NCBI GenBank assembly: GCA_035506275.1 | Contig: DATJPT010000017.1 | Span: 11,831-75,830, forward strand | Length of the DNA stretch: 64,000 bases | From: Bacteroidota bacterium | Lineage (GTDB): Bacteria > Bacteroidota > Ignavibacteria > UBA10030 > UBA8401 | Reading direction: 5' to 3' | Part shown: piece by piece, positions 1 to 64,000 of the stretch | How positions within the stretch are numbered: the first letter of the stretch is position 1 | How the letters are laid out: each line of letters starts with the position of its first letter | Notes under the pieces: generated by a model | Database searches by the model: none | Seen by the model: the letters and a program-made list of their open reading frames with translations, nothing else | What the model was told of the DNA's origin: nothing | Position numbers and translations under genes: made by a program

Positions 1-756
1 AGCAGCGACATGTATTTTCTGACGCTGAAACCGCTTGAAAAAATCTTCACCATGGTCTACCTGGATACCCGCGGCTGCGGCCGCTCGGAGCGCCCCGATT
101 CAAACGCCTATGCGATGAAAAATTTTGTCGACGACCTCGAAGGGCTGAGAAAACACCTCGGGGTTGAAACGGTATGGCTCATGGGACACTCCGACGGAGG
201 TCCGATGATACTGAATTATACGTTCGAATACCCTCATCGCGTGGACGGATTGATCCTCGCAGACGCCCCGGTGGGGAACACGTCTCAGAGCAATGAACGG
301 ATCGAGCGGATGCAGCTGAGAAAGAACGAGCCCTGGTTCGACAGCGCCTTCAAGGCCTTCCGGACGATGCCGACGACTCAAAAAGAATTTGAGACGATGA
401 TTCAAACCATCCTCCCTTTCTTTTTCTCGTCGATCGAAAACCTGGAAAAGAACCGGTGGGTGTTCGAGAAAACAACTGTCTCGTTCGCCGCGCAGCGGGG
501 ACGGGGAATATCCGACCAGACATCAGCGGATTTGGACACATTTCTGCCGGCAACAAAAATACCGGCCTTCATTGTCGCAGGGAGTGATGACTTCATCTGC
601 TCTCCCGCCGCCGCGCAGCGCCTGCACGACGAGATCCCCGGCTCAGCGCTCCTGATCATCAACAAGGCCGGACACTTTCCATGGCTTGAACAGCCGGAAG
701 TTTTTTTTGGAGGAATACGCGCGTTCGTCTCTTCATTGAAAAAGGGGGGCGAATAA
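1..756 (+). CDS. alpha/beta hydrolase, proline iminopeptidase-like; 5' end truncated by the window edge (the frame is open from position 1)
   Basis: GHSDGG nucleophile-elbow motif (GxSxG); alpha/beta-hydrolase length and motif order; the track ORF starts at 10 but the frame continues upstream to position 1. Confidence 0.7.
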   Translation, partial: SSDMYFLTLKPLEKIFTMVYLDTRGCGRSERPDSNAYAMKNFVDDLEGLRKHLGVETVWLMGHSDGGPMILNYTFEYPHRVDGLILADAPVGNTSQSNERIERMQLRKNEPWFDSAFKAFRTMPTTQKEFETMIQTILPFFFSSIENLEKNRWVFEKTTVSFAAQRGRGISDQTSADLDTFLPATKIPAFIVAGSDDFICSPAAAQRLHDEIPGSALLIINKAGHFPWLEQPEVFFGGIRAFVSSLKKGGE

Positions 757-918
757 TATCATCGATGGTCCTCCCCCGACCGGGAAATATTATGTGAGGT
801 ACGAAGCTCATCACACGGGCATTTTTTCACTTTGGCCGTCGTTGGAAATCGATTCAATGCCAGCACTTGGACTTGAACCGGGGGGCTCCAACGCCGGCAC
901 AGCATACTGAATAGACCG

Positions 919-2352
919 ATGAAAAAGATTTGTCTTCTCATTCTCTTCATATCCATCCTGCCCGGGCGGACGATCGCCGGCGACCTCAAGGATACGACGA
1001 ACCGGGCCGACTACATTCTTATCGCTCCTGCCTCCTCCTGCGCGGCCGCAGAAACGCTGGCTGCCTTCCGCCGCGCTAAGAACGGTCTGGCCACGATGGT
1101 CGTGGAATTGGACACGATCTATGCGCAATTCGGCGGCGGAACAACTCCTGATACCGCACTGAAAAGTTTCGTGCAGTATTCGCTCTCGAACTGGAGCGAC
1201 CCCAAGCCGCAATTCTTTGTTCTTGCGGGGAACACTGACGCGATTCCATCCCATCCGGAGCCCGAGACACTTATCAATGCCGGGGCCACAGTGTTCGACT
1301 CCACCTTGATGATCGATCAATGGTTCATTGAGCAGATGGACAGCACAGGGCTTCCGCACACCCGCGGATGCATCGCCCGCTTTCCGGCGTGGGATTCATC
1401 GGCGCTTTCGACCATGATCGCAAAAACGATCGAGTACGAGGACGACACCGCGACGGCATGGACGAAAAGAGTAATTTCTTTGGCAGATTTCGACTCTCTC
1501 GACGGCGGTTTTATTTTTGAGAGTGATGCGGCACAGCTTCGCTCTCGTTTCTGCACGGTGTGGAGCGACACGATCCCGGTCGATATCAGAGCATCCTCGC
1601 CGAACCACATCGACACAATGAGTTTCCTGAAACTCTGGGATGCGGGGGCTGCGATCGTATCGTATTGCGGCCATGCGAATCAGGTCGTCCTCTCGGCCAC
1701 AGATTATTTCACGACCGCGGACGTCGATTCTCTCACCAACGGCAACCGGCTCCCCGTCTGTCTGTTTGGAGGATGCGACCTGACATACGACACGCGCCCG
1801 CCGATCTCGATTCCGACACACCTTCTTCAAAAAAGCAATGGCGGGGCCGTGGCAGTCATCTCCTCGGAGGGATTGAATTATGAGTGGCAAACCTATATGT
1901 TTTATGCCGCGATGGTCGATTCATTGATTGCAAAGAGGGAGCAGCCGATCGGCCCGGTTTTCGAGGAGGCAAAGCCAGATGCATACTGGTATGAGATGAC
2001 AAAAAGATTTACGCTCCTTGGCGACCCCGCATTGGTCATCAAGCATCCCTCGGCAGCGACGGCTGTCCCAGTACGGCATGCGCAGCCCTCGAGTTTCGTC
2101 TTGGCGCAGAACTACCCCAACCCGTTCAATCCTTCAACAGTGATCAGTTACCAGCTGTCTGTGAACGGACGCGTAACGCTGATGGTGTATGATCTTCTCG
2201 GCAGGGAGGTAGCGAAACTGGTCGACGAAGAGAAGCGCCCCGGCTCGTATCGGGTGGTCTTTGACGGCTCGAGGTTGGCAAGCGGCGTTTATTTTTATCG
2301 CCTGACAGCTTCGGGCTTCACCGAGACAAAGAAGCTGATGCTCCTCAAATGA
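919..2352 (+). CDS. peptidase C25 (gingipain-like) family protein with a T9SS C-terminal sorting domain
   Basis: Signal peptide; N-terminal YILIAP...LAAFRRAKNGLATMVVELDTIYAQFGGG block typical of the C25 family; C-terminus NYPNPFNPSTVISYQL...YFYRL...KKLMLLK, a type-A T9SS CTD. Confidence 0.7.
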   Translation: MKKICLLILFISILPGRTIAGDLKDTTNRADYILIAPASSCAAAETLAAFRRAKNGLATMVVELDTIYAQFGGGTTPDTALKSFVQYSLSNWSDPKPQFFVLAGNTDAIPSHPEPETLINAGATVFDSTLMIDQWFIEQMDSTGLPHTRGCIARFPAWDSSALSTMIAKTIEYEDDTATAWTKRVISLADFDSLDGGFIFESDAAQLRSRFCTVWSDTIPVDIRASSPNHIDTMSFLKLWDAGAAIVSYCGHANQVVLSATDYFTTADVDSLTNGNRLPVCLFGGCDLTYDTRPPISIPTHLLQKSNGGAVAVISSEGLNYEWQTYMFYAAMVDSLIAKREQPIGPVFEEAKPDAYWYEMTKRFTLLGDPALVIKHPSAATAVPVRHAQPSSFVLAQNYPNPFNPSTVISYQLSVNGRVTLMVYDLLGREVAKLVDEEKRPGSYRVVFDGSRLASGVYFYRLTASGFTETKKLMLLK

Positions 2353-2399
2353 CCCGATGAACGGAACATTTTCGACAGCGGGAACGCTGCCGCATCCGC

Positions 2400-3599
2400 T
2401 CACGCCGTCCTGTTCAGTTTCCGGTAAATGCTGAAATAGACGAGCGCTGCGTTTGCCAGCATCAGAGCGCTCGTCGTGAAAAAGACGTACCGCATCCCGA
2501 AGATCGATGCGATCTCCCCTCCCATTGACGCCCCCGCGAACGCACCTAAGTACGCAGCCGACATGCTGAACCCGAAGACTCTTCCCGCAAGTTCGTCGGG
2601 AGTGAGGCGCTTAATGAGCGTATTGACCGACGGGTTCAAACCGGCCGTGGCAAGTCCGAGCAGGAACCGGAGAGCGAGGAGCTGCCACGGGTCGCTGACG
2701 AACGCCTGCGGAATAAAAATGATTCCCGCCGCAACGAGGGCGACGAGCATCACCTTCTGAGGACCGATTTTGTCGGAGATTTTTCCGAGACGCGGCGCCG
2801 CCAGGATATTCGCCAGCCCCGACGCGGAGAAGACGAGCCCCGATACCAGGGCAACATGCTGGGCATCGGCGGAGAGCTGGCTGACGTAGATCGTCACGAT
2901 CGGTTCGATGGAATAGAGTCCGAGCATCAGCATGAAATAGGTGGCAAAGACCGTGACCGTCAGCCTCTTGTGCGGAATGCTCTGCCACACCTGCGTTGCC
3001 CCCGGGGTCTTTTCGCTCGGGCGGACGAAGGTTTCCTTCACAAAAAAGAGGGTGGTAAGAAATGCGACCATCAGCAGTCCCCCCGTGATGAAGAAGATAT
3101 ACGGCAGACCGAGGCTCTCGGCGATGTATCCGCCGATCATCGGACCGAGGAGCGAACCGACGATGCTGGAAGTGGAGAGCGTCCCCAGCGCCCAGCCAGC
3201 GTGCTCTTTGTCCGTCTGCGTTGCGATGAGCGTAATGCAGGCGGTGGTGTAGCCGGTGATCGCTCCTTGCAGGAACCGGAGCTCAATGAGCTGGTAGACG
3301 TCCCTCACGAAGCCCATGCAGAAGAGGACGATCGCCATGCCGAGACTCGCGCGGAGGAGCATCGGCTTGCGTCCTACCCTGTCGGCGGCGTATCCCCAAA
3401 CCGGGGAAAAAACCGCCGAGACAATGAACGTGATTCCGAACGCGATCCCGGAATATTGTTCGATCAGGTCGGTTCTCCCGACGCCAAGTTGTCTGATGTA
3501 GAGAGGCAGAACGGGAGCGAGCTGGCTCATGCCGACGCTGGTGACGAACATCCCAAACCAGCAGACGATCAGATTTCTTCTCCACATCGGCATGGACAT
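2400..3599 (-). CDS. MFS transporter (multidrug-efflux type), probably 12 TM
   Basis: Hydrophobic helices with MFS-like GxxxDRxGRK loop (ADRVGRKPM); start chosen at internal ATG 3599 (MSMPMW...) because the upstream extension is non-membrane and atypical. Confidence 0.75.
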   Translation of the reverse strand: MSMPMWRRNLIVCWFGMFVTSVGMSQLAPVLPLYIRQLGVGRTDLIEQYSGIAFGITFIVSAVFSPVWGYAADRVGRKPMLLRASLGMAIVLFCMGFVRDVYQLIELRFLQGAITGYTTACITLIATQTDKEHAGWALGTLSTSSIVGSLLGPMIGGYIAESLGLPYIFFITGGLLMVAFLTTLFFVKETFVRPSEKTPGATQVWQSIPHKRLTVTVFATYFMLMLGLYSIEPIVTIYVSQLSADAQHVALVSGLVFSASGLANILAAPRLGKISDKIGPQKVMLVALVAAGIIFIPQAFVSDPWQLLALRFLLGLATAGLNPSVNTLIKRLTPDELAGRVFGFSMSAAYLGAFAGASMGGEIASIFGMRYVFFTTSALMLANAALVYFSIYRKLNRTA

Positions 3600-4011
3600 C
3601 AGGCCGTGGTTCCGGAAAACCGGAGGGAAATATCGGAGGGTATTGTACGCATTTATATTTATGGTATAACAAAAGTGTGGTTTTGTCAAACGCGAGAACA
3701 AAATTAGAACCGATTAAGGCTGCGCAAGGGTCGGTGCACCGTAAATGGCGAGTTTTTTGTTTGCGTTTGAGCCATAGAAAACGTAGCTTTCTTTTGCTGT
3801 AGGAAGCGTTCCATTCTGATTTTTCCCCGACGGACACAACTTCTGTGTCTCAAAATTAACCGAAACACCCTGGCAGAGGCGACGGGCGATTGCGTTTACG
3901 GACCCCGGCCGGTGCTGGCCTATTCGTTCGCGAGAGCGGGCAGCAGGCGCAGTCTCCGGCTTTCCGAAGGAACGTCATTGTTCTGCCGCTGCAACAAGCA
4001 ACCGGAAGACC

Positions 4012-4488
4012 ATGATGATCAACCGCAGCAAATTCGACCGGCATTTCGAAGCGCGTTACGCAGTCATAGCCTTCAGCCTCGCTTTACCGGCACTTCTTGT
4101 TATCTCCTGCTCTGCTTCTCCCCAGAGATCGAGCGAACCGCTGAGAATCGAGCTCTACTCGGGCGGCGGTTTCGTAGGACTCTACTCGGGCATTGAGATC
4201 ACTGACGATGGCTGGGCCCGCCGGTGGAAGCGTATCGGAATGGGTGAACGGGAGTATTCGGACAGCACGACCCTTTCGATCGAGACGCTCCGCTCCCTTG
4301 ACTCGCTTCTCACGAGCCGGGAATTGTTCGAGACCAAGTACGAACGGACGGGAAATATTTCCACGATTCTGGATGTTGAGAAGGGACCGAAGTCGTTGCA
4401 CGTTTCGTTTGCGGGAAAAGAAGTTCCCGCAGAATTACCTTCAAGCCTGAAAACACTCATACAAACTGTCAAGACTTCCATCAAATAA
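4012..4488 (+). CDS. hypothetical lipoprotein (lipobox LVISCSAS), function unknown, immediately upstream of the M4 protease
   Basis: Signal peptide plus lipobox cysteine; 12-18 bp upstream of the protease gene on the same strand. Confidence 0.45.
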   Translation: MMINRSKFDRHFEARYAVIAFSLALPALLVISCSASPQRSSEPLRIELYSGGGFVGLYSGIEITDDGWARRWKRIGMGEREYSDSTTLSIETLRSLDSLLTSRELFETKYERTGNISTILDVEKGPKSLHVSFAGKEVPAELPSSLKTLIQTVKTSIK

Positions 4489-4505
4489 TAGGAAAGGGTT
4501 TGACG

Positions 4506-7500
4506 ATGAAAACCCCCATTACCGGTGTTATCGGAGGTTTGGTATTCCTGATAGGGGTACACAGCGCGGACGGGCAGCAACTCGTAAAACAGTTAAAGAC
4601 CGCCGTCCCGGCACGCGAGTCAATAGGGAGTGCGCAAAGGGCATCCGTTGATGCACAAACACCGGCTGCCAAACTTAAAGCACTCCTGGGCAAGAAAGCT
4701 CTGCCGGCAATTTCACCCCGCGTCCAAAACACTGCGAAGAACTCGGCCCCGGCCGCGAATCGAATCGGCCTGACGGCGCCGAGCGCCGTCGTTGCCGCAA
4801 AGGATGAGGGAATAAGGATGATCGTCGATAAGGAATCGGGGACTCCTCTCTATCTAAAGGAAACAACCCTTCCCCGTTCGGCGACAACTTCAGTCTCATC
4901 GGCAGGAAGCGCAACCGGAGAGGCGTACCGGTTCATCAACGACAAGAAAGCCTTGCTTCAGATCGATTCTCCGAGCGCGGAATTCGAAGTCTCAAACGTC
5001 ATGCAGGATGAGCTGGGCATGACACACGTAAAAATGAAACAGACAAGCCATGGGATAGATGTCTGGGGAAAAGAAATGATCGTCCACATCGGCAGGGAGG
5101 GAACCGCCGCTTCGCTCACCGGACGCATCGCGCCAACCAGAAGCGCGGCTGTGCAGGTGAATCCGAGCATAACGAAAGAAGCGGCCGTGAATACGGTGCT
5201 CGCGGACATGCGGCGGAACCGTCCCATAAGAACGTTGCCGAATCGAATGCAATCATTGCTCGGCTATGCGGGACCTGCAGCGAAGGAGGTGATCTGGTTT
5301 GACAAGGACCAGACCGCTCACCTGACCTGGCACGTGGAGGCGCGCAACGGTATGACCGAAGACTGGTATTACTTTGTGGATGCAACCAATGGGAAAATCC
5401 TCGACCGGTACAATAACGTTTGCTCTGACGGCCCGACGACTGCCAACGGGACAGACCTGAACGGCGTCACACGGTCGTTTGGAACTGTTCTTACAAACAG
5501 CGTTTATTACATGATCGATGCATCGGAGCCGATGTTCGTCAGTGCACAGACCCATTTTCCCGACTCAGTTGCAGGGGCCCTGCAGTGCTTCGACCTGCAG
5601 AATCATGATGTCGGCATGCCGCTCTATTATGTGGCCTCTCTCAATAATGCATGGAACGATCCTGCGACCGTGTCGGCGCACTTCAATGGGATCACGACAT
5701 ACAATTTCTACAGGACAACGTTCGGCCGGAACTCGATCGACGACGCGGGAATGTCGATCTATTCGATCGTCCACGTTACCGAGGACAGCACGGCGCTCGA
5801 CAATGCCTTCTGGAACGGGCTTTTCATGTGCTACGGCGACGGGGCGACTTACTTCAAGCCACTCGCCGGCGGACTTGACGTTGCGGCACATGAGATGACG
5901 CACGGGGTCACGCAGCATACCGCGAACCTTTTGTATCAAGGACAATCGGGGGCGCTGAACGAATCGATGTCGGACGTGTTTGCTACACTGGTGGACACGT
6001 TGAATTGGACCATCGGAGAACAGATCATCAAGGATCTGAGCACATTCCCTTCCGGCGCACTGAGGGATCTCTCCAATCCGCACAACGGAGGTTCGGAGGG
6101 ATCGGCCGCCTGGCAGCCTGCGATCATGAGCGAATTCGGGAACACCGACGAGGACAATGGAGGCGTTCACCTGAACAGCGGGATCCCGAATCACGCCTTT
6201 TACCTGGTCGCCTCGTCGATCGGGAGGCACGAGGCCGGACAAATATGGTACAGGGCGTTGACGGTCTATCTGACCCGCAGCGCGCAATTTCTCGATGCGC
6301 GCATCGCCACGGCAGAAGCGGCCTCCGATCTTTTTGGAACCGGGAGCAACGAAGTGACCGTCGTGAAAAATTCATGGGATGCCGTCGGGGTCCTTGAAGG
6401 AACCCCCCCGTCCGGACCGCCGGCAACGCACCTTCAGGGGCAGGATTGGATCATCGCCGTGAACACCGACCCGGGGGATCCGAACTCGATCTATGTCGCC
6501 AAGCCCCTCCCCGGCGCATCGGGAGGTTTATCGCCGCTCACGACCACGTTGGTGCTCAACCGGCCGGCGGTGACCGATACATCGGGGCTCATCGTCTTCG
6601 TCGACTCCGATAACGACCTCCGCGCCATCACCTCCAACCCGAGTTCGCCGCAGGAAACGCTGGTCGACACCCAGCATGTCTGGTGGAGCGTAGCGATCGG
6701 CCCCGGGTCGAGCAGCCTCGCGCTGACCACCAAGTTCGTCGATACCTCGATCTATTATTTTGACCTTACCAATTCCGCCAACGACAAAAAGTTCACGATC
6801 ACTACGCCGTCGTACGACGGCACAAATACGAACACTGCCCTCTACGCCGACGCGATGTCGTTTGATCCGTCGGGGAGGTATCTGTTGTACGACGTGTTCA
6901 ACCAGGTGACGAATCAAACCGGCGCACAAATTGGATACTGGACCATCAATGTGCTGGATGTTGAATCGGGAACGATCCAGAGCATCTTCCCGCCGCTGCC
7001 GGAGGGGGTGAGCGTCGGCAATCCATCGTATTCAAAGGCTTCGCCGAACAGGTTCCTCTTCGACTATGTCGATTCCAAAGCGAACCGGTATGCGGTCATG
7101 GCGGCGGATTTCAACACCGGCGATGTGGGGATCGTCGCCGATTCGAACGGCGCCATAGGGTACCCCACATATTCGGGGGACGATAAGACGGTGGCCTACC
7201 ACACTCTCACGAATTTCGAATCCGCCGAGCATGATGCAATCCAGCTAATGCCGATGCAGGGCGACTACCTCAACGGGACACACAACCCTGAATCGTATGT
7301 GGTGGACGCCACATTTCCCGTCTGGTTTGTCGTGGGGAGCAGGGTCACCGCGGTGGAAGAACCTCCTGTCCTGATCAGAGACTTTGTATTGGAAAACAAC
7401 TTTCCGAACCCATTCAACCCAAGCACGACCATTCGTTTTGTTCTTCCTGAGCGGAGCCGCGTTCGGCTGTCAGTCTTCAACGCTCTTGGACAACAGGTTG

Positions 7501-7640
7501 CCGGATTGGTAAATGAGGAAATGAATGCCGGAACGTACGAGAGGACATGGAACGGATCGAACTGTTCAAGCGGAATCTATTTTTATCGCCTTGAAGCCGG
7601 AACCTTCGTACAGACAAAAAAACTCATCCTCCTGAAGTAG
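4506..7640 (+). CDS. thermolysin-like M4 zinc metalloprotease with propeptide, large C-terminal beta-rich region and a T9SS C-terminal domain
   Basis: HEMTHGVT (HExxH) and downstream GALNESMSDVF (ExxxD) zinc-ligand motifs of MEROPS family M4; N-terminal signal peptide; C-terminus NFPNPFNPSTTIRFVLP...YFYRLEAGTFVQTKKLILLK. The track start at 4500 is TTG; the ATG at 4506 has a GGAAAGGG RBS. Confidence 0.85.
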   Translation: MKTPITGVIGGLVFLIGVHSADGQQLVKQLKTAVPARESIGSAQRASVDAQTPAAKLKALLGKKALPAISPRVQNTAKNSAPAANRIGLTAPSAVVAAKDEGIRMIVDKESGTPLYLKETTLPRSATTSVSSAGSATGEAYRFINDKKALLQIDSPSAEFEVSNVMQDELGMTHVKMKQTSHGIDVWGKEMIVHIGREGTAASLTGRIAPTRSAAVQVNPSITKEAAVNTVLADMRRNRPIRTLPNRMQSLLGYAGPAAKEVIWFDKDQTAHLTWHVEARNGMTEDWYYFVDATNGKILDRYNNVCSDGPTTANGTDLNGVTRSFGTVLTNSVYYMIDASEPMFVSAQTHFPDSVAGALQCFDLQNHDVGMPLYYVASLNNAWNDPATVSAHFNGITTYNFYRTTFGRNSIDDAGMSIYSIVHVTEDSTALDNAFWNGLFMCYGDGATYFKPLAGGLDVAAHEMTHGVTQHTANLLYQGQSGALNESMSDVFATLVDTLNWTIGEQIIKDLSTFPSGALRDLSNPHNGGSEGSAAWQPAIMSEFGNTDEDNGGVHLNSGIPNHAFYLVASSIGRHEAGQIWYRALTVYLTRSAQFLDARIATAEAASDLFGTGSNEVTVVKNSWDAVGVLEGTPPSGPPATHLQGQDWIIAVNTDPGDPNSIYVAKPLPGASGGLSPLTTTLVLNRPAVTDTSGLIVFVDSDNDLRAITSNPSSPQETLVDTQHVWWSVAIGPGSSSLALTTKFVDTSIYYFDLTNSANDKKFTITTPSYDGTNTNTALYADAMSFDPSGRYLLYDVFNQVTNQTGAQIGYWTINVLDVESGTIQSIFPPLPEGVSVGNPSYSKASPNRFLFDYVDSKANRYAVMAADFNTGDVGIVADSNGAIGYPTYSGDDKTVAYHTLTNFESAEHDAIQLMPMQGDYLNGTHNPESYVVDATFPVWFVVGSRVTAVEEPPVLIRDFVLENNFPNPFNPSTTIRFVLPERSRVRLSVFNALGQQVAGLVNEEMNAGTYERTWNGSNCSSGIYFYRLEAGTFVQTKKLILLK

Positions 7641-7661
7641 ACGACATTCTAGTTTTTTCTC

Positions 7662-7692
7662 AAGCCCAGCCAGCAATGTCTGGGCTTTTTTA
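7662..7692 (+). terminator. rho-independent terminator after the M4 protease gene
   Basis: Hairpin agcccag-(loop)-ctgggct followed by a T-run (tgggctttttta). Confidence 0.5.
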
Positions 7693-7971
7693 TGCTCCTC
7701 TTATCTTCAATCGTTCAATCTGCATTTTTTGGCCCCGCGCGTCAATGCGTCAAAGGAACTTCATTCTTGATTTTGCAGTTATTGGAGCAGAACGCTGTTT
7801 CCTTTTCTTAAACTCTGTTGCCATAATTCCATCGCTTTTCATTCACTCCATTGACAATTCCCCTTTCGGTTTGTAAATTTTATTGTAGCCTGGAAAATTA
7901 AAGATTCTGCAGGACGAAATTTCTTTTCTGCATCGTAGCCTTCGGGAGAAGCTTAAGCGCAGCAGTCCATT

Positions 7972-9081
7972 ATGACCAAAATTCTCGTCATCGACGACGA
8001 AGATTCCCTCCGGGAAACGACCATCGCAATACTTCGCGCCAGCGGCTTTGATGCGCTCGGCGCAAAGAACGGCGCCGACGGCATTGAGATCGCGCGGACA
8101 TCCCTTCCCGACCTGATCATTTGCGACATTCGTATGGAGCTGGTGAACGGGTACCAGATGCTGACCGCCATCAGGAACGATTCGGTGACGGCGACGATCC
8201 CGTTCATCCTCATGACGAGCAACCCGGACCGCGGCGGCATGCGGCAGGGTATGGAGCTGGGAGCGGACGATTATTTGCCCAAGCCGTTTTCCCCAGCCGA
8301 GCTCGTCTCCACAGTCGCCGCGCGATTGAAAAAGCACCGGCTGATAGCCGAGCGGGCCGAAAGAAAACTCGACGAGCTCCGGTCGAGGATGAGCACCGCT
8401 ATCCCGCACGAACTCCGCACGCCCCTCAACGGCATCCTCGGATTTGCCGACATCATGCGCAAGGACTACAACAACCTGCAGCCGCAAGAGATCGCAAAGA
8501 TGTCCGAGCGGATCTACAGAAACGGCAGGCGCCTTCTTCGGCTCGTCGAAAATTATCTGATCTACGCGCAGATCGGTACGCAGCAGACCGACAAGCGTCA
8601 GCAGGAACTCCTCCTCCACAGCAGCACCGACGTCGCGAACATCATCGAGGAGCTTGCCCGGGAAAAGGCCCTCGAAAGCAACCGTGTCGACGACCTCGAC
8701 CTGCACCTTGTCCCCGGCTCGGTGGCGATTTCGTCCCAGTACTTCGCAAAGATCGTCGAAGAGATCGGCGACAACGCCTTCCGGTACTCGACGAAAGGAA
8801 CGCCGGTATACTTCGGCACCGTCACCGAGGGAAATTCGTTAATGATGGTGGTCATCGACCGCGGGCGCGGGATGACCGGCGAGCAGATCGAGAACATCGG
8901 CGCTTACGTGCAGTTCAACCGAAAGCAGTATGAACAGCAGGGCTCCGGGCTCGGCCTGACCGTCGCGAAACAGCTGATCGAGATGCATGGGGGAAGCCTC
9001 AGCATTCAGAGCGATTTTGGACACGGGACCACCGTAACCATCCGCCTCCCTCTTTCGGCATCCCAGAAACCCCGCGCCTGA
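7972..9081 (+). CDS. soluble receiver-histidine kinase fusion (REC - HisKA - HATPase_c)
   Basis: N-terminal CheY-like receiver (ILVIDDEDSLRE...DLIICDIRM); HELRTPLNGILGFADIM phospho-acceptor H-box; C-terminal GSGLGLTVAKQLIEMHGGSLSIQSDFGHGTTVTIRLP G2-box; no transmembrane segments. Confidence 0.8.
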   Translation: MTKILVIDDEDSLRETTIAILRASGFDALGAKNGADGIEIARTSLPDLIICDIRMELVNGYQMLTAIRNDSVTATIPFILMTSNPDRGGMRQGMELGADDYLPKPFSPAELVSTVAARLKKHRLIAERAERKLDELRSRMSTAIPHELRTPLNGILGFADIMRKDYNNLQPQEIAKMSERIYRNGRRLLRLVENYLIYAQIGTQQTDKRQQELLLHSSTDVANIIEELAREKALESNRVDDLDLHLVPGSVAISSQYFAKIVEEIGDNAFRYSTKGTPVYFGTVTEGNSLMMVVIDRGRGMTGEQIENIGAYVQFNRKQYEQQGSGLGLTVAKQLIEMHGGSLSIQSDFGHGTTVTIRLPLSASQKPRA

Positions 9082-9143
9082 ACGAGGCTCAGAAATTCCA
9101 TCCCCGTCTTGCCCTTCGCCTCCCCATTACTTACTTTTATTCG

Positions 9144-12100
9144 ATGAATACTTCAGATGTCTTGGCGGCGTTCCATCCCCTTGTCCGCTCCTGGTTCGTA
9201 CAATCGTTCGGCGAACCGAGCCCTCCGCAACAACTGGGCTGGCCCTCCATTGCGGCAGGAAATAACACCCTCATCGTCGCCCCGACCGGCTCCGGAAAAA
9301 CGCTCTCCGCTTTTCTCTGGTGCATCAATCACCTGGTCGAAGAAAATTTGGCCGCGGCAAAGAACGGCCACAGGGGAGAAAAAGAACGTTCCGCCGGCGT
9401 GCGCGTCCTCTATATCTCCCCCCTTAAGGCGCTCAACAACGACATCCATCGCAACCTCGAACTTCCCCTCAAAGGTATTCAGGACGCAGCGGTTTCACAA
9501 TCGGTCCAGCTCGCAAAACTTCGGAGCGCCGTCCGCACGGGAGATACGACTCAAGCGGAGCGTGCTGCGATCCTGAAAAATCCCCCCGACATTTTGATCA
9601 CGACGCCGGAGTCGCTCTATCTTATGCTCTCGTCGCAGAGGGCGAGAAAAATTTTCGCTTCCGTCCGCTACGTTATCGTGGACGAGATCCATTCCATCAG
9701 CGGGAACAAGCGCGGAGTACATTTATCATTGTCGCTGGAGCGGCTGGAACGGGCGACAGCGAATTCTTTCGTGCGGATCGGATTGTCGGCGACACAGCGG
9801 CCGTTGGAAACGATCGCCCGGTTCCTGGGGGGACAGGAATGGAAGAACGGACAACTGATCTCCCGCGCCGTAACGATCGTCGACGCCGGCTACAAGAAGA
9901 AAATGGACCTCCAGGTGAACTGCGTCGCGCAGGATTTTTCCGACCTTCCGACCGACAGCATCTGGACCCTGATCTTCCCCCGGCTCATCGATGAGATCTA
10001 CCGGCACAAAACAACGCTGATCTTTGTGAACAACAGGCGCCTCGCCGAACGGGTTGCCGCACAATTGAACGAACTACTTGAAGGCCGGGAACACACCTTC
10101 AACAATTACGCCGTTCCGTATTCTTCCGAGCCGTTATCTCCGCCGACAAAAATACCTGACATCGTCGTGCAGGCATACCATGGCAGCATGTCGCGAACGG
10201 CCAGAGAACAGATGGAGGCGGACCTGAAACAGGGAAAACTCCGCGTGCTCGTCGCAACATCCGCGCTTGAACTCGGCATCGACATCGGCAGCATCGACCT
10301 GGTCATCCAGATCCAATCGCCAAAGGGAATTGCGAGAGGATTGCAGCGGGTCGGACGGTCGGGGCACCTCGTCAGCGCGACGAGCAAAGGGAGGATCTTC
10401 ATCACGCACCGCGAGGACCTGATCGAGTCGACCGTGGTCGCGAAGGAAATGGAAGAGCATGCGATCGAAGAGACGCACGTTCCGCACGACTGTCTCGACG
10501 TCCTTGCCCAGCACATTGTTTCGATGGTAAGCGTGGAAGATTGGAACGCGGAACAGTTGTTCGACCTTGTTCGCCAATCCACCTGCTATCAAAGCCTCTC
10601 AAAAAAGGCCTTCACCAGCGTCGTCCAGTTGCTCGCCGGGCGGTACACGAACGAAGCGTTCCGCGAACTGCGGCCGCGGATCTCGTGGGACAAGGTCCGC
10701 AATACGCTCTCGGCGCTTCCCGGCTCATCGCATCTTGCGATCACGAATGCCGGTACAATTCCCGACCGGGGCTATTTTGGCGTCTACCTGGAGGATCTGA
10801 AAACAAAGATCGGCGAAGTGGACGAAGAGTTTATTTATGAAAGCCGGACGGGTGATACCTTCATTCTCGGTTCGAACGTATGGAAGATGCTCGACATCGA
10901 CGCCAACAAGATCGTCGTCGCGCCGGCTCCCGGCGAACCGGCGCGGATGCCTTTCTGGCGGGGAGAAGGAATCGGGCGGACGTTCGAGCTCGGCGAAAAG
11001 ATCGGAAAATTCCTGGACGAGCTTTCATCCGGTGAGCCCGCCCACGTCGAATGGCTTCGCGACAATTATCCCGTCGATGCACATTCGGCGCGAAACATCG
11101 TCGACTATCTCCGGCAGCAAAAGGCGGCAACGAAATTTCTTCCCACGCATTCTTCGATCGTGGTGGAAGGGTTCCGCGACGAGATCGGCGATCCGCGCAT
11201 TGTCGTGCATTCCATCTTCGGCCGAAGGGTGAACGGGCTCCTTGGGCTCGTCCTTTCGCACCAGCTCCGCGAACGTCTCGGCACCGAGATCCAGATGCTC
11301 TACAATGACGACGGAATTCTCTTCCGCTGTTCGGACGTCGAACGGCTCCCGCTCGACCTTTTCGCCGGCCTCACCGCGGCAAAAGCGCAGGAGTTGATCC
11401 TTGATGAACTGGTCATCTCTCCCCTTTTTGGCGCGCTATTCAGGCAAAATTCAGCGCGGGCCCTTCTGTTGCCGAAGACTAGGATCGGAAAACGGACCCC
11501 CCTTTGGCTGCAGCGGCTCCGCGCCGGGGATCTGCTTCAGGTCGTGCGCAAGGTCGACGATTTCCCGATCGTCATCGAAACGATCCGCGATTGCCTGAAC
11601 GACGCCCTCGATTTCGAACATTTTAAGGAAGTGATGGGGAAGGTCGAATCAGGGACGATCGGCATCCATTCGGTCCAGACAGAAATGCCGTCGCCGTTCG
11701 CATCGGCAGTTTTGTTCGATTTCATCGCGGTCTACATGTATGAAGGGGATCAGCCGAGAAACAGCTCCGCGAATCAATACCAGCATCTCAACCGGGAACT
11801 GCTTGCCGAAGTCGTGAACCTCGACGCCGTAAAAACCGTCATCAAGCACGATGCGCTCGACCGGATCGAAGAACAGCTTCAGTTCACCTCTGATACCCGC
11901 AAAGCCCGCACCGCCGAAGAATTGCTCGAGATCCTTCTGCGAATCGGTGAACTGACCCGGGAAGAGCTGGCGGAGCGTTCCGCCGGAAACGGCCCGAAGC
12001 TCAAAGACCAGCTCCAACAACAAGGGACGATCGTTCGCGTGACGATGAACGGGAAAGAATTTTTTATAGCCGCGGAGGAGGTTCCGTTCTATCTTCCGAT

Positions 12101-13721
12101 CGCCGTGGTCAGCCGCGAAACGCTTGTTGCTCTTCCCGAGGAGTTTCAAACCTCGCCGCTCAAGCGGGAAGAATGCCTCCGCTTCCTGATAACGCGAATG
12201 CTCCGCTCGCATACGCCTCTCCGGGCGGAACAGATCGCTTCGCGGTTCGGAATTCCAAACGAAGAATGCGAAGGCATCCTCCGGTCCCTCCCCGAAGAGG
12301 AACAGATCATTCACGGTTCATTCTCGACGGAACATGAGATCGTGCAATGGTGCTACAGGCCGAACCTGGAACGGATCCATCGGGCGTCGATCAACATTCT
12401 CCGGAAGGAGATCAAGCCGGCTTCGATCAGCGATTTCACGAGTTTTCTTTCTCATTGGCAGCACCGGCATCCTTCAACGCAGACAAACGGTGAAGCGGGT
12501 CTTGTGACTGTTCTCGAACAAATGGAAGGATATGCTCTTAGCTCCGAGTTATGGGAGGCTGAGATCTTCAGGAACAGGATGAAGAACTACGACCCGGCAG
12601 CGCTGCGAACATTGTCGGCGAGGGGAGAAATTATCTGCATAGGCTCCTCCCCCGGAAAATCTCAATGGCTCTTCAGCGGAGACGGGGCCTGTTTTATCGA
12701 TGAAAAGGATACGTTGCTCGAAGGGGCCTCATCCCCCGCGAAAGAGTTGTATGAGTTCCTTAAAGGCAACGGCGCATCGTTTCTTTCGGACATCCGCGAA
12801 GGAACTTCCTTTTCCCTGGCAGCGTTGAACAAGGCCGTCGCGGAATTGTTCTGGCAGAAGCTGATCACCAACGACGTTGTCGATGAAGCGTTGAACGTCA
12901 AACGGTTCAAGACCAAAGACGAATCGCCTCTTCCGGCTGAACGGATCATCTTGACGAACCCGAGGCGCAATCCGCTGAAATCGTTCGCGATGAATTCCGT
13001 CAGGAAGGCCCTGCGAAACGCCCCCGGATGGAACGGACGCTGGTCGCTCGTCCACACGCGGAGAGTTCTCGGTGAAAAGGCCTCGCTGGAAGAAAAAACG
13101 GCGCGACAGGCACAGCAGCTCCTGCTTCGTTACGGCATCGTAGCGCGGGAGATCGCAAAACGGGAAGACAACCTCCTTTCGTGGCCTTTGCTCGCACTGG
13201 AGTTCCAAAAAATGGAACTGCGCGGAGAGATCCGCCGGGGCTATTTTGTCGATGGGTTATCGGGAATGCAGTTCGCTCTGCCGGCAGCCGTTGAGATGAT
13301 GAGGTCAATCACCAGTGAACGATTAACTATGAACGACACTCCTACGATGGTGATCAATGCCTGCGACCCCGCGAATCCGTACGGCCTCGGGGTCGAGATC
13401 GCTGGGAGATCGCCGGAATCCGGCCTCCGGATTTCCCGGCTTCCTTTGAATTATTTTGTCTTTGACAAAGGAACGCCGATCTTGTGGATCGAAGGCTTCG
13501 GTGCGCGAATAACGACCGTTGCCGAGTCATCCCGGGAGACGGTCCGCGCCGGACTGGAACAATTTGTTGCCAACCTCCGGTCGTCATTCCGCGACGAGCG
13601 GGAGATCATCGTTGAATACTGCGATGGGCTCCGTCCGACGGAAGGCCCGATGGCTGAAACGCTCCGTTCCATCGGTTTTTACCGGGACAAGGCGCAGACA
13701 ATGAGATACGAATTACGATGA
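9144..13721 (+). CDS. lhr: ATP-dependent helicase Lhr (long form, 1525 aa)
   Basis: APTGSGKT Walker A, VIVDEIHS (DEIH box), helicase C motifs, long C-terminal extension of the same size class as E. coli Lhr. Confidence 0.85.
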   Translation: MNTSDVLAAFHPLVRSWFVQSFGEPSPPQQLGWPSIAAGNNTLIVAPTGSGKTLSAFLWCINHLVEENLAAAKNGHRGEKERSAGVRVLYISPLKALNNDIHRNLELPLKGIQDAAVSQSVQLAKLRSAVRTGDTTQAERAAILKNPPDILITTPESLYLMLSSQRARKIFASVRYVIVDEIHSISGNKRGVHLSLSLERLERATANSFVRIGLSATQRPLETIARFLGGQEWKNGQLISRAVTIVDAGYKKKMDLQVNCVAQDFSDLPTDSIWTLIFPRLIDEIYRHKTTLIFVNNRRLAERVAAQLNELLEGREHTFNNYAVPYSSEPLSPPTKIPDIVVQAYHGSMSRTAREQMEADLKQGKLRVLVATSALELGIDIGSIDLVIQIQSPKGIARGLQRVGRSGHLVSATSKGRIFITHREDLIESTVVAKEMEEHAIEETHVPHDCLDVLAQHIVSMVSVEDWNAEQLFDLVRQSTCYQSLSKKAFTSVVQLLAGRYTNEAFRELRPRISWDKVRNTLSALPGSSHLAITNAGTIPDRGYFGVYLEDLKTKIGEVDEEFIYESRTGDTFILGSNVWKMLDIDANKIVVAPAPGEPARMPFWRGEGIGRTFELGEKIGKFLDELSSGEPAHVEWLRDNYPVDAHSARNIVDYLRQQKAATKFLPTHSSIVVEGFRDEIGDPRIVVHSIFGRRVNGLLGLVLSHQLRERLGTEIQMLYNDDGILFRCSDVERLPLDLFAGLTAAKAQELILDELVISPLFGALFRQNSARALLLPKTRIGKRTPLWLQRLRAGDLLQVVRKVDDFPIVIETIRDCLNDALDFEHFKEVMGKVESGTIGIHSVQTEMPSPFASAVLFDFIAVYMYEGDQPRNSSANQYQHLNRELLAEVVNLDAVKTVIKHDALDRIEEQLQFTSDTRKARTAEELLEILLRIGELTREELAERSAGNGPKLKDQLQQQGTIVRVTMNGKEFFIAAEEVPFYLPIAVVSRETLVALPEEFQTSPLKREECLRFLITRMLRSHTPLRAEQIASRFGIPNEECEGILRSLPEEEQIIHGSFSTEHEIVQWCYRPNLERIHRASINILRKEIKPASISDFTSFLSHWQHRHPSTQTNGEAGLVTVLEQMEGYALSSELWEAEIFRNRMKNYDPAALRTLSARGEIICIGSSPGKSQWLFSGDGACFIDEKDTLLEGASSPAKELYEFLKGNGASFLSDIREGTSFSLAALNKAVAELFWQKLITNDVVDEALNVKRFKTKDESPLPAERIILTNPRRNPLKSFAMNSVRKALRNAPGWNGRWSLVHTRRVLGEKASLEEKTARQAQQLLLRYGIVAREIAKREDNLLSWPLLALEFQKMELRGEIRRGYFVDGLSGMQFALPAAVEMMRSITSERLTMNDTPTMVINACDPANPYGLGVEIAGRSPESGLRISRLPLNYFVFDKGTPILWIEGFGARITTVAESSRETVRAGLEQFVANLRSSFRDEREIIVEYCDGLRPTEGPMAETLRSIGFYRDKAQTMRYELR

Positions 13722-13813
13722 ATGCACGCCACAAAGGCGGAAAGACACAAAGACCCTTATGCGTCTTTGTCCCCTTGTGGTAAAAAAACCAAACACAAAT
13801 CAAAGGATCAACA

Positions 13814-14770
13814 TTGGCAGCAAGAAAAAAGAAGACTCCCCCCTCTCTGAAAGACGACGCACAGGACCTCGGCCTCGGGTCGAAGGTCACACAACAGGAA
13901 CGGACTCGATTCCTTAACCGGGACGGAAGCTTCAACGTCGAACGGACCGGACAGTCCCTCTTTAGATCGCTGAACCCGTACCATGCCCTCCTTTCGATGT
14001 CATGGGCTAAATTCCACTCGATCATTGTGGTGTCGTACTTTCTTGTCAACACGATCTTCGGGCTGCTGTATATGGCGTGCGGACTTCAGGCAATTGAGGG
14101 GTCGGCGGCCACTTCGCCCGGCGGACGTTTCTTCGACGCATTCTTCTTCAGCGTGCAAACGCTGGCGACGATCGGTTACGGCAAGATGACTCCCTCTGGA
14201 TTCGCCGCGAACGTCGTCGTCGCGTTTGAAGCGTTGACCGGTCTTTTCGGGTTTGCGCTGGCGACCGGATTATTGTTCGCGCGCTTCTCCCGGCCGAACG
14301 CGCAGATTCAATACAGCGAGAAAGCGGTGATCGCCCCTTTTCATGACATTACCGGCTTCATGTTCAGGATCGTCAACGAGAGGCGAAATCAGCTCATCGA
14401 AGTTTCGGCGACTCTTACTTACAGCCGGATCGAGCACGTCAACGGAAGGAACCTCAGGCGCTTTTACCAGCTCCCGCTGGAACGGAGCAAAGTTGTTTTT
14501 TTTCCGCTCAACTGGACCATTGTCCATCCGATCGACGAGCAGAGCCCCCTCTTCGGCGTTACACAAAAGGACCTGGAGGCGACGGATGCCGAGTTTGCGA
14601 TCCTGCTGACGGCGATCGACGAAACGTTTTCGCAGACGGTGCACAGCCGGTCATCCTATAAATTCGACGAGGTGGTTGTCGGCGCGAAGTTCAAGGATAT
14701 GTTCCTTCCCTCCAAGAACGGCATTGTGCGCGTCGACATGAGCCTCCTGAGCGAGATCGAACTGGTCTAA
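13814..14770 (+). CDS. inward-rectifier-type potassium channel (KirBac family)
   Basis: Two TM helices flanking a pore helix with the TIGYG selectivity filter (VQTLATIGYGKMTP), then a ~200 aa cytoplasmic Kir-type beta-rich domain; TTG start in the track. Confidence 0.8.
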   Translation: MAARKKKTPPSLKDDAQDLGLGSKVTQQERTRFLNRDGSFNVERTGQSLFRSLNPYHALLSMSWAKFHSIIVVSYFLVNTIFGLLYMACGLQAIEGSAATSPGGRFFDAFFFSVQTLATIGYGKMTPSGFAANVVVAFEALTGLFGFALATGLLFARFSRPNAQIQYSEKAVIAPFHDITGFMFRIVNERRNQLIEVSATLTYSRIEHVNGRNLRRFYQLPLERSKVVFFPLNWTIVHPIDEQSPLFGVTQKDLEATDAEFAILLTAIDETFSQTVHSRSSYKFDEVVVGAKFKDMFLPSKNGIVRVDMSLLSEIELV

Positions 14771-14787
14771 CGGTATTGAACGCAGCG

Positions 14788-15264
14788 ATGCTTCCCCACT
14801 ATATCATCGACGGATACAATGTCATCCACGCGATTCCAACGCTGAAGAAGCTGCTTGCGCATGATGGATCTCAGGCAAGGGAGCAGCTGATCTTTCTCGT
14901 TTCCCGGCTGACCTTCAAGCGAAAATTCCGCTGCACGATCGTTTTCGACGGAGCAAGGCCGCACGAACCCCATCCTTCGTCCACGCATTCGCCGCTCCAT
15001 ATCGTCTTCTCGGCGCCGCAATCAGCGGACGCCAGGATAAAATCGATGATCGAGCAGTCGAAAAACCGAACGCTCCTCGTCATCGTCTCTTCGGACCGGG
15101 AAATACTAAGCTATGCAAGAGAATGTTCCTGCCCGACGTACACGTCAAAATATTTCAGCAACCTTCTTTTTGAGGAACCCGATAGGGGGGAAGAAAAAGA
15201 TCCGACGGCGTTATCGAAGGGTCAGGTCGAGGAATGGCTGAAAATTTTTGGAGAGAAGAAGTAG
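14788..15264 (+). CDS. NYN-domain (YacP/Rae1-like) putative RNase
   Basis: IIDGYNVIH ... VFDG ... VSSD motif order as in B. subtilis YacP; begins 6-18 bp after the K+ channel stop. Confidence 0.7.
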   Translation: MLPHYIIDGYNVIHAIPTLKKLLAHDGSQAREQLIFLVSRLTFKRKFRCTIVFDGARPHEPHPSSTHSPLHIVFSAPQSADARIKSMIEQSKNRTLLVIVSSDREILSYARECSCPTYTSKYFSNLLFEEPDRGEEKDPTALSKGQVEEWLKIFGEKK

Positions 15265-15350
15265 GCAGCTTTCTTCATCCTCCCTCCCCCCGAAGCATCT
15301 TTTCGTAACCTTCCAGGGAGCGCTCCCATCCGGCATTTACATTTCCCGCT

Positions 15351-16091
15351 TCATCGACGGGGCTGGTTCATCCGCTTAAACATCTCGTTCAATTCATCGC
15401 GGGACGCACGGCTGGCGTTCGAAGAAAAACCGTAGGAGATCTCCAGGCTGCCGTTTTTCAATTGCTCGACCGCGGCATCGGCGAACTCATCCAATGGCGT
15501 GGCCGTTGAATGAAGCCCCTTCCCGCCGAGGTCGGTATTCACTGCCGGGGGGATGATTTCGATGACGGAGATCGGCGTCGAGGAGAGCTGGTGTCTCAGC
15601 GAAAGCGTGAACGACCGGAGGGCCGCTTTGGTGGCGCAATAGACCGGCGCCATGGCCATCGGCGCGAAGGCCAGACCGGAAGTGATGTTGATGATTGCAG
15701 GATGACCCTGTGCTGCCAGGTGCGGAATGAACAAGGTCGTGAGATGGATCGGGGCATCAAGGTTGATGGCGATCTCCTCCTCCACCTCATCCCAGCGGGA
15801 GGCCTGAGCAAGCTGAAACCGCCGCTGGATGCCTGCATTGTTGATGAGAACGTTGGTGTTCGGGAATTCCTTCGCCGTCCACTGGAACAACGAGATTCTC
15901 TCGGAAGACCGCGAGGCATCGCATGCGCGGGTATGGATCTTCGGAAATTTTGCTTTGATTTCGCGAAGCTTATCCTCGCGGCGTCCACAGACAATCACCT
16001 CGCTGCCGGCGTTGAGAAACCGCTCGGCGAGCGCAGATCCGATGCCCGAAGCGCCGCCGGTAATAAGAACGGTCTGTGATCCTAAATCCAT
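15351..16091 (-). CDS. SDR family NAD(P)-dependent oxidoreductase
   Basis: TGGASGIGSALA Rossmann motif and YCATKAAL (YxxxK) catalytic motif. Confidence 0.85.
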   Translation of the reverse strand: MDLGSQTVLITGGASGIGSALAERFLNAGSEVIVCGRREDKLREIKAKFPKIHTRACDASRSSERISLFQWTAKEFPNTNVLINNAGIQRRFQLAQASRWDEVEEEIAINLDAPIHLTTLFIPHLAAQGHPAIINITSGLAFAPMAMAPVYCATKAALRSFTLSLRHQLSSTPISVIEIIPPAVNTDLGGKGLHSTATPLDEFADAAVEQLKNGSLEISYGFSSNASRASRDELNEMFKRMNQPRR

Positions 16092-16182
16092 GAAATCCTC
16101 CTATCGTCTCGCAGAAGTCTTTTTCTATCGTTATAGAAGAGCAAATGGTGAATGGTAAACAGCGAAGATGTTACGAAAGCGG

Positions 16183-17373
16183 TCAGACGGCGGTTTTCTT
16201 CTTCTCGGTCTTTGTTCCGGCGTTTTCCATCAGCGCAATGAACTTTGCGAAAAGATAATCGCTGTCGTGCGGACCGGGGGAAGCTTCCGGATGATACTGG
16301 ACGCAGAAAAGGGGGAGATGCTTATGCTGGAACCCTTCGACAGTGCTGTCGTTGAGGTTGAGGTGCGTCAGTTCGACGTTCTTTTCGTCCATCGTTTTCC
16401 AGTCGACGGCGAAACCGTGGTTCTGCGACGTGATCTCGATGTCGCCGGTCTGGAGGTTTTTCACCGGATGGTTGGCGCCCCGGTGCCCGAACTTCAGTTT
16501 GTACGTTTTTCCCCCGAGCGCAAGCGCGAGGAGCTGATGGCCGAGGCAGATGCCGAACATCGGCTTCGTGCCGATCAACTTCTTCAAGTTCATGATCGCA
16601 TATTTCACGGCATCGGGATCGCCCGGACCGTTGGAAAGAAAAATTCCGTCGGGATTCATCGCCAGCACCTGCTCGGCCGGATACGATGCGGGGACGACGG
16701 TCAGCGCGCAGCCGTACCGCGCAAGCCGGCGGAGGATATTTTGCTTCACGCCGTAATCATACACCACGACCTTGAACCGTTCGCCGTTGCGGTGAGTGTC
16801 GCGAGTCCGCGGTGCGAGCGCGAACATCGTCCTGTCGATCTCATCCCACGAATACGGCGCGCTGCACGTCACATTTTTGGCCAGGTCGAGTCCGTTCATC
16901 TCCGGCGACGCTTTCGCCTTCTTCACCAAACTCGCATCGTCAAGGTCGATCGTCGAGAGAACGCCGCGCAAAGCGCCGAGTGTGCGGATCATCTTCGTCA
17001 GCATCCTTGTGTCGATGCCCTGGATGGCAATAATGTTGTTCTTTTTCAACCAATCGCCGAGACTGGATGCTGCCCGCCAGTTGCTGTAAAAGTCAAAATA
17101 CTCCCGCACGATGAAGCCGGCAACCTGGGGCTTGACCGATTCCACATCGGCAGCATTGACGCCGTAATTTCCGATGAGCGGATACGTCATCGTGACGATC
17201 TGCCCGGCGTAGGACGGGTCTGTAAGGATCTCCTGGTAGCCGGTAATGCTCGTATTAAAGACGACTTCGCCGGTGATTTCTCCTTCGGCGCCGAAATTTT
17301 CACCGGTGAACACCGCACCGTTCTCGAGGGCTAGCTTAACGATCATTGAGAAAAGTCTTCCTTTTTTCAGCAT
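16183..17373 (-). CDS. carA: carbamoyl-phosphate synthase small subunit (glutamine amidotransferase)
   Basis: CarA N-terminal domain plus class-I GATase [12 protein letters not shown] catalytic Cys-His region; about 395 aa. Confidence 0.9.
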
Positions 17374-17578
17374 TTAAAATACAAAAATTGCCGCGGAGAG
17401 TCAACGAAAGCGCGGGAAAGGGAGCATGCATGAGGGTCCGTAGAAAATCTTCGGGGCGCGTTGTAAACGTTCATTACTCTGATTATCTTAAACACTGCGG
17501 CAGGGAACTTCTCCCGCCGCACTTCAGTCAAATCTGTACCCCGCTCAACATGAATAACATTTTTCGACAGGATTCCCG

Positions 17579-18934
17579 ATGAAGAACTTGATTTCCCTGC
17601 TTTTTCTTGGCGCGACCGTCCTGACATCCGCTGCACTCGGGCAGACCGACGAAGCGGCGGTCGCGCAAAAGACCGACTCGCTGATGACCGATGCCGCAAA
17701 AAAAGGAATATTCTCCGGCATCGTCATAATATCCCATAACGGAAAAGAGATCTATCACAAGAGCTCCGGCTTTGCCGATTGGGAGACCCAGCGAGCCGTT
17801 GACGACGGAACGCTGTTCAACATCGGCTCCTTGAACAAGCAGTTCACAGAAGAGCTCATCCACCAGCTCGTGAAGGAAAAGAAGGTCTCGTATGACGCGC
17901 CGTTGAGCAAGTATCTCGATGTTTTTCCTCCCAAAACGGGGGATAAAATCACCATCAGGCAGCTGCTCAATATGAGAGCGGGATTGGGGGACTTTCTGCG
18001 GGACCCGCGCTTCAGGGGCATTGAGTTTTCCGATTACACTTTGGCACAGCTTGTGGACATTATAAAGGACGAACCGCTGCTCTTTGAGCCCGGATCAAGC
18101 CAACAATATTCGAACTCCGGATATGCAGTCCTCGGAATGGTCATCGAGAAGGTGACCGGGAAAAGTTTCGAGAAAAATATTCAGGACCGAATTGCGGAGC
18201 CGCTCGGACTCAAAAATATCTATTACACCAAGGAGGAAAAAAAGCAGCAGGTGCGGCGTGCGAATGGCACCACCATCGAATTCGACGGGAACAAGAAGAG
18301 CATCGACGATATTTCCAACAGCTCACCTGCCGGAGGAATCTACACTACCGCGTCGGATCTTCTTACTTTTACCGAAGCAAAACTCCGCAACACGCTGCCG
18401 TCCGGGACCAAGTATGGGAACGGAATGTTCGGCGGAGGAACGCCGTTCTGGAATGCCGCGATCTACTACAACAAGGAAGACGGATACGCGTATGTGATCC
18501 TCGCCAACATGGGGGAAATTGCCGACGAGCTTTCGCGCCGGATCGTTTCGATCATCAGGGGAGATCCGTTTCCGCCCCTCGAATCTCCCTTTATCACAAA
18601 GCTTTATCGCCTTATCACCGAAAAGGGATATGACTATATTCACGCCAATGCCGCTTCGCTTGCAGCGCAGGCTCATCGGCCGTACGACGATCGCTTCCTG
18701 AATTTTTTTGGCTATCAATTCCTGGAGGCCGGCAAGGACGACATTGCCATCTCGCTTTTTAAGATCAATGTCGACCTTTTTCCAAACACTCCGAATACTT
18801 ATGACAGTTTGGCCGAAGCGTATCTGAAGACGGGGGACAAGAAGAATGCGGCAACCTTCTATAAGAAAGAACTGGAGCTTGACCCGGATAACTCAAGGGT
18901 CAGGCGGGCACTTTCGGACCTGGGCGCACAATGA
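17579..18934 (+). CDS. serine hydrolase of the beta-lactamase/PBP (class C-like) family with a C-terminal TPR region
   Basis: Signal peptide; SxxK motif (FNIGSLNKQF); YxN-like and later motifs; TPR-like C-terminus (AEAYLKTGDKKNAATFYKKELELDPDN). Confidence 0.75.
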   Translation: MKNLISLLFLGATVLTSAALGQTDEAAVAQKTDSLMTDAAKKGIFSGIVIISHNGKEIYHKSSGFADWETQRAVDDGTLFNIGSLNKQFTEELIHQLVKEKKVSYDAPLSKYLDVFPPKTGDKITIRQLLNMRAGLGDFLRDPRFRGIEFSDYTLAQLVDIIKDEPLLFEPGSSQQYSNSGYAVLGMVIEKVTGKSFEKNIQDRIAEPLGLKNIYYTKEEKKQQVRRANGTTIEFDGNKKSIDDISNSSPAGGIYTTASDLLTFTEAKLRNTLPSGTKYGNGMFGGGTPFWNAAIYYNKEDGYAYVILANMGEIADELSRRIVSIIRGDPFPPLESPFITKLYRLITEKGYDYIHANAASLAAQAHRPYDDRFLNFFGYQFLEAGKDDIAISLFKINVDLFPNTPNTYDSLAEAYLKTGDKKNAATFYKKELELDPDNSRVRRALSDLGAQ

Positions 18935-18955
18935 TCCACATCAACGAGGAGAGGA

Positions 18956-19285
18956 ATGAAAACGATCGGACTGCTGACGGTTTCAAACATTTTTATGACC
19001 ATCGCTTGGTACGGCCATTTGAAGTTCAAAGAAGTGGCGCTGTGGAAAGTCATCCTCGTCAGCTGGCTCATCGCTTTTGTTGAATATTGCTTTCAGGTCC
19101 CCGCAAACCGGATCGGGTCGTACCAGTTCTCGGGAGCCCAGCTAAAGACGATTCAGGAAGTGATCACCCTTGTCGTCTTCAGCGTTTTCTCCGTCGTGTA
19201 TCTTAAGGAGGAATTGCGCTGGAATTATGTCGTCGGCTTTGTGCTTCTCATCGCCGCCGCATTCTTCGTTTTCAAGAAATGGTAG
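18956..19285 (+). CDS. small DMT-superfamily membrane protein (DUF486-like)
   Basis: About 109 aa with 4 predicted TM helices, typical size and hydropathy of DUF486. Confidence 0.55.
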
Positions 19286-19292
19286 CGATACA

Positions 19293-19820
19293 ATGATCGA
19301 AAGAATTTCCATCACCGAAGGAGATGTTACCCGTCAAAAGACCGATGCGATCGTGAATGCGGCCAACACTTCGCTCCTCGGCGGAGGAGGCGTTGACGGC
19401 GCGATCCACCGCGCTGCGGGGCCCGAGCTGCTCGAAGAATGCCGCAGTTTACACGGATGCAACACCGGCGAAGCAAAGATAACAAAGGGGTATAAACTTC
19501 CGGCTGCATGGGTCATCCACACCGTCGGACCGGTTTGGCGCGGCGGGAACAACCGGGAGGACGAAAACTTGCGCGATTGTTACAACAACAGTTTGACACT
19601 CGCAGCGCAGCATCGGATAGAAACGATCGCATTCCCTTCCATCAGCACGGGGGTGTACGGATTTCCCATCGAGCGGGCATCACGCGTTGCTTTGAAGACC
19701 ATTGCATCGTATCTTACGTCTGCCGATTACCCAAAACAAGTCACGGTGGTCTGTTACTCGCATCATGACTACCTCATCTACACCGCTGCGCTGAAAGAAT
19801 TGACCGATGACGCCAAATGA
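19293..19820 (+). CDS. macro-domain protein (O-acetyl-ADP-ribose deacetylase, YmdB-like)
   Basis: [26 protein letters not shown] ... ITKGYKLPA ... HTVGPVW macro-domain signature; start moved to ATG 19293 because the track ORF (19170) overlaps the preceding gene in another frame. Confidence 0.8.
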
Positions 19821-20238
19821 AGGAAAGCCCCTCTTTATTCAGTTGCCGTTTGAGCCGAAAACGTACGATATCGATTTCGCGGCGCATGTCAGCAACATCG
19901 TTTACATCAGATGGCTCGAAGACCTGCGGATGAAGCTGCTCGACACGTATCTCCCTCTTGCGGTCCTGATGGAACGGGGGATTTCTCCCGTCGTCACGCA
20001 GACGGTCATCAATTACAAGAGACCCGTGAAAATATTCGACGCGGTGAGCGGCGCCATGTGGGGCAAGGAGGCGGGGAACGTGAAATGGGCGCTTTCCGCT
20101 GAATTTTCTGTCCGGGGAACTATCGTCACAACAGCGGAACAGCTCGGAGTGTTTGTACGAATTGACAACGGAAGGCCTGCGCCGTTCCCGGAAGAACTCC
20201 GCCGGGAATTCACAGGACTTCAAAAAACAGATCGCTAA
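19807..20238 (+). CDS. acyl-CoA thioesterase, hotdog fold (4HBT/YbgC-like)
   Basis: About 140 aa hotdog-fold pattern (DxDxxxHVSN...); overlaps the macro-domain gene stop by 14 nt. Confidence 0.6.
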
Positions 20239-20259
20239 AAACTTGACGGAGAACGAACG

Positions 20260-20724
20260 TTGAAAAAGATCCTTCGCTGGGTGATCATCATTGTCGCCGG
20301 AGCTTTCATCCTCATTCAATTCGGACAGCCCGACAGGTCGACTCCGCCGACCGATCCGGCGATGACCATCGCCGCGGACTCGGGGTTCAGAATGCCCGCC
20401 GCCGGATTGCTCAGGACATCGTGTTTTGACTGTCATTCTAACGAGACGCGATGGCCATGGTACAGTTACGTTGCGCCGGTGTCATGGCTTGTAGCGAGCG
20501 ACATCGAGAACGGGCGCCTTCATCTTAACTTTTCCGAATGGGGAAAATACCCGAAAAGCAAAAAAGTCCTGAAGTTGGGGCAGATCTATGAGCAGGTGTC
20601 AAAGGGGGACATGCCACTGCACAATTATCTTTATATACATGCCGGTGCTAGGCTTACCGCCGCAGAGAGAGATTCAATTACCAGTTGGACCGAGCAAGAG
20701 CAAGAAAAGCTGACAGGCAATTGA
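20260..20724 (+). CDS. haem-binding-domain protein (Haem_bd-like, single CxxCH)
   Basis: N-terminal TM/signal; CFDCHSNETRWPWYSYVAPVSWLVASDIENGRLHLNFSEW block typical of PF14376-type proteins. Confidence 0.6.
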   Translation: MKKILRWVIIIVAGAFILIQFGQPDRSTPPTDPAMTIAADSGFRMPAAGLLRTSCFDCHSNETRWPWYSYVAPVSWLVASDIENGRLHLNFSEWGKYPKSKKVLKLGQIYEQVSKGDMPLHNYLYIHAGARLTAAERDSITSWTEQEQEKLTGN

Positions 20725-20766
20725 TCCCGGAATTCACAGCGCAGCCTTTTTCCCATCCTTAAAGAT

Positions 20767-21354
20767 TTACTTCAATTCTTTGAGCACTTCAACGGCATTT
20801 GTCACTGCCATTGCGCGGTGGCTCAGCTTATTTTTTTCTTCCATCGTCATTTCAGCGTAGGTCCTTCTTGAACCGGCGGGAATGAACAGGGGATCGTATC
20901 CAAATCCCCCCGATCCGCGCGGTGCCTCGGCGATATCCCCTTCAACCTTCCCTTCCACCACTTTTTGGATCCCTTTCCCCACGATCGCGATGACCGTGCG
21001 GAACCGGGCATTGCGGCGCCGCGGCGGGACTCCTTTTAACGCGTTCAACAATTTTACATTATTTTCGGCATACGTCGCGTTCTCGCCAGCATAGCGGGCA
21101 GATATGACCCCCGGTTTCAATTCGAGGTAATAACATTCCAATCCGGTATCGTCGGCAAAAGACAATACTCCGGTCGCGGCGAACGCTTCGCTTGCTTTCT
21201 TCAATGCGTTTCCTTCCAGTGTGGGCTGGTCTTCGATCGTTTTGGCCACATTGGGAAAATCGACAAGGCTTTTCACCGTGAATCCATGAGGGGCCAGAAT
21301 GCCGGTTATTTCTTCAACTTTGTGGCGATTGTTTGTCGCGAGAAGAATGTCCAT
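20767..21354 (-). CDS. rdgB: non-canonical purine NTP pyrophosphatase (RdgB/HAM1)
   Basis: [16 protein letters not shown] start and FGYDPLF motif, about 195 aa. Confidence 0.85.
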
Positions 21355-21381
21355 AAGGTCAAGAATTGTTGTTGAGTGAGA

Positions 21382-21852
21382 TCAATAGTGGATCTTATCC
21401 TGCAGCTCCTGCCATTCCCTGAACGCAACCAACGCATCCTTACGCATCATTTGCTCCATGGGAATCCGCCGCCCGGCGATCGGAAGCGCTATTTCCTTGT
21501 AAATAAAGAAATCGTCAAACCCGATTCCAGCGGCATCGATATGCGTGTTCGCATAGTAAATTCTCTCCGGGCGCGCCCAATAAATTGCGCCGAGACACAT
21601 GGGGCACGGTTCGCAGGATGTGTAGATATCGCAGCCGGTCAGTTGAAATGTTCCAAGCGCCCTGCACGCTTCCCTGATCGCGACGATTTCCGCATGGGCC
21701 GTGGGGTCATTGGTCGATGTCACCAAATTCGTCCCCCGTGCTATGACGGCCCCGTCTCTCACGACCACCGCCGCAAACGGCCCCCCTTTTCCGTCGCGGA
21801 TATTCTGCCGCGAAAGCTCGATCGCCTCGGCCATGAACGGATTATCAGACAC
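21382..21852 (-). CDS. nucleoside (guanine/tRNA-adenosine-type) deaminase, CDA fold
   Basis: HAEIVAIREA ... CEPCPMCLGAI zinc-binding motifs. Confidence 0.8.
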   Translation of the reverse strand: MSDNPFMAEAIELSRQNIRDGKGGPFAAVVVRDGAVIARGTNLVTSTNDPTAHAEIVAIREACRALGTFQLTGCDIYTSCEPCPMCLGAIYWARPERIYYANTHIDAAGIGFDDFFIYKEIALPIAGRRIPMEQMMRKDALVAFREWQELQDKIHY

Positions 21853-21971
21853 GTTGAAAGATCAAAAATAAAAAATGAAGAATTAAAGATTATGAATAAA
21901 GATTAAGGGCCAATGATGAGAAGTCAGAATATAGAATTCAGATTACAAGACTAACCAAGGCGAGCTGGTAA

Positions 21972-23330
21972 CTAACCAACAAGTTCTTTGATCGCCTGTG
22001 TGATCGATTCGACGCCGACGATGGAAATTCCGTTCGCATTTTTCAGATGTTTAAGATTATTCTGGGGGACGACGATTTTTTTGAACCCCAGCTTCGCCGC
22101 TTCCTGCACGCGTTTTTCGCTGTGAGCGATCGTCCGGATCTCTCCTCCCAATCCTATTTCCCCAATGGCGACAGCCTGCGAATCGACCGGGACGTCGCGC
22201 AGCGACGAAACGATCGATGACGCAATACCAAGGTCCGCGGCGGGTTCGTCCACACGAATTCCTCCGGCAACGTTGACGAAAACGTCGTGCGTACCGAGAT
22301 CAAGCCCGACCCTCTTTTCAAGGACTGCGAGGAGCATTTGCAAACGCCGGAGGTCGAACCCCGTTGCCGTCCGCTGCGGAAGCCCGTAGCTGGTCGAACT
22401 GACCAGCGCCTGAACCTCGATCAGGATCGGCCGGGTCCCTTCAAGGGTGGCGACGATCGTCGCACCGGATGCGCCGTAGGTCCTCTCCGAAAGAAAAACT
22501 TCGGACGGATTCTTCACTTCGTGCATCCCGTCGTCGTGCATCTCGAATATCCCGATCTCGTTCGTCGAGCCGAATCGGTTCTTCGTCGCCCGCAGGATGC
22601 GGTAAGAATAATGGCGTTCTCCTTCAAACTGCAGAACGGTGTCGACCATGTGTTCGATCACCCGCGGACCGGCGAGGATCCCCTCCTTGGTCACGTGCCC
22701 GATCAAGATCACCGGGATGCTCTTGGACTTGGCGATGCGCGTGAGCAAGGCGGCGGATTCGCGGACCTGTCCGACGCTTCCCGGCGCGCTCTCAAGGTCC
22801 GGGCGGAACATCGTTTGAATAGAGTCCACGATCACAATGTCCGGGTCTCCCCGCTCGATCACGTCGCCGATCATTTCCAGGTTTGTCTCCGGGAGAAGCA
22901 GGACAGAACCCGACTGCGCGCCAAGACGCTCTGCACGGAGCTTAATTTGTTTGAGTGATTCTTCTCCGGTGATGTACAGCGTCGCTTTATCGCGCAATTT
23001 TAATGCGACCTGCATCATCAGCGTCGATTTGCCGATGCCCGGATCGCCGCCGAGGAGGACGACCGAACCGGATACGATCCCTCCGCCGAGAACCCGGTCG
23101 AATTCCGCGATCCCCGTTTTGAAGCGGACGTCCTCAAAGCCGTTGACGTCCTTCAGTGCGATCGGTTCGATCTTCGATGGGAGTCCCCCCGACTTGCGCG
23201 CGATCTTTGCCGGCGTCGGCGCCTCTTCGACGAACGTATTCCATTCATTGCAGTTGGGACATTTGCCGGTCCACCGCGGGGACATGTACCCGCACGACTG
23301 ACAGACATATTTTGAAATTACTTTCGACAT
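21972..23330 (-). CDS. radA: DNA repair protein RadA/Sms
   Basis: N-terminal C4 zinc finger (CQSCGY...CPNCNEW), Walker A GGDPGIGKSTL, KNRFG motif, Lon-protease-like C-terminal domain. Confidence 0.9.
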   Translation of the reverse strand: MSKVISKYVCQSCGYMSPRWTGKCPNCNEWNTFVEEAPTPAKIARKSGGLPSKIEPIALKDVNGFEDVRFKTGIAEFDRVLGGGIVSGSVVLLGGDPGIGKSTLMMQVALKLRDKATLYITGEESLKQIKLRAERLGAQSGSVLLLPETNLEMIGDVIERGDPDIVIVDSIQTMFRPDLESAPGSVGQVRESAALLTRIAKSKSIPVILIGHVTKEGILAGPRVIEHMVDTVLQFEGERHYSYRILRATKNRFGSTNEIGIFEMHDDGMHEVKNPSEVFLSERTYGASGATIVATLEGTRPILIEVQALVSSTSYGLPQRTATGFDLRRLQMLLAVLEKRVGLDLGTHDVFVNVAGGIRVDEPAADLGIASSIVSSLRDVPVDSQAVAIGEIGLGGEIRTIAHSEKRVQEAAKLGFKKIVVPQNNLKHLKNANGISIVGVESITQAIKELVG

Positions 23331-23440
23331 CGATTAAATATAGAAGATTCGCAGGGGAGATTCAATGAACGATCCGGAAAAACCCGGTACACCGGACATC
23401 TCCCTGGTCACTATGGATTCACCCCCTTATCCATTCAACC

Positions 23441-23953
23441 TTAGAATCCGATCGGCCGTTTCGGTTTTTCCGGGGGAGTCATCAACTGTCGTATCGCCTC
23501 GAAGATTGCCGTAATTGTTTCATCATGCTTATCTATTCTCATTTCCAATTCTTTGAGCCTCAGTGCAAGCTTTTTATGACTAGCGAGAATCTCGCGCAAC
23601 TTGAGGAATACTTTGATGATGAGGATGTTTATGCGAATTGCCCGTTTACCATGAAGAACTGACGAGAGCATCGCAACTCCGTGCTCGGTGAATGCATACG
23701 GAAGAACGTTTGAGTGCTTCAAAGATCCGAACCGGTGCCAATTTGTCACCAGTTCATATTTCTCCTTCGTCGTCACCTGAAACATGAACTCCTGTGGGAA
23801 TCGCTCCCGGTTTCTCCTCACCTGCCGATTGAGATATTTCGTTTCTACACCATACAGTTCTGCAAGATCTCTATCGAACATCACTCTTTGCCCTCTTAGC
23901 AAAAAGATCCGTTGTTCGATTAGATCGAACGGGACCAATTGAGTTTGTTTCAT
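23441..23953 (-). CDS. ORF6N-domain protein (phage-associated DNA-binding domain)
   Basis: LVPFDLIEQRIFLLRGQRVMFDRDLAELYGVETKYLNRQVRRNRERFPQEF matches the ORF6N consensus; gene GC noticeably lower (about 46%) than its flanks. Confidence 0.6.
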   Translation of the reverse strand: MKQTQLVPFDLIEQRIFLLRGQRVMFDRDLAELYGVETKYLNRQVRRNRERFPQEFMFQVTTKEKYELVTNWHRFGSLKHSNVLPYAFTEHGVAMLSSVLHGKRAIRINILIIKVFLKLREILASHKKLALRLKELEMRIDKHDETITAIFEAIRQLMTPPEKPKRPIGF

Positions 23954-24041
23954 AGATTCCCCCCTAAGGAATGTTTAAGCGATATCAATCACGAATACCA
24001 AAACCCCTGACATATCGGATCAAGCTTTTCTTTACACTGAT

Positions 24042-25304
24042 TTACTTCACCAGCCACAGGCTGAGTTGGGGGATGTACGTGATGATCAGTAATCCCGCCA
24101 GGAGTACAAGAATGAACGGGAGCGTCGCGACGGTCACTTTGCCGATCGATTTCTTGAATCGAAAGCTCGACATGAACAGGTTCATCCCGACCGGAGGCAT
24201 CAGGTATGCGATCTCCAGGTTGGCAAGGAAGATGATGCCGAGATGGATCGGGTCGACGCCGTACTGCTTCGCGATCGGAACGATGAGAGGGACAACGACG
24301 ATCGCCGAAAAAATTTCCATCATCATGCCGATGACCAGGAGGAAAAGGTTCAGGATCATCAGGAAAACGATCTTGCTTTCGACCACTTGACGGATCAGCT
24401 CGAAGAGTCTTTGCGGTATTTGCTGATCGATCAAAAAGCTGGTGAGCCCCATCGCCATCGCGAGGATCATCAAGATCGCGCCGACAAGGACCATGCTCTC
24501 CTTCATCACCCGCGGTACGTCGGTCGTGATCTTCAGGTCCTTGTAGATGAACACTTCCACGATGAAGACGTAAAACGCCGTGACGGCGGCTGCTTCGGTC
24601 GCCGTGAAATACCCACCGTAGATCCCTCCGATGATGAAAAAGGGAAGCGGGATCTCCCAAATAACATTTTTCAGCGCAGCCCATAATTTTTTCGCGTCGA
24701 ACGGATGCCGCTCGATCTTTGACGCGATCCCCTGCCGGATGCTGTAAACGGCCAGGACGGTCACCAGCACAATTCCCGGCACAATGCCGGCCCGGAACAA
24801 CTGATCGATCGAAACCTCCGCGACGGTCCCGTATAAAATGATCGGAAGGCTCGGCGGGAAGAGCAGGCCGAGGCTGCCGGACGTTGTCACGAGGCCGAGG
24901 ACGAATTTTTCGCTGTATTTTTCGGCGATCAGGATCGGAAAGACGAGGCCGCCAAGCGCGACGATGGTGATCCCCGACCCGCCGGTGAACGCCGTGAAGA
25001 TCGCACAGCTCGCGAGGACAACGATCGCCAATCCTCCGGGCATCCAACCGATGAGCGCCTGTGCGAGCGCGACAATGCGCTGCGGCGCCTTGCTTTCAGC
25101 GAGAAAATATCCCGAAACAGTGAACAGCGGAATCGCAAGCAGGACCGGCTGGCTGGCAAGACGGTACATTTCAACGATGATCGCTGCCGTGTCGATCCCT
25201 TGCGAAGAAAACCCCAGGAGCGATATGGTCCCGATGATCGAAAAGAGCGGCGCTCCGAAAAGGACAAGGACGGCGAGTGCGAGAACAACATAGACGAGAG
25301 GCAT
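24042..25304 (-). CDS. dctM: TRAP transporter large permease subunit
   Basis: About 420 aa polytopic DctM-type membrane protein; start ATG overlaps the dctQ stop (TGATG). Confidence 0.85.
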   Translation of the reverse strand: MPLVYVVLALAVLVLFGAPLFSIIGTISLLGFSSQGIDTAAIIVEMYRLASQPVLLAIPLFTVSGYFLAESKAPQRIVALAQALIGWMPGGLAIVVLASCAIFTAFTGGSGITIVALGGLVFPILIAEKYSEKFVLGLVTTSGSLGLLFPPSLPIILYGTVAEVSIDQLFRAGIVPGIVLVTVLAVYSIRQGIASKIERHPFDAKKLWAALKNVIWEIPLPFFIIGGIYGGYFTATEAAAVTAFYVFIVEVFIYKDLKITTDVPRVMKESMVLVGAILMILAMAMGLTSFLIDQQIPQRLFELIRQVVESKIVFLMILNLFLLVIGMMMEIFSAIVVVPLIVPIAKQYGVDPIHLGIIFLANLEIAYLMPPVGMNLFMSSFRFKKSIGKVTVATLPFILVLLAGLLIITYIPQLSLWLVK

Positions 25305-25816
25305 CAGTGCTGCTCCTCCTGGAGATGCCAGTTCCCGTGAACGATCTCCGCGAGCCACGCCGCGGAGCGCACGATAAAGCGAAATGAAATGATGCCGTAT
25401 CCGGCAGGGATGATGATGATGAAGTACGTTATCGGGAGGTTGAGGATAAGCGTGTCCCCGGCCTGTCCTTCCATCTGGACGAACGCGATCGCCGCTTCCA
25501 TGAGCAGGAAGCAGATGCCCGCAGCGAAGAGGTTCGTTACGACGTAGATGATTTTTCTGAACCGCTCGGGGGCAAGCTTGTTGATGAATTCAATTTTCAG
25601 GTGGCGGCCTTCGCCGGTCGCGATCACCGCGCCGAGGAACCCCAGCCAGAGCACCAGGTGCCGGAGGAACACGTCCCCCCATTCGATGCTCGTATGGAAA
25701 AAATTCCTGAGCACGACCTGGCCGAACGCCATAAGGATCATGACGCTGAGAAAAAAAATGATCAGCCAGCCGGTGATGCGGGCAAGCCAGCGGTCGACGA
25801 ACAACAGCAGTTTCAT
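25304..25816 (-). CDS. dctQ: TRAP transporter small permease subunit
   Basis: 170 aa, 4 TM, operon position between the P and M subunits. Confidence 0.75.
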   Translation of the reverse strand: MKLLLFVDRWLARITGWLIIFFLSVMILMAFGQVVLRNFFHTSIEWGDVFLRHLVLWLGFLGAVIATGEGRHLKIEFINKLAPERFRKIIYVVTNLFAAGICFLLMEAAIAFVQMEGQAGDTLILNLPITYFIIIIPAGYGIISFRFIVRSAAWLAEIVHGNWHLQEEQH

Positions 25817-26805
25817 TTCTTCTCCTTCGCGCGGAAATCCATGACCGACTTTTCCACGCGGTTCAGCAGATCTTCCGAATAGAGCTTCCCGACCATCAGC
25901 CGGCGCGCGTTCTTTCCGATCTCCTCATAACGGCTGATCTCGCTCGGGTCCGGTTTTGTGAATATGATCTTGTTCTTTTTCAGCACGTCGAGCGATTTCA
26001 AATTGTCTGTGCGGCTCAACTCCGTCAGCTTTCGCATCAGCTGCTTCCCGTTCCGGAGCAGAATTTCCTGAAGGTCCGGCGGCATTTTGTCGAATTCTCT
26101 CTTCGCGATGACGACGGCGCCGGAAGCGTTCGTGAGCGGATAGTCGAGCATATATTTTGTTGCGGTGTACCATTGAAGCGATACGCCCGCAAGCGGCGAC
26201 GTATACATACCGTTGATCAGGCCGGTTTGGAGCGACGTCAGCACGTCGGTGATGGAGAGTTGAATCGGATTGATCCCGAAGGCTTTGAACGTCGCTTCCG
26301 CAACGGGGTCTCCTTCCCATTGCCACATTTTCACGTTGCGCATGTCCTCAACTTTCGTGACCGGGGTATTGGTGAAGACATACACAAACCCGACTTCGGC
26401 CCATCCAAGCAAGACATATCCGCCGTTTTCAAATTCCTTCCGGAGCTCGGCGTCATATTGATTAACGATGTAATCGACCTCGTCATGGTTCTTGAAAAGG
26501 AACGGAGCATCCAGAATTCGGGCCGATTTTGCGATCTCGCCGATGCCCACGCCGGTGATCCCCGCGCTTTGGAATTGTCCCAGACGGATCTTGCGAAGAA
26601 CGTCCTTTTCGTCGCCGGCAACTCCCCCGGGGTAGATCTTGAACCCAAGCCGGCCGTTGCTTTCTTTCCGGATGGCCTGGTCATATTCCTTCATGACGTT
26701 GATCCAGGTGCTCCCTTCGGGGGCGAGGGTCGCAAACTTGATGGTGAATTCCTGGGCAAAAGTCTGCGTTGCGAGAAAAAGAACCGCGGTGAAAAGATAT
26801 TTCAT
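25813..26805 (-). CDS. dctP: TRAP transporter substrate-binding protein (DctP/TatP-type)
   Basis: Signal peptide (MKYLFTAVLFLATQTFAQE) then DctP-family periplasmic binding protein; start set at ATG 26805 rather than the upstream extension. Confidence 0.8.
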   Translation of the reverse strand: MKYLFTAVLFLATQTFAQEFTIKFATLAPEGSTWINVMKEYDQAIRKESNGRLGFKIYPGGVAGDEKDVLRKIRLGQFQSAGITGVGIGEIAKSARILDAPFLFKNHDEVDYIVNQYDAELRKEFENGGYVLLGWAEVGFVYVFTNTPVTKVEDMRNVKMWQWEGDPVAEATFKAFGINPIQLSITDVLTSLQTGLINGMYTSPLAGVSLQWYTATKYMLDYPLTNASGAVVIAKREFDKMPPDLQEILLRNGKQLMRKLTELSRTDNLKSLDVLKKNKIIFTKPDPSEISRYEEIGKNARRLMVGKLYSEDLLNRVEKSVMDFRAKEKK

Positions 26806-26851
26806 GGAGAATGTTCCTGATAATTCTGATCGATGAGTGGGATATGCTGGC

Positions 26852-27730
26852 CTAGAAGAACAGGTCGCCTTCTTTAGCGAGCAATGCTTTCGCTTTTTGC
26901 TTGGCAACAGCGTTGACGAGACGCTGTTCCGGGAGGATGTCGATGGACGCATCTTCCACTGTCTTCAGCAAGGATTCAAAGAGCGCTTTATCCTGGATCT
27001 GGACCGTATAGCTCTGCGCCATATAAACGTAGGGAAGAAGAAATTTTCCTTCCCCGATCTGCAGACACTTGTCAAAATGAGCTTTTGCGCTGTCGGGCTT
27101 GCCGCCGAGATTCTTTGGTATCGTCGCCAGAATCGTTCCGAAATAGAGGTGAGCGCTGCCATAGTAGAAGCGTTCATCGTTTCGGAGGACAAATTCCATC
27201 AGCGAATTGACTTTTTGAAGTTCGGCCACGGCCGAAGGGTCTGCGATGCTGAGCTTGATCAGATTTCCCCAGGCATTTGCCGTCCAGAAAATCATCGGGA
27301 CATCGTCGTTCGAGAACGAACCGACCCCTGACTTGAATTCTTCCGGCGTGCCGTCGAACGCTGCGCTGAATTTTTTGTTCTTCTTCAGCACGGACAGTCC
27401 GTAGTCGCGTGCGCGGCTGTAGAGCGCTTTCGCCCGCACGGGGTCTGTGTCTTCCACAAAACCAAGAGCGTATCCGGTGAAGCCCTGCGTTAACAGCAAT
27501 GCAAGGTGGTCATCGTCGTTGTCTTTCGACCGATAGAGCGCTTCGAGGAGGGTGAGATTTGCAGGTATCGATTGCTCGGCGAGCGTGAGGTCGGATTCTT
27601 CAAAAATCGCGCTGAGGCCGTTGTCGACGATGCCCGTGGTGGAATTCACCGCGACCGTTTGAAGAAGACCGCACGACCAATTGGTAAAACCGAGGAGGAC
27701 GATAAACGCCGCTGCGAGTTTATTCATCAT
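26852..27730 (-). CDS. TPR-repeat lipoprotein of the TatT type (T-component of TPR-protein-associated TRAP transporters)
   Basis: Signal/lipobox (FTNWSCG), about 290 aa helical-repeat protein, directly upstream of and co-oriented with dctPQM; start uncertain (27730, 27727 or 27769). Confidence 0.45.
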   Translation of the reverse strand: MMNKLAAAFIVLLGFTNWSCGLLQTVAVNSTTGIVDNGLSAIFEESDLTLAEQSIPANLTLLEALYRSKDNDDDHLALLLTQGFTGYALGFVEDTDPVRAKALYSRARDYGLSVLKKNKKFSAAFDGTPEEFKSGVGSFSNDDVPMIFWTANAWGNLIKLSIADPSAVAELQKVNSLMEFVLRNDERFYYGSAHLYFGTILATIPKNLGGKPDSAKAHFDKCLQIGEGKFLLPYVYMAQSYTVQIQDKALFESLLKTVEDASIDILPEQRLVNAVAKQKAKALLAKEGDLFF

Positions 27731-27840
27731 TTCGACGTTGAATATAGAGAAAACGGACCACTTTTCCAAAACAATATTGCAAATCGACTCAAAGTGTTTT
27801 AATATAGTACCGGAATTCCCAGCGCAAAAAGGAAGTTTTA

Positions 27841-28512
27841 ATGAAAATATTGGTTGTCGAAGACGAAAAAAAAGTCGGCGCGTTCATAAAAAAGGGATTG
27901 GAAGAGGATCGTTACACCGTCGAAGTGGCCTTGGACGGCGACAAGGGAGGGGAACTCGCCGCGGAAGGATCGTTCGACCTGATCATTCTTGACATCCTGA
28001 TGCCCAAGAAAGACGGGTTAACGATGTTGAAAGAACTCCGGGCAAAACATGTATCGACGCCCGTGCTCATGATCACGGCAAAAGGCTCCGTCGAGGATAA
28101 AGTGAAAGGCCTCGATACGGGGGCGGACGATTATTTGGTGAAGCCGTTTGCCATCGCTGAGCTGTTGGCGCGCGTTCGGTCCCTCCTCCGGCGCGGCGGA
28201 CCGGAAAAATCGACGGCGCTCACCGTTGCTGACCTGACGCTCGACCTCGTTTCGCACAAGGCGACACGGGGGAAAAATACCATCGAGTTGACCGGAAAAG
28301 AATACACCCTCCTGGAATATTTCATGCGGAACACCAACAAAGTGCTGAGCCGTACGATCATCTCCGAGCACATTTGGAACTATAACTTCGATACCGGCAC
28401 GAACATCATCGACGTGTATATCAACCATTTGCGCAACAAGATCGACGGCGAATTTGAAAGAAAGCTGATCCACACCGTGCGCGGTGTCGGCTACATGATG
28501 AAAGCATCCTGA
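27841..28512 (+). CDS. OmpR-family response regulator (CusR/CopR-like)
   Basis: Receiver domain (KILVVEDE...DLIILDILMP...K) and winged-helix output (TIELTGKEYTLLEYFMRN...VRGVGY). Confidence 0.85.
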   Translation: MKILVVEDEKKVGAFIKKGLEEDRYTVEVALDGDKGGELAAEGSFDLIILDILMPKKDGLTMLKELRAKHVSTPVLMITAKGSVEDKVKGLDTGADDYLVKPFAIAELLARVRSLLRRGGPEKSTALTVADLTLDLVSHKATRGKNTIELTGKEYTLLEYFMRNTNKVLSRTIISEHIWNYNFDTGTNIIDVYINHLRNKIDGEFERKLIHTVRGVGYMMKAS

Positions 28513-28513
28513 A

Positions 28514-29998
28514 ATGAAATACCTTCATTCGATACGGCTGAAACTGACGGCATGGTATACGCTGATCCTCGGCGTCACGCTGTTCGGGTTCGGCGCTACG
28601 GCGTATCTCTTTACGCAAGAGAACCTCCTTGCCAGCCTTGACTATTCGCTCCGCAACGAGGTCGTCTGGCTGAAGAACTTCATTGAACCACAGGCGCGCA
28701 AAGTGAAGCTCAAACAGCAGCGGTCAAAGCCGTCGGCGCAGCCGAAAAAGCAGGAGAAAAAGGTCAAACGTTCGCACGAAGTGGAAGTGACCGAGGCCGA
28801 TTCCGTCGAGTTCGACCAGATCTGGAACCAGATCTACGAGCACACGCTGCTGAGCCCCAAGAAGCAGATCATTCAGATCCGCGACCGCAACGGGGACATC
28901 CTCTACAAATCATACAGCCTGGGAAAAGAGGATATTATCTTCGAGGACATCCCGTACAACACGACGAAGCTGGTGACGATCTACGATGCACAGGGGCAGC
29001 CCTTGCGTCTTGCCGTCACTCAGAACGCCTACGTGAAGATCTTCGTCGCCTATCCCGAGGCGGAGATCAGCGAAGTGCTGGGAAACCTCTTTTCGATTTT
29101 TGTCATCCTCGTGCCGGTCGCGCTGATCCTCTCGGTGCTAGGAGGATGGTTCCTCGCGAACAAATCGCTGAAGCCGGTCGACAAGATCACGAGAACGGCG
29201 CGCGACATCACAGCGCAGAATCTGGACCAGCGCATTCTTTCGGTGGACGTGGACGACGAGATCGGAAGGCTGATCTCCACGTTCAACGACATGATCGGGC
29301 GTCTGCAAAGTTCGTTCGACCAGACAAAGCAATTTTCCATCGATGCGTCGCATGAGCTTCGCACACCGCTCACGATCATGCGGGGCGAACTTGAGCTCGC
29401 CCTCCGTTCGAAACAGACGAACGAAGGGTACCGGCGCATTCTCTCCAGCACGCTCGACGAGATCCTCCGCATGTCTTCCATCATCGAAAATCTCCTGATG
29501 CTTGCCAAGGGGGACATCGGAAAATCGGCATTCACGTTCGAAAAAGTAGCGCTCGCGCCGATCATCCGGGAATTGCACGAGGACAGCGAAATGCTTGCCG
29601 AGAAAAAGCACATCCGCGTTACCCTCGAACAGGTCGACAATCTGACTGTGTCCGGCGACACAGTACGGCTTCGCCAGCTGGTGTTGAATCTGCTCGACAA
29701 CGCCATCAAATACACCCCCAAAAAAGGGACGATCGAATTATCGCTGGTCCGGGAGAACGGTTCCGCCAAGATAATTGTTAAAGATAACGGCATCGGCATA
29801 CCCGCCGACGAGCAATCGAAGATTTTCGACAGGTTTTACAGGGTCGATAAGGGACGTTCCCGCGACATGGGGGGGACCGGATTGGGGCTCTCGATCGCCC
29901 GGTGGATTACCGAGATTCATGGGGGAACAATATACGTCCAAAGTGAGGTCAATAAGGGGAGCGAATTCACCGTGCTCCTCCCGCTCTTGCGCAACTGA
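28514..29998 (+). CDS. sensor histidine kinase (2 TM, HAMP, HisKA, HATPase_c; CusS-like)
   Basis: ASHELRTPLT H-box, N/G1/G2 boxes (DNGIGIP..., GGTGLGLSIARWITEIHGG), two TM segments; start 2 nt after the regulator stop. Confidence 0.85.
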   Translation: MKYLHSIRLKLTAWYTLILGVTLFGFGATAYLFTQENLLASLDYSLRNEVVWLKNFIEPQARKVKLKQQRSKPSAQPKKQEKKVKRSHEVEVTEADSVEFDQIWNQIYEHTLLSPKKQIIQIRDRNGDILYKSYSLGKEDIIFEDIPYNTTKLVTIYDAQGQPLRLAVTQNAYVKIFVAYPEAEISEVLGNLFSIFVILVPVALILSVLGGWFLANKSLKPVDKITRTARDITAQNLDQRILSVDVDDEIGRLISTFNDMIGRLQSSFDQTKQFSIDASHELRTPLTIMRGELELALRSKQTNEGYRRILSSTLDEILRMSSIIENLLMLAKGDIGKSAFTFEKVALAPIIRELHEDSEMLAEKKHIRVTLEQVDNLTVSGDTVRLRQLVLNLLDNAIKYTPKKGTIELSLVRENGSAKIIVKDNGIGIPADEQSKIFDRFYRVDKGRSRDMGGTGLGLSIARWITEIHGGTIYVQSEVNKGSEFTVLLPLLRN

Positions 29999-30116
29999 CC
30001 GCTTTTCACTTGACAATGAAATGACAATATCCTAAGTTGAGCCACAGAGAAATCAAGCCTAAGTACATTAACCCACATCAATCTAATCTACATTTTTTGA
30101 AAGGAGCGGTTGTTGA

Positions 30117-30398
30117 ATGAAACGTCTCTGTAGTATGTTGCTGGCAGTAGTGTTTGCTTTCTCGCTGTCCTTTGCACAGGATGCGATGAAGCCGCAGGAT
30201 AATTCGCAGACTCCGCCTGCAAAAAGTACCATGATGAAGAAGGATAAGAAAAAGATGGCCAAGGACAAGAAGAAGATGGCGAAAGACAAGAAGAAGATGG
30301 CCAAGGACAAGAAGAAAATGTCAAAAGACAAGAAGAAGATGGCCAAGGACAAGAAGAAGATGAAGAGCAATATGATGAAAGCAGATTCCACGAAGTAA
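30117..30398 (+). CDS. small secreted lysine-rich heptad-repeat protein (6-7 copies of KDKKKMA)
   Basis: Signal peptide MKRLCSMLLAVVFAFSLSFAQDA; mature part MKKDKKKMAKDKKKMAKDKKKMAKDKKKMSKDKKKMAKDKKKMKSNMMK; repeats differ at synonymous positions (gcc/gcg, aag/aaa), which argues for protein-level selection. Confidence 0.5.
   Translation: MKRLCSMLLAVVFAFSLSFAQDAMKPQDNSQTPPAKSTMMKKDKKKMAKDKKKMAKDKKKMAKDKKKMSKDKKKMAKDKKKMKSNMMKADSTK
30234..30380 (+). repeat. 7 tandem copies of a 21 bp unit (atggccaaggacaagaagaag and variants), in-frame coding repeat
   Basis: Direct inspection of 30234-30380. Confidence 0.85.
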
Positions 30399-30423
30399 TT
30401 CTTTGGATCTTTGCTGAGAATAT

Positions 30424-30458
30424 AAAACCCCGTTTTTTTATCGAAGCGGGGTTTTTTA
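30424..30458 (+). terminator. rho-independent terminator
   Basis: aaaaccccg ... cggggtttttta hairpin plus T-run directly after the repeat-protein gene. Confidence 0.55.
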
Positions 30459-30523
30459 TTAACATTCGTCCTTCATGCGTTGTCGAACGAGTTCTCTCTA
30501 CGTTCCAATCACCGTCAACTCCC

Positions 30524-31789
30524 ATGGCATTCATTCAGCGCCTTCAGAGCTTGAGGCTTCCGCGATTCCTCGTGCGGCTTCTTCGCTTTCAAATGGCTCC
30601 TCCCGCAGGCGTGTACAACGTCCATGTCATCTCGCTGGAAGAAGAACTGGAATTTCCTGACCTCCTTCCGAAAGAACTCCGCTACGCGCTGCAAAAAGAT
30701 CCCTCGCTGAAAAACCGGATCGTGAAAGTATTCAAAAGCGGGAAAGCGATCGGCATCCGCACTGTAGAAAAGACACCCGAACGGGTGTTGACCGCCATCA
30801 ACAACATCGCGGTCATCAGCCAGCACCGGACGATCATCACCTGGCTGCCTCGATTGCTGTTGACCCAAACGCGGCCGTCGTTTCTTCCTGCCGACCACGA
30901 AGCGGCCGCAAGAAACGGCGTCGACCTCGACGAAGAGATCGCCGTCATCCTTTCGCACCGGCTCGACTTCAAAAAATTTGTTCTGGTGGATGAGGGGAAT
31001 CTGGGCGCGACATCGATCGACCGGAGGATTGTCGACGAATTGAACGAAGCGATCTCCCCCATCATCATCCGGCACGTCACCAACCGAATGACCTTCGACA
31101 ACGCCGACACAAGGACGGCGACGGGGCAGGCGATCATCAAGGCGCTGTTGTTCATTGGACCGGTCGCCCAGGTTTTCGAAATGTACACTCGCGGCATCGG
31201 CAAGCTCGTCGCGGCGTCGACCGACGACGTGCTTGCCGAAACCGCAGAGCTGTTCGCCTTGCGGGGGTCGGGGTTCACCTGGAAGCAGCTGATCGTCCGT
31301 TCACGCCTCCTCATTCCGGTCTTCCTGCTCGCCACATACGGGGCGTTTGAGGTCGACCATTTGCTTGACCTCGGAAACCTTGCACTGGCGGGGTTTCTCT
31401 TCGGCGTCACCTCGGTCGCGTTATCGCTCACCACTGCGCTTCAGAGCATTCGCATGTACAAAGAATGCGTTGACGACCTCGTGAACGAAAAGAAGCTCCC
31501 GCCGCAGAAGCAACGTTCCCGCTGGGTTCTCGCCGTGATACAGGACTTCACGAACCCTGCACGACTCGGGCTTTTCATCGGCGGAATGGTCTCGCCGGTC
31601 GCTTCGATGATCATCTTCGTGTGGTTCCCGCAATTCGTGCACAACGGGTGGGTTCTCGCCGTGCTCGGCACGGCGGAAACCGTGACCGCCGGAACCGTCG
31701 TCGTTCTCGCGCGGAGGTTGAACCTGCTGAAATTCCAGCTCGACCTGAATCGACTGCTGAGGAAACAACACCGCCTGCGTCGGAGTTGA
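30524..31789 (+). CDS. hypothetical protein, soluble N-terminal domain plus C-terminal hydrophobic helices; no recognisable family
   Basis: Balanced amino-acid composition on + strand, whereas the antisense ORF is S/R/T-rich; 3-4 predicted TM helices in the last 150 aa. Confidence 0.4.
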   Translation: MAFIQRLQSLRLPRFLVRLLRFQMAPPAGVYNVHVISLEEELEFPDLLPKELRYALQKDPSLKNRIVKVFKSGKAIGIRTVEKTPERVLTAINNIAVISQHRTIITWLPRLLLTQTRPSFLPADHEAAARNGVDLDEEIAVILSHRLDFKKFVLVDEGNLGATSIDRRIVDELNEAISPIIIRHVTNRMTFDNADTRTATGQAIIKALLFIGPVAQVFEMYTRGIGKLVAASTDDVLAETAELFALRGSGFTWKQLIVRSRLLIPVFLLATYGAFEVDHLLDLGNLALAGFLFGVTSVALSLTTALQSIRMYKECVDDLVNEKKLPPQKQRSRWVLAVIQDFTNPARLGLFIGGMVSPVASMIIFVWFPQFVHNGWVLAVLGTAETVTAGTVVVLARRLNLLKFQLDLNRLLRKQHRLRRS

Positions 31790-31964
31790 ACGGCGCCGAG
31801 TTCCGCGATTTGCATTTCCATTCACCAATGCTTATTTTATCTTGTCGAAAGAAGCCCATCGATCAACCGCCTCCATCGTTTTTGCCGACTCACAATGATG
31901 TAGGTTTTCTTGTTTCTAAACCCAAGGTCCCTCTCAGTCATGTTCGACATTTTCAGGGAAAACC

Positions 31965-33383
31965 ATGACAACGAATGACACAAGCGACACCGAACCGACC
32001 CTAGCCCGCCGCCTCGGTCTCATTTCGGCCGTCATGGTTGTCATCGGCTCCGTCGTCGGTTCCGGAATTTTTCTGACGCCGCAGAGCATCGCAGCCACGG
32101 TTCAGGTGCCGGGAGTGATGATCTTCGTCTGGATTCTCACCGGGTTGCTGACGCTTGCCGGCGCGCTGACGAATGCGGAGATCGCCGGCATGATCCCGGA
32201 AGCCGGCGGGCAGTACGTCTTTTTTCGCGTGACGTACGGCGACCTGACCGCCTTTTTGTATGGGTGGACGACGTTCATCGTCTACCAAACCGGCTCCATC
32301 GCCGCGATCGCCGTTGCCTTTGCCCGTTATTTCGGGTACTTCGTCGACCTTCCCCATTTCAGCCCCGCCCTCGAAGCATGGAAACTTCCTCTCATCGGAA
32401 ATATTTATCCTCTCAAGGACATCGGCGTCAGTCTTATCGCGATCAGCGCCATCGTGCTCCTTGCTGTCGTGAATTATTTCGGTGTTCACATCGGCGGGTT
32501 TGTGCAGGACTTTTTCACCTTCCTGAAAGTTCTGGCGATCGGCGGGATCGTCGTGCTGGCGTTCACCGTGGGCCACGGCAGCACGGCAAATTTTTTCCCG
32601 TTGTGGGGAGCGCCCGCATCGGGCGCCCTGCTGAGCGCGATCGGCGTCGCAATGATCGCCACGCTCTGGTCCTACGACGGCTGGAATAGTCTCACGTACC
32701 TGGCGGGGGAGGTGAAGGAGCCGAAGAAGAACATCCCGCTGGCACTCGTCCTCGGCACGATCATCATCATCGCGATCTATGTCGCCACAAACCTTGCGTA
32801 TCTTTACATCCTTCCGATCGGAGAGATCGCGAACTCGAAGCTCGTTGCAGCGGATGTGATGGAAAGAATTTTTCGCGGTTACGGCGGCGCGATCATTTCG
32901 GCCATGGTGATGGTCTCAACATTCGGCACGGTCAACGCCACCTCGATGACGACGGCTCGCGTCTATTTTGCGATGGCAAAAGACAGACTCTTCTTCAAAA
33001 GCCTCGGAACGATCCATCCTAAATACCGGACACCGGGAACGTCCCTTCTTGTCCAAGGGGTGTGGGCTTCCATTCTTACCTTGACCGGAACATACGACCA
33101 GATCTTTACGTACGTCATCTTTGCCGGATGGATCTTTTACGCGCTCGGCGCTTCGGCGGTGTTTGTCTTGAGGAAGAAAATGCCGGATACACCGCGTCCC
33201 TACAAAGTGCCGGGATATCCCTATATTCCGATCGCTTTCATTGTGGTTGCGACCTGGTTCGTCTATAACACGATCGTCCAGCAAACAGCGGATTCGATGG
33301 TGGGGCTCTTTTTGCTTTTGGCGGGACTCCCGTTCTATTATTATTGGAGCAGGCAGATCAAAAGATCAGAAACCGCACGCTGA
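31965..33383 (+). CDS. amino acid permease (APC superfamily)
   Basis: 12-TM APC-type pattern with GSGIF motif near the N-terminus (VVGSGIFLTP). Confidence 0.85.
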   Translation: MTTNDTSDTEPTLARRLGLISAVMVVIGSVVGSGIFLTPQSIAATVQVPGVMIFVWILTGLLTLAGALTNAEIAGMIPEAGGQYVFFRVTYGDLTAFLYGWTTFIVYQTGSIAAIAVAFARYFGYFVDLPHFSPALEAWKLPLIGNIYPLKDIGVSLIAISAIVLLAVVNYFGVHIGGFVQDFFTFLKVLAIGGIVVLAFTVGHGSTANFFPLWGAPASGALLSAIGVAMIATLWSYDGWNSLTYLAGEVKEPKKNIPLALVLGTIIIIAIYVATNLAYLYILPIGEIANSKLVAADVMERIFRGYGGAIISAMVMVSTFGTVNATSMTTARVYFAMAKDRLFFKSLGTIHPKYRTPGTSLLVQGVWASILTLTGTYDQIFTYVIFAGWIFYALGASAVFVLRKKMPDTPRPYKVPGYPYIPIAFIVVATWFVYNTIVQQTADSMVGLFLLLAGLPFYYYWSRQIKRSETAR

Positions 33384-33406
33384 TCCCTTCGTTCCTTTAA
33401 AAGACC

Positions 33407-33441
33407 AAGGGCGATGAGAATATCATCGCCCTTTCTTTTTT
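33407..33441. terminator. bidirectional-looking hairpin terminator between convergent genes
   Basis: gggcgatga-gaata-tcatcgccc followed by tttctttttt. Confidence 0.5.
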
Positions 33442-33459
33442 CAACACGTCAATCGAGCG

Positions 33460-36400
33460 CTAGAAATCTCCTCCGAGCGAGATATAATACAACGGGACGG
33501 AGAACGATTGTCCGTCAAACGCCCAGGCAACGTCGAACTTCAGCGGAAGTCCGAACAAGATGACCCGCACTCCGTACCCGGTGCCCATGAGCAGATCTTC
33601 CGCAATTTCATTCCCCTGGTCGTTCTTAGCAAAGAACCTGTATGCCTTGTCGTCCGTCCAGGACGAACCGATATCGGCGAAGAGCGCTCCGGTAATGTTC
33701 TGCGCGGCGATCGGAAGTCCGCCGGTCACCAGATAACGGATGAGCGGAAAACGGAGTTCGTAGTTCATCAGGGCATATTTCGTGCCGTTCTTCGCATTAT
33801 AGTCAAACCCGCGCATCGGCAGTGCCGGCGACAGGAAGGCGTAATCCTCGACGTTGTTGATCGGAATGCCGCCGTTCGCAAATTCCCGGTTGATCCACCC
33901 GTCCGTCCCGCCGATGAAAAATCTCTGCGCGTTCCTTCCCTCGCTGACCCCTCCGGCCCATCGGATGACGAATGAATAATCTCTCCAGAATTTTTGATAC
34001 GTCCGGTAGTCCAGCGTATAGGTCTGAAAATCGAGCGAGTGGTCCCCGGCTGTCAGCGCCGGGCTGAACATCGCGGTGATATTATAGCGGGTCCCGTTAT
34101 CCGGGGCGGTGATGCCCCACAGCGAGTTATCGTGAACGTAGCTGATCGAGGGCATGATGAGGTTCCGCTCGTCGGTCGGGGCGTTCAGTTCCGGGTCGTC
34201 GAGATTCTGTCTGGAGAGGTTGAGCCATGCCAGGTTGAAATCGAACCGGTTGAATCTATCCAGCGGATATGACGCTGAACTGCCTATTCCCCACGTCTGA
34301 AAGCGGTACAACGAAACGTTTCCCGTCTGATCGTACAGATAGAGGAACCGCGCGCTGTGGAATCCTTCGACCCCGTAATCAACCTTCGTCTTGAGGTAAT
34401 TGTAGGCGATCACGTAATCGCTGTTCTCCAGATCGAGCATCAGGTTCGTGAGAAAATAGATCTGATGGTCGCCGAGCATGTCGCTGAACGCCATCTCGGT
34501 CGTCCCCTCCACTCCATAAAATGTGCTGTACCCGGCGTTGCCGTAAATGATGTCCGGCGAAAAATTAAGCTTGTACTTGTTCACCTTGTAGTTCCCCTGT
34601 TCGTCCACGTTGTCGCTCGGCTCAAGCTGTTTGCCGTTGGATTCCAGGTCGGCCGACGGCATCTTTTCCCTTGGCTGCTCGTCGGAGAAAACGTAATTCT
34701 GGAAGTCGATGTGGACACGGTCGCCGTACACTCCCGCGGTATCCTTGGGGGCCGCGTTTGCCGCTACGTTCGTCGAGTCCTTTGCGCCCTGACCGGTTCC
34801 TTTCTGCGCCAGCTTCATTTTTCTTTTGATGAACTCGGCAGGCTCAAGCTCCGAGACCGCCAATTTCTTGTCAAACGGCGCCTTCATTAAGTAGATGTCG
34901 AATCCCGCTTCGTTCAACGCGGCGAATGAAAGCTTATTGCCGTCCGCCGACAGCGAAAGCTGGAAAAGGCCGCTGATCGAGTTGGTCACAGGACGGTCCG
35001 CGCCGGTGACAAGGTTGCGTTCATAAATATTGCCGATGCCGTTCCGGTCGGAGACATAGAGCAACTTCGTTCCGTCCGGCGAGACGACCGGCGATGTCGC
35101 ATCGCTTCCGTCGTAGTGGATGATACGCTTGATCTCCATCGTCTCGAGGCTCAGCGAATAGATATCCGACTCGGAGAAGTCGTATTTCGACATCTTGAAG
35201 TTCGCCGGAATCGCGTTCCGGTCCAGGTTGTCCCGCCTGTCGGACACGAAATAGATCGTCTTCCCGTCAGGCGACCAGTGCGGGTCGGAATCCGAAAAAA
35301 TATCGTCGGTCAGGTTCGTCAGGTTCTTCGTCGCGAGGTCGTAGAGGTAGATGTCCGATTCCTTGGCATCGTCCCCGACAAAGGCGAGTTTGTCCCCTTT
35401 CGGCGACCAGTCGACGGAAAAAATCCCTTCCAGCTGAAATTGGATCTTTTCCTGATTCCCCGTCGCAGCGTCCACGATGAAAATGGCATCGCTCTCCCCG
35501 CTCTTCACGGCAAGAGCGATCTTCTTCCCGTCGGGAGACCAGGTGATGCCCGGCGTGAGCAGATGCAGTTCCTCAAAATTCTTCGTCCGCTGGCCGTCGA
35601 CGATCTTTGTGACCTTATTGTCGATCGTGGACATAATGTAGACATCGAAATAATCGTCGCGGTCCGAGATGAATGCAACTTTATCCCCTTGCGGCGAAAT
35701 GGAAGGGCTGGTGTTATAGAAGTCGGCTTCCTTCACGTGGTTCGTGAGCCGCGTTGCGAAGTCGGCCGGGTCTTCCCGTTTCGCAATATCGGGCCAATAG
35801 AGAACCTTTTGCTCCTTCTGCCAGCGGTCGTTGAGTTCGGAGACGCTCAGCCCGAGTGCATTCTTAAAGCCCTGGTCGATGCTGCGCGATCCCTTGATCC
35901 GGTTCAGGATCTCCGCGATCTTTTGGTCGCCGTACTTGTTCGCGATGTAATACCAGACCGACTGGCCGCCCCGGTAGGCAAAGTATCCGCTCAAATAATC
36001 GATCGGCGGGAGGTACGTGTGGATCGTCGCATCGCGCATGAACATATCCGAATTCGTATCCCAATGGAGCGATTGGTATTCCGCCATTCCTTCGTTGAAC
36101 CACATGGGCAACTGGAGGCGGATGTTGTTGGAGATGATCGATTGGATCGACCCGCCGTAGAACATATCGTTGAAGACGGCATGAACGAGCTCGTGGTGGA
36201 TCACATGCCGAAACATTTTATAATTGCCTTCGAACGGGACCACCACCCTGTTCTTGAACAGCTCCGTCACACCGCCGATCCCTTCCTCCAGATATTCCCC
36301 CAGGACATTGGTCTGCTGAAAGTCGTTGTGGGAATTATAGACCATGATCGGGATGCGGTTGTTGATCTCGTAATGGAAGCTCTTGCTGATGAGGGTGTAT

Positions 36401-36603
36401 GCCGATTCGGCGGCGGCCGCCGTGAAGTTGGCGAGATATTCTCCGTTGTCGTTGAAATAAATGTCGAAGTGGTTCGATTGGATGTACCACCAGTTGAATT
36501 TTTTGTACTTCACCTTATTTTTACCGAAAACGGCTTCCTGGGCTGTCGACGTTACGGCCCCGACAGCCAGAAGCAGTGCGATGATCAAAAGGCGCAATTT
36601 CAT
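33460..36603 (-). CDS. large outer-membrane protein: N-terminal zincin-like (HExxH) domain, PD40/TolB-type beta-propeller repeats, C-terminal Omp85/BamA-like beta-barrel
   Basis: Signal peptide; HVIHHELVHAV ... NEGMAEY (HExxH+E); repeated SPDG(K/T)K(I/L) ... VSDR PD40 motifs; C-terminal RGFDYN ... ELRFPL ... GALFADIGS ... VAWAFDG ... ISLGGDF (terminal Phe) resembling the Omp85 barrel. Confidence 0.65.
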   Translation of the reverse strand: MKLRLLIIALLLAVGAVTSTAQEAVFGKNKVKYKKFNWWYIQSNHFDIYFNDNGEYLANFTAAAAESAYTLISKSFHYEINNRIPIMVYNSHNDFQQTNVLGEYLEEGIGGVTELFKNRVVVPFEGNYKMFRHVIHHELVHAVFNDMFYGGSIQSIISNNIRLQLPMWFNEGMAEYQSLHWDTNSDMFMRDATIHTYLPPIDYLSGYFAYRGGQSVWYYIANKYGDQKIAEILNRIKGSRSIDQGFKNALGLSVSELNDRWQKEQKVLYWPDIAKREDPADFATRLTNHVKEADFYNTSPSISPQGDKVAFISDRDDYFDVYIMSTIDNKVTKIVDGQRTKNFEELHLLTPGITWSPDGKKIALAVKSGESDAIFIVDAATGNQEKIQFQLEGIFSVDWSPKGDKLAFVGDDAKESDIYLYDLATKNLTNLTDDIFSDSDPHWSPDGKTIYFVSDRRDNLDRNAIPANFKMSKYDFSESDIYSLSLETMEIKRIIHYDGSDATSPVVSPDGTKLLYVSDRNGIGNIYERNLVTGADRPVTNSISGLFQLSLSADGNKLSFAALNEAGFDIYLMKAPFDKKLAVSELEPAEFIKRKMKLAQKGTGQGAKDSTNVAANAAPKDTAGVYGDRVHIDFQNYVFSDEQPREKMPSADLESNGKQLEPSDNVDEQGNYKVNKYKLNFSPDIIYGNAGYSTFYGVEGTTEMAFSDMLGDHQIYFLTNLMLDLENSDYVIAYNYLKTKVDYGVEGFHSARFLYLYDQTGNVSLYRFQTWGIGSSASYPLDRFNRFDFNLAWLNLSRQNLDDPELNAPTDERNLIMPSISYVHDNSLWGITAPDNGTRYNITAMFSPALTAGDHSLDFQTYTLDYRTYQKFWRDYSFVIRWAGGVSEGRNAQRFFIGGTDGWINREFANGGIPINNVEDYAFLSPALPMRGFDYNAKNGTKYALMNYELRFPLIRYLVTGGLPIAAQNITGALFADIGSSWTDDKAYRFFAKNDQGNEIAEDLLMGTGYGVRVILFGLPLKFDVAWAFDGQSFSVPLYYISLGGDF

Positions 36604-36694
36604 GCGGACCTCAACGAGTGTAGGATAACGATGCGCTTCCCCCTACCGTCGCGCACCGCCTACCACTACAACGATGCGCGCCGTAAGAAAATTC

Positions 36695-38866
36695 CTATTT
36701 GTGCTTTCGTCTCTTCTTAGGCTGCGAGGAACGCGCCGGTTCCACGCAGGCAAAATCGATTTCTTTGTTCTCGACGTTTACACTGACAACTTTCACGGCG
36801 ATGCTGTCCCCCAGGCGGAATGTCCGTCCCGTGCGCCGCCCGACCAGCGAATAATGCTTTTCATCGTGTTCATAGTAGTCGTCGCCGATGTTGCGGACAT
36901 GGATCATCCCCTCGACGAGGAGATCGTTGATCTCGACATACATCCCGTAGTTGGTGACGCCCGAGATCACCCCTTCGAATTCGTCGCCAAGATGCTGTTT
37001 CATATATTCCGCCTGCATCACCTTCACGGAGGCCCGCTCGGCTTCCATCGCAACACGCTCCCGGTCGGACGACCACTTGCAGACCCGCGGAAGCGTTTCG
37101 ATGAAATGCTTCCGCCGCGCGTGCGGCATTCCTTTGGCGTATTCATCCAGCATCCTGTGGACAACCAGGTCCGGGTAGCGGCGGATCGGCGAAGTAAAAT
37201 GCGTGTAGTAGTCGAACGCCAGACCGAAATGCCCGATGTTTCTCTCCGAGTATACGGCCTTCGCCATGGCGCGCAGCGAGACTTCGTTGATCACATTCTC
37301 TTCCGGAGTGCCTCTCACGCGGTCCAGGAGTTTCTGCAGATCTTTTGACGAGACAGACTCGCTCACGTTTAATGAATAGCCGAATTTTTCGACGAAGACG
37401 GACAGTTCCCGGATTTTTTCCCTGTCGGGGGAATCATGGATCCGGTAGACGAACGGCGACACATCCTCTTCCTTCTTTTTCTTGCCGACGTGCGCGGCGA
37501 CGGTGTAGTTCGCAAGGAGCATGCATTCTTCGACGAGCTGATGGCTCTTGAGGCGCTGCTTGATACGCACTTCAACGGGCTTCCCCCGGTCGTCATACCG
37601 GAACTTGGCTTCAGGGGAATCGAAGTCGATGCTGCCGTTTTTCATCCTCTTCTCTTTCAACGCGCGCGCCAGAGACCAGAGCGCCTTCAACGCGTCGGCG
37701 TGCTCTCCTTTGCCGGCATCCAATATGTGTTCCACGTCTTCGTACGTAAACCGGCGTTTTGAATTAATCACGCTCTTGACGATCTCATAGTCTTTGACCT
37801 TTCCCTTTTCGCTGACATCCATGATGCACGAATAGGCCAGCCGGTCGACGTTCGGTTTCAGGCTGCACAGGTCGTTGGAGAGTTTTTCGGGAAGCATCGG
37901 CACCACCTGATTCGCGAGGTAAACGCTCGTCCCTCTGTTGAAGGCCTCGGCATCGAGGGCCGTTCCCTCCTTCACATACGCGCTCACATCGGCGATATGA
38001 ACGCCAAGCCGGTACGCCCCCGGCCCCAGCGGTTCGATCGACACAGCATCGTCAAAATCTTTGGCATCGTCCGGGTCGATCGTAAAACACGTCACAGCGC
38101 GGAGGTCGCGGCGGCGTGCGATCTCCTCCTCCGCGATGGTTTCAGCAATGTCCTTTACGAACGATTCGACATCGCGGGGAAAAGAGGTCGGCAGCCGGAA
38201 TGCCTTGATCACCGATGCAACTTCGGCGCCCGAATCCCCCGAACGGCCGATGACCTCGACGATCCGCCCTTCGGGATTCTGAAGATCGCTCTCCCACGAC
38301 TCGAACGCGACAACGACCTTGTCCCCCGGCCGTGCGCCGTTGAGCGCGTCGGGAGCGACATAAATGTCACGCGGAATTTTCCGGTCGTCGATAACGACGA
38401 AATAAAAATTCTTGCTCTGCTCAAGCGTGCCGACGAACTCATCATGGGCGCGAGAGATAACGCGGACAATTTCCCCTTCGATTTTCTCGTCGGCTCTTTT
38501 TTTATTCCGATCAGGCGCAAACAGCGAGACATCGACGGTGTCGCCGTCCAGCGCGGTACCGAGAGATTTCGGCCCGATATAGATTTCGCCGAAGGCGGAC
38601 CCGGGAACCGTGACAAAGCCGTACTTCTGCTTGCTCATCGAGAGCATTCCCCTGACCGTCTGTTCCAACGGCCTGCGGGAATAACCTTTCCCGCGTGAAT
38701 GCGAAAGAACCTTTCTGTCCACCATGGCATGAAGCGCTTCGCGGACCTCCTGGAAACCGCCGTCGTCCCGGATGCTCAGCCTGCGCGCGACCTGGCGGGA
38801 CTTAAATGCTTCGCGCGGATGCGCATCAAAAAAATCGATGACCCGCTGCTCTATGCTGCTCTTCAT
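36695..38866 (-). CDS. rnr: ribonuclease R
   Basis: Cold-shock/OB domains, RNB catalytic domain, C-terminal S1 domain and basic tail; start at ATG 38866 (MKSSIEQRVIDFF). Confidence 0.9.
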   Translation of the reverse strand: MKSSIEQRVIDFFDAHPREAFKSRQVARRLSIRDDGGFQEVREALHAMVDRKVLSHSRGKGYSRRPLEQTVRGMLSMSKQKYGFVTVPGSAFGEIYIGPKSLGTALDGDTVDVSLFAPDRNKKRADEKIEGEIVRVISRAHDEFVGTLEQSKNFYFVVIDDRKIPRDIYVAPDALNGARPGDKVVVAFESWESDLQNPEGRIVEVIGRSGDSGAEVASVIKAFRLPTSFPRDVESFVKDIAETIAEEEIARRRDLRAVTCFTIDPDDAKDFDDAVSIEPLGPGAYRLGVHIADVSAYVKEGTALDAEAFNRGTSVYLANQVVPMLPEKLSNDLCSLKPNVDRLAYSCIMDVSEKGKVKDYEIVKSVINSKRRFTYEDVEHILDAGKGEHADALKALWSLARALKEKRMKNGSIDFDSPEAKFRYDDRGKPVEVRIKQRLKSHQLVEECMLLANYTVAAHVGKKKKEEDVSPFVYRIHDSPDREKIRELSVFVEKFGYSLNVSESVSSKDLQKLLDRVRGTPEENVINEVSLRAMAKAVYSERNIGHFGLAFDYYTHFTSPIRRYPDLVVHRMLDEYAKGMPHARRKHFIETLPRVCKWSSDRERVAMEAERASVKVMQAEYMKQHLGDEFEGVISGVTNYGMYVEINDLLVEGMIHVRNIGDDYYEHDEKHYSLVGRRTGRTFRLGDSIAVKVVSVNVENKEIDFACVEPARSSQPKKRRKHK

Positions 38867-38889
38867 ATTCTCTCTTTCAAAACTCCTGA

Positions 38890-41800
38890 TTAAAAGGCGA
38901 ACTTGTAATACACGCGTGCGCCGTTCGTCGGCCGGCGATAATCCACCGTTTCCAGTGGATCGCTTTTCCGGTCGACCTCGAACATAAAATTCCGCAAATT
39001 GTCGTCCTGGATGATCGAACCGAGCGACCATTGGACGCTGACGTTGGCGTTGTTGATGTCGTTAAAGACCTTCCCTCCGAACGACCAGTACGCGTTCCCG
39101 ACCACACCGCTCAGGCGGAGGTCCGGCGACGTCCCCGAGTACAAAATCTCGACATTGCTCAGCGCCGTGAAGTTGTTGGCGCGGAGGAAGTCCTGCATCA
39201 TCCTTGAGAGCAGTGTATTGGTGAAGCCGGAGATGAGCGACCCGCCGATCGAGCCCCCCAAAGAGTTCGCGATCCCCTGTTTGTCGTTGGACGTCAGGTC
39301 GTCGCGGAATTTTCCGGGGCTTCCCGGCGTCGAGGTCAGCAGGAACGAGATGGCGTCGGACTCGATATCGCCGGTGCGTTCCGTCGGATTGTTGTTGTCG
39401 TCGTACGTTGTCAGCCCGATCTTTATCTTCGGGTCGTACCGTGTGCCGGTAATGGCCAGCGACACGACCACTTTTTCCGTCGCCGGTGCGGCCGCCTCTT
39501 TTTGTTGCTGCTGCGTCGCCGTTTCCGGCTTCAGATGGCTGCCGGTATACGTTGCGGTAATGTCCAACTCCGGGTTATCGGGCCTGCCGGTAAACTTCAG
39601 CGAACCCGATGCATCGAATTGTTTATAGAACTTATAGTTTGACTTATCCGACAGGTTGATCGTTCCCGTCAGCCGCACGTTGCTCTTTTCTTTGCTCAAT
39701 TCCAGCTTACCGTTCAGGTCCGCGAACAGCTCTTCGTTCGTCGACGGGTTGAAGATCATCCTGATCTGCACGATCCCCTGCGTCTGAATCACGATATTGT
39801 AGCCGAGCCCGTCCAAAAAGGACGGGTCGTTGGACGTGTGCACATCTTTTTTGGAACGCAAATACGCGAAGAGCCGTGAACCGACGAGAGAATCGGCCGT
39901 CTGCCTTGACGTATCGTCGACGCTGACAACGTTCACATACCGGGCGGACACAAGGTTTGCCGACTCGCGTGTTGAAGGGAACGTGAGCGCCGCCTGCTTG
40001 ATGTAGATCGCCCCGCTGACCCGTGAATTTTCTGACGTTCCGTCGAACGAAAGACCTTCGTCGCCGGTCGATGCGATGAGGTCGCCGTACACCCCCTGGT
40101 CGCTGCTGCGCGAAGTTTCCTGCAGAACTTTCAATTCTCCCTTGGCCCTCAGATGGTACTCATCGGGAATGAACCCGCGAAGCGAAATGAAGCCGCCGAA
40201 ATCGATCTTGCCGGATGAATAGTCGCCGCTGATATTCTTCGCCGTGAAATTCGTCAGCGAAATTTTACTCCCGTCGAAATCGACCTTCCCCGCGGCCTGG
40301 TACTTCATATTGTTCATGGGAAAGAGGAATTTTGCGTCGCGGAATTCCATCCCCCCGTTGAACGACGGTGCGTCGAGCGACCCGGTGCAGTGCACCGAGC
40401 CCTCCATCGTCCCCTCCATCTCATCGAGCTGGTCGATGAAAGGGTCGATGACGCTGATGTCAAAATTGTGCGCCTTCAGGTACACATCCAGGCCCGTCGC
40501 GGAAAAACGATCGTCGACCGATGCGAACGCAAGGTCAACAGGGATCGACCCGCTGCAGAGCAATTGGAAGTTGTCGCGCCCCTCCGGAGCCTTGGAAAGC
40601 TGGACGGTGCAATCGGCGACCTTGTTTTCGTAGCGGACAGCGCTGTTCACAAACCCGAACTCCGCTCCCCGGTATGCAAAATTCGAAACCCCCAGCTCGC
40701 AGGTGAGAATCGGGTTCTGCATCGGCCCGTTCACCCTGCCGCTGGCGTTCACTGTCCCGCCGAACGCGATCGCGTTGGACTTGAAATTCTGAGATCTTCC
40801 GAAGTGATAGATATTCGACAGCGTAAAATTCTGGAGACGGACAAACGCCGTGATGTCCCCCCCGTAACCGATCGAGCCGCCGAAAGCGAGCTGCTCGTCC
40901 TGATGAGTAAACAGCGTCGAATCGACATCGATGCCGGACCTGCTCACCCGTGCGGAAAACTGCTGCGCGTTGTCGAGCTCGTACCCCTGATAACTGAAAG
41001 AAAAAGTGTCGAACGTAAAATCGTACTGGTCCGGAGCAACCTGCGCGCGCCCTTCGACAGCGAATTTCATGGTGCTGTCGATGTCGCTTTGGACGGAATA
41101 TTCCGCATGGCGGTCGTGGAGACTGACGTCGACCGCTGCATTCCGGAAATACGAATCGCCGACAAAGAGGTTCCCCGCGTTCGCCCGCACATGGACTGCG
41201 GGGCTGTTGACAGGAGCGAGAAGATTATCCGCCGCCGCGTGTTCAACGCTGAAGTCCAACGATCCGTTTTCCACGATCAGGTAGCCGCCGGCCGTCGAGT
41301 ACTTCGCCGACGCGATCGCGACCGTTCCTTCCGCCGAAAGAGTGTCCGCGCTGCCGCGGAGCGATCCGCTGACATTGCCGGCGGCGTTAAAGATATTGGT
41401 CCCGAAAAATACCGCCACGGGCTCCAGATTCTTCAGATGGAACGAATACTGAAGAGCGCACTCGCGGGAAGGAGGATCGGCAACGGCTGGGTCCAGGTTC
41501 TCACCGCCGCTCGTTTCCGCAGCGGCAAAGGAGGTATCGAAAAGCGCCCGCTGCTTCTCATATTCCCGCTGGAAATGCCGGGCATGCGACCTCACTAAAT
41601 CGACGACGCCAGCGTACGTGAAGCTGCCGTCGACGGACGCATCGGCGATCGGCGATGCAAAGCGAATAGATTTCTTCCCCGTCGAATCGACTCCGACATG
41701 GAGTTCGGCCCGGACACTGTCAAACGCGTATGACTCGAACCGGGAGCCTGAAAAGCTGATGAGCAGATCGCCGGCCATATCTTCGCGCAGAAAATTCCTT

Positions 41801-43443
41801 CCGTCGGCCTTCAATGAGAATGAACAGTCGGAATCATAGTGATCGTCATGCAGGAGCGTCGAAAAATCAAAATGAGAGAAGGTTCCCGCAAGTGCGTACG
41901 ACGGCGCGGAGGCAGAGTTGTAATCCAATCCGGCCTGGAGGTCGGCAGTCCCTCTCGGGAATTGAATCAGGGCAGAGCAGGCAATGTTCCGGTCCGAAGC
42001 GGTGATATCCATCCGAAGGTGAGAGAATGAGATCTTGTTGAACGTTGACGAATCGACGGTCACCGACGCTTTCGAGTTCAATTCTTCGACCGAAGTTCCT
42101 TCCCCTTCCACTGTCCCCGAAAAATCGAGATGAGAAGAGAGCGATGGATCAGAGAAGAATTTCCCCAGGTTGACGCCGCTTCCGCCGAACGCCGCTTTGT
42201 ATTTCATCGTTGCGCCCGTAAGGTCCAGGCCGCCGTCCACCGAAACTCGCCCGGCGTCCATCGACGCGGCGGCGGTGACTTGGAAATCGAGCGGCTTACC
42301 GACATAATGAAAATCGACCGCGAGCTGCCCCGCACCGCCGAAGTCGGGAATATGAAAGAACGGAAGAAGCTCGGGAACATCAGAGGGGAAGATCGACGTC
42401 CCCTTCGACTCAATATTCAACGTGAGGTCGCCGGGGCGATGAAGGTTGAAGACCCCTCCCTCCAGGTTAATGACCGAGCGGCTGAATGCGGCGTGGAGTT
42501 TTTTCACTTTCAGGCTCCCGAATTCTCCTTCGGTCCTGCATTCCACCTGGACCGTACCACGGAGAAAATCGAGCGACGGAAGAAACCGCTGCAGGTCCTC
42601 GGCGGCCACGGTGCTCGGCAGCAGAGAACATTCAACCGGAACGAACTGAAGGGCGGCGATATCATTGATCTTCAGCGCATCGGCGGAACTCATCCTTGCC
42701 GAGAGTTCAACGCGCGAACGGGGCGTAACGATGAGAAGATTTTTGACCTCTGAAAGAACTGCGTTATGCCGGATGTCGGCCGAAAAATGAGCAAGCGTAA
42801 AGCCTTCGCGCGGCGCGGTGAATGAAATATTCTTGATGGATGCGCTCTGTTCCTTTTCTGCGACCGACGCCGAGAGTTCAACATTGAGCTTGTCGATATC
42901 CAGGTTGGAAAAATTGAACGTCCGCCGGGCTATCGAATCCGGAAGGCTCCCCGCCGCAAGGGATGTTGAATCGATAAGTCGAAAATGCGCGTTGTTGATG
43001 CGGAGGTTTTTAACGGTCACCAGCCAAGGAGAAGGAGCCGTGTCGGGCTCCGCTTTCTTCTTGGCGAGTTTGTCGACGTTCCAGGTCCCGTCGGAAAAAC
43101 GGACGAGAGAAATGGACGGGTTATCAATTTCTATGCTTCCGAGAGAAATGTGCTTATTCCACAGGGGGATCGGGTCGTAGCGGACCACTGCTTTGCTTGC
43201 TTCGACGAACGGAGCGTTATCGATGTAGACGGCAACCGTGTCGATAGAAATCCCCGTAAAAAGATTCCCCTTGATTTCTCCGAGATAAACCGACGCGTTG
43301 AGGTTTGCATCGAGCACCTTATAGATCGTCGAGCGCAGCGTCTGCTTGAAGAGCGGAGTCTGCGTAAAGCCGGCCGCAGCAAACAAGAGGGCCACAACGG
43401 AAATTCCGGCGTAGGTCAATATTTTCGATGTTGTACGGATCAC
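38890..43443 (-). CDS. tamB: translocation and assembly module subunit TamB (AsmA-like/DUF490)
   Basis: About 1500 aa, single N-terminal TM anchor, beta-rich repetitive body, C-terminal DUF490-like end ...GARVYYKFAF; GTG start at 43443 overlapping the upstream stop. Confidence 0.8.
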   Translation of the reverse strand: MIRTTSKILTYAGISVVALLFAAAGFTQTPLFKQTLRSTIYKVLDANLNASVYLGEIKGNLFTGISIDTVAVYIDNAPFVEASKAVVRYDPIPLWNKHISLGSIEIDNPSISLVRFSDGTWNVDKLAKKKAEPDTAPSPWLVTVKNLRINNAHFRLIDSTSLAAGSLPDSIARRTFNFSNLDIDKLNVELSASVAEKEQSASIKNISFTAPREGFTLAHFSADIRHNAVLSEVKNLLIVTPRSRVELSARMSSADALKINDIAALQFVPVECSLLPSTVAAEDLQRFLPSLDFLRGTVQVECRTEGEFGSLKVKKLHAAFSRSVINLEGGVFNLHRPGDLTLNIESKGTSIFPSDVPELLPFFHIPDFGGAGQLAVDFHYVGKPLDFQVTAAASMDAGRVSVDGGLDLTGATMKYKAAFGGSGVNLGKFFSDPSLSSHLDFSGTVEGEGTSVEELNSKASVTVDSSTFNKISFSHLRMDITASDRNIACSALIQFPRGTADLQAGLDYNSASAPSYALAGTFSHFDFSTLLHDDHYDSDCSFSLKADGRNFLREDMAGDLLISFSGSRFESYAFDSVRAELHVGVDSTGKKSIRFASPIADASVDGSFTYAGVVDLVRSHARHFQREYEKQRALFDTSFAAAETSGGENLDPAVADPPSRECALQYSFHLKNLEPVAVFFGTNIFNAAGNVSGSLRGSADTLSAEGTVAIASAKYSTAGGYLIVENGSLDFSVEHAAADNLLAPVNSPAVHVRANAGNLFVGDSYFRNAAVDVSLHDRHAEYSVQSDIDSTMKFAVEGRAQVAPDQYDFTFDTFSFSYQGYELDNAQQFSARVSRSGIDVDSTLFTHQDEQLAFGGSIGYGGDITAFVRLQNFTLSNIYHFGRSQNFKSNAIAFGGTVNASGRVNGPMQNPILTCELGVSNFAYRGAEFGFVNSAVRYENKVADCTVQLSKAPEGRDNFQLLCSGSIPVDLAFASVDDRFSATGLDVYLKAHNFDISVIDPFIDQLDEMEGTMEGSVHCTGSLDAPSFNGGMEFRDAKFLFPMNNMKYQAAGKVDFDGSKISLTNFTAKNISGDYSSGKIDFGGFISLRGFIPDEYHLRAKGELKVLQETSRSSDQGVYGDLIASTGDEGLSFDGTSENSRVSGAIYIKQAALTFPSTRESANLVSARYVNVVSVDDTSRQTADSLVGSRLFAYLRSKKDVHTSNDPSFLDGLGYNIVIQTQGIVQIRMIFNPSTNEELFADLNGKLELSKEKSNVRLTGTINLSDKSNYKFYKQFDASGSLKFTGRPDNPELDITATYTGSHLKPETATQQQQKEAAAPATEKVVVSLAITGTRYDPKIKIGLTTYDDNNNPTERTGDIESDAISFLLTSTPGSPGKFRDDLTSNDKQGIANSLGGSIGGSLISGFTNTLLSRMMQDFLRANNFTALSNVEILYSGTSPDLRLSGVVGNAYWSFGGKVFNDINNANVSVQWSLGSIIQDDNLRNFMFEVDRKSDPLETVDYRRPTNGARVYYKFAF

Positions 43444-43934
43444 GTGGTTTTTCCGCTGACCGAGTATAGTTCCTTGATTCGTTCGATCACCAGGGTCGTT
43501 GAACGATCCGGGATGAACGGAATGGTGAGGACTTTTCCCCCCGATCTTTCGACAACATCTTTTCCCACAACGTCGTCGATCTTCCAATCGGCCCCTTTGA
43601 CCAGAATGTCGGGGACCAGAGCGCTGATCGTTTCATACGGAGTTTCCTGGCCGAAGATGCATACGGCGTCCACGGCCTTCAACTGAGACACGAGATATGC
43701 GCGGTCCTCTTCGCCGACGACGGGACGGCGCGGTCCCTTGATTTTTTTGACCGACGCGTCGCTGTTGACCCCGACGATCAGCGCATCGCCGAGAGAACGC
43801 GAAGCGGCGAGATACTCGACATGGCCGCGGTGCAAAATATCGAAGACCCCGTTCGTAAAGACGACCTTCTTCCCCTCCTTTTTCCAACGAAGACGAACGT
43901 CGATCAATTCAGCGAGTGAGAAGACTGTTCCCAT
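43440..43934 (-). CDS. hldE: D-glycero-beta-D-manno-heptose 1-phosphate adenylyltransferase (RfaE/HldE domain II, stand-alone)
   Basis: Cytidylyltransferase-fold motif VVFTNGVFDILHRGHVEYL (HxGH); 164 aa. Confidence 0.8.
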   Translation of the reverse strand: MGTVFSLAELIDVRLRWKKEGKKVVFTNGVFDILHRGHVEYLAASRSLGDALIVGVNSDASVKKIKGPRRPVVGEEDRAYLVSQLKAVDAVCIFGQETPYETISALVPDILVKGADWKIDDVVGKDVVERSGGKVLTIPFIPDRSTTLVIERIKELYSVSGKTT

Positions 43935-43961
43935 GGCAATTTCGAAAAATCTATTCGAACG

Positions 43962-44957
43962 TTAAGACTGGAAGGAAAGAACTCTTGCGAGCAGCGCATC
44001 AGGAAGTATTGGGACGATGCCGACCTCGCCGCACACGACGCCGCCGGCAAAATTGGCAAGGCTTGCCGATTCGTAGATTGACGCGCCCGACGCCATCGCC
44101 ATCGTGAGCGTGGCGATCACCGTATCGCCGGCGCCGGAGACGTCGGCGACATGCTGCGCCCGCGTCGGCAAATGGAGCAGGGAGCCCTTATCATCCAGCA
44201 AACTCATCCCTTGTTCTCCGCGCGTGATCAGGATATTTTCTGCATTCAATTTTTCCTTCAACGCGCCGATGGCTTCGCGAAGGCTCTCGTCGGTGGCCAA
44301 CTTCATGCCCAGCGCTTCCTCGACCTCTTTTCTGTTCGGCTTAAACACCGAGGCATTTTTGTATTCGAAGAAGTTTTGGAACTTGGGGTCGACGGTGACA
44401 ATTTTCCTCTGACCGCGCGCCATCTCAATGATGTGATGGATCAAGGAGGCGGTGATGACCCCTTTGTTGTAGTCTTCGAGGATGATGCCGTCCAAGCTGG
44501 CAATGCTGTTCCGCAGAATCGAGAGGATCTGCTCCTGCACCGACGGGGAAATATCCCGTTTTTGTTCGTTATCGATCCTGACGACATGCTGGCCATGAGC
44601 AATGACGCGTGTTTTCACCGTCGTAGGCCGTGAAGGATCTTTTACGATCCCGCTTATTGGACAATTCTGCCCGGCGAGAAGTTTTGTCAGCAAATCGCCG
44701 TCGGCATCATCGCCGACAACGCCGACGAGGACCGGCTCCCCCCCCAGGGATTTGATATTATTGGCCACATTGGCGGCCCCGCCAAGCCGTTCGGTTTCCT
44801 TCTCCACCTCCACGATAGGAACCGGAGCCTCGGGGGAAATCCGGCCGACGGATCCCCAGAGATACTTGTCCACCATGACATCGCCGATAACGGCAATGCG
44901 CTTGTTTTTGAATTTTGAAAGAAGCTCTTTAAGCCGCGTTTCGGAAAACGTGACCAC
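43962..44957 (-). CDS. hldE: D-glycero-beta-D-manno-heptose 7-phosphate kinase (RfaE/HldE domain I, stand-alone; PfkB family)
   Basis: RIAVIGDVMVDKYLWG ... GGAANVA ... DVSGAGDT PfkB motifs; no ATG upstream of the domain, so GTG 44957 is proposed as start. Confidence 0.7.
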   Translation of the reverse strand: MVTFSETRLKELLSKFKNKRIAVIGDVMVDKYLWGSVGRISPEAPVPIVEVEKETERLGGAANVANNIKSLGGEPVLVGVVGDDADGDLLTKLLAGQNCPISGIVKDPSRPTTVKTRVIAHGQHVVRIDNEQKRDISPSVQEQILSILRNSIASLDGIILEDYNKGVITASLIHHIIEMARGQRKIVTVDPKFQNFFEYKNASVFKPNRKEVEEALGMKLATDESLREAIGALKEKLNAENILITRGEQGMSLLDDKGSLLHLPTRAQHVADVSGAGDTVIATLTMAMASGASIYESASLANFAGGVVCGEVGIVPILPDALLARVLSFQS

Positions 44958-45029
44958 GTTGACTTTTACGTAAGTAATTGAAACAGTTATAGATAGCGAA
45001 ATATAGCACTTTGGTGGGCGACAATCAAT

Positions 45030-45068
45030 AAAAAAGGCTGCCTCGGAGGTCCGAAGCAGCCTTTTTTG
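45030..45068 (-). terminator. rho-independent terminator downstream of the cytochrome gene
   Basis: aaaaaaggctgcctcggaggtccgaagcagcctttttt, a hairpin flanked by A- and T-runs. Confidence 0.5.
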
Positions 45069-45091
45069 GCCAGTGTACGCTGAATCCGATC

Positions 45092-47218
45092 TTACTTCAT
45101 CATTAACATCTTCTTCGTCACGATGTAATTTGGCGCTCCGTTGGATTGGGCAACCAGTCTGTAGAAGTAAATGCCGCTCGAGACTGTTGCACCGTGATTG
45201 TTCGTTCCGTTCCACGTCACTTTGTAATGGCCGGAGACGATGTCGCCGCTGACGAGGGTCTTGACAAGTTCGCCAAGAATATTGTAGACGTTCAACTGAA
45301 TCGTCGCAGAACGCGGAACAGAGAACTCGATGTTCGTCGACGGGTTGAACGGGTTCGGATAGTTCTGGCTGATCTCGTACGACGTCGGAGTCTTTTGGCT
45401 CACAACCTCAACGCCGGTCGGATAGAATCCGAGGGCCTTTTGCAGAAGGGCGACGGCGTACTTCGCATTGTGGACGCCCATGCTGCCGTCGTTCGTTACA
45501 AACGAATAGGTGTAAATACCCTGAACGAGATCGGGCCGGTTCTTTACCTTAAGGCTGTCCTTGATCGCCAGGGTCGGCTCGCCTGTCAGGCTGTCGATTG
45601 GCAGTCTGGCTTTGAGAAGAGCCAGGAGGCCGGCGACTTCGGTCTGCACGCCTTCGATTTTTCCGTTGCGGTCGTAGTCGTAGCTCGCTTTGACGTCGTC
45701 AAACGATTGGATTCCGGACCCATGGCAGGTCTGGCATGCTTCGGTATGGTCGTGCATAACGCCTGTACCGACCGTGTCCGACATCGATAATTGATGCTGT
45801 CCGCTGCCGTGCATATGGCATGTAACGCAGGCATCCGGAACGCCGGCATGAGTCATTAATCCGGTGAGGCTGCTGTCGCCGTACTGGTACGCATTCTGAC
45901 CGAAGAACATATCGGCTTGCGGATTACCGTGCGGGCCATAATGGTCAGCGAAACCGTAATACGGAGCTTTGGTCGTCACTTTTGTTGCAACGTTGTACCG
46001 CGACCGGTGGCAGTTCATGCAAAGCTGGCCAAGGCCGCCGATTCCAGCCGGGACGACATAACCGTTCCGCAGTGTATCGACGCTGACCGTTCTCAACTGA
46101 TTCGGGTTCGCTGCGCTGTGCGGATCATGGCAGACTGCGCAAGTGATAGGATAGCTAGCATCGCTTGAACTCCACGTGGACGCTGATGCCGGCTTTCCAG
46201 CAACAACCCATTTCTCGAATGCGCTTCCGCTGTGGCAGGGGAAGCAGCTCGTAGACGTTGCGACCTTGCCGGCAAGCGGCATTGTCGCATGATCCGATAG
46301 TGACCAATACGTGCCGGAGACATGGTGGGGGGGCGCATCGTGACATGACTGACACAAGCCTGCATCAAGAGAGAGGCCGATTTTTGAGATGTCGCCGTTG
46401 TGATCTTTGCCCGGGCCGTGGCAGCTTTCGCAGCCGATGCTCGCCAGCGGGAGCAGCGACGAATAATTCGCCGCCATGTTTTTATAGATTGAAGAATCGC
46501 CGTTGAAGATCAGATAACTGCTGCCGGATTTTGTCTTTCCCTTAAACGCCGTCGTGTCCCATCCAAGCGAATGGGCCATGTATCCGAAATTTCCGTCATT
46601 TGCCGAGAGGTCGTAGCCCGTCGTATGGCATTTCCAGCAACTGGCGGAGTACGATCCTTGACCGTATGCGTTGACTTCCAACTCTCCCATTATTCCCTGT
46701 GTGTAGATCTTAGCATGCCCCGTTCCCTGCCAATCGCTGTAATTCGCCGCGTGGCATTCACCGCAATACAAACCTGATGTATTCGGGTTCCCAAGGAACG
46801 TGCTCACAAAGAAAGTGTCCTGGTCGGTGCTTGTGCCGCCGTTCACAGACACATTCACTATGTATTGACCGGCCGAGTCTGCCGTGAAACTCTGACGCGG
46901 ATTGTTCCCGGCGCTGTCGAATGACGCGTTCGATCCTGTCGGCTTCGCGGCAAACGTCCACGTGAACGACGTTACAACCGTTGTTCCGGATCCGGTGGTA
47001 TCGGCAAATAAATATGCGCGCGCTCCTTTGCCGATCACCTTAAGGCCTGTTGTGGCAGTGTAGCTGCTCTTTCCGATCGCCGCCAGCTTTCCCGGGGACA
47101 TTGGTACAACCGTGAGCTTCACCGTCTGCGCCACCGCTCCTGAATATACGAGGCCAAGTAGGCATCCGGCAAGCAACCCTCTCAAAATATTAGCAAATCT
47201 GTTCATTGTATTCTCCAT
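45092..47218 (-). CDS. nonaheme c-type cytochrome with N-terminal Ig/FN3-like domain and a T9SS C-terminal sorting domain
   Basis: Signal peptide; nine CxxCH motifs (CGECH, CWKCH, CESCH, CQSCH, CFPCH, CAVCH, CMNCH, CVTCH, CQTCH); C-terminus NYPNPFNPSTNIEFSVP ... YFYRL ... TKKMLMMK. Confidence 0.8.
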   Translation of the reverse strand: MENTMNRFANILRGLLAGCLLGLVYSGAVAQTVKLTVVPMSPGKLAAIGKSSYTATTGLKVIGKGARAYLFADTTGSGTTVVTSFTWTFAAKPTGSNASFDSAGNNPRQSFTADSAGQYIVNVSVNGGTSTDQDTFFVSTFLGNPNTSGLYCGECHAANYSDWQGTGHAKIYTQGIMGELEVNAYGQGSYSASCWKCHTTGYDLSANDGNFGYMAHSLGWDTTAFKGKTKSGSSYLIFNGDSSIYKNMAANYSSLLPLASIGCESCHGPGKDHNGDISKIGLSLDAGLCQSCHDAPPHHVSGTYWSLSDHATMPLAGKVATSTSCFPCHSGSAFEKWVVAGKPASASTWSSSDASYPITCAVCHDPHSAANPNQLRTVSVDTLRNGYVVPAGIGGLGQLCMNCHRSRYNVATKVTTKAPYYGFADHYGPHGNPQADMFFGQNAYQYGDSSLTGLMTHAGVPDACVTCHMHGSGQHQLSMSDTVGTGVMHDHTEACQTCHGSGIQSFDDVKASYDYDRNGKIEGVQTEVAGLLALLKARLPIDSLTGEPTLAIKDSLKVKNRPDLVQGIYTYSFVTNDGSMGVHNAKYAVALLQKALGFYPTGVEVVSQKTPTSYEISQNYPNPFNPSTNIEFSVPRSATIQLNVYNILGELVKTLVSGDIVSGHYKVTWNGTNNHGATVSSGIYFYRLVAQSNGAPNYIVTKKMLMMK

Positions 47219-47484
47219 GTGTCAACGTTTTAGAAATCCACCAGGCTTCTGGTGCATCTAGTCGGATTTGCTATATCTTCCGCAACATTTGTGCCATACA
47301 AAACGCGTTGGAAGGTCGAAATTTGTTCAAAAATTAACTGTTTATTATTTCAACAATCAATATTTCCCAAAAGTAAAGCTTTTCTTTTCCAAAAAAATGG
47401 AAAAAATATGATAATTGGATAAGATTTCGCAATATGAAAGGCTGCTGACAACTGAGCTCAATGATTTTCTAATCGCAGAAACGA

Positions 47485-47521
47485 CAAAAAAAAGGCGTGA
47501 AATTGTAATTTTTCACGCCTT
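47485..47521 (-). terminator. rho-independent terminator after the FadL-like outer-membrane protein (OMP) gene
   Basis: aaaaaaaaggcgtgaaa-ttgtaa-tttttcacgcct; on the minus strand the hairpin is followed by a T-run. Confidence 0.55.
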
Positions 47522-47592
47522 CAAAATTTACAGCTACCGTTGATACCTGAACTCACGACCCCCAATAACCCTGCCCCCCCGCCCCAGAAGAA

Positions 47593-49050
47593 TCAGAACC
47601 TGTACGAAATAGTGAAGTCGACGTTCGTTGTCGAAACGGTCTCGTCTGTCCGCGAGAGGTTAAGCGATTCATCGCCGTAGTTGTTATGGAAGTTCTTGAA
47701 CGATCCGAACATCGCCGCTGCATCGATCATCACATTATCCTCGATCAAAATCCCGGCGCCGGCAGTAATGGTGGTCAGACCGAACGTCGACGGATCGCCG
47801 GCATACGGCGAGGGCTTGAAGGAATAGCCCGCCCGCAGCCGCACATCTGTTTTGGGGATCTCGAACTCGCCGCCAACAGCATAATTAAGCGTCGAACGAA
47901 ACTGCTGTTTTAACGCAATGTTTTCGTTCTCCAGATCGGCGTTGTCGGTCCACTGAAGCTGCGTCCAATCGGTATATTCAACTTGCCCGGAGAGAAGAAG
48001 ACCGCGCACCGGCGAATACGAAGCACCGGCCCCGAACACCCAGGGAGTTGTTATGCCATAGTCGTTGTTCGCGTCGTATGAATAGTAGTACCCTGTCGTA
48101 TCATCGAACGCGCTTTGTCCGGCGTTCGTATATGTTTCATGAACGGTGAACGCCGTCGGAGTTTTGATCGTGATGCCGAAACGGGCAATATCTTCGTACC
48201 GGTACATAAACCCGAACATCGCGTTGACGCCGTTCAAATCGCTCGTCAGCGTGCTGTTGTAGTTGAACGCATTGAATTCCCGGTAGAGGGAATCGGGAAG
48301 AACATATCCGTCCGCATCGTAGAAACGGGTCGGATCATTGTAGACGTTATTGACGTCCGATTCGTTGTAGTTCCTGACATAATTGTATGTTCCGTTGAGG
48401 AGGTTGATCGTCACACCGAAAGAAAAATCCTTCGCGAGATCGACGGCCCCGGAGAATGCCCACGTGCCCATGCTGCCGCTTTCGCTGACATTTCCTTGCT
48501 GCTGGACATTTTTCTGGATCGGAGTGTAGCCGTCCGAATTTTCAAGATACGTTTGAAAGGGGATGTCAAAATTTGCATCCGCATCGTACAGCCACGGGAT
48601 GATCGAGCTCTTCGCGTTGAAGCCGTTGAACGAAAGCGCGGTTGCATAATTATTCACTCTGTTGTAACCGACGGCAAAGACCAGGCTCCCGCGCGAGGTC
48701 GGAACGGGGAACACGAGCCCCAGATCGTCAAGGTTGGTGGCGCTGTTGCTGGCCGACGACGACGTTCCCAAAAACGTTGCGCTGTTCGAATAGTTGGTAT
48801 TGACAATGCCGCCGGTGAACTCTAGTCTCCTCATCTGAGCCAGGCCTGCCGGGTTCCAGAACGTTGCGCTGTAATCATCGGCTACGCCGATGTATGCGCC
48901 GCCCATGCCTTCCGCCCGTGCACCGACTCCGAATCCCGTGGATGAAAAACGGTATGCATCCTCAGCAGACTGGGCACGAAGATAAGAGATATTCAGCATG
49001 ATCAGTCCGAACAATAAAATGAACAAAGTGACACAGCGATTATTTTTCAT
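47593..49050 (-). CDS. FadL/TodX-family-like outer-membrane beta-barrel protein (possibly PorV-type)
   Basis: Signal peptide; N-terminal GFGVGARAEGMGGAYIGVADDYSATFWNPAGLA block resembling the FadL N-terminal hatch motif (G.GRA.SG.GA.ADDAS..NPA); alternating beta-strand pattern; C-terminal ...FTISYRF; GGAGG RBS at the 49050 start. Confidence 0.6.
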   Translation of the reverse strand: MKNNRCVTLFILLFGLIMLNISYLRAQSAEDAYRFSSTGFGVGARAEGMGGAYIGVADDYSATFWNPAGLAQMRRLEFTGGIVNTNYSNSATFLGTSSSASNSATNLDDLGLVFPVPTSRGSLVFAVGYNRVNNYATALSFNGFNAKSSIIPWLYDADANFDIPFQTYLENSDGYTPIQKNVQQQGNVSESGSMGTWAFSGAVDLAKDFSFGVTINLLNGTYNYVRNYNESDVNNVYNDPTRFYDADGYVLPDSLYREFNAFNYNSTLTSDLNGVNAMFGFMYRYEDIARFGITIKTPTAFTVHETYTNAGQSAFDDTTGYYYSYDANNDYGITTPWVFGAGASYSPVRGLLLSGQVEYTDWTQLQWTDNADLENENIALKQQFRSTLNYAVGGEFEIPKTDVRLRAGYSFKPSPYAGDPSTFGLTTITAGAGILIEDNVMIDAAAMFGSFKNFHNNYGDESLNLSRTDETVSTTNVDFTISYRF

Positions 49051-49285
49051 AGGTATCCTCCGCTTCCACTCCCATCCGTCTCCGCGATTCGGCCGGTTAT
49101 CCGTTCGGCAGGTTATCGATACAACTGAGGTTCGACCCGTTGCCCTGCTGCAGCCGGCAGACACACCGTTTGCTTTAACAATCGAGCAGCCGGAGGGGGG
49201 GTGCAGGTGTTGTCGTGATTATGGTGAATGTTAGACAATTAATATGCTAAAAACTTCTTGACCGTAGTGTCGGGAGAAATCTCTC

Positions 49286-50164
49286 CTATCTGCCTCTATT
49301 CCTGCCGCCTCCGCCTCCCCGGCTTCCGCTGCCACCGCTCGATGCTCTGCCGCTCGAACGCTGCGGTGCCGAATAACCCTGATGAACCATTTGTCTTGAT
49401 TGCGGCTGCGCGTACCTTGCCGAAGGCTGAACTCGTCCACGATGTTGGTACATCTGCCGGACGTTGGAGTTTCTCGAGCCATAGCTGGAATATCTTCCGC
49501 GGCTGGCCACCGTCGCCTGCCGCGAAGCGACCGTCGATCTATTCGCCCTTTGCCACCAGGGAATTTCCTGGCGCGTTCGTGAGGCAGACGGGCTTGTCGC
49601 TACTGCTCCCGGCGCATTAGGAGTCCTCCCCCTTGATGGGGTGACTCCGTTGGCAGGGATCACCCGGCCGGGAGAGTTCGGCGCAACACGACCGGCGAAG
49701 TATCCGAAACTTCCGCGCCCGCTGCCAATGGTGCGCTGCCTCGTCGCAAAATTCCTCCCTCCGTACCAGCCATGGTATGCGTGTCCATAATACCCGCCGT
49801 AACCGTAGCCGTATCCGTAGCCATAACCCCATCCGAATCCGAACCCGTATGGATACCACAGCCCCCACGGGTAGTAGTTGTAATCGAACCACGGGTCGTA
49901 GCCAACTGCCGACGCGTAATACTCCGGCGGCGGATAATAGTAATCGAAGGCCATATGGTATTGCGCGTCGCGATAGCTGTCATCATCGAAATAGCTCGCG
50001 CTCGTCGAGTCGCTCGACGACGTCGTATCGGTGTAAGCATAATCATCGTCCCCTCCCGCCCATCGTTCGCTCACCGTTTCCGTGTGAGTATAACAGCCGG
50101 CGAACAAAAGCCCGGCTGCCGAAAGAGGGATCAATCCATTGAGAAAGCTTCGCAGTGTTTTCAT
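49286..50164 (-). CDS. Gly/Tyr/Trp-rich low-complexity lipoprotein with Arg/Ser/Gly-rich (RGG-like) C-terminal tail
   Basis: Signal peptide plus LFAGC lipobox; acidic Tyr-rich segment, then GFGFGWGYGYGYGYGYGGYYGHAYHGWYGG, then RS/RG-rich tail ending SGGSGSRGGGGGRNRGR; GY codons vary at wobble positions. Confidence 0.45.
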   Translation of the reverse strand: MKTLRSFLNGLIPLSAAGLLFAGCYTHTETVSERWAGGDDDYAYTDTTSSSDSTSASYFDDDSYRDAQYHMAFDYYYPPPEYYASAVGYDPWFDYNYYPWGLWYPYGFGFGWGYGYGYGYGYGGYYGHAYHGWYGGRNFATRQRTIGSGRGSFGYFAGRVAPNSPGRVIPANGVTPSRGRTPNAPGAVATSPSASRTRQEIPWWQRANRSTVASRQATVASRGRYSSYGSRNSNVRQMYQHRGRVQPSARYAQPQSRQMVHQGYSAPQRSSGRASSGGSGSRGGGGGRNRGR

Positions 50165-50239
50165 ACCAGGTTCCTTCCTCCTTCCGATGTCAATACTAAC
50201 ACTAACAGCGGAAAGGAATCGTTCATTCCCGTTCCGGAA

Positions 50240-51016
50240 TTACAGCACTCTGACGTATTCTACTTTAATAGTTCTGTTTCCTATCGTGACGTTGTTCTGA
50301 TTTCTTACAAGATTCTTCAAATCGCATCCGATCGTAAAACCATTCCCCCACGACCATCGCAGGCCGCTATTCAAATATCCCTTCCCTTTGCCCACCACGC
50401 CGATATTGTCATTCAAGCCAAAATCATATTCTGCAAGCAGCGATATGTCCGATCCGAGGGACTTTTCAGCGCCGACAAAAAAATCGAGGCTTTTGTTGCC
50501 GTCCTTGTTCTCGAGGCTGTAATTCGTCCCGCCGTGGAGGCTCAGGTTGCCCATCAGAGAATAGTTCTTGCTGGCTGCGGCGTAAAAACCGCGGGACTTG
50601 ATCGTGAAGCGCTGCAGGCTGTCGATGTAGGTCTCTTTACCCTGCGAATCGAACCCGAGGGCGATCGCGGGCATCGCCATTGTCTCATCGAATAAGCGAA
50701 ATTTCACGTTGACTCCCGGAAGTCTTTGCATCGTAATATCGTCGTGGCCGATAATTCCGGTTCCGCCGTACGAGACGCCGAAGTTCAACCGGTCGAGCGC
50801 TCCGGCCGTCAATCCGACCGTCATTCCCCCCTCCTGAAAGAAGTCGACATCCATCGCGAAAGCTCCTCGTTTTAAGAGCCCGCCTGTCGGCGTATCGATG
50901 ATATATCTTGGTTCGATGTTTGCTGCATCGCCGGCCGTGTTCTGCGCTAAAGACAAGCTGTAAATAAAGAACGAAGAAAAGATGAATAACAGTTTCTTCA
51001 CTGATATTCCTTCCAT
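50240..51016 (-). CDS. small outer-membrane beta-barrel protein (about 258 aa), family unknown
   Basis: Signal peptide MEGISVKKLLFIFSSFFIYSLSLAQ; alternating hydrophobic beta-strand pattern; TTGACA-like element and GGAGGAAGG RBS upstream. Confidence 0.5.
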   Translation of the reverse strand: MEGISVKKLLFIFSSFFIYSLSLAQNTAGDAANIEPRYIIDTPTGGLLKRGAFAMDVDFFQEGGMTVGLTAGALDRLNFGVSYGGTGIIGHDDITMQRLPGVNVKFRLFDETMAMPAIALGFDSQGKETYIDSLQRFTIKSRGFYAAASKNYSLMGNLSLHGGTNYSLENKDGNKSLDFFVGAEKSLGSDISLLAEYDFGLNDNIGVVGKGKGYLNSGLRWSWGNGFTIGCDLKNLVRNQNNVTIGNRTIKVEYVRVL

Positions 51017-51089
51017 TAGATTAGACGAACCATCGCGCAAGAAGTTTACCCATACCACGCCCTATTCTGCCCGATAATGTATGAAGATT

Positions 51090-52538
51090 TCACTCCTTTT
51101 TCCACGTGGTGCCGGTTTTCGTATCCTCGAGCACGATGCCGAGCGCTTTGACAGCATCGCGGATCTTATCCGATAATGCCCATAATTTCTGATTCCGAAT
51201 TTCTTTTCGTACGGCGATGATGAGATCCATCAAACCGGCCTCCGTGGAGCCCCCCCCCGATGCGTTGGATGATGCGGGGGCCAAAGAAATTCCGAGGACT
51301 CCTGAACAGAGATCCTCAAACATCTTCTCCGTTGTTCGAAGTGCCTTTTCCGTCGGGAGTGATCCCGGCCTCAACCAGTCATTAACTTGGGATGAAAGGT
51401 CGAAGAGAACAGCGATCGCTTTCGGGGTATTGAAATCGTCGTTCATCGCTTCGAGAAATGCAGTCCGGAACGGCGTTACGTCTTTCTCGGTCATGCCGAA
51501 AGAGGAAGTTCGGCTGGCGAAATCGATCGTCTCCCGAAGCCTCCGTAGCGTACTCTGCAGCTTTGCAAGTCCTGTCCCCGATGCCTCCAGCGCCTGTTCG
51601 CTGAAATCGAGCGTGCTCCGGTAATGGCTTTGCAGGATAAAAAAGCGGATAACGGCAGGGTCGAATTTTTTATAGAGGTCCTTGAGCGTGACAAAGTTGC
51701 CGAGGGACTTCGACATCTTTTGGCCGTTCACGGTCACCAGGTTGTTATGGATCCAGTATCTCACGAACGGCTTGCCGGTTGCAGATTCGCTTTGCGCGAT
51801 CTCGCATTCGTGGTGAGGGAATTGGTTGTCCAATCCCCCTCCATGGATATCGAACGTCTCGCCGAGGTACTTCATCGACATCGCCGAACACTCCACGTGC
51901 CATCCGGGGAAACCCTCGCCCCATGGACTCTGCCATCGCATGATGTGTTCCGGTTCCGCTTTTTTCCAAAGGGCAAAATCTTCCGGATTCCGTTTTTCGG
52001 ATTTCACTTCAACCCGGGTTCCCTCTTTCATCTCATCGATCGTCCGTCCGGAGAGCTTCCCGTAGGCCTTGAATTTCCGGACATCAAAATAGACGGAACC
52101 GTTCACTTCGTACGCATGCCCGTTCGCAAGAAGCACCTTCACGATCTCGATCTGCTCGATGATATGCCCCGATGCTCTCGGGGAAATATCGGGACGAATC
52201 ACGTTGAGAGCGTCCATGTCCTCGAAATAACTCCGTGTGACCGCCTCCGCGATCTGCATTGGATGAACTTTTTCGATCCGCGATTGCTTCAGCATTCTGT
52301 CCTCGCCGTCGTCGAGCAAGTGCCCCACATCGGTGATGTTCTGCACATACAATACTTTGTTGCCGAGGTAACGAAGGTAGCGGACGATCACATCGAACGA
52401 AACGTAGCTCTTGCCGTGGCCGATGTGCGAATCGCTGTAGACCGTCGGACCGCAGACATACATCCCTACGTAGCCCGCATGAAGCGGTTTGAATTCTTCC
52501 TTCGTCCGGGTAAGCGTGTTATAGAAAGTTAATGGCAT
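51090..52538 (-). CDS. cysS: cysteine--tRNA ligase
   Basis: CGPTVYSDSHIGHGKSY (HIGH) and KMSKSLGN (KMSKS) class-I motifs. Confidence 0.92.
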   Translation of the reverse strand: MPLTFYNTLTRTKEEFKPLHAGYVGMYVCGPTVYSDSHIGHGKSYVSFDVIVRYLRYLGNKVLYVQNITDVGHLLDDGEDRMLKQSRIEKVHPMQIAEAVTRSYFEDMDALNVIRPDISPRASGHIIEQIEIVKVLLANGHAYEVNGSVYFDVRKFKAYGKLSGRTIDEMKEGTRVEVKSEKRNPEDFALWKKAEPEHIMRWQSPWGEGFPGWHVECSAMSMKYLGETFDIHGGGLDNQFPHHECEIAQSESATGKPFVRYWIHNNLVTVNGQKMSKSLGNFVTLKDLYKKFDPAVIRFFILQSHYRSTLDFSEQALEASGTGLAKLQSTLRRLRETIDFASRTSSFGMTEKDVTPFRTAFLEAMNDDFNTPKAIAVLFDLSSQVNDWLRPGSLPTEKALRTTEKMFEDLCSGVLGISLAPASSNASGGGSTEAGLMDLIIAVRKEIRNQKLWALSDKIRDAVKALGIVLEDTKTGTTWKKE

Positions 52539-52755
52539 TTTTTTCGGATGCAGAGGTGTTGGGTGTTCGGTATTGGATCATCGTGATTGAAGTGCTGAGA
52601 TGAAACTGTTAGATGCCGGCTCAAAATATGCCGTTGTATCTTTCTCCCGAAGGGACGGCTGAAATTCATTTTTGCTTCTCTGTCAACAGATGGAGAACGG
52701 GTTCGCCCTTCTTTTGGGGGATTGGGCTGCGCTGACGGGAGACCGTCAACATGCA

Positions 52756-54465
52756 TCATTTTCGCCCCATCAACTCCCGCGCGCTCTTCAACCCGGCCTC
52801 AGTGATCTTCTCTCCGCTCATCAGCTTCGCAACTTCCCGTATCCGTTCTTCAATGCCGAGCTTGCGCAAGCTGGTCGTCGTCCGTTTCCCGTCTTCAATT
52901 TTCTCGACCGCAAAATGCGTGTCTGCTAGTCCCGCGATCTGAGGAAGGTGAGTGATCGTGATGATCTGATGAAGCGAAGCGAGTTTCTTCAAGCTTACGC
53001 CGACCGCCTGCCCGATGCGTCCGCTTACGCCGACATCGATCTCATCGAAGATAAGAAGCGGGACTTTGTCAGAGGCGGCGAGGGCAGATTTCAACCCGAG
53101 CATGACGCGCGAAATTTCCCCTCCCGACGCTACTTTTGCGAGCGGCTTGAGGTCCTCGCCGACGTTCGTCGAAATAAAGAACTCGACCAGATCGACCCCT
53201 TTTGGCGTTGCCTCGAAGGACTCTTTCCCTAGCTGAACATAGGCATCGGCGGCGCCGGCCTTCCCCGCCACATTCGCGATGCTCACCCAGAATTTTGCGT
53301 TCATAATGCCAAGCTCGGCAAGCGAAGCAACGATTTCTTTCTCGATCTTTTTCGCTGATTCCCGCCGCTTTTTTGTCAATTGCTGGGCAGCAGCCGAGCA
53401 GACCCGGCGTTCCTCAAGGATGGCTGCGTCGAGCGATGCGAGCTCTTTTTCAAAATTCTCTGCCAGAGAAAATTCGCTGCCGATCTTCCGGCGGTGTTCA
53501 AGCAGCGACTCGAGCGTGCCGCCGTATTTCTTTTTCAGAAGCGAGAACTGTCCGAGCCGTTCCCGGATCTGTTCCAGCTTCTCAGGGTTGAACTCTATTT
53601 TTGCGTTATAGGATTGAATGAACTTCGACAATTCTTCGACGATGATCTCTGCCGATTTCGCCTCCCCGGCAGCGTCGGCAAACACAGGATCGATCTCCCG
53701 CAGGGTTTCGATCTGCTTCCAGGCCTGAACAAGATGATCGTGGACCGAGGACTCGCCGTCATAGAGAAGCTGGCTGAGCTGCGAGGTCAGCTCATGAAGC
53801 TTTTCCGCATTTTCCAGAAGCTTCAGCTCCGATTCCATGGATTCTTCTTCTCCGGCCTGCGGATCTACAGCATCGATCTCCTTCATTTGAAATTCGTAGA
53901 GGTCCTTCTTCTCCTTCAAACGTAATTCTTGCTCCTGCAGGTCGCGTTTCTTCGAAAAGAGATCGGAGAGCTTCTTGTAGGATCGGCGATATTCTGCGAG
54001 GAGGCGCTCATCGCCGCCAAATTCATCCAGAAAATCGATATGCGTTTCCGGACGGAGCAGGGCCTGGTGGTCGTGCTGGCCGTGCAGGTCGACGAGGATG
54101 TCCCCGGCCTCTTTGAGGAGTGAGAGCGGAACGGGAGAATCGTTGATGAAGCAGCGGCTCTGCCCTTTCACCGAAATTTCCCGCCGGACGATCATTTCGT
54201 CCGACGGGTCGATGTCGTTTTCCGTGAGAAGCATTTGAAGTTTCGGCGAACCGGCAATCACGAAGGTCCCTTCGACAATGGCTTTCTCGGCCCCCTTGCG
54301 TACAACATCCGAACTGGCCCGCTCGCCGAGAAGCAAGCTTAGTGCGTCGATGAGGATTGATTTTCCCGCCCCCGTTTCGCCGGTGATAATGTTCAATCCG
54401 CGCTCAAAATCAACGTTGATTTCTTCGATGAGGGCATAGTGTTTGACGTAGAGGGAACGCAGCAT
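52756..54465 (-). CDS. recN: DNA repair protein RecN
   Basis: N-terminal Walker A GETGAGKS, long coiled coil, C-terminal signature/Walker B. Confidence 0.9.
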   Translation of the reverse strand: MLRSLYVKHYALIEEINVDFERGLNIITGETGAGKSILIDALSLLLGERASSDVVRKGAEKAIVEGTFVIAGSPKLQMLLTENDIDPSDEMIVRREISVKGQSRCFINDSPVPLSLLKEAGDILVDLHGQHDHQALLRPETHIDFLDEFGGDERLLAEYRRSYKKLSDLFSKKRDLQEQELRLKEKKDLYEFQMKEIDAVDPQAGEEESMESELKLLENAEKLHELTSQLSQLLYDGESSVHDHLVQAWKQIETLREIDPVFADAAGEAKSAEIIVEELSKFIQSYNAKIEFNPEKLEQIRERLGQFSLLKKKYGGTLESLLEHRRKIGSEFSLAENFEKELASLDAAILEERRVCSAAAQQLTKKRRESAKKIEKEIVASLAELGIMNAKFWVSIANVAGKAGAADAYVQLGKESFEATPKGVDLVEFFISTNVGEDLKPLAKVASGGEISRVMLGLKSALAASDKVPLLIFDEIDVGVSGRIGQAVGVSLKKLASLHQIITITHLPQIAGLADTHFAVEKIEDGKRTTTSLRKLGIEERIREVAKLMSGEKITEAGLKSARELMGRK

Positions 54466-54495
54466 GGAAGAAGTTACGCGGAATTTCGGAGAGTT

Positions 54496-55314
54496 TCAAC
54501 CGTTGTCCGATTGTTCCCCGCCGAACACTTCTATCTCCGGCACATCGGGAAAGATGCCGAGGTAAAAAGCATAGCGAAAGAATTCACCGAGAGCTTCCCT
54601 GGCCTCGTGGTCGAACCCGTAGGTAAAATGCTCAAGCTGACGTTCAAATTCGTCAACCGGATATGGCAGCGTTTTCGACTGCTGCAGTGCGATCGAGGGG
54701 ATCGAGGCAGCCCCTTTTTCCTGGGAAGCAAGAAGCATTGCCGCAATCTCTTTTTTGTACTTCTCCTTGCGGCCGGCACAGACGAGATGGACATACGGCA
54801 GGTCCGTCATGTCCGACCATTCATCGACGAGGTCGAGCGTTGGCCCCTCCCATGCCGAGGTCAACGAGGCGTTCCCCGTCACGAGAGCCGCATCGGCCTT
54901 CGACAGCATTTCCGGCACCGTGCCGAGTACAGGAACGACAACGACCTGCTGCTCGAATTTTTCGGAGAGAATGATCTTGGCGAGAACGATATCGGAGGAT
55001 GAGACGGCGCCCACGGCGATGGAACCGATCGCACGCGAACTTCGATTGACGCACAGGACGCTCGTCCGGCTTTCACCGCGTGAAGCGACGCCGATCGAAG
55101 GATAGAGCGAAAAGTCCGAGCTGTTGCGCGCAAACTCGACGGGGCCGATCAGCGCGGCATCGCACTCGCCGCCGAGGATTCGTTCGGCGTTGATGCCGGC
55201 GCTTTCAAAGAAAAGTCCCGCCGAAGCGGGACTCTCAGGCTGCTGCAATCCGGCAAGCACCGGCCGGCAGTAAAAATCGGGGATCGCTCCGATGCGGAGC
55301 GGGTCTTCGGCCAC
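54496..55314 (-). CDS. MqnA/MqnD-family protein (menaquinone via futalosine; chorismate dehydratase-like)
   Basis: LRIGAIPDFYCRPV ... LVDEWSDMTDLPYVHLVCA pattern of the PF02621 family. Confidence 0.6.
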   Translation of the reverse strand: MAEDPLRIGAIPDFYCRPVLAGLQQPESPASAGLFFESAGINAERILGGECDAALIGPVEFARNSSDFSLYPSIGVASRGESRTSVLCVNRSSRAIGSIAVGAVSSSDIVLAKIILSEKFEQQVVVVPVLGTVPEMLSKADAALVTGNASLTSAWEGPTLDLVDEWSDMTDLPYVHLVCAGRKEKYKKEIAAMLLASQEKGAASIPSIALQQSKTLPYPVDEFERQLEHFTYGFDHEAREALGEFFRYAFYLGIFPDVPEIEVFGGEQSDNG

Positions 55315-55319
55315 GGGGT

Positions 55320-55661
55320 TCAGCTGCTGGTTTTTTGGCGGATCTGTTTCGCCGCAAGGTCGCGGAGATAATACAGTTTCGCCCGGCGCACTTTGCTCGA
55401 CTTCATTTTTTCGATCTTCGCGATGCGCGGCGAGTGTGTCGGGAAAATCCTTTCCACGCCGACGCCGTCGGAAACTTTTCTGATCGTGAATGTGGCCCCC
55501 ATGCCGCTTCCGCGCTTGCCGATGACGACCCCCTGGAACTGCTGAATGCGCTCTTTATCCCCTTCGATAACGCGCACGTGGACGTTCAGCGTGTCCCCCG
55601 GTGCAAAGTCGGGGATATTCGTTTTCAGCTGGGTGGCTTCTACTAATTTGATCTTGCTCAT
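55320..55661 (-). CDS. rplS: 50S ribosomal protein L19
   Basis: Conserved L19 sequence ([29 protein letters not shown]). Confidence 0.92.
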
Positions 55662-55685
55662 TGGTGTACTCCGTTCATTAACCTG

Positions 55686-56372
55686 TTATTTTTTATGAAT
55701 CAAATCCTTGCGCCGTTCCTCCGTCCGCTTCGTTCTCTCTTCATCGCGCCATGCGGCAATTTCTTTGTGATTCCCCGACAACAGAACATCCGGCACCTTC
55801 ATTCCGCGGTATTCCGGGGGCCGGGTGTAATGCGGGCTGTCCAGCAATCCATCCTGGAACGAATCGGTCAACGCCGATTCTCCGTCTCCGATCACGCCCG
55901 GTATCACCCTTACCACCGCGTCGGTGATGACCAGCGCGGCCAATTCTCCGCCGGTGAGCACATAGTCGCCGATCGAGATCTCCCGCGTGATGACCGATTG
56001 CCTGACGCGGTCGTCGACTCCTTTATAATGACCGCAGAGGATCATGATGTTCGATTTCAACGAGAGTTCGTTCGCGGTCCTTTGCGTGAACGGCTCGCCG
56101 TCGGCGGTAACGTACACGATTTCATCGTACGTCCGCTCTGCGTTCAACGACTCAACGCACTCGACGATCGGCTCCGGCTTCAGGATCATCCCCGCGCCGC
56201 CGCCGTACGGGGGTTCGTCGAGCGTATGGTGCTTATCGTGCGTGAATTTCCGCAAATCATGCACGACGATCTCAGCCAGCTTCTTCTCCTGAGCGATCCT
56301 GAGCATGCTTTCGTTCAGCGGACTCGCGAGCAATTTCGGAACCGCAGAAAGAATATCGATGCGGATACTCAT
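55686..56372 (-). CDS. trmD: tRNA (guanine37-N1)-methyltransferase
   Basis: SPOUT-fold TrmD motifs (DEPPYGGGAGMILKPEP, GHYKGVDDR). Confidence 0.92.
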   Translation of the reverse strand: MSIRIDILSAVPKLLASPLNESMLRIAQEKKLAEIVVHDLRKFTHDKHHTLDEPPYGGGAGMILKPEPIVECVESLNAERTYDEIVYVTADGEPFTQRTANELSLKSNIMILCGHYKGVDDRVRQSVITREISIGDYVLTGGELAALVITDAVVRVIPGVIGDGESALTDSFQDGLLDSPHYTRPPEYRGMKVPDVLLSGNHKEIAAWRDEERTKRTEERRKDLIHKK

Positions 56373-56381
56373 ACCATCTCC

Positions 56382-56963
56382 TTACTCACGCCCGCCGAAA
56401 AGTCCTTCGGGAGGATCGACCTCGATCGTACGATTTTTCACATCCACGCGGCGGACAATGCCTTTCACGGCCGGAACCATCACATCGCCCCCTTCGGTCT
56501 TCACAACGTAGACGTCCTGCGCAGGATACCTGACGACATCGCGCACAACGCCGAGCGTTTTTTCCCGTGAATCGTGCACCGACATCCCGATGATGTCGTC
56601 GATGAAAAATTCACCGGGCGCCAAATGCTTGCGCGCCTTCTCTTCAACGAATAAGAAATGGCCGACGAGCGCCTCCGACCCGTTCCGGTCATTGACATCC
56701 TGAAACTTCAGATAAATATCGGCTCCCCGCGTAGCGACGTTCTCGATCTTCATCGCAACGGCGGCGGCCTCCTTTTTTCCCGTCAGCACGGTCCCGAGCT
56801 TCTCGAACTCCTGGGACGATCGTGAATAGGAATGCACCTTCACTTCGCCTTTCACGCCGAACACTTTTGCGATCACGCCTATCGCCAGCAGATGGGAACG
56901 GTCCTCATGGTTCGATTTCACAGCGACCTGCGCATTCAGAATGACGGCTGCATGCTGCCTCAA
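56382..56963 (-). CDS. rimM: ribosome maturation factor RimM
   Basis: LAIGVIAKVFGVKGEVKV PRC-barrel protein in the canonical rpsP-rimM-trmD-rplS position; exact start uncertain. Confidence 0.8.
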   Translation of the reverse strand: MRQHAAVILNAQVAVKSNHEDRSHLLAIGVIAKVFGVKGEVKVHSYSRSSQEFEKLGTVLTGKKEAAAVAMKIENVATRGADIYLKFQDVNDRNGSEALVGHFLFVEEKARKHLAPGEFFIDDIIGMSVHDSREKTLGVVRDVVRYPAQDVYVVKTEGGDVMVPAVKGIVRRVDVKNRTIEVDPPEGLFGGRE

Positions 56964-57046
56964 AGGCGCCGAGACACAACGGAGAAAAAAAAGGAGATCT
57001 TCTATTGACAGCCATTGCGCCTGGCACCTCAGTGGTTCGCCTGAAC

Positions 57047-57283
57047 TTAGTCCACAACCTCGAGCATCGCCCGTTTGCCGTTCTTCGCGGCGACGGCGCT
57101 CAACAGCACCCGCATCGCCTGCGCCGTGCGCCCTTTGCGGCCGATGATTTTTCCGACGTCGGCCTCGCCGACTTTAAGCTTGAAGACCACCTTCCCATCC
57201 TTCTCCTCATCGCTGAGAGATACTGCGCCAGGGTTGTCGACAAGCTGCTTTGCGATGTATTCAATGAACTCTCGCATGTGCAC
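57047..57283 (-). CDS. KH-domain RNA-binding protein (UPF0109/YlqC-like)
   Basis: 78 aa, GKIIGRKGRTAQAMR KH GxxG-type loop, located between rpsP and rimM. Confidence 0.8.
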   Translation of the reverse strand: MHMREFIEYIAKQLVDNPGAVSLSDEEKDGKVVFKLKVGEADVGKIIGRKGRTAQAMRVLLSAVAAKNGKRAMLEVVD

Positions 57284-57396
57284 CTCCAGTCAAGCTCCTC
57301 AAAAAAATTCCGAACACTGAAGCAGGCAGGCTGCAGGAGTGTTCGAATGTTCATCCCTACGTCGGAGAGACAAATGCTAGCGGGAAGAAACCGCCG

Positions 57397-57822
57397 CTAC
57401 GGCTGTGCAGGGGCTGCCGGGGCCGGGGCTTCAGCGGGTTGGGCCGGAGCTTCCTGAGCGGCAGCTTTCTTTTTCTTCTTCGCGGCGTTGCGGCGGGCGT
57501 TCCGTTCATTTTCCTTCTGCAGTTTCAGCCCTTGCATCATCTGCCATTTCTCAAACTCGGCAGCGATCGTCGCATCGTCCGCTTTCTTCTTTTTCAAGCC
57601 CCATTTCAGCCACACACCCTTACGACTGAGCAGGTTTTTCACCGTATCGGTCGGCTGGGCTCCACGCTCAAGCCAGTGAAAAACGCGGTCTTCTTTTAGC
57701 GTGATCGTCATAGGATTGGTGGCCGGGTTATAGGCCCCCACAGCGTCGATGAACCGCCCGTCGCGCTTTGTGCGCGAATCCACCGCGACGATCTTGTACA
57801 TGGGCTGCTTCTTCTTACCCAT
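57397..57822 (-). CDS. rpsP: 30S ribosomal protein S16 with Lys/Ala/Pro-rich C-terminal extension
   Basis: MYKIVAVDSRTKRDGRFIDAVGAYNP core; C-terminal KKKKADD ... AAKKKKKAAAQEAPAQPAEAPAPAAPAQP. Confidence 0.9.
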   Translation of the reverse strand: MGKKKQPMYKIVAVDSRTKRDGRFIDAVGAYNPATNPMTITLKEDRVFHWLERGAQPTDTVKNLLSRKGVWLKWGLKKKKADDATIAAEFEKWQMMQGLKLQKENERNARRNAAKKKKKAAAQEAPAQPAEAPAPAAPAQP

Positions 57823-57901
57823 TCGTTGTAGCCTTAATTTTACTGCCAAAGATGATTCTCCTTTTTCTGTAAATATGAATAGATGCCGATTAATATGCAA
57901 C

Positions 57902-59224
57902 TCAGTGGAATCGCTGCGCCATCATGCGCCCGAAATTCTTTCCTTTTGAGAAATTCTTCATCATTTTCTGCATCTCGAAAAACTGTTTGAGAAGCTTGTT
58001 CACTTCCTGCACCGAAGTCCCGCTCCCCGACGCGATACGCTTCCGACGCGATCCGTTGATAATGGCAGGATGCTGGCGCTCTTCCACCGTCATCGAGAGG
58101 ATGATCGCTTCGACATACTTCATCTCCTTGTCGTCGACCTCGTTGATATTGCCCAGCTTGTTCGCCCCGGGGATCATCGAGAGAACCTGGCTCAGCGGCC
58201 CCATTTTTTTGACCTCCTGAAGCTGGCCGTAAAAATCTTCCAGCGTGAACTGCGCCTTGCGGATCTTCTGTTCGAGCTGCTCGGCCTTTTCCTTGTCGAA
58301 AGATTGCTGCGCTTTCTCGACGAGCGTCACGATGTCCCCCATGCCGAGGATCCGCGACGCCATTCGGTCGGGATAAAACTGCTCGAGCGCGTCAAGTTTT
58401 TCGCCGGTGCCGACGAACTTGATCGGCCTTTCAACCACAGAGCGGATCGACAGGGCAGCCCCGCCGCGCGTGTCGCCGTCGAGCTTCGTCAGCACCACGC
58501 CGTCGAAGTTAAGCCGGTCGTGGAATGCTTTCGCCGTGTTGACGGCATCCTGTCCGGTCATCGCATCCACCACGAAGAGGATCTCGTGCGGTTGGACGGA
58601 TGTTTTGATGCTTTCGGCTTCGCGCATCATCTCTTCATCGACATGCAGCCGTCCGGCCGTGTCGATGATCACCGTGTCTCGTGCGTTCTTCCTCGCGTGG
58701 TCGATGCTGTTCTTCGCGATGTCGACCGCCGTATCCGTGCGGCTCGAGAAGACCGGCACCCCGATCTGTCCGCCCAATGCGATCAACTGATCAACGGCAG
58801 CGGGACGATAGACGTCCGCGGCGACGAGCAGCGGACTGCGCCCTTTCGACTTCAACAGGTTCGCGAGTTTCGCCGCGAACGTTGTCTTGCCCGAGCCCTG
58901 CAGCCCCGCGATCATGATCACCGACGGCGGCGTCTGGGAGATCGTGATGTCCCCCTTCGTTGAGCCCAACAAGGCCACCAGTTCGTCGCGGATGATCTTG
59001 ACGATGAGCTGGCCCGGGGCAACGCTTCCGACGACCTCCTTGCCGAGCGACTTCTGTTGGACGTTGTCGATGAACTGTTTGACGACCTTGTAATTGACGT
59101 CCGCGTCGAGCAGCACTTTACGGACTTCGCGCAGCATCTCCGCGATGTTGGCCTCGGAGATCCTTCCTTCGCCGCGAAGGCGCTTAAGGACGGAATCTAA
59201 TTTTTGCGTAAGGGTATCGAACAC
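57902..59224 (-). CDS. ffh: signal recognition particle protein Ffh
   Basis: N domain, GTPase G domain (GLQGSGKTT, DTAGR, TKLD), Met-rich M domain. Confidence 0.92.
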   Translation of the reverse strand: MFDTLTQKLDSVLKRLRGEGRISEANIAEMLREVRKVLLDADVNYKVVKQFIDNVQQKSLGKEVVGSVAPGQLIVKIIRDELVALLGSTKGDITISQTPPSVIMIAGLQGSGKTTFAAKLANLLKSKGRSPLLVAADVYRPAAVDQLIALGGQIGVPVFSSRTDTAVDIAKNSIDHARKNARDTVIIDTAGRLHVDEEMMREAESIKTSVQPHEILFVVDAMTGQDAVNTAKAFHDRLNFDGVVLTKLDGDTRGGAALSIRSVVERPIKFVGTGEKLDALEQFYPDRMASRILGMGDIVTLVEKAQQSFDKEKAEQLEQKIRKAQFTLEDFYGQLQEVKKMGPLSQVLSMIPGANKLGNINEVDDKEMKYVEAIILSMTVEERQHPAIINGSRRKRIASGSGTSVQEVNKLLKQFFEMQKMMKNFSKGKNFGRMMAQRFH

Positions 59225-59229
59225 GGTAA

Positions 59230-59330
59230 CGCAATTAAGAATTAAGAATGAAAAAGTAAAAATTAAGAATTGAAAACACCGATGAAAATCTCGTGTATCA
59301 ACTCTTAATTTTTAATTGTTAATCTATGAT
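59230..59330. promoter_or_regulatory. AT-rich intergenic region (atpG-ffh) with repeated palindromic AATTAAGAATT motifs; putative ffh promoter/operator
   Basis: aattaagaattaagaat ... aaattaagaattg ... aactcttaatttttaattgttaat; GC far below the genome average. Confidence 0.3.
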
Positions 59331-59335
59331 CTTTC

Positions 59336-60232
59336 TCACCCTGCTTTTTTCAGCGCCTCTGCACCGCTGACGATTTCGAGCAGTTCTTTTGTGATGGATG
59401 CTTGGCGAGCCTTGTTGTAAGAAAGTTCAAGCGTGCTGATCATCTCTTTGGCGTTCGTCGACGCATTCTCCATCGCCGTCATGCGGGCTCCCTGCTCGGC
59501 GGCGTTCGATTCGAGCAGCACGCGCCACATCTGGAAATTCAGGTGCTTCGGCACCAGAGCAGAGACGATCTGGTCGCAGGACGGTTCATAAATATAGTCG
59601 ACGAGCGAATGAGGCTTCTTCTCGCCCCCTTTTTCAACCGTCTCGGGGGGGATCGGGAGAAACAGCTCCATGGCAATCCGCTGCTGAGCCGCATTCTTAA
59701 ACTCGTTGTACACGAGAACAACCTTATCGAATTTTCCGGCCGTGTAGCCGTCCACAATTTCCTTCACGATCGCCCGGGCGTTTCCGAAATTCAGGGAGTT
59801 GAAAATGCCTGTCTGTTTGAAAAGGATCTCGTAATTTCGTTTGCCGAAAAAGTCCGCCCCTTTCCGGCCGACGCAGAAGAGCTTCACTTTTCCCGCCGCG
59901 TACAGCTCTTTATAGTGAGTGTCGATATGGTTGACGGCCGCACGGATGATATTGGTGTTGAAGGCGCCGCACAGGCCGCGGTCCGCCGTGACGACCACGA
60001 CGGCGACATTCTCCACAGGACGCTGAGCCAGGGCCGGATAATTGGTGACGTCCACTTTTCCCGATAGATGACGAAGCATCTCCGCCATCTTTCTCGCGTA
60101 AGGCCGGGCTTGAAGAATTGATTCCTGGGCGCGCCGCAGCTTTGCGGCGGCGACCATTTTCATCGCCTTGGTGATTTTCTGCGTGCTCTTAACTCCGGCG
60201 ATCCGCCGGCGTATGTCTCGCAACGTTGCCAT
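59336..60232 (-). CDS. atpG: F0F1 ATP synthase subunit gamma
   Basis: MATLRDIRRRIAGVKSTQKITKAMKMVAAAKLRRAQ start, about 298 aa. Confidence 0.9.
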   Translation of the reverse strand: MATLRDIRRRIAGVKSTQKITKAMKMVAAAKLRRAQESILQARPYARKMAEMLRHLSGKVDVTNYPALAQRPVENVAVVVVTADRGLCGAFNTNIIRAAVNHIDTHYKELYAAGKVKLFCVGRKGADFFGKRNYEILFKQTGIFNSLNFGNARAIVKEIVDGYTAGKFDKVVLVYNEFKNAAQQRIAMELFLPIPPETVEKGGEKKPHSLVDYIYEPSCDQIVSALVPKHLNFQMWRVLLESNAAEQGARMTAMENASTNAKEMISTLELSYNKARQASITKELLEIVSGAEALKKAG

Positions 60233-60234
60233 GA

Positions 60235-61785
<1,551 letters not shown>

Positions 61786-61812
61786 TGTCGTGTCCTTGTT
61801 TGATTCAACATG

Positions 61813-62367
61813 CTAATTCTTTGATGCGGAGCCATTCTTCAGCCGGGATCTGAGCAGCTCAAGCTGACGGCTAATGCTTCCGTCGAGGGTCGTATCTCCG
61901 ACTCTTGCAACAAACCCCCCTTTCAACACTTTATCGAGACTGAAGGAAACGCGCACCTTCTTTTGCGTGAACGATTCCAATTGCTGTACCAGCTTTTTTT
62001 CCTGGTCGCCGGAGAATTTCACCGCCGTCCGGACATCCACCGCAACGATGCCGAGCTGTTCATCCCGTAAAAGGAAATACTGCTCGAGCACTTCGGCAAG
62101 CACGTCCTCGCGCCGCTTCTCTATAATGGAGGCGAGATACTGCTGGACGACATCGCCGATCTTCTTGTTGAAAAGTTCGGCGACGACCGCTTTTTTCTTC
62201 TCTTTCGAGATGACGGGACTGACGAGAAGCGAGCGAAGCTCCCGCGAGGCTTTGATCGCCGTTTGGACCGTCATCAGATCGTCCGCGACCGCTTCGGGTT
62301 TCTTCGCCTCTCCGGTCAATGCCATGAGCGCGGAGGCGTACCGTTTTGCTACTCTGGTATTACTCAT
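61813..62367 (-). CDS. atpH: F0F1 ATP synthase subunit delta
   Basis: OSCP-like, about 184 aa, operon position. Confidence 0.8.
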   Translation of the reverse strand: MSNTRVAKRYASALMALTGEAKKPEAVADDLMTVQTAIKASRELRSLLVSPVISKEKKKAVVAELFNKKIGDVVQQYLASIIEKRREDVLAEVLEQYFLLRDEQLGIVAVDVRTAVKFSGDQEKKLVQQLESFTQKKVRVSFSLDKVLKGGFVARVGDTTLDGSISRQLELLRSRLKNGSASKN

Positions 62368-62852
62368 TAATTTTTCGGGAGCGTTTGGAGGACCTTATCG
62401 ACGATCTTTTTCTGTCTTGGTTCGTCAAGCACTTCGTCGATGATCTTTTCAGCCGCGTTCACCGCAAGGTCGGCGACCTCGTTCTTCAACTGAAGAAGCG
62501 CCGTCTCCTTTTCGCGCTGAATATCGCCTTTCGCCTGTTCCATCATCGTTTTGGCGCCTGCCTGAGCCTTCGCAACGATTTCGTTCTTCATCTGTTCGGC
62601 CAGCTCGCGCCCCTCCTTTAAGATGCGCGACGTCTCTTCGTTCGCCCGCTTCATCGCTTCTTTATTCTGCTCGAGCAGGCGTTCGGATTCTTTTCGCGCT
62701 TCCTCGGCCTTGAGCAGCGCATCGCGAATGCCCTGTTCGCGGGCCTGCAGCGCACTCACCAGCGGCTTCCATGCAAACTTGCCGAGGATGAACAGAAGAA
62801 TGATAAAGGTGATGATCGTCCAGAGGATGAGTCCCGGATTGATGTCTAACAT
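62367..62852 (-). CDS. atpF: F0F1 ATP synthase subunit b
   Basis: Single N-terminal TM then long charged helix, operon position. Confidence 0.8.
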   Translation of the reverse strand: MLDINPGLILWTIITFIILLFILGKFAWKPLVSALQAREQGIRDALLKAEEARKESERLLEQNKEAMKRANEETSRILKEGRELAEQMKNEIVAKAQAGAKTMMEQAKGDIQREKETALLQLKNEVADLAVNAAEKIIDEVLDEPRQKKIVDKVLQTLPKN

Positions 62853-62870
62853 ATCGATCCTTGTAGAGTT

Positions 62871-63128
62871 TTACTTCGTTGCAAGAATGATGCAAATAGC
62901 GAGCGCAAAAAAAGTGACGCCTTCGATGAGCGCCGCGGCGATCAACATCGATGTACGCACTTGTCCCGCCACTTCCGGCTGGCGGCCGCTGGCTTCCATT
63001 GCCGCCGCTGCGAGTTTTCCGATTCCAAGACCCGCCCCAACGACGGTGATGGCGGCGCCGAACCCGGCTGCCAAGTATCCCCATTGTGTTGCAACGGCTT
63101 TCGCGACCTCAATTGGATTTGCTTCCAT
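62871..63128 (-). CDS. atpE: F0F1 ATP synthase subunit c
   Basis: 85 aa two-helix hairpin with GxGxGxG packing motif and conserved carboxylate (IEGVTF region). Confidence 0.85.
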   Translation of the reverse strand: MEANPIEVAKAVATQWGYLAAGFGAAITVVGAGLGIGKLAAAAMEASGRQPEVAGQVRTSMLIAAALIEGVTFFALAICIILATK

Positions 63129-63186
63129 TATTTTTCTCCTGTATGTGTTGATGTTATCATAATAGTGTACGATAGTTTTTCAAAGG

Positions 63187-64000
63187 TTAATGCGCATGTT
63201 CTTCATGTGCCTCATGGTTTTCCGTCTCCATACCGAGCCCCATAAAAAGCGACGTCAGCATTGTAAAAATGTACGCCTGGAGGAATGCGACAAAAAGTTC
63301 AAGAAGATCTATTCCGAGCGTGAAAAGGACGGACGGTACCGAAACCGTGTATCCCAGCGCCGGAGATAATCTTCCAAACACAAAGATCAATCCAAGCAGC
63401 GAGACGATGACGATGTGCCCAGCGGTCATGTTCGCAAACAAACGCACGCACAATGCAAACGCTTTGGTGAAAGTTCCGAGAATCTCGATCGGGACCATGA
63501 TGGGCCATAAGATCCAATGAACGCCGCCGGTGAAATGTGCGAAATAGTGGCCGAGCCCTTGCGCCCTGATGGCGGAGGCCTGAATCATGATATATGCGAT
63601 GACCGCAAGCCCGGCGGTAACGCTGACGTTTCCCGTTGCCGATGCACCGTACGGGACGAGCCCGAATAAATTCATTAAAAGGATGAAGAAAAAGGTCGTC
63701 AGCAAATAGGGGAGGTATTTGATTCCCCCTTCGCCCATGTTCGGGATCGCGATCTCGTCGCGTACGAAGACGACGAAAATTTCCACGAGGTTGCCGAATC
63801 CGGTCGGCACGGTTTGCCGCCTGTTTTTCCGCGCGGCGGCCGCCAGCGCAATGATCAAGAGAACCGCGGCGAGCCACAAAAAAACGACATGCTTCGTGAT
63901 CGACATATCGACGCCGAAAAAATGCAGATGGGGGAGGTCGAACCGGCCGAAGGGAGTCTCGATCTCGTGGGCATCCTGGACGTGGCGTAGGAGGTGCGTA
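63187..64000 (-). CDS. atpB: F0F1 ATP synthase subunit a; the 5' end probably extends past the window edge
   Basis: Conserved Arg in LCVRLFANMTAGH helix; the in-frame sequence upstream of the annotated ATG (63906) stays open to position 64000 (...AHEIETPFGRFDLPHLHFFGVD-M...), resembling the His-rich N-terminal segment of FCB-group a-subunits. Confidence 0.75.
   Translation of the reverse strand, partial: THLLRHVQDAHEIETPFGRFDLPHLHFFGVDMSITKHVVFLWLAAVLLIIALAAAARKNRRQTVPTGFGNLVEIFVVFVRDEIAIPNMGEGGIKYLPYLLTTFFFILLMNLFGLVPYGASATGNVSVTAGLAVIAYIMIQASAIRAQGLGHYFAHFTGGVHWILWPIMVPIEILGTFTKAFALCVRLFANMTAGHIVIVSLLGLIFVFGRLSPALGYTVSVPSVLFTLGIDLLELFVAFLQAYIFTMLTSLFMGLGMETENHEAHEEHAH

Follow-up and report, generated by a model that had tools for sequence, protein, structure and literature searches.

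The open reading frame at positions 30117 to 30398 on the forward strand of the window, by which we mean the whole 64-kb stretch of DNA analysed, is a real gene, and its product is a small exported protein. The ORF list and its translation give a product of 93 amino acids, MKRLCSMLLAVVFAFSLSFAQDAMKPQDNSQTPPAKSTMMKKDKKKMAKDKKKMAKDKKKMAKDKKKMSKDKKKMAKDKKKMKSNMMKADSTK, the coordinates including the TAA stop. Such an ORF is far beyond what chance would produce, because signal peptide, Shine-Dalgarno sequence, promoter and terminator recur together in 13 species-level genomes. Judged by the sequences, the family is confined to one uncultured Bacteroidota clade, in which selection has conserved composition (positive charge density, the use of Lys as the only basic residue and Met enrichment) and not the heptad in which the window's protein is written. 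We tentatively read the mini-protein as a compositional periplasmic polycation that would work like Asr, with its Met thioethers in a secondary, possibly MrpX-like, role.

In each of the 13 species-level genomes the mini-gene lies directly downstream of the same regulator and kinase genes, and the distance from the kinase gene is about 120 nt throughout the clade. Where the kinases are 86-93% identical, an ORF of 75-98 codons follows the kinase gene at 12 of the 13 close loci. L046, whose kinase is 73% identical, is a more distant locus; there the genes further upstream are others, yet regulator, kinase, a 98-aa ORF and the promoter are kept. The nearest outgroup, L031, has a kinase that is 64% identical and carries the same sensor features, and the mini-gene is absent at this position. 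Seven metagenome contigs encode the identical protein in the same gene order, and outside the one clade an exhaustive profile search gave no true relatives. When the mini-protein and all 19 family members were scanned with Pfam and NCBIfam, only sub-threshold, composition-driven matches emerged (CzcI, Sec_Non_Glob, DUF3450, FliH and others), and a profile search of solved structures gave no relative. A preliminary description of this DNA had recognised no known family in the protein, and indeed no curated family model claims it. A literature search for periplasmic proteins rich in both lysine and methionine likewise returned no match.

Residues 1-20 (30117-30176, forward strand) form a signal peptide, delimited by residue conservation and the Q-rule, and cleavage most likely falls between SFA and QDA. 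All 19 members share M1, K2, F13, A14, F15 and Q21 without exception. The secretion proposed earlier is supported. Gln21 fits the Q-rule described for signal-peptide cleavage in Bacteroidetes (PMC5837995). An Ala-Gln junction also occurs in two further exported proteins of the window. A lipoprotein was considered and rejected, given that Cys5 is too near the N-terminus and is missing in L025-L029. The signal peptide of the preliminary description thus stands, and its mature length of 70 residues becomes 73 with this cleavage site. The mature chain would be periplasmic and its N-terminal Gln is probably cyclised; it contains 41% Lys and 15% Met, carries a net charge of +21, and is devoid of Arg, His, Cys and aromatic residues.

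The mature chain opens with a segment of the form QDAMKPQD..PPAK..MMK (30177-30239, forward strand), which conservation delimits and low pLDDT predicts to be disordered. Q21, P26, Q27, P34 and M40 are invariant in 19/19 members, and a Q, Q, P, K and M of the segment are still invariant when L046 is added to the alignment. AlphaFold2 places a helix at residues 2-23, gives residues 27-33 a pLDDT below 50, and extends one long helix over residues 36-91 (pLDDT 70-86); its confidence is moderate or low throughout, with no globular fold predicted. According to this model, the mature chain is disordered or helix-prone, and not globular.

Positions 30240-30362 (forward strand) hold a 21-bp tandem repeat of 5.9 copies encoding KDKKKM[A/S] heptads, which Tandem Repeats Finder reports as a single array (period 21, 86% matches, score 190) and which reads in codons as six units KDKKKM[A/S/K]. 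The heptad repeat described earlier therefore holds for the ortholog in the window's genome. Between units, only a single Ala-to-Ser exchange and the closing codon of the last unit alter the protein; the remaining differences (GAT/GAC, AAA/AAG, GCC/GCG) are synonymous. It is extremely improbable that the ORF makes no functional protein and acts as a Lys-codon leader or attenuator for the downstream 421-aa gene, or is a purine-rich tandem DNA repeat open by chance. The 31 Lys codons, followed 26 nt on by a terminator hairpin, look superficially attenuator-like, and the antisense frames are open too; the latter arises because an AAG-rich sense strand gives a stop-free, CTT-rich antisense. However, the signal peptide and the mature N-terminus are conserved as protein in 19 members, almost all the differences between units are silent, and A-runs do not exceed 7 despite 25-34 Lys codons. 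Moreover, 93 codons are far above the known length of leader peptides, the spacer that separates the mini-gene from the 421-aa gene ranges between 125 and 260 nt across loci, and the 421-aa gene is found elsewhere without such a leader. Leader peptide and antisense ORFs were rejected on these grounds. A functional tie to the 421-aa gene was also discarded, given that members of its widespread family are found where neither the two-component system nor the mini-gene is present.

Judged by its flanking signals, the mini-gene is an independent transcription unit. Pattern search and ortholog alignment place its own sigma-70-like promoter at 30010-30038 (forward strand), with TTGACA at 30010-30015, a 17-nt spacer and TAAGTT at 30033-30038. 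This is the sole match to TTGAC-N17-19-TAAGTT in 64 kb, where 0.03 would be expected. Across 14 orthologous loci, the string CTTGAC..TG.AA...CAA...C.TA.GTT is invariant or near-invariant while other leader positions vary, and L046 carries the version TTGACT-N17-TAAGTT. The ribosome-binding site GAAAGGAGCG (30099-30108, forward strand) has an AGGAG core (30102-30106) that is situated 10 nt 5' of the ATG and is invariant in 14/14 aligned loci. An intrinsic terminator was located by folding and comparison with orthologs at 30424-30459 (forward strand), with a stem of 30427-30436 paired to 30443-30452 and a T run thereafter. The hairpin at 30427-30452 has a folding energy of -14.3 kcal/mol (z = -3.3). 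In three orthologs the values are -17.7 to -21.8 kcal/mol, and the inner stems and loops differ with pairing kept, which bears out the terminator noticed in the preliminary description. A promoter/terminator scan listed neither the mini-gene promoter, whose -10 element TAAGTT matches 3/6 bases, nor the terminator, and both were established by pattern search, alignment and folding. No RNA family turned up when the window was compared with Rfam.

An exact direct repeat, TGACAAT-N4-TGACAAT (30011-30028, forward strand), overlaps the -35 hexamer and was taken as a candidate response-regulator site. It has one exact match in the window, and the orthologs keep only the CAA of the second half-site; the exact repeat is restricted to this window. 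No box common to the mini-gene promoter and the regulator's own promoter was found. A tentative shared motif, TTTTCMM-N3-ACAAT, was dropped, since it is absent at the regulator's own promoter and elsewhere not above chance.

The evidence on what selection has kept comes from composition statistics over the 19 family members and a charge table of 16 genome-derived orthologs. Lys makes up 35-49% of the 19 members, Asp and Glu together 6-20%, and Met 6-20% (14% in L046), a 3- to 8-fold enrichment in Met; Arg, Cys and aromatic residues are zero throughout and His occurs once, leaving 18/19 without it. Net charge per residue lies between +0.26 and +0.30 in 18 of the 19, and net charge between +16 and +22 in the 16 orthologs. 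The Lys and acidic fractions are correlated (r = 0.78 overall and 0.76 among nine representatives of the repeat architectures), although this covariation is partly inherent in the repeat units, as units with Asp are also richer in Lys. Net charge varies half as much as independent Lys and acidic fractions would predict (permutation 74/10000), a figure that overstates significance because the sequences are phylogenetically related and the covariation is partly built into the units.

The repeat itself turns over rapidly. Unit types include MAKDKKK, MKKDKKK, xAKAKKKVAKDK, KKATKA, KKTTKT and KKSKMAKK, and the Lys period among the 16 orthologs is 7 in 11, 6 in four and 4 in one. Relatives of 70-98 aa differ by whole repeat blocks, in agreement with the unstable copy number suspected earlier. 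The heptad Met gives way to V, A, T or L, one ortholog being left with only 4 Met, and Met spacing is irregular outside the window's ortholog; Pro and Thr intrude into the repeats and Asp is nearly lost in some. An M-x-M (EMKM) near the N-terminus and a C-terminal MM persist in many of the orthologs. A membrane-active or antimicrobial amphipathic helix was ruled out by a hydrophobic moment of 0.29-0.57 at a very low mean hydrophobicity (-0.5 to -0.9).

Given that charge density, exclusive Lys use and Met enrichment are preserved while the heptad is not, a composition-based action like that of Asr is proposed. The preliminary description had mentioned a polycationic peptide as a fallback, and it is this idea that the comparison of orthologs favours. 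In the proposed mechanism, Sec export and cleavage would deliver a 73-aa Lys/Met polycation to the periplasm, where its charge would make it bind anionic components of the envelope, or client proteins, under envelope stress. The Met thioethers would be secondary, possibly as an MrpX-like sacrificial sink or as flexible contact residues. Both the inducing stress and the activity in this scheme are what the family's composition would suggest. Asr is controlled by two-component systems. Like Asr, the mini-protein is exported, about 70-80 aa long when mature, repetitive, Lys-rich, Arg-poor and disordered, so that the family has the features of an exported, repetitive, strongly basic, disordered chain of the Asr type. 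Asr is reported to act in the periplasm as a disordered, basic and repetitive chaperone, with its activity set by net charge (PMC10746267, citing Ren et al. 2022), and the conservation of charge density here fits that logic. The Asr model NF033636 is weakly matched by 4 of the 19 members (best E = 4.3e-5), all below the 50-bit cut-off, and the window protein has no match to it.

There are also differences. Asr consists of Lys, His, Ala, Gln and Pro without Met, and to our knowledge Met is absent both from Asr and from histone-like tails, whereas the mini-protein family is Met-enriched. Unlike Asr, the family has practically no His, so that its charge is not pH-tunable near neutrality, and it belongs to Bacteroidota and not to Enterobacteria. 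The enrichment of Met in every member and the invariance of M40 argue against a pure polycation, and Met probably matters beyond a secondary role. Similarly, the N-terminal motif with Q21, P26, Q27, P34 and M40 hints at a specific partner, against generic electrostatics.

The Met content could alternatively be the point of the protein. It is possible, if rather unlikely, that the mini-protein is primarily a sacrificial antioxidant like MrpX, its thioethers being oxidised by hypochlorite or other periplasmic oxidants, thereby sparing essential proteins, and re-reduced by a methionine sulfoxide reductase (Msr), with a kinase and regulator resembling HprSR or OrhKR, which belong to the CusRS clade and respond to oxidants. 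MrpX is an exported hypochlorite scavenger with 20% Met and 44% charged residues (PMC4436054), its homologs adjoin msrPQ in Brucella (PMC8315932), and the OrhKR two-component system of UPEC controls an msrPQ-like operon that includes a gene for a Met-rich peptide (PMC8550376). Met reaches 6-20% in 19/19 members and 14% in L046, with one Met invariant, and MAKDK, MKKDK and MKKEK match the pentapeptide M-x-K-[DE]-x. The corresponding model TIGR02953 is weakly matched by 6/19 members, the best being P0007 (E = 6.4e-6, 26 bits), which JGI labels a 'pentapeptide MXKDX repeat protein'. Besides, the HprR model gives the regulator 227 bits, and a marginal relative, P0152, adjoins a signal-peptide-bearing MsrA/MsrB gene.

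The TIGR02953 proteins (MrpX of Azospira suillum, BcrX (B0021) of Brucella and C3568 of UPEC) are also small, Sec-exported and made of tandem repeats of Met and charged residues, and known examples are under the control of a two-component system (OrhKR) or an ECF sigma factor. However, the window protein has no TIGR02953 match even at E <= 10, and the best member is under the 41-bit cut-off. MAKDK occurs six times in it, each time inside a 7-residue unit with an extra KK, and these two more Lys per unit bring the net charge to +21, an extreme that scavenging leaves unexplained. Compared with a tandem M-x-K-D-x array, the orthologs have 6- or 4-residue units, some without Asp or Met, together with a signal peptide. 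Whereas MrpX has 20% Met, the mini-protein has 15% and the family 6-20%, replaceable to the extent that several orthologs retain only 4-5 Met with A, V or T instead. The gene has no msrPQ beside it: MsrP and MsrQ queries gave no tblastn match in 64 kb, and no such Pfam families occur within +/-10 kb. The sensor domain has no Met or Cys for oxidant sensing.

Closer in phylogeny are the Bacteroidota peptides P0009-P0015 (KMAKDKMKM...), of the same phylum, exported and Lys/Met-rich (P0011 with 33% Lys, 21% Met and net charge +12). They are, in contrast, encoded beside genes for ECF sigma factor, anti-sigma factor, redoxin and MsrPQ, and the mini-gene beside a two-component system. Their E-values against the window protein are 0.17-7. 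The profile-profile comparison (hhalign), for which these Bacteroidota Met-rich peptides and not the TIGR02953 model served as partner, aligned signal peptides only, and homology to them was rejected.

The adjacent regulatory genes were the origin of another reading. An OmpR-family response regulator (27841-28512, forward strand; Response_reg and Trans_reg_C domains) is followed by a sensor histidine kinase (28514-29998, forward strand; HAMP, HisKA and HATPase_c domains). The regulator reaches 278.7 bits on TIGR01387 against a cut-off of 279.2, and the kinase 273.4 bits on TIGR01386 against 292.55; the equivalog models are missed widely (CusR 260 vs 420, HprR 227 vs 353, CusS 190 vs 423). By these scores, the pair is Cus/Cop/Hpr-like, just below both curated thresholds, and the position downstream of a CusRS-like system noted earlier is confirmed in that sense. 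Control of the mini-gene by this system would follow from adjacency. The periplasmic residues 34-190 of the kinase include 0 Met, 0 Cys and 2 His. PDB matches of the kinase cover the cytoplasmic core only, from about residue 175 on, with no entry for the CusS sensor domain among them, and similarity to that sensor was undetectable.

The preliminary description took the mini-protein for a periplasmic Cu(I)/Ag(I)-binding peptide like PcoE, SilE or CusF, a helix with Met on one face under CusRS/CopRS-type induction. This now looks improbable, although several features speak for it. PcoE, SilE and CusF are likewise Met-rich, periplasmic and encoded beside a two-component system of the CusRS family (PcoRS, SilRS, CusRS), and for the window's regulator and kinase the heavy-metal subfamily models give the best scores, narrowly under the cut-offs. 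The pcoE gene is placed after the pcoRS kinase gene with a promoter of its own, and the mini-gene is similarly arranged. PcoE and SilE are disordered and turn helical upon metal binding, and the helix predicted for the window's ortholog would give a slowly winding Met stripe. The chain is Met-rich, with EMKM and the C-terminal MM in many orthologs, and 15 of the 19 members weakly match the CzcI model (NF045614; best E = 7e-4).

Those CzcI matches, however, amount to 17-20 bits against a cut-off of 100 and lie mostly over the signal peptide, the aligned region being residues 1-69. No match to CusF, CopC, CopK, SilE/PcoE or another copper chaperone family was found in Pfam (E <= 1) or NCBIfam. 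The His/Met motifs of PcoE and SilE, which are not polycationic, contrast with a mini-protein lacking HxxM/MxxH motifs, His and Cys, whose Met is unconserved and whose net charge near +21 disfavours cation binding. On a helix, Met i and i+7 would be about 10 Angstrom apart, too far for one ion. Nor does the sensor resemble a metal sensor of the CusS type, and no genes for Cu/Ag efflux or oxidation (CopA, CusCBA, multicopper oxidase) lie within +/-10 kb, nor any copper, silver or msrPQ genes in the 64-kb window. Lastly, Met is replaced in the heptad and irregularly spaced in orthologs with periods of 7, 6 or 4; neither repeat number nor sequence is conserved, an outcome that the preliminary description itself had named as refuting its idea, and a conserved Met stripe for Cu(I)/Ag(I) is not supported. 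A Cu/Ag-binding helix is unlikely, and 'Met-rich next to CusRS-like' need not mean copper biology.

The kinase itself might be the partner, as for the accessory or feedback ligands CpxP, MgrB and SafA, with the N-terminal motif or the polycationic tail docking on an acidic patch of the sensor and tuning signalling. In the highly conserved periplasmic domain of the kinase, an acidic stretch, HEVEVTEADSVEFDQ, adjoins a Lys-rich insert. The mini-gene stays beside this one kinase in 13 species-level genomes, even in L046 with its changed flank, which is consistent with such a role, as is an invariant linear motif at the mature N-terminus, which is unusual for a purely compositional protein. We nevertheless consider it doubtful: the near-consensus promoter and strong Shine-Dalgarno sequence would suggest abundant expression, more like an effector than a stoichiometric regulator, and the L031 kinase has the same sensor features without a mini-gene. 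A bolder variant, unlikely in our view, makes the peptide a dedicated periplasmic output or co-sensor of a kinase of the CusS/HprS family whose ligands for metals and oxidants have been lost. It would be a charge-tuned Lys/Met polyelectrolyte (about +0.29 per residue) of a new class, its motif docking on the sensor or on a reductase and its repeat supplying a fixed dose of charge. If true, this would be a type of two-component accessory or effector undescribed in Bacteroidota.

Exported small proteins of low complexity are usually written off as annotation noise, yet Asr and MrpX show that such proteins can rank with the most strongly induced effectors of envelope stress. The mini-gene would be a first candidate for an output gene of an abundant, uncharacterised CusRS-like system in uncultured Bacteroidota of soil, sediment and subsurface. 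Its practical impact is modest, given the narrow lineage and the precedents for its likely functions. The repeat unit has been rewritten several times with Lys-only charge density and Met enrichment held, which makes the family a natural experiment in which selection on composition can be told apart from that on sequence, with a mature peptide of 73 aa that is synthesisable.

Our results indicate that the small gene at 30117-30398(+), which codes for 93 aa, is real and lineage-specific, and that its product is an exported, Lys/Met-rich protein of low complexity. An identical mini-protein is encoded on seven metagenome contigs, all with the same gene order around it. When the histidine kinase encoded just upstream (28514-29998(+)) was used as query against species-representative genomes, 13 close loci were recovered, all in genomes labelled Bacteroidota, and 12 of them carry an ORF of 75-98 aa about 125 nt 3' of the kinase stop codon. 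At locus L046, in which the kinase is 73% identical, the response regulator, the kinase and a 98-aa ORF are retained, with different upstream genes that do not include the TRAP/TatT operon; the mini-gene is absent at the corresponding position in L031, the nearest outgroup (kinase 64% identical). A leader peptide or a non-coding repeat was ruled out by conservation at the protein level.

As the preliminary description had it, charged heptads encoded by a 21-bp tandem array follow a signal peptide. The sole array reported by Tandem Repeats Finder (30240-30362(+); period 21, 5.9 copies, 86% matches, score 190) reads in codons as six KDKKKM[A/S/K] units, and the differences between units are all synonymous, except for a single Ala-to-Ser substitution and the codon that closes the final unit, which is the pattern expected of a translated repeat under purifying selection. 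This gene and its orthologs each have 25-34 Lys codons and yet no A-run longer than 7 nt. AAG accounts for 77% of the Lys codons in the gene at 30117-30398 vs 53% in eight neighbouring genes, with an uneven share among orthologs (33-89%); the AAG bias and the short A-runs would fit an avoidance of slippery poly(A) stretches. Two overlapping antisense ORFs, of 102 aa (30083-30391(-)) and 148 aa (30088-30534(-)), were rejected as genes, being open only through the stop-free, CTT-rich antisense of an AAG-rich sense strand. Long stop-free antisense stretches (56-130 aa) occur in at least two frames in every ortholog.

Given that its own promoter, ribosome-binding site and terminator are conserved, the mini-gene looks like an independent transcription unit, probably a well-expressed one. 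The promoter TTGACA-N17-TAAGTT (30010-30038(+)) is the window form of the leader motif CTTGAC..TG.AA...CAA...C.TA.GTT, which is invariant or nearly so across 14 loci, as is the ribosome-binding site GAAAGGAGCG, with its AGGAG core 10 nt 5' of the ATG; elsewhere the leader is variable. The promoter pattern has one match in 64 kb, vs 0.03 expected, and the regulator's own promoter, TTGCAA-N17-TAATAT, points to sigma-70-type hexamers being in use in this lineage. The terminator, described earlier as clean, is a hairpin with a T run 3' of the stop codon (30427-30452(+); -14.3 kcal/mol, z = -3.3), kept in orthologs whose inner stem and loop sequences differ with pairing retained. A promoter and terminator scan of the window found no terminator between the kinase gene and the mini-gene, so read-through from the kinase gene is also possible. 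From adjacency only, we infer control by the neighbouring two-component system; comparison of repeats, orthologs and the regulator promoter gave no convincing regulator box at the mini-gene promoter. A perfect direct repeat, TGACAAT-GAAA-TGACAAT (30011-30028(+)), overlaps the -35 hexamer and has a half-site similar to ATGACAA, half of the E. coli CusR box. The second TGACAAT copy is unconserved among orthologs.

M1, K2, F13, A14, F15 and Q21 are invariant in all 19 family members compared. Predicted cleavage between SFA and QDA leaves an exposed Gln and a mature chain of 73 aa, so that the signal peptide described earlier stands and its 70-aa product does not. The same Ala-Gln junction is found in the window in DctP (TFA-QEF) and in a 1047-aa protein (STA-QEA), and it follows the Bacteroidetes Q-rule, in which a Gln left exposed undergoes cyclisation to pyroglutamate (PMC5837995, PMC10653852). 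A short motif at the mature N terminus is invariant (Q21, P26, Q27, P34 and M40). Since the mini-protein has no type IX secretion C-terminal domain, the periplasm would be its default location.

No Pfam or NCBIfam model reached its cut-off for the mini-protein or the 19 members, in agreement with the earlier statement that no known family came to mind, and a profile search found no relatives with a solved structure. Below cut-off, the MXKDX model TIGR02953 matched 6/19 members (best 26 bits vs 41), the model of the acid-shock periplasmic protein Asr four (best E = 4.3e-5), and the CzcI model 15 (17-20 bits vs 100). Among 1.84 billion cluster representatives, searched exhaustively with a HMMER profile, 16 matched below 1e-3; of these, proteins P0007, P0016 and one fragment are true relatives, the others being different charged heptad proteins. 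P0151 and two marginal matches came from a second profile search. The family is narrow and, apart from an automated JGI 'MXKDX' label, unannotated. Small signal-peptide proteins with charged heptads (e.g. KDKKxxx, KEKKEVx, RDKRELA) also occur in unrelated organisms (P0008 at L042, P0018, P0019, P0023, P0027, P0030), which points to a wider, unclassified group of exported mini-proteins with charged heptads.

The key result is that composition is conserved and the repeat sequence is not. Among orthologs the central region has been recast time and again: the unit is MAKDKKK in the window, L023 and L010, MKKDKKK in L025, L026 and L028, the 14-residue xAKAKKKVAKDK in L019, L022, L030, L012 and L015, the six-residue, nearly Asp-free KKATKA or KKTTKT in L020, L021 and L024, KKSKMAKK in L027 and a four-residue KKxM type in L029, and L046 has a Glu-based version without repeats. 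Lys autocorrelation in 16 orthologs peaks at lag 7 in 11, lag 6 in four and lag 4 in one. Lengths differ by whole repeat blocks (P0006 and the 91-aa P0005 are separated by one clean 21-residue gap), as the copy-number instability proposed earlier would have it. The preliminary description had itself counted a repeat unconserved in number or sequence against its metal-binding model.

Across the family, Lys makes up 35-49% of the mature chain and Met 6-20%, an enrichment that is universal; there is no Arg, Cys or aromatic residue, and a single His. Of the 19 members, 18 have a net charge of 0.26-0.30 per residue; the value for L046 is 0.24. Lys and acidic residues change together, from 36% Lys where acidic residues are down to 6% to 49% Lys where they reach 20% (r = 0.78 overall; r = 0.76 for nine representatives of the repeat architectures). 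Net charge varies half as much as independence of the two fractions would predict (74/10000 permutations), a result that is only suggestive of Lys/acid compensation holding net charge, because the test ignores phylogeny and the Lys/Asp coupling inherent in the repeat units. Arg, Asn, Gln and Glu are one mutational step from Lys codons; the repeats have no Arg and little Asn, Gln or Glu, while Met and Thr are common, which argues for selection, not drift, acting on the spacer residues.

AlphaFold2, with seven sequences, predicted a helix at residues 36-91 (pLDDT 70-86) and disorder at 24-35 (pTM 0.30). On this helix the Met residues of the window ortholog would form a slowly winding stripe, close to the single Met face proposed earlier, but that proposal does not extend to the family, in which the period is 7, 6 or 4, V, A, T or L takes the place of the heptad Met (L022 is down to 4 Met) and, outside the window's ortholog, successive Met residues are irregularly spaced. 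Orthologs with six-residue units, abundant Thr or Pro speak against a defined helical face as the target of selection. A membrane-active amphipathic helix was also rejected (hydrophobic moment 0.29-0.57 at mean hydrophobicity -0.5 to -0.9).

Tentatively, the mini-protein may be a compositional periplasmic polycation that acts through its charge, as Asr does, with Met as a secondary feature, possibly resembling that of the MXKDX-repeat hypochlorite scavenger MrpX. Charge density is the strongest conserved signal, which fits this reading and favours the polycation that the preliminary description kept as its alternative; PMC10746267, citing Ren et al. 2022, reports that the chaperone action of Asr is governed by net charge. 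The Asr-like reading leaves the Met residues and the N-terminal motif unexplained. A purely MrpX-like oxidant sink would suit the Met enrichment of every member, the match of MAKDK, MKKDK and MKKEK to M-x-K-[DE]-x, and the composition of MrpX itself (20% Met, 44% charged residues; PMC4436054), against which the family ranges down to 6% Met. A UPEC msrPQ-like operon under a two-component system also includes a Met-rich peptide gene (PMC8550376), and the marginal relative P0152 adjoins a secreted MsrA/MsrB gene. However, msrPQ was not found anywhere in the 64 kb, Met is dispensable in some orthologs, and profile comparison with L016-type Bacteroidota Met-rich peptides found only the signal peptide in common, making such a sink rather unlikely. 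The mini-protein belongs among exported repetitive stress mini-proteins and represents no new category.

The Lys-rich secreted P0152 (L048, 1613-1981; E = 1.2e-3) is convergent with the signal-peptide-bearing MsrA/MsrB gene (2030-3134), and both look frameshifted in the assembly. In the soil Bacteroidota locus L016, genes for an ECF sigma factor, a 92-aa putative anti-sigma factor, an 82-aa Met-rich peptide (21% Met) and a redoxin (4980-6909) lie just downstream of MsrP and MsrQ genes (2389-3862). This cluster looks like a Bacteroidota counterpart of the proteobacterial SigF-NrsF/MrpX/YedYZ system.

The upstream pair consists of an OmpR-type response regulator (27841-28512(+)) and a HAMP/HisKA/HATPase kinase. 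Heavy-metal subfamilies are the best NCBIfam models for both (278.7 vs a cut-off of 279.2, and 273.4 vs 292.55), so the earlier CusRS/CopRS-like label is fair, though both scores fall narrowly below the curated thresholds. The Cu(I)/Ag(I)-binding Met helix proposed earlier is improbable: the mini-protein has no His or Cys, its Met positions are unconserved, and its strong positive charge is unfavourable to cation binding. Moreover, kinase periplasmic residues 34-190 (28613-29083) contain no Met, no Cys and two His, PDB matches of the kinase cover the cytoplasmic core only, and no metal genes lie within +/-10 kb, where a TRAP transporter with TatT, an amino-acid permease, a large peptidase/PD40/Omp85 protein, RNase R and TamB are encoded, among others. 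The mini-protein could also be an accessory ligand of the kinase, to which its tight linkage and its invariant N-terminal motif would be suited; we consider this a long shot. The kinase periplasmic domain carries a Lys-rich insert (ARKVKLKQQRSKPSAQPKKQEKKVKRS) with an acidic stretch (HEVEVTEADSVEFDQ) immediately after it and, the insert excepted, hardly differs between the window and L046.

In a Thermodesulfobacteriota genome (L032, 4326-8010) a gene for a DegP/HtrA-type protease comes after a related two-component system (regulator 59%, kinase 40% identical), a hint that this branch of the 'heavy-metal' subfamily may report envelope stress. The TatT-DctP-DctQ-DctM TRAP transporter operon (24042-27727(-)) diverges from the regulator across 113 nt (27728-27840) and may be what the two-component system actually controls, or one more of its targets; this linkage is lost in L046. 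Just 3' of the mini-gene, 30524-31789(+) encodes a conserved hypothetical protein of 421 aa that matches no Pfam or NCBIfam model. It has about 500 homologs, and even those in genomes that carry the labels Patescibacteria and Aenigmarchaeota are about 50% identical. At L044 its homolog adjoins a Peptidase_C14 gene, with neither a two-component system nor a mini-gene near, and the protein appears to belong to a widespread uncharacterised family, as an unrelated neighbour of the mini-gene.

Follow-up and report, generated by a model that had tools for sequence, protein, structure and literature searches.

What kind of protein is encoded at positions 33460-36603 of the window (the whole stretch of 64,000 nucleotides that was analyzed), and what might it do in the cell? 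An earlier note had proposed that an unusual fusion of a zincin, PD40/TolB propellers and an Omp85-like barrel, lacking POTRA domains, is encoded here. The ORF exists and lies on the minus strand, where a single reading frame with an ATG start encodes 1047 aa followed by a stop codon. Full-length homologues share 59-89% identity with this protein. Its three domains, a zinc peptidase, a single TolB-like propeller and an Omp85 (BamA/TamA-type) barrel, are real, and their combination in one POTRA-less protein was borne out by Pfam scans, AF2 models and Foldseek. The features are as follows, in order along the protein.

33460..36603, minus strand: complete ORF of a WD40-Omp85 family protein (ORF reading; full-length homologues)
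36541..36603, minus strand: predicted signal peptide, residues 1-21, MKLRLLIIALLLAVGAVTSTA (sequence; helix 2-18 in the model; region poorly conserved)
35749..36531, minus strand: zincin (Peptidase_MA_2) domain, residues 25-285 (PF13485; conservation)
36181..36195, minus strand: HELVH zinc-binding/catalytic motif with H137, E138 and H141 (invariance in homologues)
36076..36102, minus strand: WFNEGMAEY motif, with E171 as the proposed third zinc ligand (invariant residues)
34873..35718, minus strand: single six-bladed PD40/TolB-like beta-propeller, residues ~296-577 (PD40, TolB, Foldseek, model)
34564..34872, minus strand: variable, predicted-disordered linker with one short helix, residues 578-680 (pLDDT, alignment)
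33463..34563, minus strand: 16-stranded Omp85-type beta-barrel, residues 681-1047, ~367 aa (PF01103, AF2, Foldseek)
33805..33816, minus strand: MRGF, a loop-6 (V/I)RG(F/Y)-type motif, residues 930-933 (conservation; loop of the model)
33667..33681, minus strand: FADIG, a strand-13 FxDxG motif, residues 975-979 (conservation; strand of the model)

All the motifs that had been quoted were found: HVIHHELVHAV, NEGMAEY, the PD40 blades, RGFDYN, ELRFPL, GALFADIGS and the terminal GGDF. HELVH falls at residues 137-141, NEGMAEY at 170-176, RGFDYN at 931-936 and FADIG at 975-979.

Domains of the 1047-aa protein

The signal-peptide region is not conserved (22% identity in the alignment), and we infer the position of its cleavage site from an S-T-A pattern. 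The signal peptide contains no Cys, which rules out a lipoprotein. The full-length AF2 model reached a pTM of 0.58, so the geometry between the domains is only moderately confident.

The full-length Pfam scan matched Peptidase_MA_2 (PF13485) with E=2.8e-13 and 50.6 bits compared to a cutoff of 32.4 bits. The match rose to E=1.7e-14 when the zincin domain was scanned alone, and PF13485 was found in 42/42 diverse family members. The N-terminal protease-like domain of the earlier note is therefore present, but it spans approximately residues 25-285 rather than 180 aa. H137, E138, H141 and E171 were invariant in the alignments of close (62/62) and diverse (42/42) homologues, and the claim of an HExxH region with a catalytic Glu and a third zinc ligand withstood this test. 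W168, G172 and E175 were likewise invariant in both alignments. HExxH was kept in 76/81 distant full-length representatives and missing in 5/81, and some of the WD40-Omp85 members without it may not be enzymes.

With its HExxH and downstream third-ligand Glu, the domain is of the gluzincin (MA clan) type, and zinc binding and catalysis are predicted from these residues. The WFNEGMAEY motif resembles the gluzincin/M1 motif WxNEGxAxY. M1 enzymes have an HExxH-x18-E spacing; here, 29 residues separate H141 from E171. The M1 family model, PF01433, gave no match at E<=1 in the full-length Pfam scan. An invariant G111-V-T-E114 precedes H137 by 23 residues, at the place where the exopeptidase motif GxMEN would be, and its equivalence to GxMEN is unproven. 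A relation to the thermolysin (M4) domain that is encoded at 4500-7640 was tried with hhalign, which aligned only the HExxH helix with 1.5% probability, and the subtype was therefore left at the level of Peptidase_MA_2. A zincin-only profile found no match among PDB sequences, i.e., sequence comparison detects no relative with a solved structure. Conservation is highest in the zincin, with a mean identity of 66%, whereas the propeller and the barrel show 52-53%. The zincin is also the part most fixed in length (260-262 aa across aligned members), and both observations speak for catalysis as the selected function.

The PD40/TolB blades of the earlier note were also recovered, but they form one six-bladed propeller of ~280 aa and not several propellers over ~450 aa. 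Its blades start near residues 303, 356, 400, 444, 508 and 552. PD40 (PF07676) was matched with E=6.4e-25 in the full-length Pfam scan. The TolB model matched across the propeller portion only, with E=1.1e-46 and 159.6 bits compared to the 343.15 cutoff of TIGR02800. The propeller has 22-24 strands in the full-length AF2 model, and in Foldseek it matched 1crz with E=2.6e-12. Searches of PDB sequences, run with both the protein and the family profile, matched propellers, TolB among them, and no barrel or zincin. Sequence and structure matches taken together relate the propeller to those of TolB, tricorn and S9 peptidases.

Between the propeller and the barrel lies a linker of ~100 aa (578-680) with a pLDDT below 50 in the full-length AF2 model. 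It shows 26% identity, 0 invariant columns and a length of 85-140 aa among aligned members. A segment this disordered and variable fits the role of a tether. No POTRA domain was matched by Pfam in the 1047-aa protein or in the 42 diverse members, and the proposed absence of POTRA was upheld by this result and by the disordered linker in their place. Subfamilies without POTRA (WD40, Metallo, noNterm) count as members of the Omp85 superfamily (PMC4104836).

PF01103 (Omp85) was missing from the full-length Pfam results at E<=1, and full-length scans of diverse members reported it in only 4/42. When residues 661-1047 were scanned alone, PF01103 matched with E=1.5e-14 and 54.7 bits compared to a 24-bit cutoff; the miss in the full-length scans was a filtering effect. 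The barrel-only AF2 model has 16 strands, a pLDDT of 80.9 and a pTM of 0.76, and its top 50 Foldseek matches in the PDB were all BamA or TamA (E 1e-12 to 8e-11, TM 0.51-0.65). Strand 16 is short, as in BamA/TamA. R931 and G932 are invariant, position 933 is F or Y, and this motif lies within a long loop between strands 11 and 12 of the model. F975, D977 and G979 are invariant or nearly so, within strand 13 (970-982 in the model). The terminal Phe is conserved. We take the loop-6 RG(F/Y) and FxDxG to be hallmark motifs of Omp85 proteins. Residues 681-1047 are a true Omp85 fold. The Omp85/BamA-type C-terminus could not be refuted by domain scanning, and only its size required correction, from ~330 aa to ~367 aa. 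Among Omp85-subfamily models, TamL was the most frequent, matching the barrels of 30/42 members. The scores of the protein compared to the equivalog cutoffs were 19.9 bits versus 400 for TamL, 16.8 versus 625 for TamA and 12.2 versus 1050 for BamA.

Contrary to the earlier note, the fusion is not unusual. Heinz and Lithgow (2014, Front Microbiol 5:370, PMC4104836) defined a WD40-Omp85 ("WD40-like") subfamily of the Omp85/TpsB superfamily, found in Bacteroidetes/Chlorobi/Ignavibacteria and other phyla. Their Table S2 gives its architectures as PF01103+PF07676xN. Their Table S3 lists Phyre2 matches of members to BamA/TamA for the barrel, TolB for the propeller and M1-type aminopeptidases for the N-terminus, with confidences of 98.7-99.4 for most members in the column "best aminopeptidase hit". 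A 2024 paper speaks of this architecture as an Omp85 subfamily marked by "divergent WD40 and peptidase domains" (PMC11358297). The 1047-aa protein has a PD40 propeller N-terminal to an Omp85 barrel, no POTRA and an N-terminal gluzincin-like domain, and was assigned to WD40-Omp85 from the published table descriptions of the subfamily. Full-length relatives were found in at least 574 species genomes. The architecture was already catalogued in 2014 and is common in Ignavibacteria/Bacteroidota, and this kind of protein is not new.

A periplasmic peptidase as the proposed role

Our main reading, to which we give a probability of about 0.5, is that the protein is a periplasmic metallopeptidase tethered to the outer membrane, with a propeller that binds or gates unfolded peptide substrates. 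What the analysis shows is which domains are present, how their motifs are conserved, the fold of the barrel, the lack of POTRA and how the family is distributed; we infer the topology, activity, substrates and propeller role. The protein would be exported by Sec, and the C-terminal Phe beta-signal would let BAM insert its barrel. The 16-stranded barrel would then sit in the outer membrane, mainly as an anchor and localizer, while the flexible tether of ~100 residues would keep the zincin-propeller module in the periplasm, like the N-terminal domains of Omp85 proteins. There, the propeller could bind or gate unfolded or extended polypeptides, a task that propellers perform in TolB, tricorn and S9 peptidases. 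The zincin, with its catalytic residues intact, could cleave the polypeptide presented by the propeller, which would make the module an envelope peptidase at the inner face of the outer membrane. Most plausibly, it would turn over envelope proteins and peptides or control their quality.

The earlier note had suggested a surface or periplasm-spanning machine for peptide processing or capture rather than an insertase. The processing or capture part is plausible and close to our main reading. Less likely is the other part, exposure of the zincin-propeller at the surface, since Omp85 topology puts N-terminal domains in the periplasm and the enzyme domain of PlpD, another Omp85 fusion, was shown experimentally to be exclusively periplasmic (PMC11116518).

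The strict conservation of the loop-6 RGF and FxDxG exceeds what a passive anchor would seem to need and, therefore, the barrel may do something active. Another possible reading is that the protein assists the assembly or quality control of outer membrane proteins, with BAM or like it: the barrel seam would engage nascent or stalled barrels, the propeller would act like BamB, and the zincin would degrade stalled clients like BepA. The two conserved barrel motifs and the short strand 16 would fit such a factor, as would the published idea of a "BamA-BamB fusion", put forward by Heinz and Lithgow (PMC4104836), and the policing of BAM substrates by zinc metalloproteases such as BepA (PMC13067283). 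However, the POTRA domains, with which BamA/TamA handle substrates, are absent, and the propeller is of the six-bladed TolB/PD40 type whereas the BamB type has eight blades (PMC11358297). Also, no linkage of bam genes to the WD40-Omp85 gene was seen in any locus examined. We consider this explanation unlikely as a whole; nascent or stalled barrels overlap with the periplasmic peptidase reading as one possible class of its substrates.

Gene neighborhood and candidate partners

Three features flank the gene.

36695..39031, minus strand: RNase R, first upstream neighbor (TIGR02063, 800.9 bits compared to a cutoff of 597.85)
38890..43587, minus strand: TamB-like AsmA/DUF748 protein, second upstream neighbor, ~1500 aa, exact start uncertain (PF05359/PF05170)
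33407..33433, no strand assigned: bidirectional terminator-like hairpin between the WD40-Omp85 gene and the convergent amino-acid permease gene (consensus scan only)

The WD40-Omp85 gene probably ends its transcription unit, as judged from the hairpin. Downstream, a two-component system is kept in 14-15/85 loci and the amino-acid permease in 10/85, in both cases in close relatives only. The permease would suit another reading, in which the barrel moves the zincin-propeller to the surface through the long linker, in the style first proposed for type Vd secretion, and the exposed protease digests external proteins for nutrition. The long flexible linker does separate the passenger-like domains from the barrel, and the organism is proteolytic, with secreted M4 and C25 peptidases that carry T9SS tails. 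However, a folded six-bladed propeller plus a zincin of 260 aa would be a poor passenger for a closed 16-stranded barrel, and the prototype, PlpD, retains its enzyme domain in the periplasm (PMC11116518). The surface enzymes of this organism use T9SS C-terminal domains, which the WD40-Omp85 protein lacks. The linkage to the permease is weak, and the two genes converge. These points make a self-exporting surface protease highly improbable.

Upstream, the RNase R gene is 91 bp away and has the same orientation, and the consensus scan found no terminator-like site in the gap. Among the 74 loci whose flank reached at least 2.6 kb, RNase R was the immediate upstream neighbor in 55. The next protein was matched by the NCBIfam TamB model with E=8.7e-24, below its cutoff. 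Of the 58 loci whose flank reached at least 7.5 kb, 41 kept the order TamB-like gene, RNase R gene, WD40-Omp85 gene on one strand, and the order held even where the TamB-like proteins were only 21-24% identical to the copy in the window. The order was missing in 16/58 loci. A conserved operon partner was sought in these 16, and the neighbors were unrelated (TolC-like OEP, MacB, RpoC, M3 oligopeptidase, TPR, MBL). Outside one clade, the WD40-Omp85 gene usually has no dedicated operon partner, which is consistent with a self-contained enzyme.

This linkage raises the possibility that the protein is an analogue of TamA/TamL: its barrel would serve as the docking site for the C-terminus of the TamB-like bridge protein, and its propeller-peptidase would stand in for the POTRA domains. 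The conserved order despite low TamB-like identity, the lack of a terminator-like site after RNase R and the frequency of TamL as the best-represented subfamily model on the barrels all point this way, and no TamL or TamA gene adjoins the TamB-like gene in the window. On the other hand, the unrelated RNase R gene always intervenes and the barrel protein has no POTRA domains. Since the linkage is missing in 16/58 loci, it may also reflect inherited gene order within Ignavibacteria. TamL of Bacteroidota copurifies with TamB, and tamL and tamB normally do not share an operon (PMC12045153), which leaves a TamL from another locus as the default partner of TamB. We regard the TamA/TamL analogue as quite unlikely. 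The TamB-like gene is a possible but unproven functional link of the WD40-Omp85 gene. It is very doubtful that, in the Ignavibacteria-type lineage, the two proteins are coupled, with the WD40-Omp85 protein as an outer membrane dock or as a protease that processes arriving cargo or lipoproteins. If true, this coupling would be a previously unrecognized TAM-like trans-envelope module with a zincin-propeller in place of POTRA domains.

Comparison with known systems

WD40-Omp85 is one of ten recognized Omp85 subfamilies, and our literature searches found no functional study of any member. As the architecture was already catalogued, the value of this analysis lies in confirmation and refinement. 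It adds that the catalytic site is invariant, that the zincin is the most conserved module, that the tether is disordered and that the gene travels with a TamB-like gene in many Ignavibacteria. These additions provide concrete hypotheses for a first study of the family in a cultivable member such as Ignavibacterium album, Melioribacter roseus or Rhodothermus marinus.

The protein is identical in architecture to the published WD40-Omp85 subfamily (PMC4104836), and nothing architectural differs. What is new is a sequence from an uncultured Ignavibacteria/Bacteroidota-type genome, together with the peptidase active site, the linker and the TamB synteny, which that paper does not discuss. Like BamA, TamA and TamL, the protein has a 16-stranded barrel, the L6 RG(F/Y), the strand-13 FxDxG and a C-terminal aromatic residue. 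In contrast to them, it has no POTRA and no lipobox, its N-terminus consists of a peptidase and a propeller, and its scores fall far below their equivalog cutoffs.

The six-bladed PD40 propeller resembles that of TolB in the Tol-Pal system and the propellers of tricorn and S9 peptidases. Unlike TolB, the protein has no N-terminal alpha/beta domain of the TolB kind, scores below the equivalog cutoff and uses the propeller as one domain of a membrane protein. Its zincin shares the HExxH and the downstream Glu in a WxNEGxAxY-type motif with Peptidase_MA_2 (PF13485) gluzincins and the M1 catalytic domain, but the protein has neither the N-terminal beta domain nor the C-terminal ARM domain that M1 enzymes possess. 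Finally, PlpD of Pseudomonas aeruginosa also has a hydrolytic enzyme domain N-terminal to an Omp85 barrel. PlpD combines a patatin lipase with one POTRA and forms homodimers, whereas the present protein has a zincin, an added propeller and no POTRA. As with PlpD, the Omp85 barrel would be reused here as a scaffold for a periplasmic enzyme.

Domains of the WD40-Omp85 protein

The gene is a single open reading frame with an ATG start, and every motif quoted in the earlier note was found in its 1047-aa translation.

Features of the WD40-Omp85 gene and its protein
33460-36603, minus strand, WD40-Omp85 gene, 1047 aa
Residues 1-21, signal peptide without a cysteine
Residues about 25-285, zincin domain
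Residues about 296-577, one six-bladed PD40/TolB-type propeller (blades starting near 303, 356, 400, 444, 508 and 552)
Residues 578-680, linker, predicted to be disordered (pLDDT <50)
Residues 681-1047, 16-stranded barrel (barrel-only model, pLDDT 80.9, pTM 0.76)

Since no cysteine lies within the signal peptide, the protein is not a lipoprotein. The N-terminal zincin domain read by the earlier note was borne out by a match to Peptidase_MA_2 (Pfam) above the gathering score (50.6 bits for the whole protein, 54.5 bits with the domain alone) and by invariant active-site motifs. HELVH (H137, E138, H141) and residues W168, E171, G172 and E175 of WFNEGMAEY were invariant in 62 close homologues (59-89% identity) and in 42 more diverse ones taken from genomes (47-63%). 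The zincin was also the most conserved, length-fixed module, with 66% identity compared to 52-53% for the other folded domains. Judged from sequence, its active site is intact and strongly conserved.

The propeller is TolB/tricorn/S9-like, and TolB resembles it both by sequence and by structure (1crz, E=2.6e-12). Several propellers over 450 aa, as originally described, was an overestimate. The absence of POTRA domains was read correctly: residues 578-680 are a flexible tether, with a mean identity of 26%, zero invariant columns and a length of 85 to 140 aa across homologues.

The C-terminus is a bona fide Omp85 barrel, as the earlier note had proposed. When scanned alone, the C-terminal 387 aa matched Pfam Omp85 (PF01103) at E=1.5e-14, with 54.7 bits against a 24-bit cutoff, and the 50 best Foldseek matches of the barrel in the PDB were without exception BamA or TamA, with E-values from 1e-12 to 8e-11 and TM scores of at most 0.65. 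The signature motifs are also in place. MRGF, in which R931 and G932 are invariant, sits in the long loop that joins strands 11 and 12. FADIG lies on strand 13, with F975, D977 and G979 conserved, and the C-terminal residue is Phe. No Omp85 match at E<=1 was obtained with the full-length protein (hmmscan, Pfam), and full-length scans gave a PF01103 match in only 4 of the 42 diverse family members. This invisibility probably explains why many database names for the family mention only "PD40" or "Tol". Among the NCBIfam Omp85 models, TamL matched the barrels of 30 of 42 members, Omp85_fam 11, BamA 7-8 and TamA 5, all with scores far under the equivalog cutoffs.

Distribution of the family

Of 8000 candidates scored in a word-indexed protein search with the target, 6945 were matches. 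The top 120 were without exception nearly full-length (905-1109 aa), had 59-89% identity and came mostly from Bacteroidota/Ignavibacteria MAGs, with names that included "biopolymer transporter Tol", "PD40 domain-containing protein", "peptidase MA family metallohydrolase" and "BamA/TamA family outer membrane protein". Relatives are encoded in at least 574 genomes, scanned with one genome per GTDB species; the best 80 came from Ignavibacteria/Ignavibacteriales, "Bacteroidota", Melioribacter, Candidatus Chrysopegis kryptomonas and Chloroherpetonaceae.

When the barrel by itself was searched exhaustively with HMMER, 205 representatives of 50%-identity clusters matched at E<=1e-30, a number that rose to 1083 at E<=1e-10. 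Among the best 150, 81 were at least 930 aa long with a C-terminal barrel; 76 of these had an HExxH motif towards the N-terminus and 69 a terminal Phe. Nine distant representatives (barrel identity 31-34%) matched PD40 in eight cases, Peptidase_MA_2 in five and Omp85 in six. Five of the 81 (P0182, P0201, P0203, P0248 and P0261) kept the propeller and barrel with no HExxH in the N-terminal 420 residues, and by sequence these may be pseudo-peptidase members.

Gene neighborhood

Downstream of the target lies a bidirectional terminator-like hairpin (33407-33433), followed by a convergent amino-acid permease gene. The upstream genes form a string at 36695-45215.

Genes upstream of the target
36695-39031, minus strand, RNase R, separated from the target by a 91-bp gap without a terminator-like site
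38890-43587, minus strand, TamB-like AsmA/DUF748 protein of about 1500 aa, upstream of RNase R
43962-45215, minus strand, PfkB/HldE-like kinase, upstream of the TamB-like gene

The order of kinase, TamB-like gene, RNase R and WD40-Omp85 gene recurs in many Ignavibacteria-type genomes (among the related loci L001 and L005-L085). Of the 74 loci with 2.6 kb or more of upstream sequence, 55 had RNase R directly upstream of the target, and of the 58 with 7.5 kb or more, 41 had the TamB-like gene, RNase R and target in order. The order persists down to 47-50% target identity, a level at which the TamB-like proteins share only 21-24% identity with the copy in the window. Sixteen loci lack it and have unrelated neighbors. 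TamL copurifies with TamB in Bacteroidota, where tamL and tamB usually belong to separate operons (PMC12045153; PMC4494059). The linkage is a lead, not evidence of partnership, and a function as a TamB partner is improbable. The constant position of RNase R between two envelope genes in the conserved string is odd.

Other genes in the window
919-2352, plus strand, C25 gingipain-like peptidase, 477 aa, T9SS C-terminal sorting domain
4500-7640, plus strand, M4 thermolysin-like protein, 1046 aa, FTP propeptide, T9SS C-terminal sorting domain
9144-13721, plus strand, Lhr-type large helicase, 1525 aa, DEAD, Lhr winged-helix and AlkZ-like glycosylase domains
13814-14770, plus strand, prokaryotic inward-rectifier (Kir/KirBac-like) potassium channel homologue, IRK and IRK_C domains
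45092-47218 and 47593-49164, minus strand, adjoining multihaem c-type cytochrome and FadL/TodX-type outer-membrane channel

The organism is a T9SS-bearing FCB-group bacterium. Por_Secre_tail domains were found on the M4 peptidase, the C25 peptidase and the cytochrome, and the two tailed peptidases show that it uses the T9SS for surface and secreted proteases. The cytochrome, with MtrC/MtrF-like domains and several CXXCH families, may be exported by the T9SS and act in extracellular electron transfer. The same cytochrome gene was seen at the edge of two related loci, L001 and L002.

Proposed activity and known Omp85 proteins

Omp85 topology, together with the demonstrated periplasmic location of the PlpD enzyme domain (PMC11116518), places the zincin-propeller module putatively in the periplasm; that the protein is a self-exported surface protease is very improbable. 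The propeller would bind or gate extended polypeptides, and the zincin would cleave them at the outer membrane's inner face. We give this model a probability of about 0.5. A role in OMP quality control or assembly at the lateral seam is unlikely as a separate explanation, and it overlaps the cleavage model as a substrate class.

The fusion is real yet already catalogued. The earlier note's observation stands, apart from minor corrections, and its interpretation is borne out in part: the domain reading is correct, and the claim of an unusual architecture is not supported. WD40-Omp85 is among the ten subfamilies of the Omp85/TpsB superfamily, with PF01103 + PF07676xN architectures in Table S2 (Heinz and Lithgow 2014; PMC4104836). 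Table S3 of that study lists members that include H1XQ58, D0MEQ5, D5CSQ4, J1SNQ0 and A9FGN9, with Phyre2 matches to BamA/TamA (4k3b/4c00) and TolB (2w8b/2ivz) and a "best aminopeptidase hit" of 1z5h, 4kxd, 4fgm or 3qnf at about 99% confidence. A 2024 paper describes an Omp85 subfamily having "divergent WD40 and peptidase domains" (PMC11358297). No experimental study of the subfamily was found in the literature. The remaining interest lies in its unexplored function and in the synteny with TamB; the only functional proposal found in the literature is that of a BamA-BamB-like fusion platform (PMC4104836).

Follow-up and report, generated by a model that had tools for sequence, protein, structure and literature searches.

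The DNA of an Ignavibacteria-like bacterium of the FCB group analyzed here, a stretch of 64 kb referred to as the window, contains a gene for a probably Sec-exported nine-haem c-type cytochrome that ends in a type-A T9SS sorting domain, as the initial annotation had claimed. With moderate confidence we interpret the protein as a surface-destined terminal oxidoreductase of the OcwA/OmhA type that is adapted to T9SS export and transcribed alone, a role that, beyond the identity of the domains themselves, we infer. If this is true, a relative of the surface cytochromes with which Gram-positive bacteria reduce iron would be delivered to a Gram-negative cell surface by the T9SS.

Domain architecture of the cytochrome

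The coding sequence (Table 1) starts with the ATG at 47206, which is preceded by GGAG at 47216-47213, and the resulting length of 704 aa equals that of the database protein P0001 and of independent gene calls. The length of 708 aa given originally was derived from an ORF beginning at 47218, four codons too early; residue numbers for motifs and domains in this text follow the numbering of that 708-aa ORF. The NCBI name of the protein is 'FlgD immunoglobulin-like domain containing protein'. At the N-terminus the sequence itself shows a basic n-region and a hydrophobic core, ahead of the predicted cleavage site AVA/Q, and Gln31 is invariant among 37 homologues, which fits the 'Q-rule' of Bacteroidetes, followed by 77% of the substrates in Ignavibacterium album (PMC5837995). 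The putative signal peptide is followed by a beta-sandwich (residues ~31-140) that resembles PKD domains, in agreement with the Ig/FN3-like domain proposed for this region.

Table 1. Location of the cytochrome gene, its domains, its putative regulatory elements and the neighboring genes in the window.
Feature	Position	Strand	Remarks
Nine-haem cytochrome CDS	45092..47206	-	704 aa + stop; ORF list, GGAG-N6-ATG, P0001 and independent gene calls agree
Putative Sec signal peptide, predicted signal peptidase I cut AVA/Q	47129..47206	-	read from sequence
N-terminal PKD/Ig-like beta-sandwich, residues ~31-140	46799..47128	-	match to PKD domains
OcwA/OmhA-type nine-haem core + C-terminal helical bundle, residues ~145-600	45419..46786	-	
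T9SS type-A C-terminal sorting domain, residues ~612-708	45095..45385	-	TIGR04183 + fold
Putative sigma-54 type -24/-12 promoter TGGCACAAATGTTGC	47282..47296	-	75 nt 5' of ATG; sequence motif
Inverted repeat TTTTCC-N8-GGAAAA, candidate activator-binding site	47385..47404	-	~100 nt 5' of -24 box
Predicted intrinsic terminator of upstream envelope-gene transcript	47491..47522	-	between FadL-like gene and cytochrome promoter
Predicted intrinsic terminator of cytochrome transcript	45030..45067	-	17-bp stem then T-run
FadL-family 14-strand outer-membrane barrel, 486 aa	47593..49053	-	Toluene_X + structure model; neighbor
Gly/Tyr/Trp-rich lipoprotein, basic Arg/Ser/Gly tail, 292 aa	49286..50164	-	lipobox FAGC
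Small secreted protein, putative OMP, ~235 aa mature	50240..51058	-	

The central part of the protein carries nine CxxCH motifs, at residues 152, 194, 263, 289, 325, 360, 400, 464 and 495, compared to a mean of 0.02 and a maximum of one in shuffled versions of the sequence, and all nine are invariant across the 37 homologues (47-78% identity), which bears out the number of haem-binding sites noted earlier. Both the order of the motifs and the fold of this nine-haem core agree with OcwA. Helices predicted at residues 524-538, 552-558, 562-577 and 585-596 form an NrfA-like C-terminal bundle, and this region aligns with residues 420-497 of OcwA, including the 'DGSxGVHN' motif. The first His-His pair of OcwA (HH281/282) is matched by HH298/299, with H299 at least 90% conserved, while at the second OcwA site (HH380/381) only one His, the invariant H430, is present as part of an H-x-N-P-Q motif, so that the haem-5 pocket differs from the H-H-P of OcwA. 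By analogy with OcwA, two of the haems probably have open distal pockets; the AlphaFold2 model of the cytochrome (mean pLDDT 78) is haem-free. Among the Pfam models, C552 matched only residues 457-597, and the MtrC/MtrF domain II/IV model was matched with 39 bits vs 30. A CxxCK motif was not found in the cytochrome.

The C-terminal sorting domain passed the NCBIfam model TIGR04183 (33.1 bits, cut-off 23), with the match at the very end of the protein (residues 620-692), in support of the assignment made originally, and fell 1.4 bits short of Pfam PF18962 (25.6, cut-off 27). Since the best Pfam match on the tail is FlgD_ig (41.2, cut-off 27), which is also reflected in the NCBI protein name, and PF18962 is just missed, the beta-sandwich could be a mere Ig/FlgD-like structural domain of a cytochrome that stays in the periplasm. 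We regard this as very improbable given that TIGR04183 is passed and that FlgD_ig matches co-occur with T9SS-tail matches in nearly all homologues among the matches listed. Moreover, the terminal signature NPNPFNP...GxYFYRL...KK(M/L)xxxK is common to two secreted proteases encoded in the window, a C25 peptidase and an M4 protease, which bear the same type of tail and both pass PF18962, and the compact Ig-like beta-sandwich of the AlphaFold2 model superposes on the solved sorting domains of PorU, PorZ and mirolase. In the family defined by the haem core, a terminal T9SS sorting domain is present in 77 of the best 150 cluster representatives, and an LPXTG anchor takes its place in one. No T9SS machinery (SprA/Sov, PorK-N, PorU, PorV) was found among the ~28 ORFs scanned in the window, and cytochrome maturation genes are absent from its 64 kb. 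The presence of a T9SS in the source genome is supported indirectly by the two further sorting-domain cargo proteins and by T9SS genes reported in Ignavibacteriota (PMC11285876).

Transcription and the neighboring envelope genes

The cytochrome gene is predicted to be a monocistronic unit with terminators on both sides and its own conserved sigma-54 promoter. The upstream terminator (47522..47491) is made up of a stem of 12 bp and a subsequent T-run (-16.7 kcal/mol, z -4.96 upon folding), and the hairpin is retained with altered bases in two orthologous loci (L081 and L086). In addition to this terminator after the first OMP gene, the only one recognized before, a second one of even lower folding energy (-27.9 kcal/mol, z -5.53) lies at 45067..45030, so that the gene is flanked on both sides. 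Between the upstream terminator and the start codon, an exact match to TGGCAC-N5-TTGC (47296..47282) is the sole one in the 64-kb window; the background frequency of the motif is 0.019 per 600 nt. All five syntenic orthologues have a -24/-12 motif 73-106 nt 5' of their start codon, with 10 of 10 positions matched in L081, L086 and L089 and 9 of 10 in L090, at an aligned position in spacers that have otherwise diverged. The terminators together with this promoter suggest that an enhancer-binding activator turns the cytochrome on and that the gene is not co-transcribed with its neighbors. Neither rpoN nor a sigma-54 activator (Sigma54_activat) was found among the ~28 window ORFs scanned. The inverted repeat further upstream, retained in L081 and L086 only, might very tentatively be considered an activator-binding site.

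Three envelope genes share the minus strand with the cytochrome gene, as described before, although they lie upstream of it and do not follow it. The ORF of the large OMP starts at ~49053, not at 49164. Its original description as FadL/PorV-like holds for the FadL part, with a Pfam Toluene_X match of 56 bits vs 29.7 and a model that shows a FadL-fold barrel, but not for PorV, since the PorV/PorQ family model was not matched. The model represents a plugged 14-strand barrel similar to FadL/BamG and not an MtrB/OmbB-type cytochrome sheath. The Gly/Tyr/Trp-rich lipoprotein, whose earlier identification agrees with the presence of a lipobox, matched nothing in Pfam or NCBIfam and has orthologues in L081, L086 and L087. 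Orthologues of the small putative OMP (61-87% identity) occur in the same three loci, and its sole match was sub-threshold (YjbH, 18.6 bits vs 24).

The initial annotation had combined the cytochrome and these three envelope proteins into one dedicated outer-surface electron-transfer module. The neighborhood is indeed conserved in one lineage: in the window and in L081, L086, L089 and L090 the cluster and the cytochrome gene lie side by side in the same orientation, down to 52% identity of the cytochrome and, in L090, despite an altered downstream context. In most relatives the cluster also encodes a lipoprotein of ~200 aa that has a single conserved CxxCH. Elsewhere, however, the cluster and the cytochrome occur separately. 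The cluster is conserved after recN-cysS without a following cytochrome in L087 and L088, whereas six homologues of 48-57% identity (L082, L084, L094, L095, L096 and L002), as well as all distant cytochrome homologues, are found in other contexts without the cluster. In L089 the gene of an unrelated T9SS glycosidase is located between the two, and the cytochrome is retained both in L081, where the CxxCH lipoprotein has decayed, and in the window, which lacks this lipoprotein. Together with the terminator and the separate sigma-54 promoter between cluster and cytochrome, and with an OMP unlike the large barrels that sheathe cytochromes, these data make a dedicated partnership unlikely and identify the OMP/lipoprotein genes as an independently conserved envelope cluster. 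The adjacency within one lineage down to 52% identity still leaves room for a looser functional link.

Proposed function and alternative roles

An extracellular electron-transfer role, as first suggested for this protein, is plausible because, among structurally characterized proteins, it is most closely related to OcwA and OmhA, two Fe(III) reductases of the cell surface, and not to the periplasmic NrfA or HAO. The cytochrome would be exported by Sec, with signal peptidase I cutting before the invariant Gln, and the nine c-type haems would be attached in the periplasm, as the invariant motifs imply. The T9SS would then recognize the type-A sorting domain and move the holoprotein, already folded, through the outer membrane; judging from known T9SS, removal of the sorting domain would be followed by tethering to a surface glycolipid or by release. 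Based on homology, the haem chain could finally pass electrons to extracellular Fe(III)/Mn(IV) oxides, humic substances or electrodes. Electrons would presumably be supplied across the outer membrane by an unlinked porin-cytochrome conduit or by soluble shuttles. No MtrAB- or OmbB-type porin-cytochrome conduit is encoded in the 64-kb window, no porin or periplasmic cytochrome gene adjoins the cytochrome gene, and all other genes in the window have at most one CxxCH; a surface cytochrome without a trans-outer-membrane electron supply alongside is mechanistically incomplete.

The same protein could act at the surface, or after secretion, as an enzyme on soluble substrates such as nitrite, hydroxylamine or sulfur oxyanions, serving detoxification or respiration instead of mineral reduction. 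A catalytic role of this kind is conceivable because its family is part of the NrfA/HAO/MccA superfamily and even OcwA shows slow activity as a reductase of nitrite and hydroxylamine. We nevertheless consider it rather unlikely, as the cytochrome has no CxxCK motif and is nearer to OcwA/OmhA than to NrfA, the nitrite turnover of OcwA is very slow (~1 per minute), a nitrite reductase at the cell surface has no obvious rationale, and distant homologues are located among high-haem-count cytochromes. Electrons might also flow in the reverse direction or between cells, with Fe(II), cathodes or partner cells as the donors, or be stored at the surface, since multihaem chains are reversible and the direction of flow is not fixed by any sequence feature. 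The characterized relatives are reductases of extracellular acceptors, which makes such a role a distinctly unlikely alternative to a surface reductase that delivers electrons to external acceptors.

Comparison with known systems

OcwA, the nine-haem outer cell-wall cytochrome of the Gram-positive Thermincola potens JR (PDB 6I5B), lacks both the PKD-like N-terminal domain and the T9SS sorting domain of the window cytochrome, and the overall identity of the two proteins is only ~29%. OmhA, an 11-haem S-layer-associated cytochrome of Carboxydothermus ferrireducens (PDB 6QVM), differs by two extra N-terminal haems, a Gram-positive envelope and the absence of a T9SS signal. NrfA and its octahaem relatives (ONR, MccA, HAO) are periplasmic enzymes, in contrast to the window cytochrome with its surface-export signal. 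NrfA is a pentahaem protein with a CxxCK catalytic haem, and identity with NrfA is ruled out by the nine CxxCH motifs, the lack of CxxCK and the extra domains.

The proposed role has functional analogues in Shewanella, namely MtrC/OmcA together with the MtrAB conduit, and in the porin-cytochrome complexes of Geobacter; the role in common would be that of a multihaem terminal reductase located on the outside of the outer membrane of a Gram-negative cell. MtrC, a lipoprotein with ten haems, is exported by the type II system and docks on a large porin sheathing MtrA. The window cytochrome has nine haems, no lipobox and an OcwA-type fold, and its export is expected to occur via the T9SS; it does not belong to the MtrC/OmcA decahaem class, which comprises ten-haem lipoproteins with a staggered-cross fold.

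With classical type-A cargo of the T9SS, such as gingipains, PorU, PorZ, mirolase and secreted proteases and glycosidases, the cytochrome shares the same sorting domain by both HMM and fold. The difference lies in the passenger, which is a cofactor-loaded redox protein instead of a hydrolase or adhesin, and our literature search found no paper linking the T9SS with multihaem cytochromes. In L006, a distant homologue that also bears a sorting domain is encoded in an island together with an FeS protein, cytochromes with 15 and 18 haems, a cytochrome b and a second sorting-domain cytochrome. The same island contains a PAS histidine kinase and an NtrC-type sigma-54 activator that is divergent to the homologous cytochrome gene.

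Architecture of the cytochrome

The cytochrome of the window carries a valid type-A sorting domain for secretion by the type IX system (T9SS), as the initial annotation had proposed. Its last approximately 95 residues pass the NCBIfam model TIGR04183 (33.1 bits versus 23) and narrowly miss the Pfam model PF18962 (25.6 versus 27), and in an AlphaFold2 model of the protein (mean pLDDT 78, pTM 0.72) this C-terminal domain forms a beta-sandwich matching the PorU, PorZ and mirolase sorting domains. The Ig-like N-terminal domain was likewise recovered, with the approximately 110 N-terminal residues of the mature protein forming a PKD/Ig-like sandwich. All nine CxxCH motifs were found; shuffled sequences have 0.02 on average and never more than one. 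The nine are invariant across 37 aligned homologues (47-78% identity), as are H168, H273, H310, H430, H457, H475, H583, M469 and M479, and H299 and H367 are kept in 90% or more of these sequences. The start codon had to be corrected: the ATG of the 708-residue frame first assigned to the gene overlaps the ribosome-binding site (cATGGAGaatacaATG), and homologue alignment, independent gene calls and a 704-residue twin in the database (P0001) agree on 47206 as the true start. Residue numbers given here follow the 708-residue frame.

Immediately after the predicted signal-peptidase site stands an invariant Gln, which fits the Q-rule of Bacteroidetes that is strong in Ignavibacterium album too (PMC5837995). 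Assignment as a lipoprotein on the basis of a LAGC sequence (residues 16-19) was rejected, as the Cys is not conserved and lies inside the hydrophobic core, before the invariant A|Q site. Similarly, the names 'nitrite reductase c552' and 'FlgD Ig-like domain protein', under which NCBI lists members of the family, were set aside as partial-domain annotations. When genome contigs were scanned with a back-translated QNYPNPFN pattern, sorting domains of unrelated proteins were matched as well, which left L001, L002, L003, L005 and L006 as the loci of use.

For Ignavibacteriota, the presence of T9SS genes has been reported (PMC11285876). The window contains two more T9SS cargo genes, encoding a C25-family peptidase and an M4 thermolysin-like protease, whose tails pass PF18962 and have a sequence pattern almost identical to that of the cytochrome sorting domain; the organism therefore appears to use this sorting signal routinely. 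At the level of sequence, it is well supported that the window protein is a T9SS-exported surface cytochrome. Such a protein would be loaded with haem, exported and tethered to the cell surface, with a putative direction of electron flow and putative substrates.

Transcription of the cytochrome gene and its adjacency to the envelope cluster

The genes relevant here all lie on the minus strand. The envelope genes, which had been described as following the cytochrome gene on the same strand, do share its strand but precede it in the direction of transcription.

Features of the window around the cytochrome gene, with the two additional T9SS cargo genes
Feature	Position	Strand
C25-family peptidase	919-2352	+
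M4 thermolysin-like protease	4500-7640	+
recN	54465..52756	-
cysS	52538..51090	-
Small secreted protein (putative outer-membrane protein, OMP)	51058..50240	-
Gly/Tyr-rich lipoprotein	50164..49286	-
FadL-like OMP	about 49053..47593	-
Hairpin terminator	47522..47491	-
Sigma-54 motif	47296..47282	-
Cytochrome	47206..45092	-
Strong terminator	45067..45030	-
rfaE-type kinase and adenylyltransferase, then TamB and RNase R	downstream of cytochrome	

Between the FadL-like gene and the cytochrome gene lies a spacer of 374 nt with an intrinsic terminator (-16.7 kcal/mol, z -5.0), then a sigma-54 motif and finally the ATG. The motif, TGGCACAAATGTTGC, is an exact match to the sigma-54 -24/-12 consensus, the sole one in the 64-kb window, and is located approximately 200 nt past the terminator and 75 nt before the ATG. 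In aligned upstream regions of homologous loci it is the single conserved block, the rest having diverged, and it scores 10/10 in L081, L086 and L089 and 9/10 in L090, with 73-106 nt between it and the start codon, against a background of 0.019 matches of at least 9/10 per 600 nt in all fetched loci. Near-consensus sigma-54 motifs also precede T9SS cytochrome genes in the loci L094, L006 and L082. An inverted repeat, TTTTCC-N8-GGAAAA, is found approximately 100 nt upstream of the -24 box; as only the two closest relatives keep it, it counts at most as a candidate activator site. Scanning for the sigma-70 consensus brought up weak 9/12 matches only, which were disregarded. With Rfam, a scan covering 44900-51200 had no match above noise level in the 374-nt leader, its sub-threshold matches falling on the downstream terminator only. 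That terminator, after the cytochrome stop codon, has a predicted energy of -27.9 kcal/mol. Given its own sigma-54 motif and terminators on either side, the cytochrome gene appears at the sequence level to be independently regulated and monocistronic, and its expression in vivo would probably depend on sigma-54.

An unusually long non-coding upstream region of approximately 250-800 nt was seen at every cytochrome homologue examined (window and L081-L096), whatever the neighbouring genes. Beyond the sigma-54 box and the terminator, neither a conserved element nor an Rfam family was recognised in these regions.

The initial annotation had combined the cytochrome with the small OMP, the lipoprotein and the FadL-like OMP into one dedicated four-gene module for surface electron transfer, and conserved gene order seems at first to favour such a unit. 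The full order recN, cysS, small OMP, lipoprotein(s), FadL-like OMP, cytochrome and rfaE is also found in L081 (75% cytochrome identity) and L086, and partial arrangements occur in L089 (58% cytochrome identity), where a T9SS glycosidase gene stands between the OMP and the cytochrome, and in L090 (52% cytochrome identity), where the downstream context has changed. However, a terminator and a separate sigma-54 promoter motif lie between the cluster and the cytochrome gene, and each occurs elsewhere without the other. The cluster without the cytochrome is present in L088 and in L087, where it is followed by genes for a response regulator, a DinB protein and a T9SS glycosidase. Conversely, cytochrome homologues of 48-57% identity occur without the cluster in other recurrent contexts: next to a second cytochrome that has a sorting domain and a length of approximately 1000 aa (L082, L094), by themselves behind an AIRS-like gene (L084, L095) or after MgtE/Nramp genes (L096). 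For a further homologue in this identity range, in L002, there is no envelope-cluster gene within 10 kb. Since L082 falls inside the cluster-bearing group in a rough neighbour-joining tree, the adjacency of cluster and cytochrome looks ancestral to one lineage and appears to have been lost at least once. These comparisons do not uphold the four-gene module, which is left as an unlikely reading, and show instead an independently conserved envelope cluster that T9SS cargo genes, including the cytochrome gene, came to adjoin in one lineage. We regard it as very improbable that the small OMP, the aromatic-rich lipoproteins (one with a conserved CxxCH in most relatives) and the FadL-fold barrel feed electrons to the T9SS-tethered cytochrome as a new FCB-specific outer-membrane conduit, with the adjacency in five genomes being functional and not due to ancestry alone.

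Several further features of the cluster were observed. A GHL10-family glycosidase with a T9SS sorting domain is encoded downstream of the FadL-like gene in two loci (L089:2342-4138, L087:10423-12846), and this slot seems to collect T9SS cargo genes. A second cluster lipoprotein of approximately 200 aa (L086:6354-6983, L087:6320-6976, L088:6233-6931, L089:151-750, L090:2398-3015) has a single conserved haem-type motif, C-x-S-C-H-S-x-A-E-L-D-D-R-Y-Y-D, and may represent an undescribed family of monohaem lipoproteins; in L081 the motif has degenerated (SLSCP), and the window, in the gap 49054-49285, lacks the gene altogether. Both cluster lipoproteins (window 49286-50164 (-); L081, L086, L087, L088, L090) start with GCYT and have a common R-x-R-T-I-G-S-T-R-G motif, Tyr/Trp/Gly-rich low-complexity cores and basic Arg/Ser/Gly tails, and look like paralogues of a family without a Pfam or NCBIfam model. 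By structure, the FadL-like OMP resembles BamG, the newly described BAM subunit of Bacteroidota, as closely as it does FadL, and its gene is part of what looks like a housekeeping stretch (recN, cysS ... rfaE, TamB). The protein could be this lineage's counterpart of BamG, but its NCBIfam score is far under the cut-off.

Family size, sorting signals and distant loci

A word-indexed search returned more than 626 homologues of the cytochrome, nearly all of them approximately 700 aa long, with T9SS-tail Pfam matches and from Ignavibacteria or 'Bacteroidota' MAGs. Searched exhaustively, the haem core alone yielded 246 clusters (50% identity) at E<=1e-30 and 895 at E<=1e-10. A T9SS sorting domain is present at the C-terminus of 77 of the 150 best cluster representatives, according to a local sorting-domain HMM for which ten proteins scanned with NCBIfam served as a check, one of them having a type-B domain. 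Some of the remaining representatives end directly after the helical bundle, like OcwA; one (P0361) has an LPXTG cell-wall anchor, and two further tails, ...FYRV..P and ...DYPxxxLRGPV..., recur on the nine-haem core. The anchor and the two tails, which suggest alternative surface-sorting signals, are among the non-T9SS ends of the database proteins P0361, P0289, P0293, P0304 and P0338, and P0241, P0261, P0318 and P0372. This recurrent pairing of the core with different sorting signals supports a probable extracytoplasmic role at the surface. Tandem giants (P0241, P0247, P0254, P0259, P0264) combine two or three OcwA-like modules in 1288-1946 aa with 16-24 CxxCH, P0241, itself among the remaining representatives, being 1946 aa long with 24 CxxCH.

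A second family of T9SS-tagged multihaem cytochromes, of 976-1035 aa, is encoded directly upstream of the OcwA-like homologue in two loci (L082:4684-7614, L094:2458-5565); the L082 copy, the one in which motifs were counted, has nine CxxCH, and a near-consensus sigma-54 motif precedes its gene. More distantly, the L006 locus of an Ignavibacteria MAG encodes a homologue of 31% identity with a sorting domain and eight CxxCH, within a cytochrome island (L006:967-15382). Besides a second, six-haem cytochrome with a T9SS sorting domain, the island has an operon whose products are an FeS protein, cytochromes with 15 and 18 haems and a cytochrome b, as well as genes for a PAS histidine kinase and, divergent from the cytochrome homologue, an NtrC-type sigma-54 activator. 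This arrangement resembles the inner-membrane, quinol-oxidising Cbc-type complexes of Geobacter and their sigma-54 control. In L003, 12-, 14- and 6-haem cytochromes surround the homologue. These distant loci lend support to a role in electron transfer. An outer-membrane electron conduit was identified in none of the loci examined.

Comparison with OcwA and OmhA

The window cytochrome belongs to the structural family of OcwA, the nine-haem surface cytochrome of Thermincola potens JR, and OmhA, its 11-haem counterpart in Carboxydothermus ferrireducens, and consists of a core of OcwA type flanked by a PKD-like domain and a T9SS export signal. In a pairwise alignment the nine haem motifs of OcwA occur in the same order, HH298/299 aligns with the His-His pair above the five-coordinate haem 2, and the C-terminal helices including the DGSxGVHN motif align as well. 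At haem 5, the second open haem of OcwA and OmhA, the sites are similar but not identical, with an invariant His in GPHxNPQ in the window family and H-H-P in OcwA and OmhA. To our knowledge, this class was previously known from Gram-positive thermophiles only. A phylogenetic study found OcwA/OmhA 'very poorly represented' in databases (PMC9250108), and unnamed Gram-negative nine-haem relatives have been mentioned earlier (PMC7829351); the OcwA-like core proves abundant, with about half of the best 150 representatives T9SS-tagged. OcwA and OmhA are experimentally located at the cell surface and reduce Fe(III) oxides and electrodes, and OcwA in addition shows slow turnover of nitrite and hydroxylamine (PMC6703420, PMC7829351). 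Kinship to these proteins strengthens the original reading of the window cytochrome as a probable agent of extracellular electron transfer.

If this reading is true, T9SS would be a main route by which Ignavibacteria and related FCB bacteria, organisms for which enrichment on anodes and with Fe(III) is a repeated finding, export and anchor their cytochromes for extracellular electron transfer, and it would be able to carry large haem-loaded redox proteins. The prediction also provides simple genomic markers, namely an OcwA-like core combined with TIGR04183, often behind a sigma-54 promoter. In the literature searched, no link of T9SS with multihaem cytochromes or extracellular electron transfer was found. 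Known surface cytochromes of Gram-negative metal reducers depend on type II secretion or porin-cytochrome complexes; what appears to be new in the present case is a predicted terminal reductase of OcwA type, coupled to type IX secretion and to putative sigma-54 control.
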